DNA of 64,000 nt from Phoronis australis. Its lineage: Eukaryota; Animalia; Phoronida. Location: the NCBI GenBank assembly GCA_002633005.1, contig NMRA01000516.1, positions 138,562 to 202,561 of the forward strand, given 5' to 3'. Of this stretch, positions 1 through 64,000 are shown piece after piece. Under the pieces are notes generated by a model, which saw only the letters and a program-made list of their open reading frames with translations, was not told the origin of the DNA and did not search any database. Positions within the stretch are counted from its first letter, which is position 1, and every line of letters starts with the position of its first letter. The position numbers and the translations under genes are program-made.

Positions 1-660
1 TTATTATTTCAAATGAACTTTTATCATGGAAATGAACAATTGATAAGAAAAATAAATTGTGCAGGGTTTCAGGTATCCTTGTGAAAGAGCTCACAGTCAT
101 ATCAAGTTTAGGGTATACCTGAATGGCCTTGCACGACTTGGCTTCATCTAGTCTGGTTTAGGTACACCCCAAATCATTTTGGGTGTACTCATAAAATTCC
201 GAATGTGTATTCAGCTCTCACCTCTAGGTACACCCCAAATCATTTTGGGTGTACTCATAAAATTCCGTTTGTGTATTCAGCTCTCACCTCTGGGTACACC
301 CCAAATCATTTTGGGTGTACTCATAAAACCGTGTTTGGGTGTTCAGCTCTCCAGCTCTGGGTACAGCCCAAATCATTTTGGGTGTACTCAACATAAACTT
401 GGTATTCAGATTTTAGGGTCTGGGCACACTCTTAATCATTTTGACAGTATTTGTGAAATTATGTTTGAGCAATCAAGTCTCAAGACCTGGGTACCCTCCT
501 AATTATTTTTACTGCACTCATTGTCCCAAAATTCCAAACTACAATATTTCAGATACACCGAAAACGAATTTTGGGTGTACCTGAGTGCAGTCAAAATGGA
601 TTTGGGTGTACCTGAGTCCCAAAAGGTTTACTTTTGCATTGCTTTTTCAACCAACTTAGT
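1..660 (+). repeat. Left TIR, inner part, with 66-bp palindromic subrepeats
   Basis: Units start at ~161, 227, 293 and 359, then degenerate. Each has GTACACCC-CAAATCATTTT-GGGTGTAC. Inverted match to 19400-20066. Confidence 0.9.
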
Positions 661-1478
661 GTCTGGCATTACTCTGCCACCGACAAGGGCATGTTTATTA
701 CATTCAGCCTTACTTTAGGTGAACAAATGTTTGTATGAATGAGTTAATTTTAGCTAGGTAAACGGAACTATTTTTTACTTCGTACTTGTACATATCATAC
801 CGAATAGCGACTCATACTGTGATGTGGGTTTCTTTCCCTTACTGTTAACATGAAAAACCAGTGACCTGAACTTATAGTATCTTTATTATGCTGAGCAGAA
901 TGAGAACACATAACAAGACAAGACGGACAGTCATAAATAAAATGCCTGGAATGCTCTCTAATGGTATACTGTCCCTGTATCTGATACCACCTGCTGTGTG
1001 TGACTACTTGATAAAAGCAGTAATGAGGAGTCAGGTCTTCTCTGACATAGGGCTAATTTCTAACTTTAGTAATATAATAACATATTTTACAAAAGTAAGT
1101 AGTCTACATAAAAAGTTGTCTTTTTGACAGAAATCAGCAGTTTATTGCACTAATCGAAAGTTGCTAACAGCGTTTTTGATGTAACTAGTGAAGTTCTCAT
1201 TTAAAAAGGTTTCATTAAAATCTACCAAGGGGTTATTTTGCTATGAATGTACATTTCTTAAAAAATTAAATGACATGAAAAAGCTGTTAACCTAATAACA
1301 ATTCTGGTACATCAATATAAAACAAATTATATTGTCAAAGCTTAGTTTTTTGATGTACGAGTTACAAGAATGGAGGCCACTAAATTAGATTTGAGACAAC
1401 CCTAACCTAGGTATACTATTTAGATGTAATATCATAACAAAAGTCCATAGAAAGTAACAAATAACATCACTATTTTCA

Positions 1479-4400
1479 CTACTCGTCCTCCAGTGCTGTT
1501 GAGTGCAGCTGAGGTGGCCCTGGGCTACTATCGCTGAATTCGTATGGGTCCGGATCTCCAGCAATAATAGCCATGGCTTGAATGTCCTCAGCTCTCATGA
1601 GTTTCTCATCCACAGCAGTGGCATTCTCTTCCATAGCATTCTCACTCTCTTCCACCACATTCTCACTCTCTTCCACCACATTCTCACTCTCTTCCACCAC
1701 ATTCTCACTCTCCTCAACACTCACACTCTCTTCCACCATACCCTCACTCTCTTCTACCACACTAGCTCTTCCTTCCTCACTTACAGACTGAGTACTTATT
1801 CCGCTATCGTCACCCATGCAATGGCTAAATAAGTCCGCTTGCGACAATTTCTGCACATCTGCCTCCACTTTCCTCTTGTACTTGCCAACAATGGACTGCA
1901 CGATGGGGTTGTGACCGATATTGTTTCCATTGACAGTCACAGAAATCTGGCACTCCACTTGGTTCATATTCAGTCTTTCGTTGACTTGCTGGCAGTACTC
2001 CAGAAGCTGCGTAGGGATTTTTCGATCTGTGAAAAAATCAAGAAGCCTATTACCGCATGCGCATACATGTAGAAAAATGTAGCAGTAATATTTTTGTGGT
2101 GTAAAGTCGATGAACTGCAAGGTAAATTGACATAGGTCCAACTGCCATTTTTCCCTGTTCATCAGTACTATACACCTATTGTGTGTAGTTGATAGATAAT
2201 TTTTGTTCGGCCAAAGGCATCAAGTATACTTTGAAGAAGTATGGAATGCCTCAAATTATATCATCATGAAATTGTTTCAAACAGCTTCTTCATGTCATTT
2301 CTTCATGCCTACTTGGTTGTAATACTATTACTAATCGTGTAATAGGTGTGTTGCAAATATGTTATCGTTAAGACAAATGAGTGATGAAGATCACAAGATA
2401 TCATGTTAATCCATATCTCTTTAAACTGACAAATGTAGACTGACAGAACCAACCTTACCAGACAATTTCACCATTGGTAGGAACTTTGACAATTGTTCAT
2501 CAGATGAATACTGGGGGAACTTGTCTCTGGCCTCCTCAAAGCTGGAACACTTCACTCCATATGTGAACCCTCCTTTCACAACTTTCATTTTCTTGTAGTT
2601 GTCAATTTGACTACTGAACATCTTCAAATTGCCATGGGCTGTTAATGCTTCATCAAGAAAATGCAGTTGCTCACATTCCGAGAGTCCCAGCAGCTTGATA
2701 AAAAACTGCAAAATGTAAATCAAAGTTACAATTATATGGATTAACCGAGGATGACAGAATGTTTCACAAGTTGCATGATGTCATACTAGGCTTTTCATCC
2801 TTTATAACAATATTGAGCAGGTAAACTTCACCTAATACTATAGCCTCAATGCTGGCTATACTGTAGACAGGGGCAAAGCCCAAGCAGGAACACTGGTTCT
2901 CTCGAAAAGTTAAGGAGCCTGTCTTCATCAAGACCAGACAACCCACCATGAATCTAGCCTAAGGACTGCAGCTCCTCTGCTGTACCAATTTATTCTAGAT
3001 CTAGGTCAACAAAACGCTTGTAATCCATTCATTGAAGAAGACCTTAGATGAGGGTGGAAACTTAGAATCCTCCACAGCAAAAAGTTCGTAGTAAGAGAAT
3101 TTTACCTGATTTTAAGCATCATGCAACTTAAAAAAACTCCATGATGCCATCAGTTGCGATTTCAGGTATACATGAGTGCGTGTTTTTACATGCAAATATT
3201 GTTATACTTGCTATTATTGATAATTCTGACTTTCAACACATTGAAACATTATATACCGATAATAATCATGTGACCTTCCCCATGATGCCTGACTAATTCA
3301 AGAAGAAGTCTAATAATAGATTCATCTTATACTTCCCAATATGATCCGTTGTTCTACTATAAATTGTATAATAGCTAATGTATATTAACGACAAGTATTA
3401 AAATCCCTGTTTTAATAGGGACAGAGATAAATTGTCCCTTTCCTTCTCGTAGCAGGGACGTTATTCTCATTTTTTTACATCAGTGTCAAAATCTTCTCCA
3501 TTGAGTTTCTCATTCAATCTTAGAAAGGGAAAACATGTAGGATAGTAAATAAAACATTTGGAATCACACGCACCCGAGTTATATAGAGGGGTAAACAAAC
3601 CTTTCCTGTGACTAACAAACAAGACATTTTGTACTTGTAACCAAAATAAGTGACATTAATGGCAGTGGGTGTTTATTTGAATCTGCACTTCAGGCAACTA
3701 CTAAAAGTTGACTTTTTTAAAAATTCATTTTGTGGTTTAACACCCATGCTTGGTTTAATGCCAACCCCATATTTTTTGCTCACAATTGTAATGCCGTGGG
3801 CACTCACCTGTATATGTACGGTTATATGAAATTATTGAATTATTTCTATACAATTCTCAACTTACAGTTTGTCCAACCTCTGTTTGTGTGCAGTTTTCAT
3901 CCATTTTTTTCAATTCTTCTTTGTCAAAGAGCAGCAACACTTTACTGAAGCATCTGTTGCTTAGTGAGGCAACCTTGCAAATATAAGTTACAGCTTGTGG
4001 ACCCTAAACGAAAAAACAAAAAGAACAGTGCTACTTTTAATGCCATTATTGGAATTTACTGTATTGTTACGCAAATCGTGTTAGCATAGCTCAAAAACAT
4101 ACCACTCCTAACATATCACCAAATGCTTGCGAATTGCAGGAGACAATCACTAGATTACCAAACAATCGCAAAGAATATGCTCAACTGAGAGATAAAATGT
4201 AATATGCTATTATTTTTGGCTGTTACTTATATTAGAGGCAATTCTATGTTGATCTTGTTAAAAGTTCACAATACTAATTTATTTTGCACCGTCAATGCAA
4301 AATTTATAACTTGGAATATCTTTTCGAGCATTCTTAAATACAGCATTCATACCTATTTTGACTAGAAAAAATAATGTACAACAAACTTGGCGAATATGTC

Positions 4401-7400
4401 AGAAAAGATACTTCACATAGAAAAATTATTTTGTTCTTAGCATGCTGTGTATGGTTCAAATGTGCTTTGAGATTATAAGGTTAGCTTTGAGCACTTGCAG
4501 CAATGTAGTATATCCTTCAAAATAGAAAAAAATGGCAACTTCACAGTAATTATTATTTCCTGATATGATACTCATCTTTTGTCTATACTAAAGAGACAAC
4601 GATGTAGATTAATTTATACTAGTATAGGTATTTAGCTGGCTTACAGATTCATACCAAGTGATCCATTGCCAATTCCACTTGACACTTTTCCTTTATCTTT
4701 TGAGACACGCTGCTGCATGGGAATCCTTCTTTCCCCAATTCTTCTTGCATAATTCGTCTCGCGAGCTTAACCCTGTCTTGAAAGAAGGGTTTTTTGCCGG
4801 TTGTTCTGTGGTTATGCTGACTTGCCAGTCGCCTTGCTTCATGATTTGAGAGGCCAACGTAAACGTCGACCTCAACAAATCTGATTGCTTCTAGATGGTC
4901 GTCGTCATTCTCTTGGAGTACTTCCTGACAAGCTGTCCTCAAATGATTTCCTCCCAGAGTTTGTAACTTGTATTGCGCCAGTTTACCAGAGTCAAACTGG
5001 TCCAGCGATGGAACTTGCTTGCGATCAATTAGACAAGGAAGTACAGTGGAGTGTGGCATTGTTGTGTTTCGTACTAAACCTTGCTTGATGGAGTTCACCC
5101 AACTTCTACTAATATCTCGGACAAAGAGATCGTTGCTGGGTTTCTGCAAGGTTATCATGGACACTCTGTGTCTTCCTGAAACAAATAGTAATGAATTCTC
5201 AAAGCAGTTTAATTAGATAAAAATCTGATCATACCTACATTTTTCTGCACTGGAGACATGATAAGACCCATATTCTCTGAGCTTATGTTTTATGATTCTA
5301 AGTAATTGTATCACCCTGTTAAAACTCAATGAAAATATGTGTTATTGCAGCAAAGCAATCATTTCCACAGCCCACCAATTAACAGTTCTCAGCTATCACT
5401 AGTTCTAAACTTAGGTCTCTTAGGTCTGATGTCATTTCGACATCATCTTTGGCATAATTTTTTTTCCTGGCATGATAAATTTTCAGTCCCAACGTGTTAA
5501 ATTTTGGTTCTGACATGATAAATTATAGGTTCTGAAGCGATAAATTTTGGTTTTGAGTATGGCGTGATAAATTATAGGTTTTGAAGTGACAAATTTTGGA
5601 TTTCTAGAAATTGTGCAAACAAATTTAAATCAGCTTCCTTTTTCTGTAATGTGTGTCACCTAAAAGGCAAAAAAATCGAATCTTGTAAGTGAAAGAAAGT
5701 ATACCTGCGTATTTCTCTTGGAGTTGTTTGTCAACAGCAAGAGATACTATCTGGTTGCTGGGTGGACCAACATCAATGTTGTCTGGAACACTCTGAAGGG
5801 GCATTGTTGCTCTTGTCTTTGATTTTGGTGCTTCAACGTCAGGTGCTTTTGTTCGCTTCTTTGTCTTTGTTCCTTTTTTTACATTACTATTCTTGGTCAG
5901 GCACGATATGAATGACATGCCATTGAGCACTTGATCATGAAAAGTACTTGAAAACTTGTTACGGGTAGAATCAAACTTAGATCTAGCAAAATTTCGTTTT
6001 TCTCCACATCCCCGGAACTTGAACTGTAAAAAAGAATATTAAGCTCTGAGCTCAACAACAACATGACTGTGATACAAAGCACTGTAAATCTGACCTAACA
6101 CAAATGTGTTTTATATTATTCAACCCTCTCAAAATATGCTATTCAACAAAAGTTCTGTTTTATGTGTATAGATAATTCTTCACTAAGAGCTCAAAATAGA
6201 CAAGGCAAATTAACAAATGGTTTGACAAATGGACAAGTGGTTTGCTAAACAGGCAAGTGATTTGCCAAATAAGCAAGACTACTTTGCAGACTCTGTTGGA
6301 TAAACAAGTAAGATGACAAGTGATTAAGTAGGTTGCCAAACAGACAAGAAACCTGGGAGGCACAACTTTCAAATAATAAGTCAACTGTCAACTCAACTTT
6401 CCTTGTAAAATTACACAAGTGTCACTTCGCNCCCTTCCTAATGCCACAGTTTTCTAACTGTGGATGGTGGTTTAGTCAGGAAGTAATTGAAAGATAAGAA
6501 GCATGCTGAGAAACCCTGTCAGCAGTTGACTATTAATCATGAAGGGTGCTGAAAACTATGTCCCAAAACACTGTAAGACTTCTAGATTTGTTAAATTATG
6601 GATAAGTTCATATGAAACCAACTCATGTAAAGGCTCTGCGGGTATGATGCGAAAGCTACCAATCTATTCTGTTAGTTACATTTTTGACAAGACTGACCCT
6701 CAGTACATGTATGTAATGCAGAGCATTTTTGACACAAAGAGGAAAAATTGTTGTACGTTGTTAATAAAGACTCAACATAAATTTGAAGCTACCGGGATGT
6801 TTTATTTCTGGTTATGTTTTGATAAACATGACTGAAGAAAGTTTTTCAAAATTTGAAACAAAAAAATATGCTGTGTATATGCACAACTAACTGCAATAGT
6901 ATAGCCGAGTACCAAATACAGGACCACATCAATTCAAAATTTTGTAAAAAAAGTGGATAACCCAGTAAATTTTGCAACCACACATGATTGCATGTCATAA
7001 TGTTAAATTTGACTTAAAATTATGGATTGACAATTAATTGGCGGGTGGCTGAACCAAGATTTGGAGATGGTATGTGGTCGTAAACAGTTCTATTTACTTT
7101 TAATCAGGCACCTTGATTTCAACAAGCAATGTCACCACGACTACTATAATTTTAATTTAAGAATGGTCACTGACAAATTGAGAAAATCTGAACATGAAAA
7201 AGTATGTATTTATGCAAACATGCAGAACCATTGTAGTTTGGACACAACACTCCGTTTTCAAACATTACGGTGAATTCATGCAAGAAGTGAATTAATTGCA
7301 AATATATTTTCTTTTCAAGTAAATTTTGGCATGCATTGAAGTAGTCAAAATTAATTCAACATTTCATTTGCATGTTTACTTACACTGGTGTATTCAGCTG

Positions 7401-7524
7401 TTCGACCAGGCGAAACTTCTTCAATAGCTCCATAGTCTTCCCCATCAGCAATTCTTGTAAGTTTTTGACCATTAATGTGAACAAAAATATCACCGCCTTC
7501 TTGAACAAAATACCACTTAGACAT
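1479..7524 (-). CDS. Transposon accessory protein with ParB/sulfiredoxin-like N-terminal domain, helical region and acidic tail (~637 aa, 6 exons)
   Basis: Exons 7524-7384, 6023-5705, 5175-4655, 4003-3866, 2705-2459, 2026-1479. All introns are GT-AG and the phases join into an open 1914-nt CDS. Motifs: VRDISRSWVNSIK, LQTLGGNHLRTAC, VDVYVGLSNHEARRLASQHN. Confidence 0.8.
1624..1775 (-). repeat. Coding 21-bp minisatellite (EESENVV heptads)
   Basis: Tandem TTCTCACTCTCTTCCACCACA units in the last exon of the ParB-like gene. Confidence 0.85.
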
Positions 7525-7899
7525 CTTGCCTGGAGCACTCACAGTATCAAAATAGTTCAAATCAGTCACTTTCTTATTTAGTTTGAGCAAATGCTGACAA
7601 AGCAAAACCAATCAGATACCATGGTCTCACTTTAGTTTTGGAGGGAACATATTTCATTGGATGGGCAAGATACTTATTCAATAACAGTGCCATGGTCATG
7701 ATAATACTTAACAGACTATCAACTATGACTGAAAACAAATTACATGTCACTCAGTACATGTATAGGCCACATGGATTAATCAAACTTTAAAACTGTTGTT
7801 ACAGACATTAAGGTTTGAGCTCAAATTGACAATCAGAATTTCAGTGGCTTCACATAACTTCCTACATTGAAGTTGGGTTTTATCTAGCTCGTGTTAAAA
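7525..7899. promoter_or_regulatory. Putative bidirectional promoter
   Basis: Only 375 bp separate the divergent predicted ATGs (7524 -, 7900 +). Inferred from geometry only. Confidence 0.5.
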
Positions 7900-10656
7900 A
7901 TGTCTTGCACGGAATCGGAAGATTTTTCAGATTTTTCCGCGTCTGATGAAGACTTCCCACAAGTGGATGTGAAAGAAAATGAGTTTTTCACTTCTGGTAA
8001 GTACTTCTCACACGTAAGTTATGAATTTTTGCATTTCCTACTATCTTAGTTGTTTTTTGCTAATTAATCTATAGATTAAATAACCTTGTCTGGCCCTCTG
8101 ATATGAACCCTAGGTAAGAGAATTGCATACTGAAAAATATTTTTAGAGCGACAATATAAAAACTGCATTAAATTATCATTTGTTCAAAATGAATATTAAA
8201 TCAAAACAGGTTTTCTGATAAAATACAACTTTAGAAACAGTGTTTTAAATTAAAGACGGTCACAAGTTTTGAATTATGTCATAGGTATAAGTTTTAGTAG
8301 CTGTTGCTACTTGACATTTGGAATACTGACAGTTAAGAGAAAACTTTGAAGTGATTAGCAAACTGGGAATAGAAATCAACATGCAATTTACATTGACACT
8401 CGGTTTATACTGGAGTAAAGTCAGCATAAAAGGGTCGTAAGTTGTATCTGAAAATTTGTGAAAACAATTCATGTATCAAATTCATAAAGCATATGTTTCA
8501 GGCAGGGATGATTCAGCATTGTTTTGTCCTCTTTGTTACAAGCTGCACAAAAATGTCCACAAACATATCACATCTGCCCCCTCTCCCAAATTCTTCTAAA
8601 CTTCAGCGCTGAAAATGCCATACTCTCGGTAGTTTTAAACTGAATTTCACAGTTGTGTGAATAATGAAGGAAACAAATACTGTCACGCATGCAACAGTGC
8701 AGCAAAATTATCAATGGATTGCCGAAGCCCAAAATTAGTAGTTTTCAATGGAAAGAGTTTTTAGCTATTCACTTCAAGTGCACGATTTTAAGAATTAATT
8801 AGTAATGAAATGTAGCATTCTTGTCACTTAAGTCCAGAACTTCGGATGACCTGTGACAAAAAAGAGGAAAGACTTCCAGCCTGGAAGTGATGTTTCGTTT
8901 CACAAATAAATACGCTTGTGTGATAGGAATATTTTTTGTGTTGTAAAATTTAACTGAAATAAATGATTTTGCATCAATAAAGTCAAAATAATGATAAAAA
9001 GAGACAAAAAAGATGAAACTGGAGACCAAATAAGAGGAAATAGAAACCAAAATAGAGCAAATCCTATTAAAAAGGAACATTCCAAGCCCTGTAGGTCTCA
9101 ACATTGTAAAATATAGCTCATCCTCCTAGTCACTGAAAAGCATTTTAAATCACCAACTGACACTTTAGCTCAAGTGAAAACAAATGAGGCTAGTATTACA
9201 TAATAGTACCTCTGATAACAGACAAATGCACAATTCAGATTGTGGTTCTAGAGACTGGAAAACAAGAACCATTTGGAATTTCTGAGTTTTAGAGTCCTGC
9301 CTAAGAGTTGTGTGTGGAGTCCACTACAAATGAAGTTAGGACTTGTATGTCACTTGGCCAATTATCCTTTTACAAACAGATGGTAGACCTGTTGTTGACA
9401 ACACAACAAATGCTTTCAGACACTGTCACATTTACGGTAAATTCAGGGGTCACCTAAACCACTGGTATTACAATGCACTGTAACATTTTCAATTTTTCGT
9501 TAAAGTTAGTGTGCGCAATATAAACTGAATAGTCACACTTTATAGTGGAAGGGCATAAACAATAAAAAAACTTCCAAAATATGTACAAGGAAGTGAAATT
9601 ACTTGTTTGTAAAGAGGCAGTCCTCATTACTGACGCCTGAAACAAAAATTACAAACCAGTCTATGGCAAACTATCACCAATTTCAAGCAAACAAAATTGA
9701 TTAAACTGTCCTTTTTCAATTTTTAAGGGCGTCCAACAAAGGTAAGACAATCAATGTTTCAAATATTGTCATTCTATGGCACGTGTGGTACAAAACTTTA
9801 AAATGGTGTTAATCTGGTTTAATTTTTTTAAAAAGAAAAGTTGAGAAAATAATTTTTCTTGTTTGTCATATTGTGTACCGATACGAATTATCTAAAGTAA
9901 GGCAAATCAAACAACGTACAGAAACCTGTTTCTTGTTCCAGGTGCAACTGAATCATCTTCTGACCAAAATTCTCTGAATGGTGACATTTCAAGTGATGGT
10001 TTATCTTCTGATGAATATGACTCAGAAGATGGCGTGGAGCATACAGCAAGCAAGGGTATTTATATATTTTCTGCTCAGTTCCTCTAGTTCACATTGGTAG
10101 ATGCATGCTTGTACATTTAAGCGACAAAAGAATATTGCTGCATAATTCAACACTCTGCCATGTTTATTCAGCAGGTCAAAAGAGTAAAAATTGGTTAAAA
10201 TGAGTCATTTGTGTTTAAAAACTGTTAGAACATCAATCCTGTATTGTTGATTCACTTGCTGTGTCATCAGGCGGTAGGTGACAAACCAAGTTTTCAGTGT
10301 ACTGTAGAAACCTTGATTAATATGACCACATCAGGCTAGAAATAGGATTGACTACAGATGTTCACCAATAAGTCAAATCTTCCTTTTTATTCTCCCACAA
10401 CATTGTCAGGCAGTGGTGAAAGTCATAGTTATTGTAAGACACATTGCCTTTCACTTTTCACATCCTGTTGGAAGTGTTTAACTGAGACATGTTTTTTGTT
10501 TGATTTGCCAACCAATATTTTAAGATGGTTTCCTACTCCTAGGTTTGCCTTCAGTAGTTAGTGACTAAGCAAGCACATGTGAAGTGACCTTGCATATTTT
10601 AATGATTAAGATTTTCGCTTTGCCATGACATTCAATGCGTGTGCACGCACATGTGC

Positions 10657-10704
<48 letters not shown>

Positions 10705-13700
10705 AAGGGTGCATGCGTATTTGCATTATTGAAATTGAGCTTTGAATTGAAAAATATTTTTTTGCATTAAGTGAATATTTGGAGTTTAAAAACCAAACCT
10801 GTGGACACTATAAATTTCCTTGGACCTCCAGCACAGGTACTCTAATTTGGGGTTTTGTGTTGTGAAAGGCAGTGACGACAACATCATGCTGCTCTGGGTT
10901 TGGTTGGTTTATGTTGCAAATCAACCTTGCCTGCATTCATCGAAAACACTGTTTCTGCCTATTTTTGTGTTACTGTTGGGTGAACTTGTCTTTTTGTAAA
11001 CAAATGTCAAGTTTATTTAGGAAGCATTAAAATTGACTCAGAAATAGTAAAGTTGCAACTTGTGCTGGTTTAAGTGAAGTACACTGTCCAAAAACACTTG
11101 GCCAACTACAACATTATTACGCTACCAGTGTAATTAGTTATTAGTATGGCTCTGAGGGCAACCAGTCTGACGATGACATTTCGAGTTTCAATATATCGCC
11201 TAATGTAGATGAGTAGAAGAGTCCAATTAGTACCTGTGCCCAGCAGTGAAAAATTGTAGAAGTAATGCAGTGATATGAGGAATTGTGTTTTGTATGGTGG
11301 ATAGAGAAAAAATGAAATTGCATACTCTGAAAGATTGTTGAAGCAGGTCAGGTCAAAGTCTTTGAATCCATTCAATCTCACATTTACTAATATCATAGGG
11401 TTGCCTTATAGGTTTAGTGTAGTTGCAGCTCTGGTTATCTAAGGTCATTCCAGTATAAAGAATCATTGTGGTTTGAGTTCTTGCTATGTAACTTTCTGTG
11501 GTCTGTGCCTGTAAATAAATCAGACCACATACAATCCCCACATCAAGCCATAAATCCAATAACAGGCTTGACCAATATTGCTCTGAAGACAGTTACTAGA
11601 GTCCAAGCTTGGTGACCTTTAAATGTTTTGTCTGAGTGTTGTTTGGTGGAATTTCCTTGGCATCATTATCAGTGTATTCTCTTATGAGTGTTCACAGTCC
11701 AGAATGTATTGCACCACCCAGCCTAGTCCATTGTGTGGATGCCCTTTTACAACAACCTCATTAACTTTCTCCTGTTTACAAAAATTTTGTCATTGTGCTG
11801 AACTATCAACCAATGATTGTACATAAGGACACAAATAGACTTACATTCCTATCATAATTGACAGTGCCTGAACACAAATGCTTATAACTCTAAAGGATGG
11901 GTTGGGGCAGCACAGCAGTGTTTTCATTTCATCATTTTTAAGTGGAAACAAATAGTGATTTCAGTTTGGTTTACAATTAAAACAATTGATATTTTTAAAA
12001 CTGTTTTACTTTCAAATTATTTTTTTCGTTTTTAAGCTTGTTCTACTTTTAAAATATTTTAACACAGTTTTTATATCAGATTTTCTTTTTAAACATGTTT
12101 TACTTTCAAATTGTTTTTCCCTTTTAAAAACAAAATATTTTCAAATTTGTTTTCTATTATTTTCTTTTTGAACATGTTTTACATTGAAAATAATTTTCGT
12201 TTCTTTTAACTTAGAATATGTTGTTTTCTTAGCAATTTAGCTTGGGATCGGTGTGCCCCCATAGAATGGAAAAAGCTTTCATTCAGCACTTCACTTGCAA
12301 AGGTACTAGTAATTGATTCATTGCCCATGAGTTTTAATATTTTAAAATTATATCTCACTGGATGAATATAATTTTTGGGTTGAGTAAATTTATCAGACAA
12401 AAATCTTATAAATACTAGTTGAGTTGACGGAATAATAATTTTATTTCTTTAATTTATTGAATCAAAATAAGAACTTCCACCAAATTCATTCATGTCCCCA
12501 TTTCTGATGTTATCTTGCATAAAATGAGACTTTCATGAATCCCATCACCATTTTGGAACACAGGTTATGTGCACCACAGGATCTGAAAATTGTCCTTGTA
12601 GCAAACTTTCATTAAAATACGTGATTATTTTGATGTTACAGCCAAACCCTGGTTACCACCAAACATTTACCTAAGTGAAGACTCTAGCATTGGGTGATGC
12701 CTGTGTTCTGAGCCACTTGTCATTTAATCAAGAAGTAACAATTTTATATATAGTTCGCCTGGTTCAACTACAATCCACAACTGTGAAAGAAAAAACAGAC
12801 AATGCAAGAGGACAGAAATTTTGATCATGCTTTAAGTGTAGTTGTTTCATGATCAGAGTTTGTGAAGTTGACGATTTTTGGCTTTTGAATGAGGCGCAAA
12901 GCACCCACTGAGCTGAAAAAATGCAACGCAGTGCAGTTTACAAAAAGACACGAAGCAATCTAATCTATACTTGTTACACCATGTGGTGATATTTGAATAT
13001 ATACTACCATTAATCCAGATCAAAAGTTTAGGAACCAGCATTTACGCACTATTCTGTCTATGACCGTATGGTAACCTTGATTCCAATAACTGTAGCACCG
13101 GACAGGAATACAGGTGACTTTCAAGCAAAATATGTAAACAACTTTGGTAACAATTTTATAGTATGAACTTTGCACCAAGTACCATAGTAATTGTGTCAAT
13201 ATTGTAGAATCGCACTATAATTTTAATACTGACTCCAGGTTTCTCTTAAATGCAGGAGCCGGGCGTGGTCGGCCAGTTGGCTCACTCAAAAGACAACGTG
13301 AAACAGACACGGATTCAGACTCAGAGAGCGAGTCAATTCCAACACACCACCTTAAGAAAAAGCCAGGTAACATCTGCTAATTAAATAATGCCGATTATGA
13401 TGTCTTTAGTAAAAGTCGACTAAAAATGTTTTTTTGAATTTCATGAAAAGTACAAAAGACCGAAATAACCAAGAATGCATTCAGCAAGGGAAAATCCTCT
13501 TTAGGCTTTTTCATAATGGCTGAACTCTGGTCTCAGCAGAGCGTCAATGTAAAATGCGAAGTTAACTAAACCGTTCATACTGAGTTTGGTAGTTAATGGA
13601 CATCGAAGTAACCAGTAGGTGACACTGTTGCCATCGATGTAATCGTAAGGTAGTGCTACACGCTAAGGTTTTTCTTAATGTGACAATTTGGGAATATTTA

Positions 13701-16700
13701 CATGTGCTAATTGACATGAAACTTATTTTTAATTCGATTGGTGATTATTCGAGCAAAATATTAGCGAATACACTACCCTTTAATTGTTGACGTTAAGAGT
13801 GGCACTTGGCAATAACTTCGATGGGACCGAAGTTGACCGTTCATACTGCACCGCAGCATCGACGCTCTGCTGTAAAATCCACCTGTTTAGTGGGAAGTTT
13901 AGTGGTGCTGTTAACTTTGATCCAGTCCGAAGTTAATCGTTCATACTGACTGCAACTCCCCAAAAGATCAACGCGTAGACGTTGCTAAGAAAGGCGCTTT
14001 TTAGGATGACTTTATTACTTGTGTCTTACACTGGTTGATTTTTTGCAGCAGTAAAGAAGAAGCTGATTCCATTGGGAAAGCTCTTGTCAGCACAATGTTG
14101 TGTCCTCTTGTGTCTATCACTTATGGCTATGAGAGAGCTGCATCAAGCCAGATCTGATTTTCAACAAATGGGAAAGTCAGAACAGCGACAATGGATCCTA
14201 AATTACTTGCGCACACATTCTACGTGGAATAAAAGATCGCTCTGTATGGATTATTCTTATATGATTGGAACCACACAACTGTGCCTTCTTGGATGGAGGA
14301 CAGCACTTGGTATCTCCCAAAGCACATTTAGACGGATCAAAAGCAAGTTTGAGAGTAAGATTATTATGGTACTATATCAAGACAGTGCTGTTAAAACAAA
14401 TTGTTTGAGTTCTCAAATTGTTTTTTTTTAAATATGCTACATTTAAAAGGGCATTAATAGCATTTTACACTACTGACTTAATTCTTTGCATACCTTTTTG
14501 ATACTTATTGCCAACTCAAAAGAGTATTCCTTTTTTATATATTTGGAGATCACAGATGTGTACTACACTGATATGAAAATAATGTCTGGATTTAGGTTAT
14601 GTCTAGACCTTTTTCCGATATCACGAGATTAGTGTACCTTAATGAACAAAAATTTTCACACAAAATTTTGTTTCTACACAGTGTTACTACAAACTGTTCA
14701 CTAACTTTGCAGTGTTACACTGTACGCACGAAGATTGGTTCAGGTGTATGCTAGTTGGGCCTGGATTTTATTCATTATAGTTTCAGGTTAGTCACACATG
14801 ATGTACTGTTTTCCATTCTTCTGATGTTTATGTATTAAAGCAAAAAGTCAGCTACAAATTTATGTATTTTATTTTTGCTTATTGTCACAAATTGCTGAAT
14901 CATGTATATCTTAACACATCAACTGTGAATGATTTCAGATGGCCAACTGAATGGTTCTGGATATGGTGTTCGAACAAAAAGACTGCTGCCTTCGACTCAG
15001 GCATGCCTCACTTGGTTAGAGACGTATGCGCAAAGATTTGGTGACAAGATGCCTAATAACCATCAGATACATCTTCCCAGCTGCCTAACCAAGCGTTGCC
15101 TGTATCAACAAATGGTTGCAGAACTCAGTGACCAAAATATAGATGCATGTTCTGAACCTCATTTCTACAAATTGTGGAAAAACAACTTAAAACACATAGC
15201 TATTCCAAAGGTAACACCTTTTTCATGAAACATCAATTTTACAAAAAGCTTTTTACCTGTCAACCACTCGGTTCTCCACATGATTGCAATTTTTATAGAG
15301 TTATGCCCATGATAAATTCACTTTGGGGTAATCCTAAGTGCAAAAATTGACCCTTTTCTCGATATTAAAGACTTACTGTATTGAACAAAAGTTTTAAAAC
15401 GTGTAAGACATGTAATCACTAAAATACTAGAAGTTGTATGTCAATTCGCAATGGACATGTTAATATCTAGTATTTGTCTTCTAGGAAAATCGCTTTGCGA
15501 AATGCGACGGCTGCACTAAAATTAAATCAAAGCTGGAAAAAACAAAAGATAAGAAGAAAAGGGAATACCTACGAAGAAGACGGGAAATGCATCTTATGAA
15601 ACAAAAGTAAGTTGGGTGCAGTGTAACTTAACATAATCATCCAGGTTGGTGGCAGTGGTTGGCTAAATGTCTTTCCCTTTTACTTTTTAATGTCAATGCT
15701 CAGTTCTACCTTCATTACTTCTTGGAGAATTTCAGCTACCTAATCCCACACAATTTCCTTGCCACTTAATAAGAAACAAAAGCACTGCTTGCACTGGTTT
15801 ATGAAATAGCTTTCATCAGTACAACTGCCTGGGTGTATTTGATTACTCGAGAAATGCTGACTCAAGAAAGTTCTTTTAATAGACCTGTGCTTAGCTTAAT
15901 GTAATGCCTTGTACAAAATATTACTTAGAAAATTCAGTCTTTATGAGAAACCACCTCATTTGCACTACCATGCCAGGCACTTGACTTACTATAATAAATC
16001 ACATCTCTTACAGCACAGAGAGGAGAAAGTATTACAAACACTCCACAAAAGCCAGATGCAACAATCGAAAATACATGTCCATGATCATAGATGGCATGGA
16101 TCAAAAGAAAACTTACTTGCCGTGGTTCAAGCGCACCAGCAAATTCCTAAGCAGTATGTGGAAACTGAAGGTTCATGTGACAGGAGTTATTGTGCATGGA
16201 ATATTAGTGTACGGATATTTTGATTTAGGACAGTGGGGACAGGGTCCCAATGTCACGGCCAATTTACTTTTGATGACATTGTGCACTCTTCGTGACAGTT
16301 TGCCACCAGTGCTCTACTTACAAATGGACAACTGCTACAGAGAAAATAAGAATGTGTATATTCTAGGACTGTGTGCTCTGCTCATAGAATTACGTATTTT
16401 CCAAAAGATAAAAATTGGATTTCTGATGGTTGGGCACACTCATGAGGATGTTGATCAGGTGTTCTCAAGGTTTTCTTCATATTTACATAAGCATTCTGCC
16501 CTAACAATAACTAAGTTGATGAATGCTTTTCGCAACTCATTCAGTCCTGAGCCCAAAACGAAATATGTAACACAAATGTATAATATTACTGACTGGCTCA
16601 GGCCACATCTAAACAAGATTAGGTTTCACTCCGTGCCACATCAATTCAAATTTCGATTAGACGAGACTGGGCGATGTATGCTGTTTGCCAAAAAGTGGTC

Positions 16701-18850
16701 ATCAGACAAGAAGTGGCTTCCTTGTGACTATAACGAAAGTGATGGCAAATACCTGTTGAAGTCTGTTCCAGAGGGATCACCAGCACTTTTGCAGCCCAAC
16801 TTTGACAAGATCGATTTTGACAGACTTAAGCATGCTGTTAGTTCATCGTACATTTACATGAACCACGAAGAAGACAAAGAATGGTGGAAGGAATGGTTTG
16901 ATGAGATGGATGATGCTATGGACAGTAAGTCAAAAGTCAACATCTGTTTTTTTAAATGTGCTTCAATGGTATTTTGCTGACATTGAGTCCAATCTCAAAA
17001 ATACTGAGAAGAAATATGGTGAGGTGAACCTTATTTTTGTCCACTTGTAAAGTCCGTGAGCACCATTCTTCCATCAATAATAACCCCAACAAACAATCAC
17101 TAGCTCAACAGTAATTTCCATAATCATATGAATATACATATCTGCTGGAGTCATGATAACCATGGTTAATGGTTATTTTTTGTGATGCATTACGAAGAGT
17201 AGTCAGTCGAAGTATAGTTACATTTACCATGAAAATGTGTCCCGGTAACGGTGTCTTCATTCAGTCGAGTTAAGAGGTGGTCTGTAGTGTTCCAACTCTT
17301 TGAGGGCTGAAAACCCTTTAGCTATCTGAGGCGTTTATTAGGGCTATTCACTTTGTAGAAACAGAAGTGAAGTCCTATCATAGCAATAAAAATTTTGAGG
17401 CAAAGAAAAAATGGCCTGGTTTTGATTTTGCCTTTCGACTGGCTACACGAATGAAAATGCACCTTTCATAAAAACTCACAAATTTCTCGTGGGTTTACAT
17501 TTCAGATACTGTTGAAAGAGATGATCAACAGTGGTACTTGAACTCAATTTTGTCAGCAAAAAGTAATGCTGGCCATTCTGAGATTGAAACGTCAGACCAT
17601 GAAAGCATTTCAGGACTCTCCGACTTTGATGAAGAAGATAATCCGATGCGTCCAGTAAGTTTTGTTATTGAGCATGTAGCTAGCTAAGCGAATCTAGAAA
17701 TAGTTCAAAGTGACATATCCTTTCACATGGAGGAGGAACATTCTTTCGGTGACAATAATTTTTGTCCAAGTGCAAAGGTCATTTACAGCAAGCATGCACA
17801 ATATACTTCTTAGACATTTTTAGGCTTCTAAGAGTCACTTTGAAATGTTCAAGTGATTACGACAATTTCAAAATGTTAAACATCATTCAATGATAGAATA
17901 GTAATTCATCATCCTCATGCTTGCAGTGCCTTTTAGCTTGTTACATAGACTTAGACACAAATATTCAGTAATGTATCGTATTCAACAGATTAATTCCCGA
18001 GTTGTTTTATCTGAATACTCAAAATCAGGGAAGGGCCTTAATTGAAGCATGGGATTTAGTAGTTTGAGGTGATACATTAGGTTGACCATCTGTCAATAGC
18101 TGCATAAATGAAAGTCATCTTGCCTGCAAGAATAAGAAACGAGTCAGACACTAAGAATTTCACAAATTCGTGCTTTTGTTGCTCTGGATAGAAATTAGCA
18201 ATTTCAAACATATGGTGTTTCCAACTATAAAAAAACTAATAACCTAATAGAGATGCATACAACTAAAGGTAACTATTGTAGTGAAAACTTGAAAAATGAG
18301 ATAACAGGCATTAAACAGGACACTGGTGTGTATCCAGACTACTAAGATACAATTGCATGTTTTAAGAATTGCCTGTGGGTATGGGTGTGTCTATGTTTGA
18401 GTCAGGTAAGTGTAAAATTGAATTTTGAATGATGATTTACCTTTACAATTCCTCAGGAAGTCATTTTGTATTTTACAGCTTTTACTCGGAAGCTCAACAA
18501 GCAATAAACATGTCATCCGCAGCGAAACTGTTCAAGTTTCGCCAATTAAACAGGGAGACATGTGTTTGCTAGATATCGAAGAGGAACGTAGTTATTGGCC
18601 ACAAGTGGCTGAAGTGATGGAAGTGGAAGGGGACAATATCGTAATAAAATGGTACCGAGGGTCCCTGACCACTTCATTTAGTGTCCTCACTAGACCAGTA
18701 AAAGGGTGCCGAGGAAAACGTGAACCATGGACCGAGACAATCAATAAAAATGTAGTGTGGTACAATGGCTTTAAGCTGACTCGAAAACAAAACCTTCCCA
18801 AGGATGTAAGAGAAAGATTGAGGGAGTATGAGATGGACTTGGAAAATTAA
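7900..18850 (+). CDS. Sola-like (DUF7869-type) DDD transposase, ~817 aa, 9 exons
   Basis: Exons 7900-7996, 9942-10055, 13256-13366, 14049-14354, 14939-15210, 15485-15606, 16014-16924, 17506-17654, 18479-18850 give an open 2454-nt CDS with GT-AG introns. Catalytic motifs IIDGMDQ, LYLQMDNCYRENKN, FLMVGHTHEDVDQVFS; also GDKMP, FYKLWK, CDGC..H..H and AT-hook GRGRP. The first three exons are less certain. Confidence 0.88.
10658..10702. repeat. (GT)n microsatellite in transposase intron 2
   Basis: About 22 GT units. Confidence 0.95.
13504..13997 (-). mobile_element. Harbinger-like MITE nested in transposase intron 3
   Basis: Inverted, diverged copy of 25195-25695 (CTCTGGTCTCAGCAGAGCG, GTTCATACTG repeats); GGC.TTTC..AGAAAGGC ends. 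Confidence 0.55.
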
Positions 18851-19399
18851 AGGGGACCAGTGGTAGTTTATGTAACATCTTTATCTATTTTCCATTTTTT
18901 ATGTTACACTGAAATATGACCCGTAAATCAGGATCCTCTCTGAACTGCTTACTTTATGTGATTGGTTGAGTCAGTTTGTCTAATAGCAAGTTCAAGAAAA
19001 ATGTATTTGTATGTAAGTAACACTTCTTTTATTCAATCTATTAAGCATTTTTGATTGTATCCAATATCATGGTAAATAGAAGTCTGTGTTCTTTAAATTT
19101 GTGGTTAACAGCAGAGGGCTTTTCAGTCTTGTCGTGTTGTTTTTGACAAGTTTTCACTAGCATAATAAAGACCTTTTAATTACATGTTGCTAGTTTTTCA
19201 TCACTATTTGGTGAGAGTACCAAACCTGGCAAGAGAATGTGCACAAGACTGGGCAATAGGCATTAGGTTTGCCTACCAAAAATTTTAGTTGTGTGCACCA
19301 AGATGAAATTCACTGACAGTCTAAACTTGGGTTTATTCATCAAAGTAGTCCAAGAGTTGTTTCTAATCTCAGGCAAGCAACTGATAAATGACTGGGTAC

Positions 19400-20066
19400 T
19401 GCTGAAAGTAAGTTGGCTGAATGAGCATGGCACAAATAATTCTCATTGTAACTAATTTACACCCAAATCCATTGTGACTATGCTCAGGTATGCCAAAAAT
19501 TCATTTTGGTGTTTACCTACAATTGCAGTTTGGAATTTTGGGTGAATAGGTGCAGGCAAAATGATTTGGGCTGTACCCAAATCCTGAAAACTGAATGCAC
19601 AAACAATTTGATGAGTACACCCAAAATGACTTGGATGTACCCAGAGCTGGAGAGCTGAATACACAAACACAATTTTTGAGTACACCCAAAACCATTTGGG
19701 GTGTTCCCAGAGCCTGAGAGCTGAATATGCAAATGCAATTTTATGAGTACACCCAAAATGATTTGGGGTGTACCCAGAGGTGAGAGATGAATACACAAAC
19801 GGAATTTTATGAGTACACCCAAAATGATTTGGGGTGTACCTAGAGGTGAGAGCTGAATACACATTCGGAATTTTATGAGTACACCCAAAATGATTTGGGG
19901 TGTACCTAAACCAGACTAGATGAAGCCAAGTCGTGCAAGGCCATTCAGGTATACCCTAAACTTCACGTGACTGTGAGCTCTTTCACAAGGCTACCTGAAA
20001 CCCTGCACAATTTAATTTTCTTATCAATTGTTCATTTCCATGATAAAAGTTCATTTGAAATAATAA
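19400..20066 (-). repeat. Right TIR, part matching the window's left end
   Basis: Reverse complement of 1-660: near-identical at 19739-20066, diverged inward. About 5-6 66-bp palindromic units. Confidence 0.9.
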
Positions 20067-20628
20067 CATGTTAAGAGTGATTCAACGTTTGTCATAACTT
20101 TGAGTTCATGTTGATTTTGCAGCCCAAACCTCTACACACAATGTCTTATCCTCATTCAAGCTGACACAAAATGTGAGTTGATCCAAAAACTACAATTATG
20201 AATTAATATACTACTGAAGATGAGAGGCGTTCCAACTTCATATACTACCTGCATAGTCAACAGTTTCTACCGACTCTTGTTTTCTGTTACAAACAAACTT
20301 ACCTGGTAAAAGAAAGACCATTTGCAAGAAAAGTTTATCAAGCCACTGTCAACCAGAGTACATACATACCAAACTTCTGTTAGAGCTGCACCACACTCGA
20401 AAACCATACTTCATAAGTGCTCTCCTGACACAACTGCACTCTCTGACAGCTAAACCAACTCTAGCTCAGTATTTGGATATTTGAATAGGCAGTGAAAACT
20501 TTTGTTGCATATTCTTTGATGTTATTAAGGTAACATGTTTAGTCATTCAAATTGGGTGATTACCTCCCAGTGGCCTTTCAGAACTGCCAAGCATTTAAAT
20601 TGTATCTTTATTGAAGAGTTCTATCATA

Positions 20629-20960
20629 TTTTACACGTTCGACATGTTAGCGTGTAAAATTTTACATGGATCACACCGTAGCATGTCACATTTTACACGT
20701 TTGATATGCTAGCGTTTCCAAAAAAATTTACACGTTTGACACGTTAACGTGGCAAATTTTACATGTTTGACATGCTAACGTGGCAAATTTTACACGTTTG
20801 ACATGCTAACGTGGCAAATTTTACACGTTTGACATGCTAACGTGGCAAATTATACACGCTAGCGTGTCATGTTTTTACACGATTTTCACGTTGACGTGGC
20901 AATTTTGACACGTATTACACATTTTTTTACACGTTTGACACGCTCAAAAGCGTGCCAAAA
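20629..20960. repeat. ~31-bp tandem subterminal array (probable outer TIR)
   Basis: About 10 units of TTTTACACGTTTGACATGCTAACGTGGCAAA, each with inverted CACGTT-N9-AACGTG. Confidence 0.8.
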
Positions 20961-20977
20961 AAAAATTCTCACCCGGG

Positions 20978-22147
20978 TCATTTCCTTCATAGTCACGAAG
21001 TAACACAAAGTATACACCTGAAGACCTATGAAAATACAGAGGTTAATGTAAAATACTAAAATTGCCACTACCGGCATACCGGTAGTCAAAATCATCCTAA
21101 AGTCGTCATCATCCGTTGTCAACATCACATAAATGCTAAATTTAGTAAAGATCCTGCAAACGGTTTGGGAGATACAGCCATGCGCGCAAAAAAAACTGCC
21201 ACTAGGAGGCGCCCCAGTAATCAAAGTCATGGGAAATTCAGCGTCAACCATCCTCTTCATAGTAAGAACATACATGCCAATTTTCACAATCATACTTAGA
21301 GCGGTTTGGTTGATAGAGGGGTGGACGCCAAAAAACAGACTCAAGAACAGTAAAAATGGCCACTGGGTGTCGCAAACTAGGTCGAATCCATCCAAAAACG
21401 GGAGGATAGCGTCATCGCACTAATAGGTGCCTACATACCCAATTTCATGAAAATCCGTGAAGATACAGATCTAAACGTAAAAAATAAAATTGCCACTAGG
21501 GGGCACACTGGTATGCGGATCCGTGCAAAAGTCATCATCGTCTGCTTTTAACATCATATAAATATACTTATTAAATTTCGTAAAGATCCTACGAACGGTT
21601 TAGGACATACAGCCATAGGTGCAAAAAAATAAAACTGCCACTAGGAGGCGCCACAGTAGTCGAAATTGTCAGAAAATCATCGTCAACGGTCCTCTACATT
21701 AGTAAGCATATACATGCCAATTTTCACAATCATCCTTAGAGCGGTTTGGTTGATAGAGGGGTGGACGCACAAAAACAGACTCGAAAACAATAAAAACGGC
21801 CACTAGGTGGCGCAAACTATGTCGAATCCATCTGAAAACGAGAGGATAGTGTCATCTCACTAATAGGTGCCTACATACCAAATTTCATGAAAATCCGTTC
21901 AGGACTTTTGAAGATACAAAGGTAAGCGCAAAAAAATAAAAATGCCACTAGGGGACACACCGGTAGTCGGATCCATCCAAAAGTTCGCACATGCCGTCCC
22001 ATTCATGAATGGAACATATGTGCCAAATTTCATGAACATATGTCAAAGGATTTGGAGATAGAGCAGTGGACGCCGGCCGGACGTCGCCCGTACGGACGGA
22101 GATGACGGCATAATGCGTCCACATATAAATATGTGGGCGCATAAAAA
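20978..22147 (+). mobile_element. Helentron-associated/pearl-like non-autonomous element, 5'-truncated
   Basis: ~145-bp core subunits with CCACTAGRxGGC, a GGAC-type microsatellite remnant, and a 3' hairpin ATGCGTCCACAT..ATGTGGGCGCAT followed by an A-run. Homologous to 60135-61684. Confidence 0.65.
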
Positions 22148-22338
22148 ATGTCACTAGGAGGTAAAGCAGTACTTGAATCAGACAGAAACTCATTGCCATC
22201 TGTTGTCAGTTTCATAACAACAAATCACATCACCTGATTAAGATCCTACAAGGTGTTTCAAAGACAAAGCAGCAGGAACACCACAGAGAGATGACACCTT
22301 GCCTAAAAGGCTTAACACATAGGTGAGATAAAACATAC

Positions 22339-23833
22339 CACATGGACTCTCATCAAAGCCGCTGGGACAGTCCTTGACACCATCACATCGCAGTTTTTCT
22401 GGCAAATAGTTGAGGGAGCAGTTGAATGTGTCTGTGCACTTGGGCTCTAGACAGAAACCACAGGTACGTGGGCAGTTGTCCATCATCAGCTGTCTAAAGT
22501 CCTCTTTACCACATAACCCCACAGCATGAAATTGTGCACACTTAGACGTATTAGCATCAACACAAGGATTCACAGTTGTCCCAGAAAAGGAAGTCGTGTT
22601 GCCATCTCTTGTGGACATAGGTGCTGTGGACCCTACTGACCTTATAGTGCTGACCTGCTCTGCAGTAAACATGGAACTACAAAACTGGCATGTTAAAGCA
22701 CAATTGTCCTTCATCACTTGAAATAAACTTGGGTTGGAACAATGGCCGTGACTTGAATATAGCCTGCACAGAGTTTGGGGATAACTGTCAGAGCACGTGC
22801 TGGAAGTACTAACCACAGTTTTAGGAGTAGTCATAACAGCACGACTTTCTTCACACAAATCACAACTGGATGGACACGCTTGCAGCATCTGAGGTTTCTG
22901 CTTGGGATCTTTGCAGTATCCATTCTTTACATAAATCTCACATGTTGAGGGATGGAGAGAATCTGAGCAACTAAGTGGAGTTGTTGCACCGCAAAAGCCA
23001 CAAGTGAGAGAGCAGTACTCTCTCATGAACATCATCTGGCTGTGGCTGTTGCAATGTCCTGTTCTTGTAAACAAGTTGCACACAACAGTTTCTAGCTTGT
23101 CTCTACAGCCCGAAGGTGCCACACAGAATTTACAGGAAAGAGGACACAGAAACTGCATCTGGTTATCATTCAAACACTTGCCTTGTTCAACTAGCCTGGC
23201 ACAGGTACCCAAGTCATAGATATCCCTGCAAATGGGGACTGAACGAGTCGTTGAAAGACTATTTCTCATAGCTGAAAAACATTAAACACATGAAGCACCA
23301 AAAACCGAGTACATGAAATTACATCAATTATTATGAGAAATGAGTTCAAAAAAGTAGGAATTTGAAACAAGCAATAAATGCCATAAGCTTAGTCTGATAG
23401 GTATCAATTGTACATTAATTACAGTAGTTGACTAGTCAACACAACTTACAAAATGAGGTTAAACATTGTTGACCAACCACTAATGAGTCTAGCAATGAGG
23501 TTTATTCACTTCAGAGTGCATTAAACAGACAAATCTGAAAACTAAAACTGGTAAATCCTGATCCAGCTAAGAACAGAAGCTACCCACCATATGGTTGAAT
23601 CAATGGAATGAAGGGTAGTTGCTAAAGAGTGCCTAACACAGCCGTGAAAAGTTTTATTGATGTAACCAGTATACACTTGAACCCATTAAAATTTCATTTC
23701 GCATCGTTATCAGAATAGCCAGTATGAAAATAGATATAGAAACTGAAGAAAGCAGCTGTAATCATTTACCTGCACCATAACAAGTGCTCAAAAAGAAACA
23801 GACTGTAAACCCGATTCTGAGATATCCAAACAT
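22339..23833 (-). CDS. Secreted 5xShK + LDLa protein (gene D); final exon not in window
   Basis: Signal exon 23833-23770 (MFGYLRIGFTVCFFLSTCYGA). Exon 23271-22339 has five C.D..C..C..C...CxxC domains and CDGVKDCPSGFDE, ending at a phase-1 donor as in the paralogs. Confidence 0.85.
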
Positions 23834-25194
23834 GTTCCCAGTCAAGATCAAAGCAGCAAAATAGACCTTTGAACAACACAGCACAGATTAACACTTGACC
23901 AATGTAACCATCATTATCAACACTATCTAGGCTACTTGTCATTTGTGACATCACAAAAATATTATCTTGGTTACATGTAACTGCTTCCTGGAGGAGAAAC
24001 TCAGTCAGCGCATCTGACCAGAACATTATTTAGAAGTGTGACATCAATGGAATATACCTAAGTATAAAAACAAGCCATGTGAACTCAATTTACTGTAGAA
24101 GTCTCCCTGAGAAAGCTACACAACTCATAAGAATAATTTGCTTACAGAGAAGTCACACATTTCTAAAGATATGTGGGAGTGGATATAGTTGTCATGACTA
24201 CATTGTCCAGTCTGAGCAAGACCCAATTAATTATTATTACATGAACATAAACTATAGTAAGCATCTCTGCCTTTTCATTATGGTGAATTTTCAAAATGCA
24301 TTAACCATTAATTTTTTGTTAAAAATGAACACCACGAGGGTATTCAGCTGGAAAAAAAACAATCAAGGTTTTCGATTTTTAAAAAAAGATGAACTAATAT
24401 TAAGCTAAAAACTATAAACATTAAGTACGATTAAAGATAAACAACTGTGCCTATTGATATACTCAGAGGATTTACAAACGTGCCCTGGGAGGTAACCCGG
24501 ACGAGTACAGTAAAAATTTATCAACCCATTCCCTTAAGTACACAGGAGTATTAAAAATGGAATAGCGAAATATTTAAAACCATCGGTTCTTTGGGAGGTG
24601 GTCCTTGGTCAAGATAAACACAGTTTAACTTTTTAGTCATTTTGTTTTATTTAAAATGTACCAAGTCAAAACTGCTCTCCACAGCTGCAGGCTGTAACTC
24701 AGTGCAAATGCCACAGAAAACCAATTTGGGTGTAATAACAAGCATTATAATTGTTGAGACAGTAGTGCTAGTTATTACCTTTCCACTTGATTAGCTCAGA
24801 TCTACATCAATACAAAGGGCAAACCCAATACACACCATAAAATTGTCTGGGGCTAAGAGAATCTGATGGATGAAGAAAGGAATGCATAAAAAACGAACTT
24901 AGAAAAACCGTGATTATTGTACTGTAAATGACGAGTTCACCGCAATACAGCACTTTCAAATTTTCTGAGAACTTGAAATGATCCAACCTTGCTTAGATGA
25001 TTTAAGCCAATCCTCATTCTTTCACAGGTCATCTAGCGGACCTGAGCAGCTGACCAGCAATGGTGTGCTGGGAATTATCAGCTGAGTCACCTCTGCGGTC
25101 GGCAGTTGGGTCCGACAAACTGGTCACCTAGCTTAGATGATCAATTTGGATTACGCCTATCCTCAGTTAGCCATTACCAGTTTTTATGACTTAA

Positions 25195-25695
25195 GGCCCT
25201 TTCTTACTAGCGTCAACCCATTGATGTTTCTTGGAGTTGCGGTCAGTATGAACTTCGTATCGAAGATAACAGTGCCAGTTAACTTCGCAGTAAACAGATG
25301 GTTTTAACAGCAGAACATTGACCCTGAGGTGCCGTATGAATGGTCATCTTCAGTCCCATCGAAGCTCTGGCCAGGGGCTGCTCTTATCCTCAACTATTCA
25401 AGGGCAGTGTAGTGACTAATAGTTGCTTGTATTTTTGCTTGAATAATCACCAATCAAATTACAGTTAAGTTCTGTCAATTATCACATGTAAATGTCCCCA
25501 AACTGTCACATTTAAAAATCTTAGCAGACACATGATACATCAGCACTACCATGCGATTATTTCAATAACAACAGAGTCTGCTACCATTTACTTCCAGGTC
25601 CGTTAACTACCAAAGCCAGTATGAACAGTTCAGTTAACTTCACAGTTTACGTTGTCGCTCTGCTGAGACCGGAGTTAAGTCAGTATGAAAGGGTC
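25195..25695 (+). mobile_element. Harbinger-like MITE, ~500 bp
   Basis: Imperfect TIR GGCCCTTTCTTACT / AGTATGAAAGGGTC, preceded by TAA. A second copy is at 13504-13997. Confidence 0.55.
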
Positions 25696-28352
25696 AACTT
25701 TGGCCAAACAAGGCATCGAAATGTTGTTCATTCTCCAATGGCCACTCTTAATGAGCATGTAGTTGATCAACTGTCCCTCGACTACTCAACATAGAAAAAA
25801 TGAATGCACTTACAAATTGCATGAAATTACAACAAAGCAAATATTCTTATGGCATTACTTATGGCATGGTAAAATCAAACACTAAATATTCTTGAGGAAA
25901 AATATTCCGAATTCTGTGCACAAGATATATTTGAAGGTTACAGTGGAATTGTAAAAAAAAATCAAAAACAACGCTGGACGTGTTACAACGGCAGACGTTA
26001 TCAAGCCAGAAAGTGTTCAGAGGATCGCAGTTGTACCCTAAGGTAGTTCTCACTTTTGATTACCACTTTGTCATGTACTTGCATCTTCCCATTGAAAATT
26101 GTTTCATTTTGATTCGAATAAGCACACAATGCTGCGTGTTCCAGAATTTTGCTGCAAGGGGTTGATACTCTGGGAGAAAAATCTTTGGAGCAACTGTCCT
26201 TCAGTGTTAAAACTCACTCACCCTAAAGAAAAATCCTGGTGGTAATAATTGCATTTTCATTGACGGCATTAAAAATGAAGCAGTGATTCAAAAAAGAATA
26301 CTATGTCAAACAAAAACGCACATACGATATTTAGTTCTAAGAAACAGGTTTCAAAACAAATTCAGTTTGTCAAGGGGTGTTACCAGAGTTCTCGCTATTT
26401 CAAGAGTGTGGATTCAACTTTCCTGACAGAAAAGTTACAAAAGCGCATTGCTTTACTCAACATCTTCTAGCAGCAGTACGAATTACTTCTACAGTGGTTG
26501 ATAACAAATTTACCTCTGTTGCTTGGGTTTTACTCCCTCTATTCCAAGTTTTCTCTCTGCTTTTGGTTTCGTTTTTCGTTAACATTAGATGAGGTAGCAA
26601 ACTGTTCAGATCACCAGTAAATCTGTAGCAACAATTTGTCCAGGGATGGTGAATCGGGAGGCACAAATCAAAGCATCATAAAATTCGACATTTTAAAAAA
26701 CTGCAAGTTTGATTACCATCTTTACACCTGGCGATTCGAATTAGAAATATACAACTGCTTGATGTTCATGGCAAGTCCTTTATTACAGGCATGGGGATAC
26801 AATGTTGTCCAAGAGCATAAGGCATAGGTATTACCACGCTGAGCAATTTATTTCAAGGATCTATAAAAAAGGGTTAAATAAGAATTGAACTGCTTGGTGC
26901 CCATATTTTGAAAACCAATTTTCTCCACTGAATAACAGGCATTAAACTGGTTTTCAAAATATAAAGGCACAGTATCAGAGAATACTCGGAGAATAGTCGC
27001 TATTCAGTGAAGTGTCTTGCAATTGCAAATTTCATGTAGGAAAATGTACACATTCTGAGTGAATAAAATTTACCTATGATTATGTGTCATTATATACATC
27101 TGTTGAGTGAATATATCTGACAAGAAAAGTACAATCAAATGCAGAATTTAGGCTATTATTACTGAGTGCCGTAATGTTCAAGTTTCCATGGTTCCCAAAA
27201 ACCCTCATGAAAATAAATGCTAGAAATAGTATGCCTTGAAATAGATGTTCTCTATGAAGCATACACAGTTGTTAACAGTAAAATACATTTGTATGACTCT
27301 GTTGTACACAAACATCCTCTTCTACTATACAGATGGTAGTGGTGTGCATTAAGAACATACACCGCAAGTGGTATGCCGTAATTTTGTTAATCCAATTTTG
27401 AAGACTTTCTTTGTAGTTTTGTCACAGTTGATTTATGAAGGACCCTGGGTTCACTGGAAACTTTTGAAAATGCACCTTCAATTTCATTACGCAGATACAC
27501 TTTCTGTTCACATCCACATGTACCATGTTGCACTAGATACATAACCAAAATCGTTAAATTTTTCAAAATGGTCTTCAAGAGTGTATTTTTAAAAACACAA
27601 GTTGACCATGTTCACTGTATTCATATCAGAAGGTGAAAATACAACTTTTTGAACGTACAGTTACTACACTTTTGAGAACATGCCGAAAAGTTAATGTCAC
27701 CATTGTATATCACTACATGTAATGTGGATTTTCAACAAAATGCTCCCATGCTGGGCTTTTTTGAAGGGGCACTTTTTCCGAAACTAGGTCTTTTCCCAGC
27801 AGAGCACTGGCTGGAGGCCATAGATCAAACCCAACTCATTTAAATTTGACGTCATATTTGCATGGTTTCAATCAACAAATTGAGGATTGTATTAAAACCT
27901 CCTCGACCCCATGACCCCCTCGACCTACAATCACCTCAACCCCATGACTCCCTCGACCTACAATCGCCTCGACCCAGTCTACACAAGCTCGACTGGATCT
28001 GAACATACAACAAGCGCTAACTTGCAGGACCAAAGAGTCAGGACGTGAGGTTGGCTGGCTTCTCTGTTTTTGCAATTGGCATTTTTGAGAGCCAAAAGAG
28101 AAAAAAATGCGACCAAATCAAATCAAAGACCTACCAAATGAATGTTACAAATTGTCGCATCTGCTCTTCAGTGCATGGTGGATTCAATTTATTTTTGGGA
28201 GAGTGCAAGAAGGCCATGAATACATCTAATTTCTTCAGCAAACACAGTTTGAAGAAACAAATTGTTAACTTAAAAAATGATCCCAACGTTACATGTAGTA
28301 TATTGCGAACAAGTATACGACAGAAATAAAAATGTGACATTATGTTCATTCA

Positions 28353-29482
28353 CAGTGTTTCCCCTGGGTTTTGAAAGGAGCACGGTGGTGAATGGCCAAA
28401 ACAAGGTGCAACGCCAGTTGCCGCACGCGAATATAAGAAGTGGGATCCCCCTATTGCCTGGGTTTCGAAAGGAGCGTGGTGTTGAATGCTCGAAGCAGAT
28501 TTGAAACTAGGCGCCACATGGGATGAAGTGAGATCCTCCCATCGAAGGGGGGGGGGGGTTGGGAGACCTTCCCAAGGGAAAATTGGAAAATTAGATGTAA
28601 TTGGGTGCAGTTTGCTGATCATAGACAAAACCTTAACCTGAGCATCACGTAATGGAAGTATCTGGGTAAAGGACACTTCACAAGACAAATTGGCAATGAA
28701 GTGCCTGGCATAGTGTGATCTCTGTCACACTCGTGTACAAAAAACAGTGTTAAAATTCAATTATGCACAAAGTGACAAACATAGAACAAAAAATATTTGA
28801 ACTTTGTGGACATAATAAACTAATTTGTATAATGAAACATCCATTGATATCGTCTTGCTAAACATAAATCAGTGATAGTGGATTGGCGTTAGCCAGCATA
28901 GCAGACGATGTATAATGCAGACGAATCTGAGACTGGTTAACATTCAATATCATCATTTTGGGGAAGGGCTATGGTTGATTAAACAGTTTGATGACACGCC
29001 CTGCAGTGAACTGGGACACGATGAAATGAATGAAGCAGAAATCTTACTGTTTCTTACTTCATTAGCGAGCCCTAGCACTTTCCCATTTTAGAAAATTCGC
29101 ATGGAGGTCGTTGCCTGGTCCCCAGCTGTATTAAGTTTACATGCATTGTCGGATAATCAGGCAGAAACTAGGTACGAAGGGGGATTGGGGATTGAATGAT
29201 TGTGTTTAACCGGGGCATAATTCAAGATCCCATTGTAAAATTATTGTTTTTCCCTTTCGATCCACAAACAGCAAAAGGTGACGTGTGACTATTACTTATT
29301 CAATATTACTAGCAGTCATTTTTACTAGCGATCATTTTTACTTGCTATTTTTGCGTGGCAGTGAAGTTTCCCAGTCTCGATTAGGTTTGTGGCGGTCAAT
29401 AATTTGATTATGATTTACGAGTGGCGGGGCCAAAAAGGAGCGTGGCGGGCCGCCCAGAAGTTTACACGCAGGGGAAACCCTG
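28353..29482. mobile_element. hAT-like non-autonomous element
   Basis: TIR CAGTGTTTCCCCTG / CAGGGGAAACCCTG; no clean target-site duplication (TSD). Confidence 0.45.
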
Positions 29483-32305
29483 TACTCAGGTTAAAGTACT
29501 CTGTCCCTAAGCTTAGTAGAACAGGGCCATTGACAGTTGCTCGGGGAGCTATTTCCGTGGCAACCATAGCACACTCACAATCCTCTATTTCAGATATTCT
29601 TCAACCACTTTATGTTTTAACTATGAGCCTTGAGCCATGGCAGATTCCCGTGTAGGTAAGTCTAAGGGGAAAGTCACTCAGTGACGTAATATATGATGAC
29701 GTGTAAAAAACACAGATGCCGCAGGTCCCAGGGGTCGACGGGGAATTTTAGAGCAATCCACAAATTGAGCGTCATTTGTCAACCTACAATGGCCAAATCC
29801 TGTCGCTTTTCATATCAAAAAGTGCCAATAAAGGGTTTTCTTCTTCCTATCATCATGGATGTCTCACATTGGAGATCCGTGATCAGACAGAACTTAAAAA
29901 ATGCAAAGAAAAAGTAGCAGTTCCACCTAACTCAAACAAAAAAGAATTGTAGATGGAGACTTTAAAAACGCAAAAATAACAGCATTTTCAAAATTATTAT
30001 GGCATTGTACCTACGCAGCCAATCTAACGGAACTTGTTACCATCACAAGTTTAAGATCAAATGTGAAGAAAACTTTCATGTCTTGTTATTCACAACTGGT
30101 TGCATTGTCCATAGTCCAATGATCAATTAATGCTCAACTTAAACCTTCGAATTAATGGTGTTACACAACCAAAGTGAACTCACATACATGACACATTAAA
30201 ACTAGATTAATGTACTTGACCATGAGCCAAGATGAATGCACACGTTTCGGTGTGGGATAGCGACATAGTGACATCTTGTTTTCGATCAGGTCATCATCAA
30301 ATTTAAGACCCAGTGAAAGTTTAAATAAGGTTTAGTGAGAAAGGCTACAATTACAATGCTTCTTTCCGTAATCTAGGCATGGTCCAGCCGCAATTTACTC
30401 TGGACTAAATCGTAAGAGAAAAATGCTTAAGGTAGGTGTATACACTGGTCAAATCTCCAGGTCCTAGATTACCATAGATTGCCACTTGAGATCATATTTC
30501 GTTCAGAATGCGTGGTCATTATGTTCCAATTTTGTTGAAGTACTAGAAATAAAGCTGATATTTACTTCATGTTTAGAAAATGTGACATACCTGTTTGTTT
30601 ACAGCGTAATTTTAATCATTTTTTCGAACTTGTGAAGCACGACAGACGACCAAAGCAAATTTGGCTGTCACGTGGGCGGAGCTTAGCGTTGATCTATTGT
30701 CTGCTGTACTGGTGTGCCGACCACACATTAAAACCATGTGCTGATTGTTTATACCATTCATCTGAACTCTCCACTCAGTGTAGTAAAAGACTGTCTAACT
30801 ATATTACACCGACCTATTTGTTAGTATTCCAATATTATCATCGACCAATATATGTGTTATATCAAATCGCCGCGTTACTGTCTACATAACAATATTGGCG
30901 ACGAGGATAAAGAACTACTTTCATAGTAATAATTCAACATTTTTACGTGCCTGTACCGAATGGACTTTGGGATAAGAAAATATCACTTTCTGCACAAATA
31001 GCGTCGCTTGGGTGAGATTCTCAAGTTACCAAAGTTTCTTATGTTGCTTTCCTCTAAAATCGTATAATATCATGAGTTTTATTTCTGGGATACGTTTGAA
31101 TCTATACACTAGAAAAATTTTGTTATTTTGAACACTGAGTCACTTTAATTCTTTGGGTTATGGCCAGTGGCAAGTTAAAAAATCCCCTGGGTTTGACAGC
31201 CTAATTTCTCCACGGCGCCTTCCCAGCACAGAACCACGGTTTGTGACAGCATGTAGTTGTCCATGTGTTGTGCGCGCGGCGTGTCTTCACAGTGCGTGCA
31301 TGCACTCTCACCGAATCGTGCAACACCACCCACGTCGACGCTCAGCATCCTCTTGCAAGACACCTCACCTTACCAACTTCTCTTGTACACGCACAATTTT
31401 CTGCACTGACTCCTCACTGAAGCGGAGTGTAGTCAGTGATGGCTTCGGTAGGACTTGGAGTACTCAACTTAATTTTTTTGCAGATAGACAAACAGGCTTA
31501 GGCTCGGAACAGGAGCTAGTTCACCATTTCACTACCAACTTTCGCATGGTCAAAAATAGAACTATTTTATTCTTGGTCTTGCTACAACATCAATATCAGC
31601 TGGTACAGCACTCTCGATTGCCCCGTTACGCAATGCTTGTTGACAGGGTTAGATTAGAGCTAGTGTCCTTGTATAAGGTCCGCCCCAGTTGTCAGTCACT
31701 GAGCTGGTGAGCACTCAAAGCCATATGACTTACTGAGGCTTGGTCAAATATAGCTAAAAAAACAACTATGGATTTTCAGAATGATTTTATTTTTCTTCAG
31801 TATACTGTGCATCAAGAATTAAAGATTAGGACGACATAAAAATGTAAAAAAGTCAAAGTTAATTTTTTGTGTATCCACCTACCTTAAGTAACCACACACC
31901 TTAACAAAGGATTTATGGCCGTGGCTGAGAAGATAGTTGATTCACTATCCCTCATTGGTTTTGAATAGCATAGCCAGAAATGAAATTTGAACCACTTGTA
32001 TTACCCTTGAGTAGAGAAGTAAATCCATGAATTCACATACCATGTTATAAAACTTTTAGAAGAACTACTGGAAAGAAAAATAATGAACAGCTTTATTCAA
32101 GTAAGTTCATACGAAAGATGTAATCAATTTGTATCTTGTAAGTTGCCTATAAAAGCTTCTTAGGTAAATAAAATTTTATCTGTTGAAATAAAAAGCAGAC
32201 GTAGTAGAATTAATAGTAGCAACAACAGTATATTTTTTATTCTGATACTTTTTATACAAACATTCTTAGTCACATGAGCAATAACCACAAATGCTGTTCC
32301 TTTGT

Positions 32306-34952
32306 TTAGATGGCACAAGTAGGTTCTTCATAATCCCATTTGCCAGACTTGAGGCTGCAAACTCTGGTAGCGCTACCCTTCAAGGAGCCACTGTTACAAG
32401 AATAAGACACCACAAGGTCACCATTAGCACGGCGGTCGCTCTTGATAGAGATGCCGTTCACAGCCTTTGGTTTAACACAAATAGGCACTTTGACAGAGTC
32501 TGAAATGGAAATGGGCTTTTTATTAAATAAAGCAAAACAGAAGTACAATACATCATGAATTTTAAGACCATAGTCATATGATCTTCAGCTATACAGGGCA
32601 GAATCAGACCAAACGGTGCCTGTGTGAACTAAAATGTGTTTTATAAGAAACAGGGCTTGGAATGACCAATGACAAAAAACGCGGAGTTTTACGGCCTAAA
32701 ACATGCGCGCTACCCAGCCTTGAAATAGGTCGATGTGAACCTTTCATCACAAATCGGTAGGACTAAAAAAAAAATGTTACCACCATCAGTAGCATGCGTC
32801 TGCGTCTTTTTATCTCGTCCATCCACTCCTCCACTCCCACCCCCACACATTTTTGGCTGCAGAGCCGTAGCATTTGTCACCGCAGTTTACAATCACATGA
32901 AACGCCATTGAAAATCCCACCACGCTATCCCAGATGCCCCGGCAATGCTGACAATTTACGTTCCTCCGAAACATAAAGAGCAACTTCCGCTTTTCAAGGT
33001 GAACGTCGTCGGCAACGGCGCAGTAAGAAAGGAATTTGCCGCGGAAATTTTATATCAAATCCGATTTTTTTTACGCGGAAATATAATAAAATGCGCAGAC
33101 AGAACATTTGAAAAAAGCGGAAATCCACGTTTCCGCAGAAAATTCCAAGCCCTGAAGAAATTACAACAATGCATAGTTTCAAGTGGCCAAGGGAAGAAAC
33201 TTAATTCATGTGGCAGTGTTTGGATATCTCTGGATAAAAGAACCCAATATGACAAAACAACTTATAAAGTATACTAGATGAATGTATATTTAGATCATAC
33301 CACATGAAATCTCATCAGAACCATCTGGACAGTCCTTGATGCCATCACACTTCAGTTTCTCTGGCAAACACTCGAGAGAGCAACTGAATGTGTCTGGGCA
33401 CTTGGGCTGCGGACAAAGGCTACAAGTACGAGGACAGTTGATTAACATCATCTGTTGAAATATCTCTTGAGTGCACAAGCCTGCAGCAGCGAACTCAGCG
33501 CACTTTGTTACGTTGGCATCAACACATGGCTTCTGCGTCATAGGCTGGGTGCTTGATGCAGTTGTTGATGGCTCAGTCGTAAGTTGAACAGTTGTCGGTT
33601 TAGATGTGGTTGTGGTTTCTGTTGTGGGTAGCTCAGATGGTTTACTTGTTGATTGGGCAGGTGTACTACCTATGGTTGATAACTTGGCCGCTGTGGTAGC
33701 TGATGGTGAAGTAGTGTGAAGCTTGCTAGTGGAGGCTCTCGATGCAGAGGTTGGTTGTGGGTTTGTTGAGCCTGCATTGTCAGTGGTGAGGACTTTAGTT
33801 GGCTTACACACACCGCATGTTGCTCTGCAGAGTCGACGTGCTACAGCTTTGTGGTCAGGATGCGTGCAAAACCCAATGTTTAAATACAGGTGGCACACAA
33901 GCGGATCATATTCATCAAAACAAGGATCTTCAGTAGGAGAGGGTATGCAGAATCCACAAGCAGATGGACAATTTCTTGTCATAAAACCTACACGCTCTGG
34001 ATGAGTACAATAACCATAGGCCACATACAGGTTACAAGCGCCATAGCTATCTCTGCATGGAAGGTTGGGATTGACTGTAGGTAAAATGGTTGGCTTGGTT
34101 TTGATGACAACATTGGGTGTGATCCTACTTGGTTCAACAGGTTTATCAGTAGGTGTGTCACAATGTCCACAAGTTTTTCTGCAGTTCTTCTGCATGCTCA
34201 TCACTGTTTCTTTGTGGTCACACATTCTTGTATACCTCATCATTGAACATGTAGCTTGGCTGAAGATATCCACACAAGGTTTTGTGGGTGAACAGAACTT
34301 ACAAGACAGCGCACATGGTTCAGTCAACAAACCATCATGACACATTCCAAGGCGTACGTAACTCGAACAATAAGATGCACCCCTCCTGTCAGCACAAGTT
34401 CCTGTAAAACAACATTTGACAGTCACCGCCCGGGGAGCTATACCTATTTAAATTATGAAACTAAAGTAAAGTAAGTTCACTGACAAATTATATGAAACCT
34501 TTCAAACATCTAATGCAAAGACAATGACAAAAAGTAGATTTTTGGATTAACCACAATCATACCGAGTTAAAAACAACAAAACTAGAATGATGATTTTCAT
34601 CATTTCATAAAATTTTAATTTGTAAAAAAAGGTTGATGTCTATTACCAGATACATTACTTAACAATTTTTTCATCTCAAAAGTTTACAATTCCATGTTGA
34701 AGCTTCAGACATCTCGGTTAAAATAACGGACTAACCAGGAAATGGTGGGATATATTATGCTCGCATTTAGAGAACCAGTTTTCTCCACAGAATAATGGGC
34801 ATCAAACTGGTTCTCAAAATGTGGGCACGTTATATCTGACTGTTGCCAACTAACCATGTCAACTTACCAAATGTTTGCAAACCATGGAGTGGATAAAAAA
34901 GGAGCGCAGCGAGTGAGGCAGCAAACAGTAATGAGTCACAGGTGGAAGCCAT
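32306..34952 (-). CDS. Secreted 5xShK + Thr-rich linker + LDLa + Sushi protein (gene C, ~459 aa)
   Basis: Exons 34952-34868 (signal peptide), 34401-33301 and 32499-32306 (Sushi: C..P..YSC..G.LKG..RVC..GKW..EPTC) form an open 1380-nt CDS. Confidence 0.9.
32651..33154. mobile_element. hAT-like MITE in the last intron of gene C
   Basis: 13-bp TIR CAGGGCTTGGAAT / ATTCCAAGCCCTG flanked by direct AAGAAA; internal TTCCGC repeats. Confidence 0.7.
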
Positions 34953-36603
34953 TTTGATAAATGGTCAACTTTCTTGATGAAGAAGAAAGATTATCTAACC
35001 AACAGGGTCAAGGTACCAAGGTCTTGTGTACGTCGTCCAATAGCTTCCCAGTTCATGGAAAGCACACAAGAAGCTTATCATGAATACATTACACAGATAA
35101 AATTGTATGCTTGCCAGTGACAACTGCAAAAGGGCAATAGTGATGTTTACACTTACACTTTTATACCTAACCATGTAATAGTTAACAAATAAGGATAATT
35201 TATTGATAACAAGGAAATTTCGCAAATTAAGTTAGCAGACCAGACCAGAATAAAAACAAGGACCGATTCATGTTCGAGAGCTTCTGACTGAAATAACACA
35301 ATGGGGCTATTCGGAAAATCTACAATAACTAGAGGGCATGCGTGTACTAGTGGTGATAGATTAACAGCCTCGATTTCGCGAGCCCTTTAAATACATGGTG
35401 AAATGGCTTGCAGCCGTGCCAACTGAATATGAGATTGCGTAAAAAGGGTGCTTTTATGAGAGGAAGTAAGCACAACCTCATACAAACGTAAGGTTTGTGA
35501 TTATTTTTACGATTATCCCATGATTATTCTACCGATGCCTGTTCAACTGAGGCACTCGCCAATGTCGACTTCGCGGCAGTCAGTCGCCAGCCAGAGTCTG
35601 GTTAATCTTTATATATTGTGATATGTGATACGATACTTGACGTAGCAATCGGGATCTTTTCGTATATCAAAGCACTATTATTGTTTGGAATGATTTCTAA
35701 AAGTTTATCAGTGATAGTTACATCAATCAGTGCTGAATGCTTATGCTGTTAACTCGATACAGGTTAATGAGTTAAGATTACAATCCAATCCCAATGGTAA
35801 AGGGTACGTGAGTGATAAATATCCATTGCATTAGACTATTTGTTTACTCCCTATCATATGTCTTCTGGCAATCTGTTACACGTTGAAATGGAAATCTATC
35901 ACGTCAGTTTTCACGTAACCTTTGGTTTTTAGGTTTGAAGGCTTGTACCGTGCAGAGGAGATATGCTGTTTTGCTACTTGTATCAATTGTAAAACCAGAT
36001 ATATATTACATTTTCCGAATTCACAGTGACTGAATAGTCTTAACTCATGCCTTGAAATGTTGCAAGTCGTNTTTCTAAAAGAATCTCCCAAATTGGAGAG
36101 CTTAAATTAGCTCCCAGTATAAGCACTTCAACATATGTGTCAATCACAAACCCATGGTGGCTTTCACTGAAGTATGGAAACAAGTGTTGAGAATAGGGTA
36201 TAATATGCTGGAGATGTGATATTTTATTTTGAATTCATTTCTCAACAAAATGAACTTTTCAGGAACATTAACTTTGCCTTGCATGGTTTGTGTGGCATTG
36301 CTATTACCAACACTTGCTAAAATTTAAACCAATAGTGTGGTGAGCCTCTGAGAAATAACAGTATAACAATTTTAGAAATCATTTTTGTCTTAAACTGAGA
36401 ATTTTTATAGTATCAAACGTAATGTACTGATAATGGGCCAAATACTGTGAAGCCATGTAGAAGATGCTTATATTTTCATGTACACTTCTTTGCTCAGCAT
36501 CATTAATAAAAACAGTGTTTCTGGGATAAGTATTTCACTGATTTAAAAACAATATGGAACCATAGTTATCAAATATAGTAGTTTGAAATTTTATGATCAG
36601 GAC

Positions 36604-36746
36604 ATGGGCCGCGCAGCACTGAAAAAAGTGGGGGCTAAAGCCCCCCAGCCCCCTTGTGGTGCGCCGCCAACAGACCATGGGCGGTGCAGCACAGAAAAAA
36701 GTGGGGGCTATAGCCCCCCCAGCCCTCTATGCTGCGCCGCCCATGC
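36604..36746. repeat. Short GC-rich duplicated MITE-like repeat
   Basis: Two copies of CATGGGC..GCAGCAC.GAAAAAAGTGGGGGCTA.AGCCCCCC, ending CGCCCATG. Confidence 0.5.
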
Positions 36747-36850
36747 AGGAACAGCATTATCACACAATGTAGGGTCAGCAAACTGTTTATTAATCACACC
36801 TTTTCAAATCATAATCTCACAAGCAATTAGACTAGTTCATTGCTTTACTA

Positions 36851-39766
36851 TTAGACACACTTTGGTTCTTTATGATCCCATACCCCTGACTTAGCGTTGC
36901 ACCTTCGCTTTCCATACCCTTCCAGCTTAGCTCCATTGAGACAGTGATAGGAGACTACGAGATCCCCACTGCTCAAATAGTAAGCAGTCTTTTCAGCACC
37001 TTGTATGGAATTAGGAAGAACACATTTTGGGGTTCTGAATGAGCCTGAAACATACAGTTGATATGTTTAATGCTCAAAATGAAAACTCCAGAAGCCTGAG
37101 ATCAAGTGGGACTTCAAATAAGTACGACATTGCATTTTTGAAACACTTCAATGTGAAAAATCCTGCTGTATTCAGAATGTAATAAGGTACTGCTCATTTC
37201 CGATAACTTAGGTCTATCATTGAGGCAAGTAAGAAGGTATACCAGTCACAGTCACTACTTCAAGGAAAAAGATGAGAGTGAAATTCATTAGATTTTGGAA
37301 AGGTAAGTACAGATGAAAGAAATAATTCATTTAGGGCCACCACAAACAGAGAATTATGGCTGGTTTATCCGCCTCAATTCAACTATGCTCAACTGATAGC
37401 TCATGTCAATGCGCTGAAATAGGGTAATTGACTGAACTAGCTGCCACAATGTGAGCTGTCACCTTAGGTAGCCCGACACAGACACATTACTGGGCATATG
37501 GGGAGCCCTGTATGTCCTGAGTGTGGTACTGACGTAGAATCTCCTAAACGCCTGGTAGTCTTGCCCAGCTTTTTATAGGCTAAGGAGCAACCTACTGGAT
37601 GGCACTGTTACATGCCTACAACATATAGTGCATGGCAACAAATGGAAACGTCTGTCCGTTTTCCTAAAGGCGACTGGCAGACTTGAAAACTTACTTGACG
37701 AGGAGCCATAATTGGGCTCTCGTGCTTTTGCTCAGGTGTTTTGTGCAATGGGCCCAACCATGAGGCTAATGCATGTCTGATGCACCGCAAATGACATCAA
37801 ACCACCTGCACTGTTTTTTTTTAGGTATCATTCACTTAAGGCAGACAGCTCGTGGGATGATGCGCTCCCACATTCAAATTTCATTGCATTCTTTTGAAGT
37901 ATTAAAATGACTCTGATACCTTGTATTGTACACAAATCAACTCACCCCACTGTATTGCTCAGCCGGCATATTACACAATAAAGGTTACGGGTTATATCAA
38001 CAGAACATCAGTTCCAGTGCATGTTACTTCTTTTTTCTTCTGTTGCAGTTAACTGATTTTTGCCGTTGAAATCAAGGAAAAAGTAGAATTCAATGACAAA
38101 TTTTGTTTTAATGTGCAATGTTTACATTCTTCGAGAAAGAATGTTGTTGCGAATAGGTAACGATCACCACCGACACTCATGTCTGTTCCTTAATAACAAA
38201 ACGAATACAACCAAGAACCTATTGTCATCCCAATGGGAAAGACGAAGAAGCATTCACAGATGCCAGTTGGGAAATGCGAGGTTGCGCCTAGTTTGTCTGA
38301 GGTGGCTCTCACTCACAATGAAAAAGAACCTGAAGTCCACCAAAGTTTTTGTGCACATGAAGTTCATAAACCAGCAAAACTTTCAGCTTGAACATACTTT
38401 AAAGTAACTGTGGCATTCTGGAACTGAAAAACCATAGTCTTGCTTCTGATCAAGAACAGGCTTAGTTAATAGCACTGACAGAAGAAACAGAACCTTACCA
38501 CAACCCATCTCATCTTTCAAGTTCATGCAGTGGAAGATTGTGTCACATTTTAAAGCCTCTGGTATTTTGTAATCATCTTTGCAGCTTTGGTCAAATGCTG
38601 CTAACTTTGTTGCATTTTTGCAGTAACCGCACAGCCTGGGACACGAATAAATAACGACATCCCTTGAATTTTCTGAAGTGCATACATAATCAGCGACATC
38701 TTTTAGCTGACTACACTCTTGTTTATCTTTAAGAGAACAGTCTGGGGCTATTGGTGGTGTCACAGTAGAGGGCACCAGCAGTCTGGTAGCAGTAGTTGTG
38801 GATTTTTGTTGCAAGCTGCTTGATGAGGTTGGCAATGAAGACTTGGTTGAAGCTGTACTCTGCAAACCTTGGGTGGTGGTGTGTCTAATCAAAGACTGAA
38901 TGATACTCCATGATATTTTCCACATAGGATTAATGGTGGTTGCTTCATTCTTGCAGAAGCCACAGTATTTACGGCATCGCATTCGCACCAACCACAAGGT
39001 TTTTTTGTTCTTGCAAATGTCTATAAATCTGTATCGGCCAGTTTGCAAATGCCCACAGTTTGCAAGGTCCCTACACGAGCCTCGTTTTTCAACTAAAACT
39101 TGATTGAATTGCTTTACTTCCTTATCTGCATGAAGTACACTATATCAAGGGAAACGGATAAATGAAAACATTTTCATAGAATGAATGTGCATGTCATAGA
39201 CTCTGTTACAATATGAGTAATGCACAGGTAGCTGTTGGGAGTCCTGAAGTTCATTAAAACCACTAACTTTTGGTCTCAGAGACTTCGTTGGGTAGAATGG
39301 CACGTAACTGGAGCCTCACCCTTGTCTGTTACGCCATCATTGCCATGTGCCATGAGCTATGACCTCTATCAGAACGTCGGAAATAAATCCTGAGCAAGGC
39401 TCCGTTTTCCCACCATTCCACCTAAGGTCTCAAGATTAGACTAAAAACTAGTGGTTTCAATAACTTTCATGACTCCGACAGGTAACTTTAGATTACAGTT
39501 TACTCATCAAACCATAGAAAATATAATTTTGAATCTTGTTTTATTACACCATCACTCAACAACTTCCATATTTTGACAAAGCAGCATTTAGACAAACATC
39601 GATCCTTGAAAAAGTTACTACAAAACAAAAGATTTTAACTTCAAAACTCATTAATTGAGTTTCAGTAACATACAAAGTTACCTGAATGAAAAGTTTTTGC
39701 TTCACCAAGTGCCAGAAAAACCAAGGCTGCTGAACTTAAAAACCAAAAGTTAACAAAATTCATCAT
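36851..39766 (-). CDS. Secreted 2xShK + LDLa-like + Sushi protein (gene B, ~301 aa)
   Basis: Exons 39766-39682 (MMNFVNFWFLSSAALVFLALGEA), 39125-38499 and 37044-36851 (Sushi, absent from the ORF track). First and last exon sizes (85, 194 nt) equal those of gene C. Confidence 0.88.
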
Positions 39767-41720
39767 GAAGGTTAAATAACCAATATCAAAAAGAACTGAT
39801 CAGACGATTTTCAATATTCAGGTTTTATAAAGGACATTAAAAAGATAAGCTATGATGGGAACTACGCAGGTGGGATGTGCCAAAATAAGTCACGTATACC
39901 TCTTACCACAGAAAACAATTCTCTAGGTTACATCACGCATTTCATCAACATACTATTAAAACATTGAAAGTGAGCAAGCATGAAACTTGTAAGCATCCCC
40001 TATGATAAATGTGTTCACATTTAGTCAAATAATGACACTGAAAGCATTTAAAACTACAACCAATCACTGCATTAATGTTAGTCCTGCTAGATGGCATGCG
40101 TGATGCCACAAAATTAAAATTAATTCTCGGAAGTCCTAATTATACTCTAATCACGTAAAAGTTTTATGGTACTGCCAAGAATGTACGCATTCAGTCACTT
40201 CACATATAACAACAGTGTCAAGGATTCTCTGTGTATGGTGTTATAATGAATTTTCACTACTGCCATGAATGTAGACAACGATCACCATCATGCAATGACA
40301 ACTTGTTAAAAGGTCATATTTGCTTCATTTTCATCATCAACCCAACAACATTTACAGGCAGGTTCTACTCTATCCCAGTGACTTCTTAGTAGTGAACAGG
40401 TACGTTTCTGAGATCCGACTAAACGAGTCCCACGCAAGCAGGTGTATGAAACCACCAAATCTCCATTCTTCAAATGATAAGTGCTCTGTTCACCATCAGT
40501 TATGGCTGGGGGAACAATACATCTGGGCTTCTTGAAATTTATTGAAGATAATGAAAGTAAACAAATTACATATTAAATACAATGAAATTGATCTTTTAAT
40601 TGTCTTCACAGCTTCTTTTAGTTTCTTGGTATGCAACGCTTTGCTGTACATCATATTGCACATATCTCCTAAATAAAGACACAGTTCATCGAGTTTCAGT
40701 TAGCTGATCAATCAAGCTAGGTTTTTCAAACATTATCAGAAGTGATTCTTAATATTCGTAACCTGTGTCATTGTTCTCAATGTAGGGGTGGTGGTGTCAA
40801 CAATGTCCTGACGAGTTATCTTACGACCCTAAACGTTTTGAAATGGTCTGTTAAAGAGACATTTTACAACTTGAAAGTCGTCGCAACAAGGAGCAGACTG
40901 TGTGCCCAATGTAACTTTGTTTCTCATGAGGACGGAAACATTTGACCGCAGGGCAAGTGAACTCATAAACAACATTACATCTAGCAACAGTGCAACCTCC
41001 TCACAACTAATATTACTTTTTATCACAAAATTAGAAATCTTCATATTCTTATAATAAATAATTACATCTAGCTTGTCTTTAGGATTAACAAATGAAAATG
41101 ATACATTTTTGCGTAAATTAATGTATCATTTTCATTACACCATATCTTATATGTCAATTGTCATTTTGTGTTTGATTTTACTTTATTTCTGTTTTTGTTG
41201 ATAAAGGAAGTTATTACATCCAAAAATTTCAAATTTCCGTTGATCCATTCTTGTTGTTTTATTTACCGATTTATGAAAATCAGTTGTAATGTGCATCAGA
41301 ATGTGGGGTAATTTATTATCAACAAGGTCAACATTTCAATGTTACTAGCCACCTTTGGAACATGGCCACCAGTCTGGTATGACATCATGCAGGCCAATTA
41401 TCCACCAGGCTTATTACCGACCACCTGTGAACCCTGTGAACACAGTCAAACACAGCTGTGTTGGTATGTTCGGATAGAATAGATTGTAGTAACTTCAGTT
41501 GTAGCTGGGCGATTTTGGTGATTCAAAAACTGAGCATGATCAGTGTTTGATGAGGAATTCAGAAATGTTATTGGTTTTTGTTCAAACAATTGTTATGACT
41601 TAATTTTAATTCTAACAGCACAGCCCAGCCCAGTCAGGCTAGATAGGATCCTATCAGAGATTAGAATAATTATCGAACAAAGGAGAGCTGACCCTCCAAG
41701 CTTAAATGCCAAAATGGACT

Positions 41721-41848
41721 TAATCAGTCGTGTAAGATATTTGCTACAGGGGTCATCTGCTCAATGTGATAGACTAAATGGGAGTAATCAGTCGTGTAAG
41801 ATATTTGCTACAGGGGTCACCTGCTCAATGTGATAGACTAAATGGGAG
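41721..41848. repeat. 64-bp tandem duplication
   Basis: TAATCAGTCGTGTAAGATATTTGCTACAGGGG...AAATGGGAG twice, one mismatch. Confidence 0.9.
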
Positions 41849-42812
41849 AATGCCATAATATGTCAAATTAAAACACTAACAAAAACTTTCTAATGACACT
41901 TTAATTAGCTGATCCCGAGCATAATTGGTGGAAACATCCACATGAAATCAGGACAACCAATAACATCACTAAGTCATCCTCCAATGTGTTTGTTGTGATA
42001 AGTCGTTGGATATCACTGCTCATTTTCCAATCGTTTATGACATAATAAGGAATGACGAGGCATTGCATTTGTTCTGGTTGTTACAATTTAGTATTTAACA
42101 ATGCTGTGACTCTTTTCACTTTCACACGGGACATCAGTGAAGCAGCGTCATACCACACAAGTTTGTATAAGAAATTCATTGGCATGATACATTGGCCCTC
42201 AGGGTAGCTTAAACATGTCACTCTTGTCCATGGAGCTCAGAAACTTTTAATTGAAGTCGCTTTTCTTTTATTTTCTAATTTTTGAGATGGTGTGCAATAA
42301 AGCAGTCACCTGTGTACCACCAAAACTGCATTTCAGTATTTTGGACAATAGTAGATTTTTCAGCAAATTTGGAAATTGTTGCATAGAGACCTGGAAAATA
42401 TCAAAAATCTGAACCTTTCAGCATATTAGGTATTGATAATTTGTTGGTAATTTTCCCATTTTCATAAATTTGAAACAATGTAAAAACTGTAGTGGTTAGA
42501 CCACCAATTTTCAGAATTCTATAACTTAAGTTGGTGGACTGAGCTTGCAGCCCAGAATGAAAAGATTGGATTAATCAATGGAACCATTCCTGATTGAACT
42601 TGCATGTATCTAAAACAAGCTGCAATTGTACTGTGATAAGATACACAACTGAGAAGAGTTCCTTACTTCAAGAGTTATACAGCTCATTTATTAAACCAAA
42701 AACATGTCAGCAAAGAAGTGCTCATGAATCTGCACTGGACAATGTTTTACATCACAACTACATGTGGTTTACTTGACAAGTTACCTTGTCTCAATGTTTA
42801 ACATCACAACTA

Positions 42813-44171
42813 CCACATTCGCCGTAATAACCGCCTAGAGTGCTTAGAAAAGTTCGGTTCAGGGGGGCGCTTATTCTAACCCAAGGTGGTTGAAACCCGG
42901 TCTCCGAAACGCGTGATATCTATGAAAGACTTTCAACAAAACTGTGGTGCATTGCTATCAAACTTTGCTGCTAAATTACAATCATTTTACAGAAAATTGT
43001 GCTGAAATCCCAGGGTAAAAACTCGGCGACTGACTGCCTCGAAATCGCCGTCTTCGATATGGCGACTTCTATGCTTGAATAACAATAGTTTTGACTCAAG
43101 CAAATTACCTGAAATCTTCATAAAGTTTTCTAAGTAGCGTCCCTAACTTCCCAAGGAGTCTGGATTAACGGCAGGTTTAAGTACAAATCTGTGCAACATC
43201 GTGCCATCTACATGAATGATCAGCAACACGGCGAGAAAAATGTCTAGACGAACACACATGTTGTTGTCACGTGACATTTGTTTTGAAGTTCGTCTGCATT
43301 TGTGAGTAAGCGAGCGCGTGCGTGTCACCAGAGTTCATTTGCCAGAGCAGAGACCATCTATTGGCCAGAGCCACGCAATCTTAAACGAGCTAGATGTGCA
43401 CTGATTGTGTCTAAAGAAATTTGCACAAGCAGAAGCCCTAAACCAGAGCGTGTTTCATTCAGCACTTGCCAGTCTAATGTGCTAAAAACGTTCGACATTT
43501 GTCTCGGTAAGGCCCATATTAGTCGCCGTGTAGCTGGATGCGTTTCTTAACTGACAGTTATTTTTCGGTGTAAGGGTGTGTAAGCATTCACTGTCAGTTG
43601 TCATGATATTGGATATTAGGTTTAAAAACACCAATTATGGTTAATCAACTAAACCATCTCAAAAATAACGCAAACATGTTTTATAGTATTAGAAATTGTC
43701 GGAAATTAGTGCCAATACTCATTGCTTACCGATTCATGAATGGATAGTTCCCGACTAATGTCTCTGATGACAGGTTCATATATGTAGCGCGCGCTTCCTG
43801 GACACATGCGTTTAACACGGAGTTATTTTTACACGAGACAGTCGATGTGGCTGTACTGAAAGGTCAGACCATAGTGGGACACGGTCGTCGTGAAAGTAGC
43901 AACGCTGTTGCTTTCTTTTTGAAGCGCTGCGTTACTTTGAAGTGTATAGTCACGCTTAAATACAAACGTAGCAGAGCTGCTGGTGGTCTAGAAGACCCAT
44001 GTAAAATTTTTTTGATAAATTGAAGACGTCACCATAGCCGAGTTTTAGGACTGTAGGTATGTCATTGTTCGCATGTACACGTTCATGGACTGGGTGCTTA
44101 TTTCAGCAAAGTCTGAAAACGCGTTGGAGGGGCGCTTATAGGGGCATGGGCGGTTATTACGGCGAATACGG
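42813..44171. mobile_element. Non-autonomous Tc1/mariner (Tc2-like CCGTA ends), ~1.36 kb
   Basis: TIR CCRYATTCGCCGTAATAACCGCC. The TA duplication splits a local CACAACTACATGTG repeat. An inverted copy lies at 58741-60132. Confidence 0.85.
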
Positions 44172-44958
44172 TACATGTGCTTTACTTGGCGCATGTTTCC
44201 TTGCCTCAATGTTTACATCACAGCTACATGTGCTTTACTTGACACGTTTCCTTGCATCAATGTTCCCTGAAGTCCAATATTCCATGCCTGTAGCCAGGAA
44301 TTGCAAGGGGTAGGCACAAAATTGTGCACAGCGAAATTTTATTTGTACACGGTGCCAATTGTTACTTCCCAGTTACTTAGTCGACCATGTTGTAGACTTT
44401 TCAGACTCAAAATATTGTTCCCGCTGACTTTCGCAAATCTGACGAAAACAGGATTTGCACACAAGATGACCCGAAATCGTGCACTGTTCCACCCAGAGTA
44501 TCCAGCAAATTCCTTGGCACATCAAAAGCATGATGGCACCGTCAAAGGTAGAAGAGAGCCAAGTCCCTATTCATGGGCTTTGCCTAAGTGAGTACTGATG
44601 GAGATAATTGTGGTTGCAAACCTGAATGTTAAGCATACTATTTTCACAGTCAAAAAACAAACTATATGTATGGCAAACGACCAACATGACTGATTTTTAA
44701 ATCGAAAAGTAAATATTAGCCAACTTCGAATTCTTAAAATTTCTTCAACAGCTCGGTAAGCCATGTGCACTTAATTTGTGAATTGATTCAGACAGTTAGC
44801 CACAATTTGGCAGATGGGTTAAAACGTAATTATTCCTGGTGGCTAAAAAGGGTAGGATGTTACCACATCCGGCCACAGAGTCATGCCTAAAGCGGTGTTT
44901 GCTGCATAAAATTGTATTTGTAACATTTATTACTAGTGAAGTATTCAATTTCTTATTA

Positions 44959-47302
44959 CCGTAATCGTTCGGGTTAACGCCCTGGGCGGTTAAATTGGCG
45001 AATCCAAAAAATCGGGGGAGGGCGGTTAACCGAGCAGTGGGCGGTTAAATCGAAAATCTACCTAAAGTAGGGGATGGGCGGTTAACCGAACATGGGCGCT
45101 TATTACGAGAGACAACCGCCCTGGGCGGTTAATCTTACCTGGCGATCTAAACCCCGACACGACAATCATACTCGGAACGCGTAGCCCTTTTCAAAGAGCT
45201 TTATCGTCACGTCGCCAAATGACTGTGAAAACGTCATAACAGCGGATGATCCCAACAAAGGTTCTCTTGCCCTCAGATTAGTCATTCACTATTAAATTTA
45301 CAAAATTGCTGAGTAATAGCCCCGTGCCGTCCTGCGGTGCGCAGACGACCAGTCACCACGCAGCCTCCAATAGAATAAAACTGTTGAAGATGTGACCCTG
45401 CTTAAGTGCGCGCATGCAAGCTTCGCGTGTTGCAGAGGTCAGACATCAAATTTACAGTCTCGTACTGTCAAGTTCTGAGTCAGAGAGCAGTTTTAAAATT
45501 GGTTGTAATAAAAGTTTGAAAAACTTAACTCTGCTGTTTTTTGTGTTTGGGATGTTATAGTCGACACTCCGTGACTCAATGACATTTTCAGCGTATGGTT
45601 CTGCGGCTAGCTGTCTTATCTCGACAGCCCGGCATTGCTCTCTTGCCGTTGTGCCAAACATGCTATGCAAAGAAGTAAGACAGGGATCGGGGGTGGTCAA
45701 ACCAGTCGTCGATCAAGAATAAAATTTCAAGCAACTGCATAAATATGTTACAAAATGTCAGAAAACAGTGGTGGAAAAAATTTATTTTTCATGCAAGATG
45801 TCCAGATTATCCTATTTATACCACTTGTAATATCGCACTGCGGCACTGTTCGGTACCGCTGTTATCGCGCAATGTCTCAGTCGGCTGACAATCGTGACTT
45901 GGAAATGCCGTCAAGTAATATAACGGCCTCTTTCAATATGCATCTAGTTTTTTATGGCCAAAGATAGTGGCGGTATTCAGCACACACGTAGGGCTTACGT
46001 GTGAGTCACCTGTCAATCACATGTTGGTGTCAAGGCAACATGCACTCCAAAGTGTGGGAACTTGCGCACGTGCACCACTACAAATCAGTCACACATAGCG
46101 ACAGTCCAACGAAGTAACAAAAACGGGCGTGACTATGTACTTTTAAGCTGTTGTTACGAAAGACCCAGTTCTTTACGATATTCCTCCGTTGCCAATGTTC
46201 CCCAAAACTGCGGTGTCAAGTCTATTCCCATATTTCCCGGCTAGATGGTCCCTAAGCCCATCCCTGTAACTAGCTGCGTGAATCTCCTTCCCACTATCGT
46301 CAAGCAGTCTACGTCGTAGATATTTCAGACTCGAATGGTAAGAATTTTTGTTCAGGCTGAAAATGGCCAATGTATAAACAAAATTATTCTGGATGGCTAA
46401 AAAGGGGATGTGGAAACGATAATTCACACAGTCACGCTTACGTGGGGGCTGACGCAAGAAATAGTAAAGAACAGCCAGCGACATTAGTTAAATCTGCTAA
46501 CCAGTTTGACTGAGATGCAATAAGCGAAAAACAAAATTTGACTAGCCGTTTTTTATTACTTCAAGATCATACACAAACATACATTATTGCCAACGTTTGA
46601 ATTCAGAAATCGACAGGCAGCAACGAAATCGGTAACCCAGTAAGGCACTTGTACTGTCCCTTCGGTCGCCCCACATCCTCTATAACCCGGCAGTTATATT
46701 CATCAAAATATTGAGAATTTGACATCTTTCCGTGAGTTGTGAGATTTGTTCAAAATACGAGAGCTTCCCACCTTAATAGAATTTGGAGGGTTGGCAAAAC
46801 CATTGTCACATTTCTCTGGCCTGATTTTTTCGAATATATGTTTTATCTAGTGCACTGCAGACGGAAACTCAGCGCGGCAGACAAAGTCGCTGAAAGCGGA
46901 GGTTTTGACGCCGGCGGCGTTCTTAAACTTTGCAAACAAGGGAAGAAAATAAAGTGACAAAAAGGTTCAAGTATTATATTTTGAAGTGAGTTCATGACCC
47001 AAGACAATAACTCGTTACCTGTATTGTAATTCAGATTGCTAAACCACCGTCTCGGAGTCCCGGCGTCGTTGCACTCATTGTGATCATCGATCTTTTTCTA
47101 AAAGTCGGGGAATCGCGCGTTTCCTTAGCACTAGGCGCTAAATCTTCATTCTTTAAAAGTCAGGGATGGGCGCTTAACCGAGAGGTGGGCGTTTAACTGG
47201 AACTCTTAAAAAATCGGGGAAGGGCGGTTAACCGAGCAGTGGGCGGTTAAATCGGAAATCCACTTAAAGTCGGGGATGGGCGGTTAACCCGAACGATTAC
47301 GG
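44959..47302. mobile_element. Non-autonomous Tc1/mariner-like element, ~2.3 kb
   Basis: TA-CCGTAATCGTTCGGGTTAAC ... GTTAACCCGAACGATTACGG-TA, with subterminal GGGCGGTTAA repeats at both ends. Confidence 0.85.
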
Positions 47303-48645
47303 TACCACTAACATTCTGGTTAATGAGCATGCTCAAGTAATGGATTACACCATAACCTGAAATTCTTCAGAATAAGTCCCTACTGCTCTGAGTAAACGCC
47401 CTCTTAACTTTTAAGAATTTTCCATGAAGCGCCAGGGCACACAACCTTCATTTTCAGTTAGTACTGATTTACCCCAAGTAGATTCATGCTTGTGCATAGT
47501 TATCGAAAAATATGTTTATTCCGAACAACCAGCTGCATTGGTGAAACCTGCTAAAGCCAATTTGATGGGGATGCAGTAAGCAAAAATAATCCTTGGCTGG
47601 CACTTTTTATTACTTTAAGATAATCTACAGACATCCAGTAATGTATCTGAACAAGTTATTCTGAAATTGAGAGATGACAGAAACCCTGAACAGTGAGACA
47701 CACAGTGTCCCCTTGGTCGCCGCAAATAACCCGGTCATTTCATTTCAAGAAAAAGGGGGGAGTTATTTCAAAGTTGGGGGAATTTCAGTGGCGAATTTAC
47801 GGGGGGAAGCCCCATGAAATTCCCCCAAATTCCATTTGGCAGTTTGAGGGTGCGAATGCCTTACAGGCAAAATCCTGGCTTAATACTCTGCCCTGGCCCC
47901 CCTAATTCAAAATCCAAGATCCGCCCCTGAATTCATCAAAATTGGGAAATCGGAACCTATTCACGAGATGTGAGAATGCTTCGAAGTATGTGAGCTTACC
48001 ACCTAAACCAAATTGGAAGGGTTGGCAAAACCCATGTCACATATTCCGGCATGATTTTTTCAAATACATATTTTGTCTAGTGCATTGAAGTCCAAAACTC
48101 AGAGCAGTAGATATGCGCCACCGAAACTGGAGGTCGTGGAGCCGTGTTCTTGAAGTTTGCGAACATAGGAAAAAAATACAGTGGCAAAGCGTTAAAGTAT
48201 TAAATTTTGAAATAATCCATCATCCTGGACAATGATTTATTAATTGTCGCAATATAATTTACATTACCAGTGACCATCTCACACCATCTCGGAGGCCAAT
48301 GTTGCCCTCAGTAATTCATTGTTAATATGGATATTTTATAATTTGAGCACTCGACTTTCATCCTAATAGTTGGTATGGTCACTTTTTGGAACACAAAGCT
48401 GTCAAGGGAAAATAAGTCATACAGAAGTGAAGCTTAACAAATGCTCAAAGCCTGTGCGGTGACCACTACACTGTACAGGCACAAAAGTAAATTTTCCTGA
48501 TGATTGTTTGCTGAGAAATTTTTGGCAAAACAAAAATTTACTCATTCCGTTCACCATATTGCATCCCAGATTGCACCATCCTGATCATATATAACTGAAT
48601 ATAAGGCTTAACAATTTAATCAAACATTTCCTGAGTTCAAGAGAT

Positions 48646-51241
48646 TTAAGTACTACATAGTTCATAAGGTGTGCAAAACTGACAGGTTACAGCACAGTCT
48701 CTTTGCATAACTTCCCTTAAATTGGGATCTGAACACTTGGAAATAACAAGACTACAATACAAACTAGTCAATTTGTCTTCACAATCAGGCTCACATAAAG
48801 GTAGAACAGTTCTCTTCATAAGTGGAGATGAAATCAATGTATGGCCATGGACTGCAGAAGTTAATTCAAGACTGCTACCAAAGGAACTGCTGAAAATCAT
48901 AGTGGGAACAGTTGACGTCCTTATTTTACCAGATGTGCCTACTGACTTGGACTGAAAATGAGTGGTAAAAAGTGTCACCACTTTTGGATCGATACTTGAT
49001 GTGTGAGTGATGCGACAAAAGCCACAAGTTCTTGGGCAGTCTCTTTTCATGGTCAGCTCAAAAGACCTATGTTGGCAGAAACCATTCTGAGAATACCTTT
49101 GGCATGTTACTCGAGACTTGTCCACACACAATAAACCAGGCACAGTCTGTGTTTCAGTCGCAAAAGTTTTCATTGTGCTAGCTTTGGTCAAATGTTCTCT
49201 TCTCGAAGTAAATGACATTGTTGTTAGTGAATGACTTGCTGACAAGGATGATGGCGACATTGTTGACTGGGAAGCAGTACAAAAATTACACGAAAGAGGA
49301 CAATTTTTTCGCATATATACATGAAACCGCTCATTTAAACAATATGCTAACAAATTCTTACATGTGGCTTTGTTGACGAATCTATCTTCACAAACAGTTA
49401 TTGGTTCGCAAAAATGACATGTAGTAGGACAATATTTAACCATAAAATCAACAGCATTGTAACAAAACCCATATGTGTTTGCAAGTTTGCTGCACTCAAT
49501 TGTACTCGAATCTGTACAGTTTTTTATTACATGCACTTTCTTTATAGTTGGAAGTTTATTACAAATGCCACACAAAACTGGACAGTTTATAGCCATCCAA
49601 TTCAAGTACTTGTGATTTTCACAATAACCATGCATTTTGTAAAAAGGACAGTTGAAACCTGGTCCATAATCTGTACAGTTGTTTAAAAAAGAAACAGTTG
49701 AGGACACTTTTGCAAATTTTCTTGTTGTAGGCGTCTGTGTTGCAGATGAACACAAGTTGCAGGTCATTCGACAATTAGCAGCCATAAAAGCCTTGTATGA
49801 CTGTGCTCTGCAATAGAATTTCCACCTGGAACACTTGGAACTTTTGTCCACACAGTTTTGCTTTTGCACAACAAAAGGATTGAATGGTGTTCTTGTAGTC
49901 TTCAGTTCGACAATAGGAGTAGGCAGTTTGGAGGTGACGGATTGTTGACAAAATTTGCATGTGGCTGGACAGTGTGCTTTCATCACAGCATGTTGCCGCC
50001 AGTCTGCACAATAACCACTAGCACTCAATAAAGAACAATCTTGTCTTGTATCTCGGCATAATATTACCGTAGTTATTGGACTCCTTGATGCCAGTGTGGG
50101 TGGAGAATGATGACAAAATCCACAGAATCTAGCGCAGTATACCCTAGCGTAGTTAGTAGTTGTGAAATATGTACACAAATTAATCAATGAGTTCTGCTGT
50201 TGACGAAGAAGACAGTTGGGATCTTTGTCAACACAAATGGAAGTGCCATGAACTGAAACAATGATAACACTATTGTAATTGAAACAAATCAGTTTCAGAG
50301 AACATCTAAAGTAAAACTGTACAGTTTGAGATGGCTTTTAAAATTGGGAACAACACAATTCAAGCTGAAACGGACTTTTCTTGATTCTGAAGAACGGGAC
50401 AAGAGTAATTTCTCTAATATAAGACTAAGTATTTTGCATCAACTGAGTCTCAAAATAAACTAGACATTTCAGAAATTAGTATGATGGAGTTGAATGATGG
50501 TTAAACATTGACAGGTCTTGACCATTGGACAGCAAGTAGTGCTTGTCTCTATGACTTATTAGAAGCTCTAAATCAAGTACTGTTTACATTGTGAACTTTT
50601 CTACCAGTGTTGAAGTTTTTCATCAAGTTCCCATTTTTCTACTTCACGCAGGCTAGTCAAGCAATGGTGAATATCAGAAAATTAACCAAATGGTTTTAAG
50701 TCTACACACTCATAAAGTGCTGTGGGGACTAGGAGTTACCCTAGATCAAACCACTCCTGGAGTAATGTGAAAACTACTTGCTCTGGACAACTTGCTCTAG
50801 GCTAAGCCCTAGTACGGATATGCCAACAGACCAAAACTACCTCAATATTTATTGGTGTCTAATTCAACAAACTAAAAATTTTCATGTTAGCATCATTGTG
50901 CACTAAATTAGTGAAGAATTACTGACATGGCAAGAGAAACAATTACAAAAATACTGAGATTAATGCAACAATTGGCTTGGCATTACGACGCAATGTTTTG
51001 TGGAAACTTTTTATCTCTTTAAACACACGATCAGGAATAATCTCTTTCTCAGAACAGAAAAAAATATCCATTTTTCCAAATACTGAACAGTGAAACAAAA
51101 ACAACAAAATATTCACCAGTTTTAGGACAAGCTCTGCAACATCAATGATGTCATCATCTAACAATGTTGCTTACCATGACGAGATGACAAGTAATAAAAA
51201 CAAGTCCAAAACAATAGCAACAAGACCAAAGCATGAGCCAT
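48646..51241 (-). CDS. Secreted 8xShK protein (gene A, ~557 aa)
   Basis: Signal exon 51241-51175 (MAHALVLLLLFWTCFYYLSS) plus exon 50252-48646 with eight six-Cys ShK domains and S/T-rich linkers. Confidence 0.88.
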
Positions 51242-51336
51242 TCTGAACAAGTCACACGACTGGTGTGGATCACTAGCTACTTAATCTTCTTTACAAAGTT
51301 TAGTTGACATAATCAGTTCATGACTAGCAACACAAA

Positions 51337-51598
51337 ACTTTGCATCTAACAAGGCACTACATGGGACACGTACACTTTGCATCTAACAAGGCACACCATG
51401 GGACACGTACACTTTGCATCTAACAAGGCACCACATGGGACACGTACACTTTGCATCTAACAAGGCACCACATGGGACACGTACACTTTGCATCTAACAA
51501 GGCACCACATGGGACACATACACTTTGCATCTAACAAGGCACTACATGGGACACGTACACTTTGCATCTAACAAGGCACCACATAGGACACGTACACT
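51337..51598. repeat. 37-bp minisatellite x7
   Basis: ACTTTGCATCTAACAAGGCACCACATGGGACACGTAC units. Confidence 0.95.
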
Positions 51599-54500
51599 GT
51601 TTCTCACTCACATTAGCTAGATTCCTCAACTCTTTTTCACCAGAGTGTGTATCAAAGGAGCATGTTAGTCAATGAAGATTTTTTTCACTTTACACTAGGT
51701 AGTAATAAATACTTGGCATCAATTCAGTTCAACCAGTTTTACTTGATAACGACATGTGCAGTTAATTTACCTTAACATTAAACTCCATGCAAAACCCTCA
51801 GATAAATTGAATTTTCAAATAAATAAGCTGTTTCATTTCACCATTACTGATTTATAGAAATTTTGAATAGTGGGGCTCAATACCCAGCAAACTTCCCGAG
51901 TTTGACCATGCAGAGTTTGCACCTGTTCAGTGATAAATTTCATCATTCCATGAAATAAAGAAAGGAAGTCATCACCATGTACACTAGTTTTAAAAACTTG
52001 CCAAATCCATTCTAAACTAACAACACTCCATTGAGTCGAACATCGGTCAAGCCAGTGACTGAATGATCGTGGACACTGCGCACCAGGTCATTACCAGCTC
52101 ACTACTCCGAAGGTGCACTATTCCGAAGATGCACTAGTTCGAAGGCACACTGCTGTAAAGGTGAACTAGTTCAAAGTTGCACTAGTCACATGGTTCACTA
52201 GTTCTGTAGCCCGGCTGGTGTCCTAGTTTTATAATTAGCACCAATACGTTGTTATCTAAATTTTTACAAAACTACAGTGACATTTACAAGTGAAAAAAAT
52301 CAATGGCGCGATCTAGTATTTTCCTGGTAAACAGGTTTAGTATCTTTTTGAAAGATGTCATATCATGGGAATACTGAAACCAAGTATTACTTGGACAAAG
52401 TCGGCATTTTCTGTTTACATTCAACTATGTTCCCCCAATTTCAAAGTCAAATTTGGATACACACATCATGTTGAGGCAATTACCATATAATGCAACATTC
52501 CATGATCAGCCACAGCATTACTACAAATGCACAACCGTATCTAGGCAAATTAGGACACATCTGGGTCAATCTAAAACGTTGCAGCGAACTGTACAGAGAC
52601 TGAGAGTCGAAGTTGACTAATTGCTCAGTACATCGTGTGGCGACAAATACGCAAATATCCCGAGCATTACGAGGAAAACAAGCCTGCTCGACCATTTCAA
52701 AACTCTTGGAGAGTGAAAAAACCATTGGCTTACTGACTGGAAACATGGCATGAAATGCACCAAAAGGATTGATACTATGAAAACCCCCAGGTCGCATTTT
52801 GCAACCTAACCATAATCCCAGGTTGAATATTCAAAATCCAGCCCATCAGGTTGCAAAAATTTTCCGCCATTGCGCCAAAATTGATCTTTTTAGTTTGCAG
52901 TTTAAACTCAAAATTTCAGGTCGCAAACTTGAGTTCTTACATGCCGGTACGGCGTTACTGTTCTTCACGACTGGCCGACCGCCATTGAGTACAAGGCTAG
53001 TTGCCAGCATGAAAGTTGAATCAATGCTCTCAAAGCCACACATGCATTCGGGAAGCAAATTTTGAAATGAGAAAATGGAGAAAATACTCATTGAAAAAGT
53101 ATCCATGATTTTGCTAGGTCTGTCCTGCTATGTGACAGTCAAAGTCGTTACAGATCCAAACTAACTCCGAGTGCAAACTCCCTCCATTTTTTGTTTGCAG
53201 CCCAAAATTTGCAAATAAACAACATTTGAAAAACATCCCGTTTAAAAAAATATGGAAACGTTGCCCAAGGTGAATGATGTATTCGGATGCGCAGGAACAA
53301 TTCAGTGCAAATTTCACAAAACAAAAATGTGGGATTTATGCTGTTTACGTACTCAACAATTAGTTTTCCATGAATTCAACAGAAAGCCAGGAAATAATTC
53401 CTGACTCTGGGCAGGTTTCCATCGGGTAACTCCAGTTTGCTCCTCAATGCCTTCCATGTACGGAAAAAATAGGGTCGATCACAAAATGATATGCATGTAA
53501 TTTGTGTTAACTTTGTTACGGAGGTATAACAAAACAAAGCACCATGTCGATGGCATACTAATAAGGTGGAACTGAGCCATAAAGCATTAAAATGAAATTT
53601 TTGTAAGCATGCTCACTGATGCGCCCGGAAACAATCACAAGAATCAAGTCAATGGTTGCACTTGATTCACTACGCCAAATTAGGCAGTTGACCCGCAACG
53701 ACATTTGATAAGCTGGTTTACCGGAAGTCGTCACTGGCATCATACCAAGTGTCTACCTCTTTGCTAAGGGTTGGAAGTCACCGGCAAAGTATCAAATGTC
53801 TTACTTTTTGCTGGGGGCTGGAAGTCATAACCGGCAACATATCAAGTGTCTAACCCTTTGCTGGGGGAGTATATCAAGTGCAGCCAAGAAATTTATATGT
53901 TCAAAAAGATATAAAGGTACAGAATGTCTACAAACGGGAGACTCCTATCCATTGACCAAGGCAAGTTAATTTTTTAAATTGCTGTATACTCTTTTGTTTT
54001 ATATATATTAACTGTTTTTTCATGAGGAACTTTTCACAATTAACAAATTATTCGCAAAAAAAATCATCAACACTGTATGACGTACAACAAAATTCAGAGG
54101 AGAGACCCATTTTTCGGCATACTGAATAAACTGCAGGACAACTTGAAATTAGCCTAATTTTGACATACATGCAGTTGAATGAAATTGCTTTTTTGTGTAT
54201 TTCAGGACCAATTGATGACATCTCATTTTGTTCTATATTTACAGAACATGACTAAATTAGTGGAACCCTCTTCCCCAGATAGATTGCAAAATTGACACAT
54301 GCCAATACCTTTACTCAGTAAGAAGGAAAAAGTTCCTGGTACTCAATGTTGGCTTCGCTTGACCGATCTGTCAATCAAGTTTTCAAAGAAATTTGCACTT
54401 TTCTATTTTTCTACCTTCATAAGTGGGTGATAAAAGAAAAACTTGCAGTCAGAAATTAAAGAATCAACTGTTTAAAAATCCCAAACTATATTTTAAATGT

Positions 54501-54907
54501 CATTAGTCATACCCCCCACCCAACCCCACACTGTATGATGTCATTANATTCATTTGGTTTTTTGTTGAATTAATAAACATATCAAATTGTGGATAAACAT
54601 TAAAAAAGCACATAGCGAACTGATTTGTTTCAGGATAAAAACCACACCCACCATCTTCTGTGGCATTACACAGCACAACTACCAAAAGTAACATTCCATT
54701 CCACAACGTTTGTACCTGTAGCTTGTGCATGTAAACACTTATTTACAGAGAAGAAGAACACTCCCAACAGGCAAACAGTGACAAGATTATATGTGCTTGG
54801 TTTCAGGACCACATGCTAAGATAAGATAAATGAAATTGATCCCTTCTGTGACAACACCTCCAGACAGGGAGACTGTTATGCATGACTGAGACAGCCAGGC
54901 ATCAACA

Positions 54908-57714
54908 ATGAAATTTTCACTGTTTTGCACAACTTTGTTGCTGACAACAGCCCAAGTATCTGGTAATACAAAATATGTTTATCAAACAGGTAAGAAAAGT
55001 CTAAATGTGTACATCCAAATGAAGAAGGAATATTGAAGTCATTAAAAATAGTTCGAAATCTTTAACAAAGATAGGCATTGATGGTGACTGGATGTTTCAA
55101 TTGTAAGATTATGAGAAGCTTAACCCTATCAACAAGTCTGTAAAACTGTAAAATTCAAATCTTCAATACTTTCTGAAAATGCAAAGCAGACAGAATTTTA
55201 AGATAATATCTCTATGTTAGTCTCCCATAGTGTGGGTCACATGACAAAAGGCTTTTTCAGAAAGATTAGGTACATAACAATACAGCTGGCTTTGTTCTGA
55301 CCATACTACTTTAATCACTGTCACTGGTTTCCATATTATCTTTTCATTTTTAAGTTTTAAGCAGCACTGTTTTCTTCATAAAATTAAAAAGTTCCAAGAT
55401 CTTTTTTGAAAGCGCCTTTTATAAAGGTAAAACATTTTAAAGAGAACCCCTAAAAGAGTTTTGGAAAACAGTGCATTTAATAATAGTATATCATAAATTC
55501 AGACAAATTTCATAACTAAAGATACATGCAAGAAGCATAACCTGTAATTTCATTTTCTTGAATTGCCATCAACTCGTAGGTTAATAACGTCCATGCCAGG
55601 GTAATTGCCCAGGGCCCCCTGCCAACTTTCAATGTAAGCAGTCACTGTTCAGACAATCGCCCATCCCCCACTTTGCGCAAATTTCAACTTCTCGGGTATT
55701 ACCCATCTCCAACTTACCGCTAACAGAACTTGAGCCCAAACTCGTGCTTTTGTTCGCAGCTTTGCCTCAGGCCCAGACTTCCGTGTTTGCAGGAAACACA
55801 GCATGCTTACCTATGATAGTCTCGAATAGCCATTTGTGCAATAACTTAAGTGCTGCAACTACCTTTACTTAGACTTATTAGCTGGTCTCGTGTTAAATTA
55901 ATATAGGCCAACATAGTAGATTTTTGTCGAACTGCCGCTTTTCTGCTAGATTAGTCATCAGAGTTATTCCCGTGAGCAAATTACATCCACAGAGCACATG
56001 ATTTTGCTCAATTTATCTCCCATGTCATTTCAGATCTGAATCGAGCAATTTAACACACCCCTCTCCTTGCAATTGCCCAAATGGAGAACATGATTTTGTT
56101 AAATTTATATCCCGCGTCAACCCAGATTTGAATAGAGCAATTACTCATACACCTCTCATTGCAATTGCAAAGTTAAGACCAACCCCGGATCCAATCGTCT
56201 GTTTTAATCTAGGTAACGAAATGGTAGTCACATTCACTGATCTGAAACAGTACTTGTTGATAGTTGGTAAGAGGACTGCCATTCAAGTTTCATAAAGTTA
56301 TGCGGTATGACATTTTGATGCACGGTAGTATATTTGAAAACATCTGAATTTTTAGTGACAGTCTTGCAAAAATTACCCTTTCAAAGTCAAAATCCTGTTT
56401 CTGTTTGTGATGTGAGAAACTGTGGTAGTCGGGTTGCGCTGAATAACTAAACTTACAAGTTCCATGCTCAAACGAACACTCAGCGCTTACTCAGTTTGGC
56501 TAAAATTTGGATGTAAGCGGCCACTGCTTGGGTAATTGCCCACCCCTTAACTTTTACCAATTTTCGGTGTTTCAGCACCCATTCCTTGAGTAATCGTCCA
56601 CCCCATCTCAGGGTTTCCCAATTTAAGCGACCAGGGCTCACGAGTTAACCTGTATGTGATTCAATTGTGTGGAATAAGATCTGCAATTAAGGGTAGAAAT
56701 GACTATTCTACATTCCTTGTAAATGTTTGAGGGTTGACAAGACAAACAGACCACAACTTTCTTCCAAATGTTTATTTGACTTAGAGCTAAAATGTCCAAC
56801 AATAGTTTTGAATAGGCATTATAAAAAGTGCCGTTAAAGTCACTAAATCTACTGTCTGAGCTTAACTTGAATTGTGTCAAACTTCCAAAAATGTGCTCAT
56901 TTCTCTCATAGATGAATACACGGCTCCTACAGAATGTAACCCCGCATGTAAAGTCATTGGAGAAACCAGCAAATGTGAAGATGTCAGAGTAAAACTTGTA
57001 TGCCCTGGATCATGCAATCCTTGCAGCAGTCAAATTCCCATGAAAAATGGCAGACAGGACACTCGTAAACAAGCAACATCAAATCATGTAGACAGTAGCC
57101 ACAGTCTCCATTCACGGGTGCGACGAGGTTCATGTAGAGATCATGACTTGGTAAAATGCATCATTGCAAGAGTAAAGAAGGAGTGTTGGCAGCCGCAGAA
57201 ACGCAAACTGTGTCCAAAATCCTGTAACAACTGCAAAAGCAATTTAAGAACAACAGTTTCCACGACAACAGCAAAAGTAAAAAAACTCACAACTCGAGCA
57301 CCAACGAGAAGAATGAGAAGCACAAGACCAACCACCAAAGCTACAACTATGAAGTATGTGACAACTTCACCAACAATCCCTTTGACCACAAAACAACAGA
57401 CCAGTATGCATTCAATGAAGGCAACTAGCAACCCTACTGTCTGCGAAGACAGTGACAGCAATAGGTGTCATGCTTGGTCAGTAATGAACCTGTGCAGTGA
57501 CAACCTGATAGGCACATCTGTTCAACACAAGTGCCCTCGCAGCTGTGGCCTTTGTGTCTCAACTGTAACAAGAAAGCCAATGCCCACATCTGCCCAGGGA
57601 TGCCAGGACCAAGCCCAGTACTGCCAATACTGGTCCCAAAAAATGTTGTGTACTGACACATTGACGGGACAGGCTATACAACAACAGTGTCCAAAGAGTT
57701 GTGGACTGTGCTAA
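54908..57714 (+). CDS. Secreted 4xShK protein (gene E, ~294 aa)
   Basis: Signal exon 54908-54989 (MKFSLFCTTLLLTTAQVSG) plus exon 56912-57714; RVRR precedes the second ShK domain. Confidence 0.85.
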
Positions 57715-58442
57715 TAGGTGGAGCTAACGGTCATGTATTGAGCAAATGGAATTTCAACTGATTGAAGTCATTGAGAACATCACATTTAATTTAGTTTGCC
57801 TGTAAAGGACTATAGGTGTTAAGTGAGTTCTAAATTGTTCGTGTGTTTCACTGATTGTATTTTGATTGTTTTCTGCAAAATGAACGAACTATTTCTCCCT
57901 TGAGAGCTTCCTGTTCCAGTAATATAGCGAAAACTTGTGGTACAAACTATTAGAGATGAATTATCAGAGATAGATAAGACTGTGTACAATGACAGGCTCC
58001 ATGAATAAAATAAGACTGTGTACAATGACAGGCTCCAAGAGTGGTTTGGCTATGTGAATAACATTACTACAAGTAACAAATTATTGTCCCAGGTTGTAGG
58101 AGCCATGGGCATTGAACACACGGGATAGTCGGATATGATACGTTTATTTTCAACAAGGTTGACGTTATGCTTACTGTCCGACAAGGCCGGTTTCACTGAA
58201 ACAAATATAACGAATAATAAGTCTTTGGAAATACAGCGTTCACGTTACAATACAATAAAGATATTCCACGTAATACAGCATGGGCTAATTAAACAGTCTT
58301 ACACAATACGAGAAACAGCCAGTGAATTCTACGGTAATATGCGGAAAAATAGTATAAACTTACAATGATATAGGCTCTAGGCTCCATAAAAACATCGTTA
58401 GCGTTGTACGCGTTACCAGTATAGCGGTTCATGTCAAGAAGG

Positions 58443-58737
58443 NNNNNNNNNNNNNNNNNNNNNNNNNNNNNNNNNNNNNNNNNNNNNNNNNNNNNNNNNN
58501 NNNNNNNNNNNNNNNNNNNNNNNNNNNNNNNNNNNNNNNNNNNNNNNNNNNNNNNNNNNNNNNNNNNNNNNNNNNNNNNNNNNNNNNNNNNNNNNNNNNN
58601 NNNNNNNNNNNNNNNNNNNNNNNNNNNNNNNNNNNNNNNNNNNNNNNNNNNNNNNNNNNNNNNNNNNNNNNNNNNNNNNNNNNNNNNNNNNNNNNNNNNN
58701 NNNNNNNNNNNNNNNNNNNNNNNNNNNNNNNNNNNNN
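58443..58737. other. Assembly gap
   Basis: Run of N. Confidence 1.
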
Positions 58738-58740
58738 TTA

Positions 58741-60132
58741 CCGTATTCGCCGTAATAACCGCCCATGCCCCTATAAGCGCCCCCCCACGCGTTTGCAGAC
58801 TTTGCTGGAATAAGCGCCCAGTCCATGACGTACCTTCAGTCCTAAAACTTGGCTACAGTAACGTCTTCAATTTATCAAAAAAGGTCTTCCAGACCACCAG
58901 CGGCACTGCTACGTTTGTATTTAGCCGTGACTATACACTTCAAAGTAACACAGCGCTTCAAAAAGAACGCAACAGCGTTGCTACTTTCGCGACGACCGTG
59001 TCCCACTATGGTCTGACCTTACAGTACACATCGACTGTCTCATGAATAAAAATAACTCGGTGTTGAACGCACGTGGCCAGAAAGCGCGCGCTACATATAT
59101 GAACCTAGCTGTCATCAAAGACATTAGTCGAGAACTATCCATTCATGAAACGGGTAGCATAGCATCGGTAAGAAATGAATATTGGCCCTAATTTCCGACA
59201 ATTTCTAATACTATAAAACATGTTTGCGTTATTTTTTAGATGGATTGTTTGATTAACCATAATTGGTGTTTTTAAGCCGAATATCGAATAAAACGACAAC
59301 CGACAGCGAATGCTTACACACCCTTACACCGAAAAATAACTGTCAGAACAGTTACGTACGCATCCAGCTACACGGCGACTAATATGGGTCTTACCGAAAC
59401 AAATGTCGAACGTTTTTAGCACGAGACCGACAAGTGCTGAATGAAACACGCTCTGGTTTAGGCCTACTGCTTGTGCAAATTTCTTTAGACACAATGCACA
59501 TCTAGCTCGTTAGATTGCGTGGCTCTGGCCAAAAGACGGTCTCTGCTTTGTCAAATGAACTCTGGTTACACGCACGCGCTCGCTTACTCGCCGACGAACT
59601 TCAAAACAAACGTCACGTGGCAACAACATGTGTGTTCGTCCAGACATTTTTCTCGCCGTGTTGCCGATCATACATGTAGATGGCACGATGTTGCGCAGAT
59701 TTGTACTTAAAACTGCCGTAAATCTAGACTCCACGGGAACTTAAAAAAGTCATAGGGACGCTACTTAGAAAACTTAATGAGGATTTGTGGTAATTTGCTT
59801 CAGTCGAAACTATTTTTATTCAAGCATTGAAGTCGCCATATCGAAGACGGCGATTTTGAGGCCGTCAGTCTGCGAGTTTTCGCTCTGGGATTTCAGCACG
59901 ATTTTCTGTAAAATGGTCGTAATTTAGCAGCAAAGTTTGATAGCAATGCACAACAGTTTTGTTGGAAGTCTTTCATAGATTACAGATACGTCAGAGAACG
60001 TAAATTTGATGAATCTTAGCTTCCGATTTCACCCGTTTCGGAGACCGGGTTTCAACCGCCTTGGGTTAAAATAAGCGCCCCCTTGAACCGAACTTTTCTA
60101 AGCGCCCTGGGCGGTTATTACGGCGAATACGG
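58741..60132. mobile_element. Second (inverted) copy of the Tc2-like element
   Basis: TA-CCGTATTCGCCGTAATAACCGCC ... GGCGGTTATTACGGCGAATACGG-TA; the interior is homologous to 42813-44171. Confidence 0.88.
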
Positions 60133-60134
60133 TA

Positions 60135-61684
60135 CTAAATTTAGTAAAGATCCTGCTGTGGGTTTAAGAGATACAACTATGGGTGCAAAACAAAACTACC
60201 ACTAGGAGGAGCCACAGTAATCAGTCACCATCATCAAAGGTTGTCTTCATACTGAGAACATATATCCCAATTTTCAAATGTTTTGGTTGATACAGGGATG
60301 GAAACCAAAAACAAGATTTGAAAACAGCAAAAGTGGCCACTAGGTGGTGCAAAATACCTCGATTCCATCCAAAAACAGGCAGATGGCATCATCACACCAA
60401 TAGATGCCTACATTTAAAATTTTATGAAAATCTGTTGAGGACCTTTGAAAATACTGTGTTAAATGTAAAAAACTAAAATTGACACTAGGGGGCACAGCAG
60501 TAGTCAAATCTGTCTGAAAGTCGTCGTCATCCGTAGTCATGTCAACATCACATAAATACACTTGCTAAATTAAGTAAAGATCCTGCAAATGGTTTAGGAG
60601 ATACAGCCATAGGCGTAACAAAAACAAAAGTACCACTAGGAGGCGGCACAGTAGTCCAAATCATCGGAAAATCATCGTCAACCATGTCATCTCACTAATA
60701 GGTGCCTACATATCAAATTTCATAAAAATCTGTTAAGGACTTTTGAAGATACAAAGGTAAACATAAAAAAATAAAATTGCCACTAGGGGGCACACCGGTA
60801 ATCGGATCTGTCCAAAAGTCGTCATCGTCCGTTGTTAATATCATATAAATATACTTACAAAATTTTGTAAAGATCCTGCGAACGGTTTNTATCGTCAACC
60901 GTCCTCTACATAGTAAGCACATACATGCCAATTTTCACAATCATCCTTTGAGCGGTTTGGTTGATAGAGGCGTCACAGTAGTCCAAATCGTCGGAAAATC
61001 ATCGTCAACTGTCCTCTTCATAGTAAGCACATACACGCCAATTTTCACAATCATCCTTAAAGCGGTTTGGTCGATAGAGGGGTGGACGCAAAAAAATAGA
61101 CTTGAAAACGGTAAAAATGGCCACTAGGTGGCGCAAACTACATCAAATTCATCCGAAAACGGCAGGATAGCGTCATCTCACTACTAGGTGCCTACATACC
61201 AAATTTCATGAAAATCCGTTCAGGACTTTTGAAGATACAAAGGTAAGCGTAAAAAACTAAAATTGCCACTAGGGGGCACACCGGTAGTCGGATCCGTCCG
61301 AAAGTTCGCACATGCCGTCCCACTCATGAATGGAACACATGTGCCAAATTTCATGAACGTATGTCAAAGGGTTTTGGAGATAGTGCAGCGGACGCCGGAC
61401 GCCAGACGCCGGACGCCGCCCGGACGGACGGACGGACGGACAGAGATGACGGCATAATGCGTCCACATATTAATATGTGGGTGCATAAAAATTGCCACTA
61501 GGGAGCACACCGGTAGTCGGATCCGTCCGAAAGTTCGCTCATGCCGTCCCATTCATGAATGGAACATATACATGTATGCCTAATTTCATTAACGTATGTC
61601 AAAGGGTTTTGGAGATAGAGCAGCGGACGCCGGACGGACGCCGTCCGAACGGACGGAGATGACGGAGATACGGGCGCATAAAAA
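60135..61684 (+). mobile_element. Helentron-associated/pearl-like repeat array
   Basis: ~145-bp subunits, (GGAC)n at ~61420-61441, hairpin at 61457-61486, then a second short terminal unit. Confidence 0.7.
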
Positions 61685-63074
61685 TCATAGGGAGGAGGTA
61701 GGTTGAATGGTCCTGGCAAACATTGTGACTTGGAAATGTGCGACTAGTTTTTTTAACGCATAAGATAGGAAATGTTAAAATAACAACCCTATTAATTGGC
61801 AAAAGACGGCCACGTCCACTTTCAACAATGAAAGTAGTTTTTAAGTCGCCAAGTTCTCAAACCCTTTACTTGATTCTGGGGCTACGTGCACAACATATGA
61901 TCCGTCTGTCACGTGCTCTTGCCAATGTAAAGTGTAGGCCTACTCCAGCGATTCAAGATTGTGAACTCACGTGTGCGCACCACTCCAAAGCTGCACATCA
62001 ACAGAGAACAGTCCTAAATGAAAGAGTATACCGGCTGGACTCTGGTAAGCACCCGACATAGGCGGCACACCATAGGGGGCTGGGGGGCTATGGCCCCTCA
62101 CTACAGTGCTGCGCCGAAGGCCTGGTGCCAATGGTACATTTGACAATGAACTTAACAGATTTCAGGTAGTATAAAAGACCCGTTGTTTTACGATATTTCG
62201 TGGGACCGACATAGCTCAGAACTGACATTTTACTGCTCCGATGTTTCCCTGGGTCAATGTTCCCTAAGCCCGATGATCTATACCCAGCTATAGCAACTAA
62301 ACGAGTAGATGCGAAATTGTGGTTAGCGAAATTTTTATTTTTCTCTTCATACACCCCCACCAATTTTTTGCTCCCTAGACCTGACCGCCACTGTAAAATT
62401 TTCTCCAATAAAAAGACTCTTGTTCCAGCTAAAGTGGGCAATTAAAAACAAAATAATTCTGGGTGGCTAAAAACGGTACATTGTAGATGGTAATAGTATA
62501 GGTGGTAACGACAGCCAGAAAGTCGCCCCATCTAGATGTAGTTCGACTCGCAGAATCATATTATAATAGCATTTCTTGCCTCAATATGAAAACATGAACA
62601 CAGCTTTGATTTATACTCCCAAAAGAAAGTTACCACTAGTGACATGAGCGTAGTTTTGTGACTGACCTATTTTTGGCGAGCAAACTCACTTACCTGATGG
62701 AAACCTGCACAGAGTCGGCAATTATTTTGAGGCTTTTCATTTCACAGAAAATTAATTGCTGAGTACGTAAACAGCATATAATTTGCACTGAACCCGCGCA
62801 TCCAAATACGTCATTCCACAGGATGTTTTTTAAAAGTTGAGTTAAAGTTCTTAAGGGCAATCTAGTTCAAAAACTTAACAATACAGTAGTATGTAACATG
62901 GCATAATGTTCACATCCTTTCTGTCATCAAACTAAAAGCCTATTTGAGTACAATTTTGTACCTCGGCCGAGATCAGAAAATCGACTATTCCCGTCCATTT
63001 CTGTGACCTGAGTTCCTGTCCATCAGTTCAGGAACGATTAATGAATGACGATCATGTTGTCATATGAAAAAATA

Positions 63075-63365
63075 TTGACAACACCGTCAGCGTAAATGCG
63101 TTGTTTAACTTTGTTTGGGTGCTTTTGATTCTCATTTTGGATCTTTTATACAAACTTAATTATTTATTGTCCAAATTTTACCTGTTTTCTGCATATGATG
63201 AATGGTATGTCATGTTGCCTTTGAAAACGTATTGACATCACCGTGAGTGTAAATGCGTTGTTACTTTGTTCAGTTGTTTTTTTATTACCATTTTGGTTCT
63301 TTTTACACACACTTGTATATTTATTGTCCAAATTTTACCTGTTCTTTGCATATGACGAATGGTAT
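63075..63365. repeat. Diverged ~160-bp tandem duplication
   Basis: TTGACA.CACCGT.AG.GTAAATGCGTTG...TTTATTGTCCAAATTTTACCTGTT...GAATGGTAT twice. Confidence 0.8.
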
Positions 63366-64000
63366 TAATGCATAATCATAAGTTTGTGAAGTACGTCACA
63401 TCTCCCGCAGCCAACAGTCGGCTCCTGAGGTCTGCCCCAACTCACCGCGAGAATACGTCAAATGAGAACCTGTTTAGGTAATAAATTAGAGAAAAAAACT
63501 GGGGTGAGCAATTGCCGTGTGACTACCGGACGTGTGAGCGCAATGCATACTTGGTAGCAAATCGGCACCAGCTTTACTGGCGTATAAAAATGTCAAATAG
63601 AAAAAATCCTTACACAGAAATGTTTCAACAAACAAAAACAAGTTTTATCTCATAACAGTGAGCTACACATCTCAATTTCAATAATGAGCACTTGTGCTTC
63701 ATTTTGCTGTGCAGGCACAATAACTGGCCAATTCACTTGCTAAATTGGCTTCGATTTTCCATTACCAGAGAAAATATATTTCAAAACATGACAAATCTTG
63801 GGGGGGGGGTGTAGTCAAAGAGCTAAATGTCGAAGGTGGGAAAATATTGCAGTGTTAGGAGCATGCTGCAGAATTTCTTAATCTCTTTGTCATACGAATT
63901 TCACTCCTTCAAGGCCCGGATAGCTAATTAATGTGTTCATCTTGCCCTGCACAACACAGATGTCAGTGCACAGCAAACCAGGCGGTCCAACTATGCCGGA

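Follow-up and report, generated by a model that had tools for sequence, protein, structure and literature searches.

We analyzed a 64,000-bp stretch of Phoronis australis DNA (the window) and found that the element at its left end represents not a new class of transposon but an animal version of an algal design, since Sola1-1_Ec32, with its ParB and methylase gene, is already in print (PMC12477816). With slightly less than even confidence, we favor a Sola1-type transposon of ~20 kb in which a DUF7869 protein would be the DDD transposase and a ParB-fold helper would bind palindromes in the element ends and pair or shield those ends. An initial annotation of this DNA had proposed an undescribed two-component class, which does not hold against Sola1-1_Ec32 (PMC12477816), Sola2-Fanzor (PMC3627910), and the ParB gene of Plavaka elements (bioRxiv 10.1101/2025.02.11.637652). 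On the other hand, its pairing of a Sola-like transposase with a ParB-like gene inside TIRs is borne out, and the pairing recurs elsewhere. That annotation had missed the palindrome arrays in the ends and the methylase fold in relatives of the partner.

Ends and extent of the element

As the initial annotation claimed, long inverted ends are present, with window positions 1 to ~660 pairing inversely with 20066 to ~19409 and position 1 lying opposite 20066. The outer 330 bp of this imperfect TIR have 8 differences between sides (320/326 = 98%), and the inner 330 bp are 70-74% identical. The right TIR (19406..20072, minus strand) has the terminal sequence ...AACATGTT; the right terminus reads ...CATGTT, with 20072 as the final base of GTT, and AAGA comes next (20073..20076). 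In 3/3 DNA runs, which carry the same species label and all come from one sample, one contig tracks the TIR from 19979 to 20072 and then departs, a loose contig end sits before 20073, and this break at 20072/20073 coincides with GTT. Based on the 1/20066 pairing, the contig break, and the AAC...GTT ends of relatives, we place the transposon at 1..20072 (no strand assigned) and predict its left end 6 bp to the left of window position 1, for a size of ~20.08 kb; the first 6 bp of the left TIR (1..660, plus strand) would thus lie outside the window.

Two complete relatives, L082 and L084, have AAC...GTT ends and 4-bp duplications (TTAG and ATAA, respectively), and termini of this type are common to the right end of the window element, L082, L084, and L010, a 5.4-kb element with AACGG...CCGTT ends that lacks the partner. 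Since the break lies at 20072 and two relatives carry 4-bp duplications, AAGA (20073..20076, plus strand) is the predicted target-site duplication, with its left copy outside the window. A loose scan for TIRs with duplications yields chance matches (14/70 loci compared with 4/70 controls), and we therefore relied on the AAC-specific result. Sola2 and Sola3 elements have GRG/GAG termini, and the Sola3 duplication is TTAA, whereas the window end maps to GTT/AAGA. GAG or GGG ends with a 4-bp duplication occurred at 0 of the loci scanned, which argues against the 5'-GRG/CTC terminus proposed earlier. The candidate DDD triad and the TIRs are those of the Sola superfamily, and the termini are of the Sola1 type, as judged on the single element Sola1-1_Ec32 and not on a formal definition.

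The earlier reading instead had a ~22-kb element ending at 20970/20974, in which a 1.5-kb TIR with CTC at 20970 would bound a new two-component class. Multi-copy depth is continuous to ~20969 and near-equal on either side of 20072 (~1040 and ~1090), as might be expected of one family running to 20970, and 31-bp palindromic units lie near 20970. However, the break falls at GTT, relatives end AAC...GTT, the scan gave no GAG/GGG ends with a duplication, and the design is published for Sola1 (PMC12477816), making this larger element highly improbable. The stretch 20073..20970 (no strand assigned), previously taken as outer TIR, is probably a separate multi-copy repeat outside the element, as suggested by contig depths of ~1000-1700 and by the loose end that precedes 20073. 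This repeat has palindromic units of its own (31 bp, at 20628-20858), and the element appears to be inserted into it.

The transposase and partner genes

The two head-to-head multi-exon genes with stop-free frames that had been claimed were recovered as an 817-aa frame on the plus strand and a 637-aa frame on the minus strand, both with GT-AG exons at predicted junctions. The transposase gene (7900..18850, plus strand) has nine exons with no internal stop (7900-7996, 9942-10055, 13256-13366, 14049-14354, 14939-15210, 15485-15606, 16014-16924, 17506-17654, and 18479-18850). Its product matches DUF7869/PF25273 (E 3.5e-72), aligns over aa 8-813 with a Mytilus protein at 40%, and has a CxxC...H motif. 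The candidate DDD triad is intact (D367, D446, and D488), and these putatively catalytic aspartates are conserved in 115/115, 115/115, and 114/115 homologues, respectively, which were selected by the triad-bearing exon itself. Viral contigs held no relative of the transposase, Rfam gave 0 matches, and our literature search found DUF7869 named in no paper. Intron 3 contains a high-copy repeat (13509..13994, no strand assigned) that is 75% alike to 25198-25690 and has a summed contig depth of 15,700-33,700, compared with ~27 in its surroundings. The 375-bp gap between the two ATGs (7525..7899, no strand assigned) is likely a shared bidirectional promoter.

The partner gene (1479..7524, minus strand) has six exons (7524-7384, 6023-5705, 5175-4655, 4003-3866, 2705-2459, and 2026-1479) and an open frame that comprises a small N-terminal domain, a ParB-like core at aa ~154-300, helices to ~490, and an acidic tail. 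The core exon (4655..5175, minus strand) carries GGNHLRTA ... VYVGLSNHEARRLASQHN. Against a profile of 12 cnidarian-type homologues, the partner matched over aa 154-489, spanning four exons, with 53.8 bits (best of 300 shuffles, 4.5). Atlas features place the core exon close to clusters from sponges and molluscs, to DUF3723, and to ParB_N (0.94-0.97); the resemblance of the core to DUF3723/PF12520 by language-model features (0.94) is a lead only, and the literature search found DUF3723 together with ParB in no paper. Searches with the partner exon returned nothing in Pfam (including its ParB families), NCBIfam, PHROGs, or PDB sequences, and the core exon alone gave 0/360 candidates against longer proteins. 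In two coral-type partner copies, 17 synonymous and 10 non-synonymous changes fall over 85 codons (rough pS 0.28 vs pN 0.05).

Given these intact frames and TIRs, the initial annotation suggested recent activity, which appears overstated. Flat interior depth and unbranched contigs without differences mean that no second close interior copy was seen in the DNA runs. We consider it improbable that the two genes form an old locus that is immobile or domesticated, with genes kept by the host or slowly decaying and no further movement. Such a locus would be in keeping with the absence of a close copy, introns that are long and contain a microsatellite and a nested repeat, TIRs that differ at 8/330 bases, and sparse RNA, with none over two exons. 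Nonetheless, both frames remain open and identity between the outer TIRs stands at 98%. Moreover, the element seems to break a multi-copy repeat whose other copies are without it, and TIR-like sequence is multi-copy, with another copy terminating at the same base.

The predicted ParB-like fold of the partner and the methylase fold of its relatives

A single-sequence fold of the window's own partner exon was set aside (pLDDT 35.6), and the ParB assignment therefore rests on a homologue and Atlas features. The predicted fold of homologue P0122 (mean pLDDT 78) matches Noc/ParB structures with E 4e-7 to 8e-7, and its comparisons gave Z 8.7 with ParB-N (rmsd 5.3, 219 aligned), Z 8.6 with PadC (rmsd 3.0, 97 aligned), and Z 17.4 with a beta-class methylase (rmsd 3.8, 187 aligned). 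By way of P0122 and the profile link, the partner is modeled to have the ParB-N fold, to which it connects directly by Atlas features only. Since sulfiredoxin and SerK/SbnI obtain similar Z-scores, the fold does not fix the partner's chemistry. The helical region beyond the N-domain aligns to Spo0J and KorB and is kept in the family and the window protein. Core and helical fold resemble those of ParB/Noc/KorB from bacteria and phages and of ParB-methylase fusions, the top viral matches spanning both domains. In contrast to bacterial and phage ParB, with which identity is 10-24%, the partner does not keep the motif arginine, has eukaryotic introns, and is transposon-borne.

The ParB nucleotide motif GxxRxxA contains an arginine, and ParB box III contains an asparagine. 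The motif reads GGNHLRTA in the window and GGTHL in cnidarian homologues; the window and L084 cores alone have an arginine at the position that follows that of the motif arginine. Since the motif arginine is not kept, CTP-clamp behavior of the partner is doubtful. In our estimation, the partner is very unlikely to be a true CTP clamp of the ParB type, loading at palindromes, sliding, and bridging ends 20 kb apart or tethering the excised element to chromosomes. The top structural matches are Noc and ParB, nucleotide-bound forms included, a conserved H/Q-N motif lies at the position of the ParB box-III asparagine, and the unlinked G002:C17 copy retains the motif arginine. However, this arginine is missing from all of the other 9 aligned cores (L in 6), and the sulfiredoxin and SerK/SbnI scores count against a clamp as well.

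An Exaiptasia member of the partner family has a predicted structure that combines ParB with a beta-class N6/N4 methylase. The window partner retains the ParB part without the methylase, and a methylase-domain profile run over window 1-21000 had no match (best E 1.9). Within the methylase fold, a DPPY-type motif was seen in 0/11 homologues; two SPPF matches fall in the N-terminal part, outside that fold. Since the methylase fold of the relatives examined lacks the catalytic motif and the window lacks the domain, methylation is probably not what retains the partner.

Transposase-partner linkage at other loci

The partner adjoins the transposase in 5/93 fetched transposase loci, head-to-head at L068, L071 (where the partner carries a frameshift), L082, and L084 and tail-to-tail at L002; reversed controls for the partner search reached only E 1.1 at best, and a weak match at L037 (E < 0.5) was left out of the count. 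Where at least 5 kb of upstream sequence was available, the partner was found in 3/7 loci and was absent from 4/7. In Nematostella, LOC5517433 (transposase) and LOC5517434 (partner) have consecutive IDs on a 13,717,364-bp contig. The co-occurrence check suggested at the outset thus shows that the pairing is no one-off. The linked transposases scatter over five separate groups in a 70-row tree. In Exaiptasia and two Montipora species, partner and transposase matches lie on contigs of unequal size, and no DUF7869 gene was found within the 40 kb examined around the ParB-like homologue G002:C17. The G002:C12 genes are flanked by a perfect 53-bp inverted pair, which was rejected as a TIR because it lacks a duplication, contains a hairpin, and borders Rep/helicase-like frames judged by eye to be Helitron.

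Palindromic arrays and the proposed mechanism

Both TIRs contain 66-bp units. In the left TIR, each unit holds a 27-bp near-palindrome (4 good copies and 1 degenerate), and palindrome density is 16.7/kb compared with 3.9 in shuffles; the palindromic units of the right TIR give 19.4/kb compared with 3.3. The window element, L082, and L084 each have a distinct palindrome, arrayed at both ends. An intergenic control bin of L084 is likewise palindrome-rich (9.5 vs 2.7 per kb).

Under our favored reading, the DUF7869 transposase would cut at AAC...GTT and would have produced the AAGA duplication, and both genes would run off one shared promoter. The partner would dimerize and read palindromes through its helical domain, and, bound to the arrays of its own ends, it may help pair or shield them. 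Since repeated palindromes flank transposases at L006, L051, and L012, where no partner was detected, the arrays may be read by the transposase. In an alternative that we rate as possible but weaker, the element is as above but its arrays are bound by the transposase, and the ParB-like protein serves the element more generally, against silencing or as a transcription factor with an activating acidic tail, or is a decoy. Arrays without a partner, the partnerless AAC...GTT-type element L010, and the acidic tail itself (26 E, 8 D, and 17 S in the last 117 aa) agree with this alternative, as does the pairing of algal ParB with various chromatin-modifying domains (PMC12477816; bioRxiv 10.1101/2025.02.11.637652). 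On the other hand, the helical region alignable to Spo0J/KorB is retained, and in Plavaka elements, which have another transposase, arrays adjoin ParB genes (bioRxiv 10.1101/2025.02.11.637652).

Extending the favored reading, we speculate that a widespread animal two-gene Sola lineage might use a bacterial ParB/parS-like code in which each helper reads its own array and thereby pairs or shields the ends, with the methylase decayed and, here, dropped, so that ParB without a methylase would serve as a dedicated transposition factor; we think this less likely than not by a clear measure. The lineage so conceived spans sponge-like lineages, cnidarians, and bilaterians, with ends up to 20 kb apart.

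Comparison with known transposons

Sola1-1_Ec32 of Ectocarpus, published in 2025, is 21.5 kb long and has an opposite-strand gene for ParB and an N4C/N6A methylase (PMC12477816). It shares with the window element a length of ~21 kb, AAC...GTT ends (the left one predicted here), an opposite-strand ParB-like accessory gene, and a long imperfect TIR (282 bp, compared with ~660 bp here), and it has a 4-bp duplication of the kind predicted for the window element (PMC12477816). Sola1-1_Ec32 differs in being from a brown alga and in its 1104-aa accessory protein with a predicted N4C/N6A methylase, whereas the window element is from an animal and has none (PMC12477816). In the red alga Bostrychia, Plavaka elements bear a ParB-domain accessory gene, PAG3, and resemble the window element in that the ParB gene adjoins tandem inverted-repeat arrays, with self-binding proposed; they belong to another transposase group, and their methylase is encoded by a separate gene, ParB being joined instead to a 2OG oxygenase (bioRxiv 10.1101/2025.02.11.637652). 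Algal elements combine ParB with various chromatin-modifying domains, and the authors proposed self-binding for these algal relatives (PMC12477816; bioRxiv 10.1101/2025.02.11.637652). Sola2 elements of 12-13 kb bear Fanzor genes and resemble the window element in carrying an additional multi-exon gene, and they have 4-bp duplications like the one predicted here; their transposase motifs are SDGAKHFK and YHGKSDVD, in contrast to QMDNC and GHTHEDVD in the window, and their cargo is Fanzor (PMC3627910). Among the papers it covered, our literature search found no animal case described.

Implications

These findings extend an algal transposon design to animals and link DUF7869, a Pfam family without a name, to transposons of the Sola type. 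They also set out a natural series, from a methylase predicted in Ectocarpus, to a fold without the catalytic motif in cnidarian-type copies, to its absence here, which suggests that the helper is retained for DNA binding rather than for methylation; self-methylation was the algal authors' proposal (PMC12477816). Three families with three palindromes provide material for a direct swap test of a ParB/parS-like code in an animal mobile element, and the system may bear on how very long elements unite their ends.

Structure and boundaries of the element

Within the first 21 kb, self-comparison of the window revealed a single long inverted pair, 1-658 with 20066-19409, that is 85% alike overall, with 8 differences in the outer 330 bp and an inner half that is 70-74% alike. 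Both arms hold 66-bp units with a 27-bp near-palindrome, at a palindrome density approximately 4-6 times that of shuffled sequence. Between these terminal inverted repeats (TIRs), two head-to-head genes have ATGs 375 bp apart: a transposase on the plus strand (nine GT-AG exons, 817 codons) and a partner on the minus strand (six exons, 637 codons). Both exon models are predicted and supported by homology across the junctions. The initial annotation thus correctly placed two genes inside long inverted ends, and the element is a real two-gene Sola-type transposon.

Two relatives are complete, at 13,750 bp (G001:C41) and 10,907 bp (G002:C12). Both run from an initial AAC to a terminal GTT between copies of a 4-bp duplication, with arrays of an element-specific palindrome at each end. 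These contigs and G002:C17 are long, with spliced animal-like genes and microsatellites, and are filed in bacterial genome bins, likely as host contamination. To the right of the Sola-like element in G002:C12, long Rep/helicase-like frames (L106, ~590800-597165) were read by eye as a Helitron, whose 53-bp hairpin end has an inverted copy at 574549. In the other DUF7869 loci L006, L012, L051 and L001, distinct repeated palindromes or inverted motifs surround the transposase, with no partner detected.

In the window, the right end reads ...AACATGTT at 20072, followed by AAGA. A 295-nt contig from the DNA runs tracks 19979-20072 and then departs, and the letters preceding 20073 differ in other copies of the sequence starting there. 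Since the relatives have AAC...GTT ends, these breaks most likely place the right end at 20072 and put the left end 6 bp beyond the window edge, for a size of ~20.08 kb. GTT ends occur at ~3% of nearby positions, making the coincidence with the break good but not final. Multi-copy depth is alike on either side of 20072, which counts against this end and favors the 22-kb element ending at 20970 that was first annotated; given the contig break and the GTT end, we consider that larger size very improbable. The 20073-20970 stretch is a repeat present in multiple copies; it contains 31-bp palindromic units, finishes in ...TTCTC and possibly represents an end of a different TIR transposon.

In run X1, possibly from the same sample as the window, the element interior gave unbranched contigs with flat depth and no differences. 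The catalytic exon was covered by diverged relatives, and TIR-like sequence was multi-copy. Together, these findings make recent movement possible; an immobile locus is, in our judgment, unlikely.

Transposase and partner proteins

The largest transposase exon matches DUF7869 (E 3.5e-72) and, as a query, retrieved 115 matching proteins among 645 candidates, with named matches in bivalves, a nemertean, echinoderms, hemichordates, amphioxus, cnidarians, a sponge and a liverwort. D367 and D446 are conserved in 115/115 homologues and D488 in 114/115, a pattern that suggests a Sola-type DDD triad. In a tree built from 51 of the 115 proteins together with 18 of the 93 loci, the closest named relatives were nemertean and bivalve proteins, making a marine invertebrate the likely host. 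A conserved beta-rich domain of ~105 aa without a Pfam match closes the transposase (18479-18847; relatives P0020-P0114), and some relatives carry PF01753, PF02902 or PF18359 as additional domains. Transposase RNA reads were scarce in two runs (18-19% of each read, at 85% likeness), reaching a depth of 2.6 at most, with none on two exons and no exon junction among the joints listed (15 of 87). Their first mates lie mostly on the minus strand, the orientation of sense transcripts under the usual protocol, and the reads may derive from paralogues.

As a lone query, the partner had no match in Pfam, NCBIfam or PDB sequences. A model of its Exaiptasia homologue P0122 (13-row alignment, mean pLDDT 78) matched Noc and ParB structures at E 4e-7 to 8e-7, with Z scores of 8.7 for ParB-N, 8.6 for PadC, 8.1 for KorB and 7.5 for sulfiredoxin, near the level reached by common arrangements. 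Residues 154-489 of the window partner, which precede an acidic tail, align to the P0122 family at 53.8 bits, against 4.5 for the top-scoring of 300 shuffles. Atlas neighbors of the partner exon were sponge and mollusc clusters, DUF3723 and ParB_N (0.94-0.97). The ParB nucleotide motif includes an arginine that the aligned partner cores do not retain, the G002:C17 copy excepted; a true CTP clamp seems quite improbable. That copy (L103, G002:C17:1822458-1823772) is a diverged homologue with the arginine in a GGxHR motif. The C-terminal 200 residues of the predicted P0122 model resemble beta-class N6/N4 DNA methylases (Z 14-17); no DPPY-type motif lies within this fold in any of 11 homologues, and a profile of the methylase part found no match within window 1-21000.

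Linkage of the two genes

Among 93 loci fetched by transposase alone (the top 80 of 517 metagenome hits and 13 genome contigs), most too short to reveal a partner, five carry one: L068, L071, L082 and L084 in head-to-head and L002 in tail-to-tail arrangement. Reversed controls gave nothing comparable. A partner is present at 3/7 loci having at least 5 kb upstream; two of the four partnerless ones group with environmental sequences in a distant clade, and the other two are absent from the tree. A profile search added 11 partner proteins, the named ones all cnidarian. In Nematostella, transposase and partner gene IDs are consecutive and their contigs equal in length, suggesting adjacency; in Exaiptasia and two species of Montipora, the hits obtained sit on different contigs, and the G002:C17 ParB-like gene has no DUF7869 neighbor within 40 kb. 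Because partner-linked transposases occupy five separate groups of the tree, whose backbone is unresolved, the pairing is broad. Our findings support the ParB-like identity first given to the partner, and its pairing with the transposase recurs elsewhere.

Neighborhood of the insertion

In the host neighborhood, long open frames that contain repeated ShK-like domains cluster at 22241-23281(-), 33293-34447(-), 48649-50337(-) and 56866-57711(+), one also with an LDL-receptor A domain; a fifth cysteine-rich frame, 38386-39144(-), has no Pfam match. A repeat of very high copy number, with tandem units inside it, lies at 20981-22160 and 60133-61665, where run X7 reads are nearly all on one strand at a depth of 200-700. 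Self-comparison also found a 1.4-kb repeat in two oppositely oriented copies, 84% identical, at 42811-44173 and 58739-60134.

Proposed mechanism and relation to known elements

We tentatively propose, at somewhat short of even confidence, that the DUF7869 protein would excise and insert the element, while the partner would bind the palindromic arrays so that the ends are paired or shielded. In the chief alternative, the transposase itself would recognize the arrays, with the partner serving as a general activator or anti-silencing factor, since arrays also flank the partnerless transposases L006, L012 and L051, and L010 has Sola1-like ends without a partner; we regard this as possible but rather unlikely.

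The initial annotation had further suggested an undescribed two-component class, which gives way to an existing precedent: according to the available text of PMC12477816, Sola1-1_Ec32 (21,549 bp, AACCG-CGGTT ends, 282-bp imperfect TIR, 4-bp duplication) carries a ParB and N4C/N6A methylase gene on the opposite strand. The window element shares the opposite-strand ParB-like gene, but its partner lacks the methylase, and the element's putative Sola1 membership is based on end sequences rather than protein comparison. Available portions of other sources describe two-gene Sola2 elements (PMC3627910), ParB-HTH methylase fusions in chlorophytes and chytrids (PMC4738411) and, in a Bostrychia preprint, Plavaka elements with ParB genes adjoining inverted-repeat arrays. 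Sola1/Sola3 motifs did not appear in the available parts of PMC4455052, PMC5751038, PMC5199201, PMC10294476, bioRxiv 2021.09.26.461848 or the PMC3985635 supplement, and a literature search, Repbase and Bao 2009 aside, found no animal case of the Sola and ParB design. Altogether, the element represents a known design in a new form: it resides in an animal, its long TIRs bear palindromes, and its ParB helper lacks the methylase.

What the first reader, a model, noticed from the sequence alone, without database searches (positions are those of the whole stretch)
4655..5175. ParB/sulfiredoxin-fold domain in an animal transposon, with a variant motif GGNHLRTA
Seen: R.I...V..I, LGGNHLRTAC and VDVY.GL...EA..LA..HN follow the ParB N-terminal pattern, but Arg is one residue later than in canonical GxHRxxA. 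Known: bacterial ParB is a CTP-gated DNA clamp, and the fold also includes nucleases and Srx. Inference: it could be a nucleotide-dependent clamp or bridging factor helping synapse ends ~20 kb apart, or an anti-silencing factor.
Basis: partly seen in the sequence, partly recalled or inferred. Interest (0 to 1): 0.85.

Follow-up and report, generated by a model that had tools for sequence, protein, structure and literature searches.

The report
ParB-fold passenger gene in animal transposon
An intact 20-kb DNA transposon, very likely from a marine invertebrate, carries a second six-exon gene whose protein is predicted to have the fold of bacterial ParB DNA clamps and likely binds the transposon's own end repeats; similar passenger genes are published for algae, but this form has lost their DNA-methylase tail.

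Summary
Exon 5175-4655 (minus strand) is exon 3 of an intact 637-aa six-exon gene, head-to-head (375 bp) with an intact 817-aa DUF7869 (Sola-type) transposase, inside long terminal inverted repeats. HMMER found 129 relatives; named ones come from eight animal phyla and Chara. A confident model of a nemertean relative matches ParB, KorB and Noc (Z 9-10) ahead of sulfiredoxin (Z 6-7). The 'shifted' Arg is a family trait (87 of 113), not a quirk of this gene. Canonical GERRxRA, the sulfiredoxin Cys and a DGQxR motif are absent, so it is ParB-like, not a ParB. The idea is in print: an Ectocarpus Sola1 element carries an opposite-strand ParB+methylase gene, and red-algal Plavaka elements carry PAG3. 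This scan also found such genes before on other DNA, including animals. New here: a complete animal element with an effector-less form (ParB domain, helical domain, short C-terminal motif, acidic tail). Best guess (0.4): a nucleotide-gated clamp that loads on 27-bp palindromes in the element's ends and shields it from silencing. Nucleotide binding, dimerisation and DNA binding are untested. No transcript was seen in four RNA runs.

The parts
4655..5175 (-). Exon 3 of the accessory gene (model aa 154-327): ParB/Srx-fold domain with R20, GGNHLRTA (4954-4931) and HN (4816-4811)
7384..7524 (-). Exon 1 of the accessory gene (ATG at 7524, 47 aa); the least supported exon
   Evidence: donor GTAAGT and phase fit; only one local alignment (P0098, envelope 4-393) reaches it
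5705..6023 (-). Exon 2 (aa 48-153), with a basic stretch (37% K/R over aa 91-120), a likely nuclear localisation signal (inference)
3866..4003 (-). Exon 4 (aa 328-373): start of the helical middle domain, candidate DNA-recognition helix (inference)
   Evidence: aligned with relatives; helical-domain HMM built without the window protein, E 1.1e-14 over aa 331-472
2459..2705 (-). Exon 5 (aa 374-455): rest of the helical domain
1479..2026 (-). Exon 6 (aa 456-637): short subfamily-specific C-terminal motif (aa 482-509), then an acidic tail (29% D/E) with a 21-bp tandem repeat; no methylase domain
   Evidence: motif E 0.0014; no hit to the methylase-like HMM
7525..7899 (.). 375-bp gap between the two start codons, a likely shared two-way promoter (inference)
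7900..18850 (+). Transposase gene, nine exons (7900-7996, 9942-10055, 13256-13366, 14049-14354, 14939-15210, 15485-15606, 16014-16924, 17506-17654, 18479-18850), 817 aa, no stop; DUF7869 core in exon 7
   Evidence: intron 16925-17505 spliced in 3 reads of run X1 and 2 of X2
1..658 (+). Left terminal inverted repeat (cut by the window start), with 27-bp quasi-palindromes at 162, 228, 294, 361, 585 (period 66)
19409..20066 (-). Right terminal inverted repeat, with the same palindromes at 19550, 19615, 19680, 19747, 19813, 19879
   Evidence: 85% over 662 nt; 95% over the outer 391
20067..20074 (+). Candidate right end and TTAA target site (TTAA at 20071); unconfirmed because the left end lies outside the window

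Best explanation
The exon encodes the ParB-fold domain (predicted) of an intact accessory protein carried head-to-head with the transposase of a 20-kb Sola-type DNA transposon, and the protein likely works as a self-recognising, nucleotide-gated DNA clamp that would load on the 27-bp palindromes in the element's ends and spread inward to keep it open against host silencing. Shown: gene structure, intactness, place in the element, family, fold of a close relative, loss of the methylase tail, the palindromes. Inferred: (1) the conserved R20, GGNH-x-R and HN residues form a nucleotide pocket, with the later Arg standing in for the canonical one; (2) the helical middle domain reads DNA as the ParB/KorB middle domain does; (3) the short C-terminal motif dimerises the protein; (4) the palindromes are its loading site; (5) the benefit is anti-silencing, as VirB does with this fold in bacteria. 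Relatives that keep a methylase or oxygenase tail would use the same module to carry a chromatin-marking enzyme to their own element; this branch keeps the targeting module alone.
For: Fold: model of relative P0004 has mean pLDDT 81 (over 95 in most blocks of the ParB domain). VIA-align ranks M. xanthus ParB Z 10.2 (rmsd 7.0, 131 aligned), Caulobacter ParB Z 9.8 (rmsd 2.5, 97), pNOB8 ParB-like Z 9.2 (rmsd 4.5, 200) and KorB Z 9.0 (rmsd 3.8, 183 aligned, model 37-290 on chain 52-245, i.e. running past the N domain) above sulfiredoxin (Z 6.1-7.0) and the first unrelated row (Z 5.3). 26 of 28 listed Foldseek PDB rows are titled ParB/Noc/KorB/PadC/Spo0J/Srx. The family profile's PDB hits are sulfiredoxin in 6 of 7 (E 0.13-1.5). 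Pocket residues are conserved: R20 93%, G76 94%, N77 94%, H78 88%, R80 76%, H121 88%, N122 90%; they fall on the ParB motifs in a collinear profile alignment. For residues 185-395, rows 1 and 3 of the Atlas structure search are HTH_ParB regions (TM 0.36, under the bar). Linkage: a Mytilus edulis gene model joins a relative of this domain to a DUF7869 transposase 51% identical to ours. Palindromes: 5 left and 6 right, none elsewhere in the window at up to 7 mismatches. Precedent: opposite-strand ParB+methylase gene in Ectocarpus Sola1-1 (PMC12477816, passages); PAG3 beside inverted-repeat arrays (bioRxiv 2025.02.11.637652, section 8); VirB as a CTP clamp that counters silencing (PMC10676424, abstract and passages).
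Against: The canonical GxxR Arg that supports CTP binding is present in only 9 of 113 motifs and absent here; 25 of 113 have neither Arg. The Glu positions of GERR and EN are Asn and His. Profile-profile comparison with canonical ParB is not significant (probability under 1%, E 0.1-0.35; reversed control E 0.49), nor is that of the middle domain (E 0.55). No Foldseek PDB match reached E<=0.001 (best 1.1e-3). The fold was shown on a relative; the window exon folded alone gave pLDDT 36. Subterminal repeats of TIR elements are commonly transposase sites (recalled), and no private palindrome lies in the introns. No read covers exons 2-6 in four RNA runs at 80% likeness, while the transposase intron is spliced in 5 reads (under a fifth of each raw run was read). 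Linkage to a transposase is shown for only 2 loci (this one and P0027).
Confidence: 0.4

Rival explanations
1. Transposition cofactor: the protein binds the subterminal palindromes at both ends and bridges them across 19 kb, so that the transposase can form a paired-end complex. CACTA TnpA is a recalled precedent for a second protein on subterminal repeats.
For: Palindromes occur only at the two ends, in mirror arrays. The ends are 19.3 kb apart. ParB bridging is described in PMC10786196 (passages). The head-to-head layout suits co-expression. This form has no enzyme tail.
Against: Relatives on other elements carry methylase or oxygenase tails, which points to chromatin marking. Transposase transcripts were seen without accessory transcripts.
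Confidence: 0.22
2. Nucleotide-free DNA-binding or scaffold protein: the ParB pocket is a relic, and the protein is only the targeting half left after loss of a methylase; it binds element DNA or recruits a host factor through its acidic tail, without a clamp cycle.
For: The canonical Arg and both acidic residues are replaced. 25 of 113 relatives lack both Arg residues. The helical domain is shared with Chara methylase fusions (E 6e-6 and 5e-4).
Against: R20, G-G-N-H and H-N are 88-96% conserved in relatives that are 23-46% identical overall, which is hard to explain without a ligand.
Confidence: 0.2
3. Captured host gene that rides as passive cargo and has no role in the element's life cycle.
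For: Most named relatives are annotated as plain uncharacterised genes and their surroundings could not be read. One relative is nearly unchanged across four abalone species, like a host gene.
Against: Intact gene head-to-head with an intact transposase inside 95%-identical arms. The same pairing appears in Mytilus and, with a methylase tail, in a brown-algal Sola.
Confidence: 0.1
4. ParB/Srx-fold enzyme: a nuclease or an ATP-dependent transferase such as sulfiredoxin, SerK or the DGQxR nucleases, acting on rival DNA or on host proteins.
For: By sequence the profile's best PDB hits are sulfiredoxins, GGNH aligned to GGCH. One relative has a weak DndB hit (E 0.005).
Against: The sulfiredoxin Cys position is Asn in 107 of 114 and Cys in 1; the DGQxR Asp position is Gly in 109 of 114 (motif roles recalled). 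Clamp-type ParBs score about 3 Z units higher and align over two domains.
Confidence: 0.08

Closest known systems
ParB-like + N4/N6 DNA methyltransferase accessory gene of Ectocarpus Sola1-1_Ec32 (PMC12477816; passages read)
   Same: Giant (21.5 kb) Sola element; ParB-like gene on the strand opposite to the transposase; proposed to bind its own element.
   Different: Brown alga, Sola1, 1104 aa with a methylase. Here: animal, DUF7869 transposase (Sola3 type by recall), 637 aa, no methylase. Sequences were not compared directly (not held; supplements not read).
PAG3 of red-algal Plavaka (EnSpm/CACTA), Zisupton and Fanzor elements (bioRxiv 10.1101/2025.02.11.637652; passages and section 8)
   Same: N-terminal ParB-like domain in a giant DNA transposon, inverted-repeat arrays proposed as binding sites; its best HHpred hit 7BNR is also a top structural hit here.
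   Different: PAG3 has a putative 2OG-oxygenase tail and the arrays lie next to the gene; here there is no such tail by Pfam and the palindromes lie in the terminal repeats. Different transposase superfamily and host.
Bacterial ParB/Spo0J, Noc, KorB and VirB CTP clamps (PDB 7bnk, 7bm8, 6sdk, 7ng0, 8qa9)
   Same: Predicted N-domain fold, a following helical domain that aligns with the KorB middle domain, order N-middle-C, palindromic candidate site.
   Different: GGNHLRTA instead of GERRxRA, HN instead of EN, 11-17% identity, no ParA seen, spliced eukaryotic gene; CTP use and clamping untested.
Sulfiredoxin (PDB 1xw3, 3cyi)
   Same: Same fold; GG-x-H motif; best sequence-profile hits.
   Different: No Cys at the catalytic position; multi-domain; lower structural score.
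DUF3723 (PF12520), auxiliary gene of fungal Starships (bioRxiv 10.1101/2021.12.13.472469; passages)
   Same: Accessory gene of giant eukaryotic mobile elements; near neighbour by language-model features (0.94, 170 of 256 shared).
   Different: No PF12520 hit for the exon or any of 129 relatives; Starships use a tyrosine recombinase; no held paper has both DUF3723 and ParB.

Membership tests
ParB/Srx superfamily | ParB/Srx alpha-beta N-domain fold | tested here: met
   Model of the 43%-identical relative P0004: Z 9.8, rmsd 2.5 over 97 residues to Caulobacter ParB; searches agree
ParB CTP clamps (ParB/Spo0J/Noc/KorB/VirB) | GERRxRA / GxxR nucleotide motif | tested here: not met
   GGNHLRTA; canonical Arg in 9 of 113 relatives, absent here (motif)
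ParB CTP clamps (ParB/Spo0J/Noc/KorB/VirB) | Acidic residues for CTP hydrolysis (Glu of GERR and of EN; positions recalled) | tested here: not met
   Asn77 and His121 at those positions; Asn122 kept
ParB CTP clamps (ParB/Spo0J/Noc/KorB/VirB) | Helix-turn-helix middle domain | tested here: inconclusive
   KorB aligns over 183 residues at 3.8 A; Atlas TM 0.36 to HTH_ParB regions, under the bar; profile-profile E 0.55
ParB CTP clamps (ParB/Spo0J/Noc/KorB/VirB) | C-terminal dimerisation domain | not tested
ParB CTP clamps (ParB/Spo0J/Noc/KorB/VirB) | CTP binding, clamp closure, loading at a palindromic site | not testable with these tools
   Candidate 27-bp palindromes only
ParABS partition system | ParA ATPase partner | tested here: inconclusive
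   No ParA family among 16 frames scanned with Pfam; only two long genes could be modelled in the element; no dedicated ParA search
Sulfiredoxin | Catalytic Cys in GGCHR (role recalled) | tested here: not met
   Asn in 107 of 114, Cys in 1
DGQ[HQ]R nucleases (GmrS/DUF262, DndB) | Asp before the Gly (motif recalled) | tested here: not met
   Gly in 109 of 114, Asp in 1
Algal-type ParB-effector transposon accessory proteins | ParB-like domain encoded inside a giant DNA transposon beside the transposase | tested here: met
Algal-type ParB-effector transposon accessory proteins | C-terminal DNA methylase domain | tested here: not met
   No hit of the 637-aa model to an HMM of four methylase-like tails that finds P0137 and P0140; no Pfam hit on five of the six exon frames (exon 4 not scanned)
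Algal-type ParB-effector transposon accessory proteins | Shared ancestry with the methylase fusions | tested here: met
   Chara P0062 (N6_N4_Mtase) and P0099 match the exon at E 1.7e-6 and 8.4e-5 and share the helical domain
Sola superfamily (Sola3) | DDD transposase of the DUF7869 type (link of DUF7869 to Sola3 recalled) | tested here: inconclusive
   PF25273 E 3.5e-72; no Sola profile or reference sequence was available; the original paper is not held
Sola superfamily (Sola3) | Long terminal inverted repeats and TTAA target duplication (recalled) | tested here: inconclusive
   Arms of at least 660 bp; TTAA at 20071; left end outside the window; if the end is at 20070 it does not read 5'-GAG as recalled for animal Sola3
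DUF3723 (PF12520) | Match to the Pfam model | tested here: not met
   0 of 129 relatives at E<=0.01 and no hit for the exon at E<=1

The most novel reading that the evidence does not exclude
Animal Sola-type transposons run a working ParB/parS-like system in the nucleus: a nucleotide-gated sliding clamp with a rewired pocket (GGNHxR/HN) loads on element-specific palindromes and spreads over or pairs the ends of a 20-kb element. The effector-less branch, kept across several animal phyla, would show that the clamp itself, not a fused methylase, is what selection keeps.
Probability: 0.3. Interest if true: 0.8.

Novelty: new variant of a known kind. Interest (0 to 1): 0.5.

Why it matters
ParB-type sliding clamps are known from bacteria and their plasmids. 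Published eukaryotic cases are algal transposon genes fused to DNA-modifying enzymes, none tested. This element is complete, with both genes open and the candidate sites in view, and it lacks the enzyme tail. It is therefore a clean system to ask what the ParB module alone does for a transposon: whether it binds a nucleotide, recognises its own element, counters silencing, or helps pair distant ends. The last would bear on how giant cut-and-paste elements move large cargo. If the pocket proves dead, it remains a useful annotation of a widespread, unnamed invertebrate family.

Tried and rejected
Single-sequence searches with the exon found nothing: Pfam, PHROGs, NCBIfam, PDB sequences, word-index protein searches, phages, locus scans of metagenome, viral and prokaryote contigs. 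Four plasmid hits at E 5-10: the two I opened lie outside annotated genes and look like chance. Folding the exon without an alignment failed (pLDDT 36). The word-index search with an alignment returned only 3 already known proteins. Locus scans with a close alignment found 3 short metagenome contigs without a transposase match and nothing in prokaryote or viral contigs; the transposase exon found nothing in viral contigs. The family profile found nothing in two ParB-bearing plasmid records. P0046 (a CHAP/holin repeat protein) was dropped from all alignments as a false hit; alignment A1 used 114 of the 129 hits (long proteins and one 54-aa piece left out). The tree (100 domains, quick method, 18 of 85 branches well supported) gave no supported clade for the window protein and is not used for order of events. 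A search for an intron-wide private palindrome, prompted by earlier findings, found none. No RNA holder was listed for the gene. No whole genome is held, so copy number and selection across copies were not measured. Two papers were not held. Not-in-print check: searches listed no paper on ParB-like genes in animal transposons; the library lacks most subscription journals and Repbase Reports, and I read no supplements, where the algal sequences or animal cases may be given.
Full report
Setting. The first 20 kb of the window is one element. Inverted arms at 1-391 and 19676-20066 are 95% complementary and extend to about 660 bp at 85%; the left arm is cut by the window start. A TTAA follows four bases after the right arm, but the target duplication cannot be checked. 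Each arm holds a 27-bp quasi-palindrome at a period of 66 bp, 5 copies left and 6 right, none elsewhere in the window at up to 7 mismatches. Two genes start 375 bp apart and point outward. The plus-strand gene has nine GT-AG exons, 817 aa and no stop; its seventh exon matches DUF7869 at E 3.5e-72, and one intron is spliced in 5 reads of two RNA runs. That DUF7869 with these motifs is the Sola3 transposase is my recollection; no call tested it. The host is an animal by the ShK/LDL-receptor genes next door and by the taxa of the nearest named relatives.

The observation. The finding is exon 3 (5175-4655) of the minus-strand gene. Six exons join in phase into 637 aa without a stop. All quoted motifs are present. 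Single-sequence searches gave nothing, but the full HMMER scan gave 129 relatives at E<=0.001, 27 at 1e-10. Of 30 looked up, 19 carry an organism name: 17 animals (Tubulanus, Lingula, Mytilus, Mercenaria, Mya, Solemya, Haliotis, Owenia, Anneissia, Amphiura, Ptychodera, Branchiostoma, Exaiptasia; eight phyla by recall) and 2 Chara. The spliced model aligns with the Tubulanus protein over residues 126-532. Three metagenome loci share the acceptor site at the exon start, and against two of them third codon positions are saturated while second positions are 68-69% identical. The gene is real, old and under selection as a protein. No read covered exons 2-6 in four RNA runs; the tissues are unknown and under a fifth of each raw run was read.

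The fold. A profile of 115 sequences hit sulfiredoxin in 6 of 7 PDB matches, none significant (E 0.13-1.5). The language-model search placed the exon beside unnamed sponge and mollusc clusters, DUF3723 and a ParB_N cluster (0.94-0.97). The exon alone did not fold, so I folded the 438-aa Tubulanus relative, 43% identical over 151 residues, with a 123-row alignment: mean pLDDT 81. Foldseek listed ParB, Noc, KorB, PadC, Spo0J or sulfiredoxin in 26 of 28 rows, best E 1.1e-3, and 14 viral matches at E<=0.001, the named ones ParB-like or GmrSD. VIA-align gave Z 10.2 and 9.8 for ParB, 9.2 for the pNOB8 ParB-like protein, 9.0 for KorB over 183 residues at 3.8 A, 6.1-7.0 for sulfiredoxin and 5.3 for the first unrelated row. 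The ParB/Srx fold is therefore well supported (about 0.95). UniRef independently names a Mytilus relative a ParB/Sulfiredoxin domain protein.

The motif. Against 60 phage and prophage ParBs the family profile aligns end to end but without significance (E 0.1-0.35, reversed control 0.49): GGNHLRTA on xGERRWRA, HN on EN. R20, G75, G76, N77, H78, A82, H121 and N122 are 88-96% conserved. The sulfiredoxin Cys and the DGQxR Asp are absent. The protein fails the motif tests for ParB, sulfiredoxin and those nucleases, while keeping a constrained pocket.

Architecture. After the ParB domain comes a helical domain (E 1.1e-14 to an HMM built without the window protein), then a short C-terminal motif shared with Tubulanus, Mytilus, Owenia, Ruditapes and Mya relatives (E 0.0014), then an acidic tail. 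The helical domain is weakly shared with Chara relatives that go on into an N6/N4 methylase; an Exaiptasia relative has a tail that I grouped with these by eye. The window protein has no such tail. Evidence that the middle domain is a ParB-type helix-turn-helix is structural and modest; the profile test failed. A Mytilus edulis gene model joins a relative of the domain to a DUF7869 transposase 51% identical to ours; it may be a chimeric model, but it shows the same two genes side by side in another phylum. The three metagenome contigs (1.6-3.2 kb) showed no transposase.

What is known. Earlier notes of this scan pointed to algal precedents, which I checked. Red-algal Plavaka, Zisupton and Fanzor elements carry PAG3, ParB-like plus 2OG oxygenase, next to inverted-repeat arrays (bioRxiv 10.1101/2025.02.11.637652; passages and section 8). 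Ectocarpus Sola1-1_Ec32, 21.5 kb, has an opposite-strand ParB-like plus methylase gene (PMC12477816; passages). Both papers propose self-binding and self-modification, untested. VirB shows that the fold can serve as a CTP-dependent anti-silencing clamp (PMC10676424; abstract and passages); the domain order and motif of ParB are from PMC10786196 (passages). Eight searches listed no paper on such genes in animal transposons, within the library's limits. The scan's own notes already report animal, fungal, euglenid and dinoflagellate cases, unchecked by me.

Mechanism. I favour a self-recognising clamp that loads at the terminal palindromes and keeps the element open (0.4): clamp-type ParBs are the best structural matches over two domains, the pocket is constrained, palindromes are present, and sister proteins carry chromatin enzymes. 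End pairing for transposition (0.22) fits the position of the palindromes equally well and is not exclusive. A nucleotide-free scaffold (0.2) fits the lost Arg and Glu residues. Passive cargo (0.1) and a nuclease or transferase (0.08) fit least.

Verdict. A real feature, correctly seen and correctly assigned to a fold; a new variant (animal, DUF7869 element, effector-less, intact) of a kind described in algae in 2025.

Noticed in passing
window 22238-57714: Cluster of frames with repeated ShK-like domains, two with an LDL-receptor class A repeat (22238-23281, 33290-34447, 48646-50337 minus; 56866-57714 plus; weak at 38383-39144); looks like a tandemly expanded host gene family.
   Followed up: no
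window 42811-44173 and 58739-60134: A second large inverted pair, 1.4 kb at 84%, 14.6 kb apart, enclosing ShK-domain frames; either two copies of a dispersed repeat or another TIR element with cargo.
   Followed up: no
window 13509-13994 and 25198-25690: A repeat inside transposase intron 3 has an inverted copy outside the element (75%) and high RNA depth from diverged copies. Other nested repeats lie near 5502-5548, 6206-6368, 7215-7293 and 8853-9078.
   Followed up: partly
window 21188-22175 and 60188-61636: Two arrays of a roughly 145-bp unit with a conserved CCACTAG-G-rich core, 13 copies; resembles the CTCF motif (recalled).
   Followed up: no
P0115, P0147-P0149 (Haliotis): A 543-548 aa relative (ParB-like domain, weak Tudor hit at the C-terminus) is almost unchanged in four abalone species: a candidate domesticated host gene.
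   Followed up: no
P0062 (Chara braunii): Gene model with two ParB-like units, each followed by a methylase-like region.
   Followed up: partly
P0027 (Mytilus edulis): Gene model that fuses a ParB-like piece to a DUF7869 transposase on the same strand, unlike the head-to-head layout here; real fusion or chimeric annotation.
   Followed up: partly
window 18479-18850: The last transposase exon encodes a roughly 120-aa domain without a significant Pfam match; Tudor-like by eye only.
   Followed up: no
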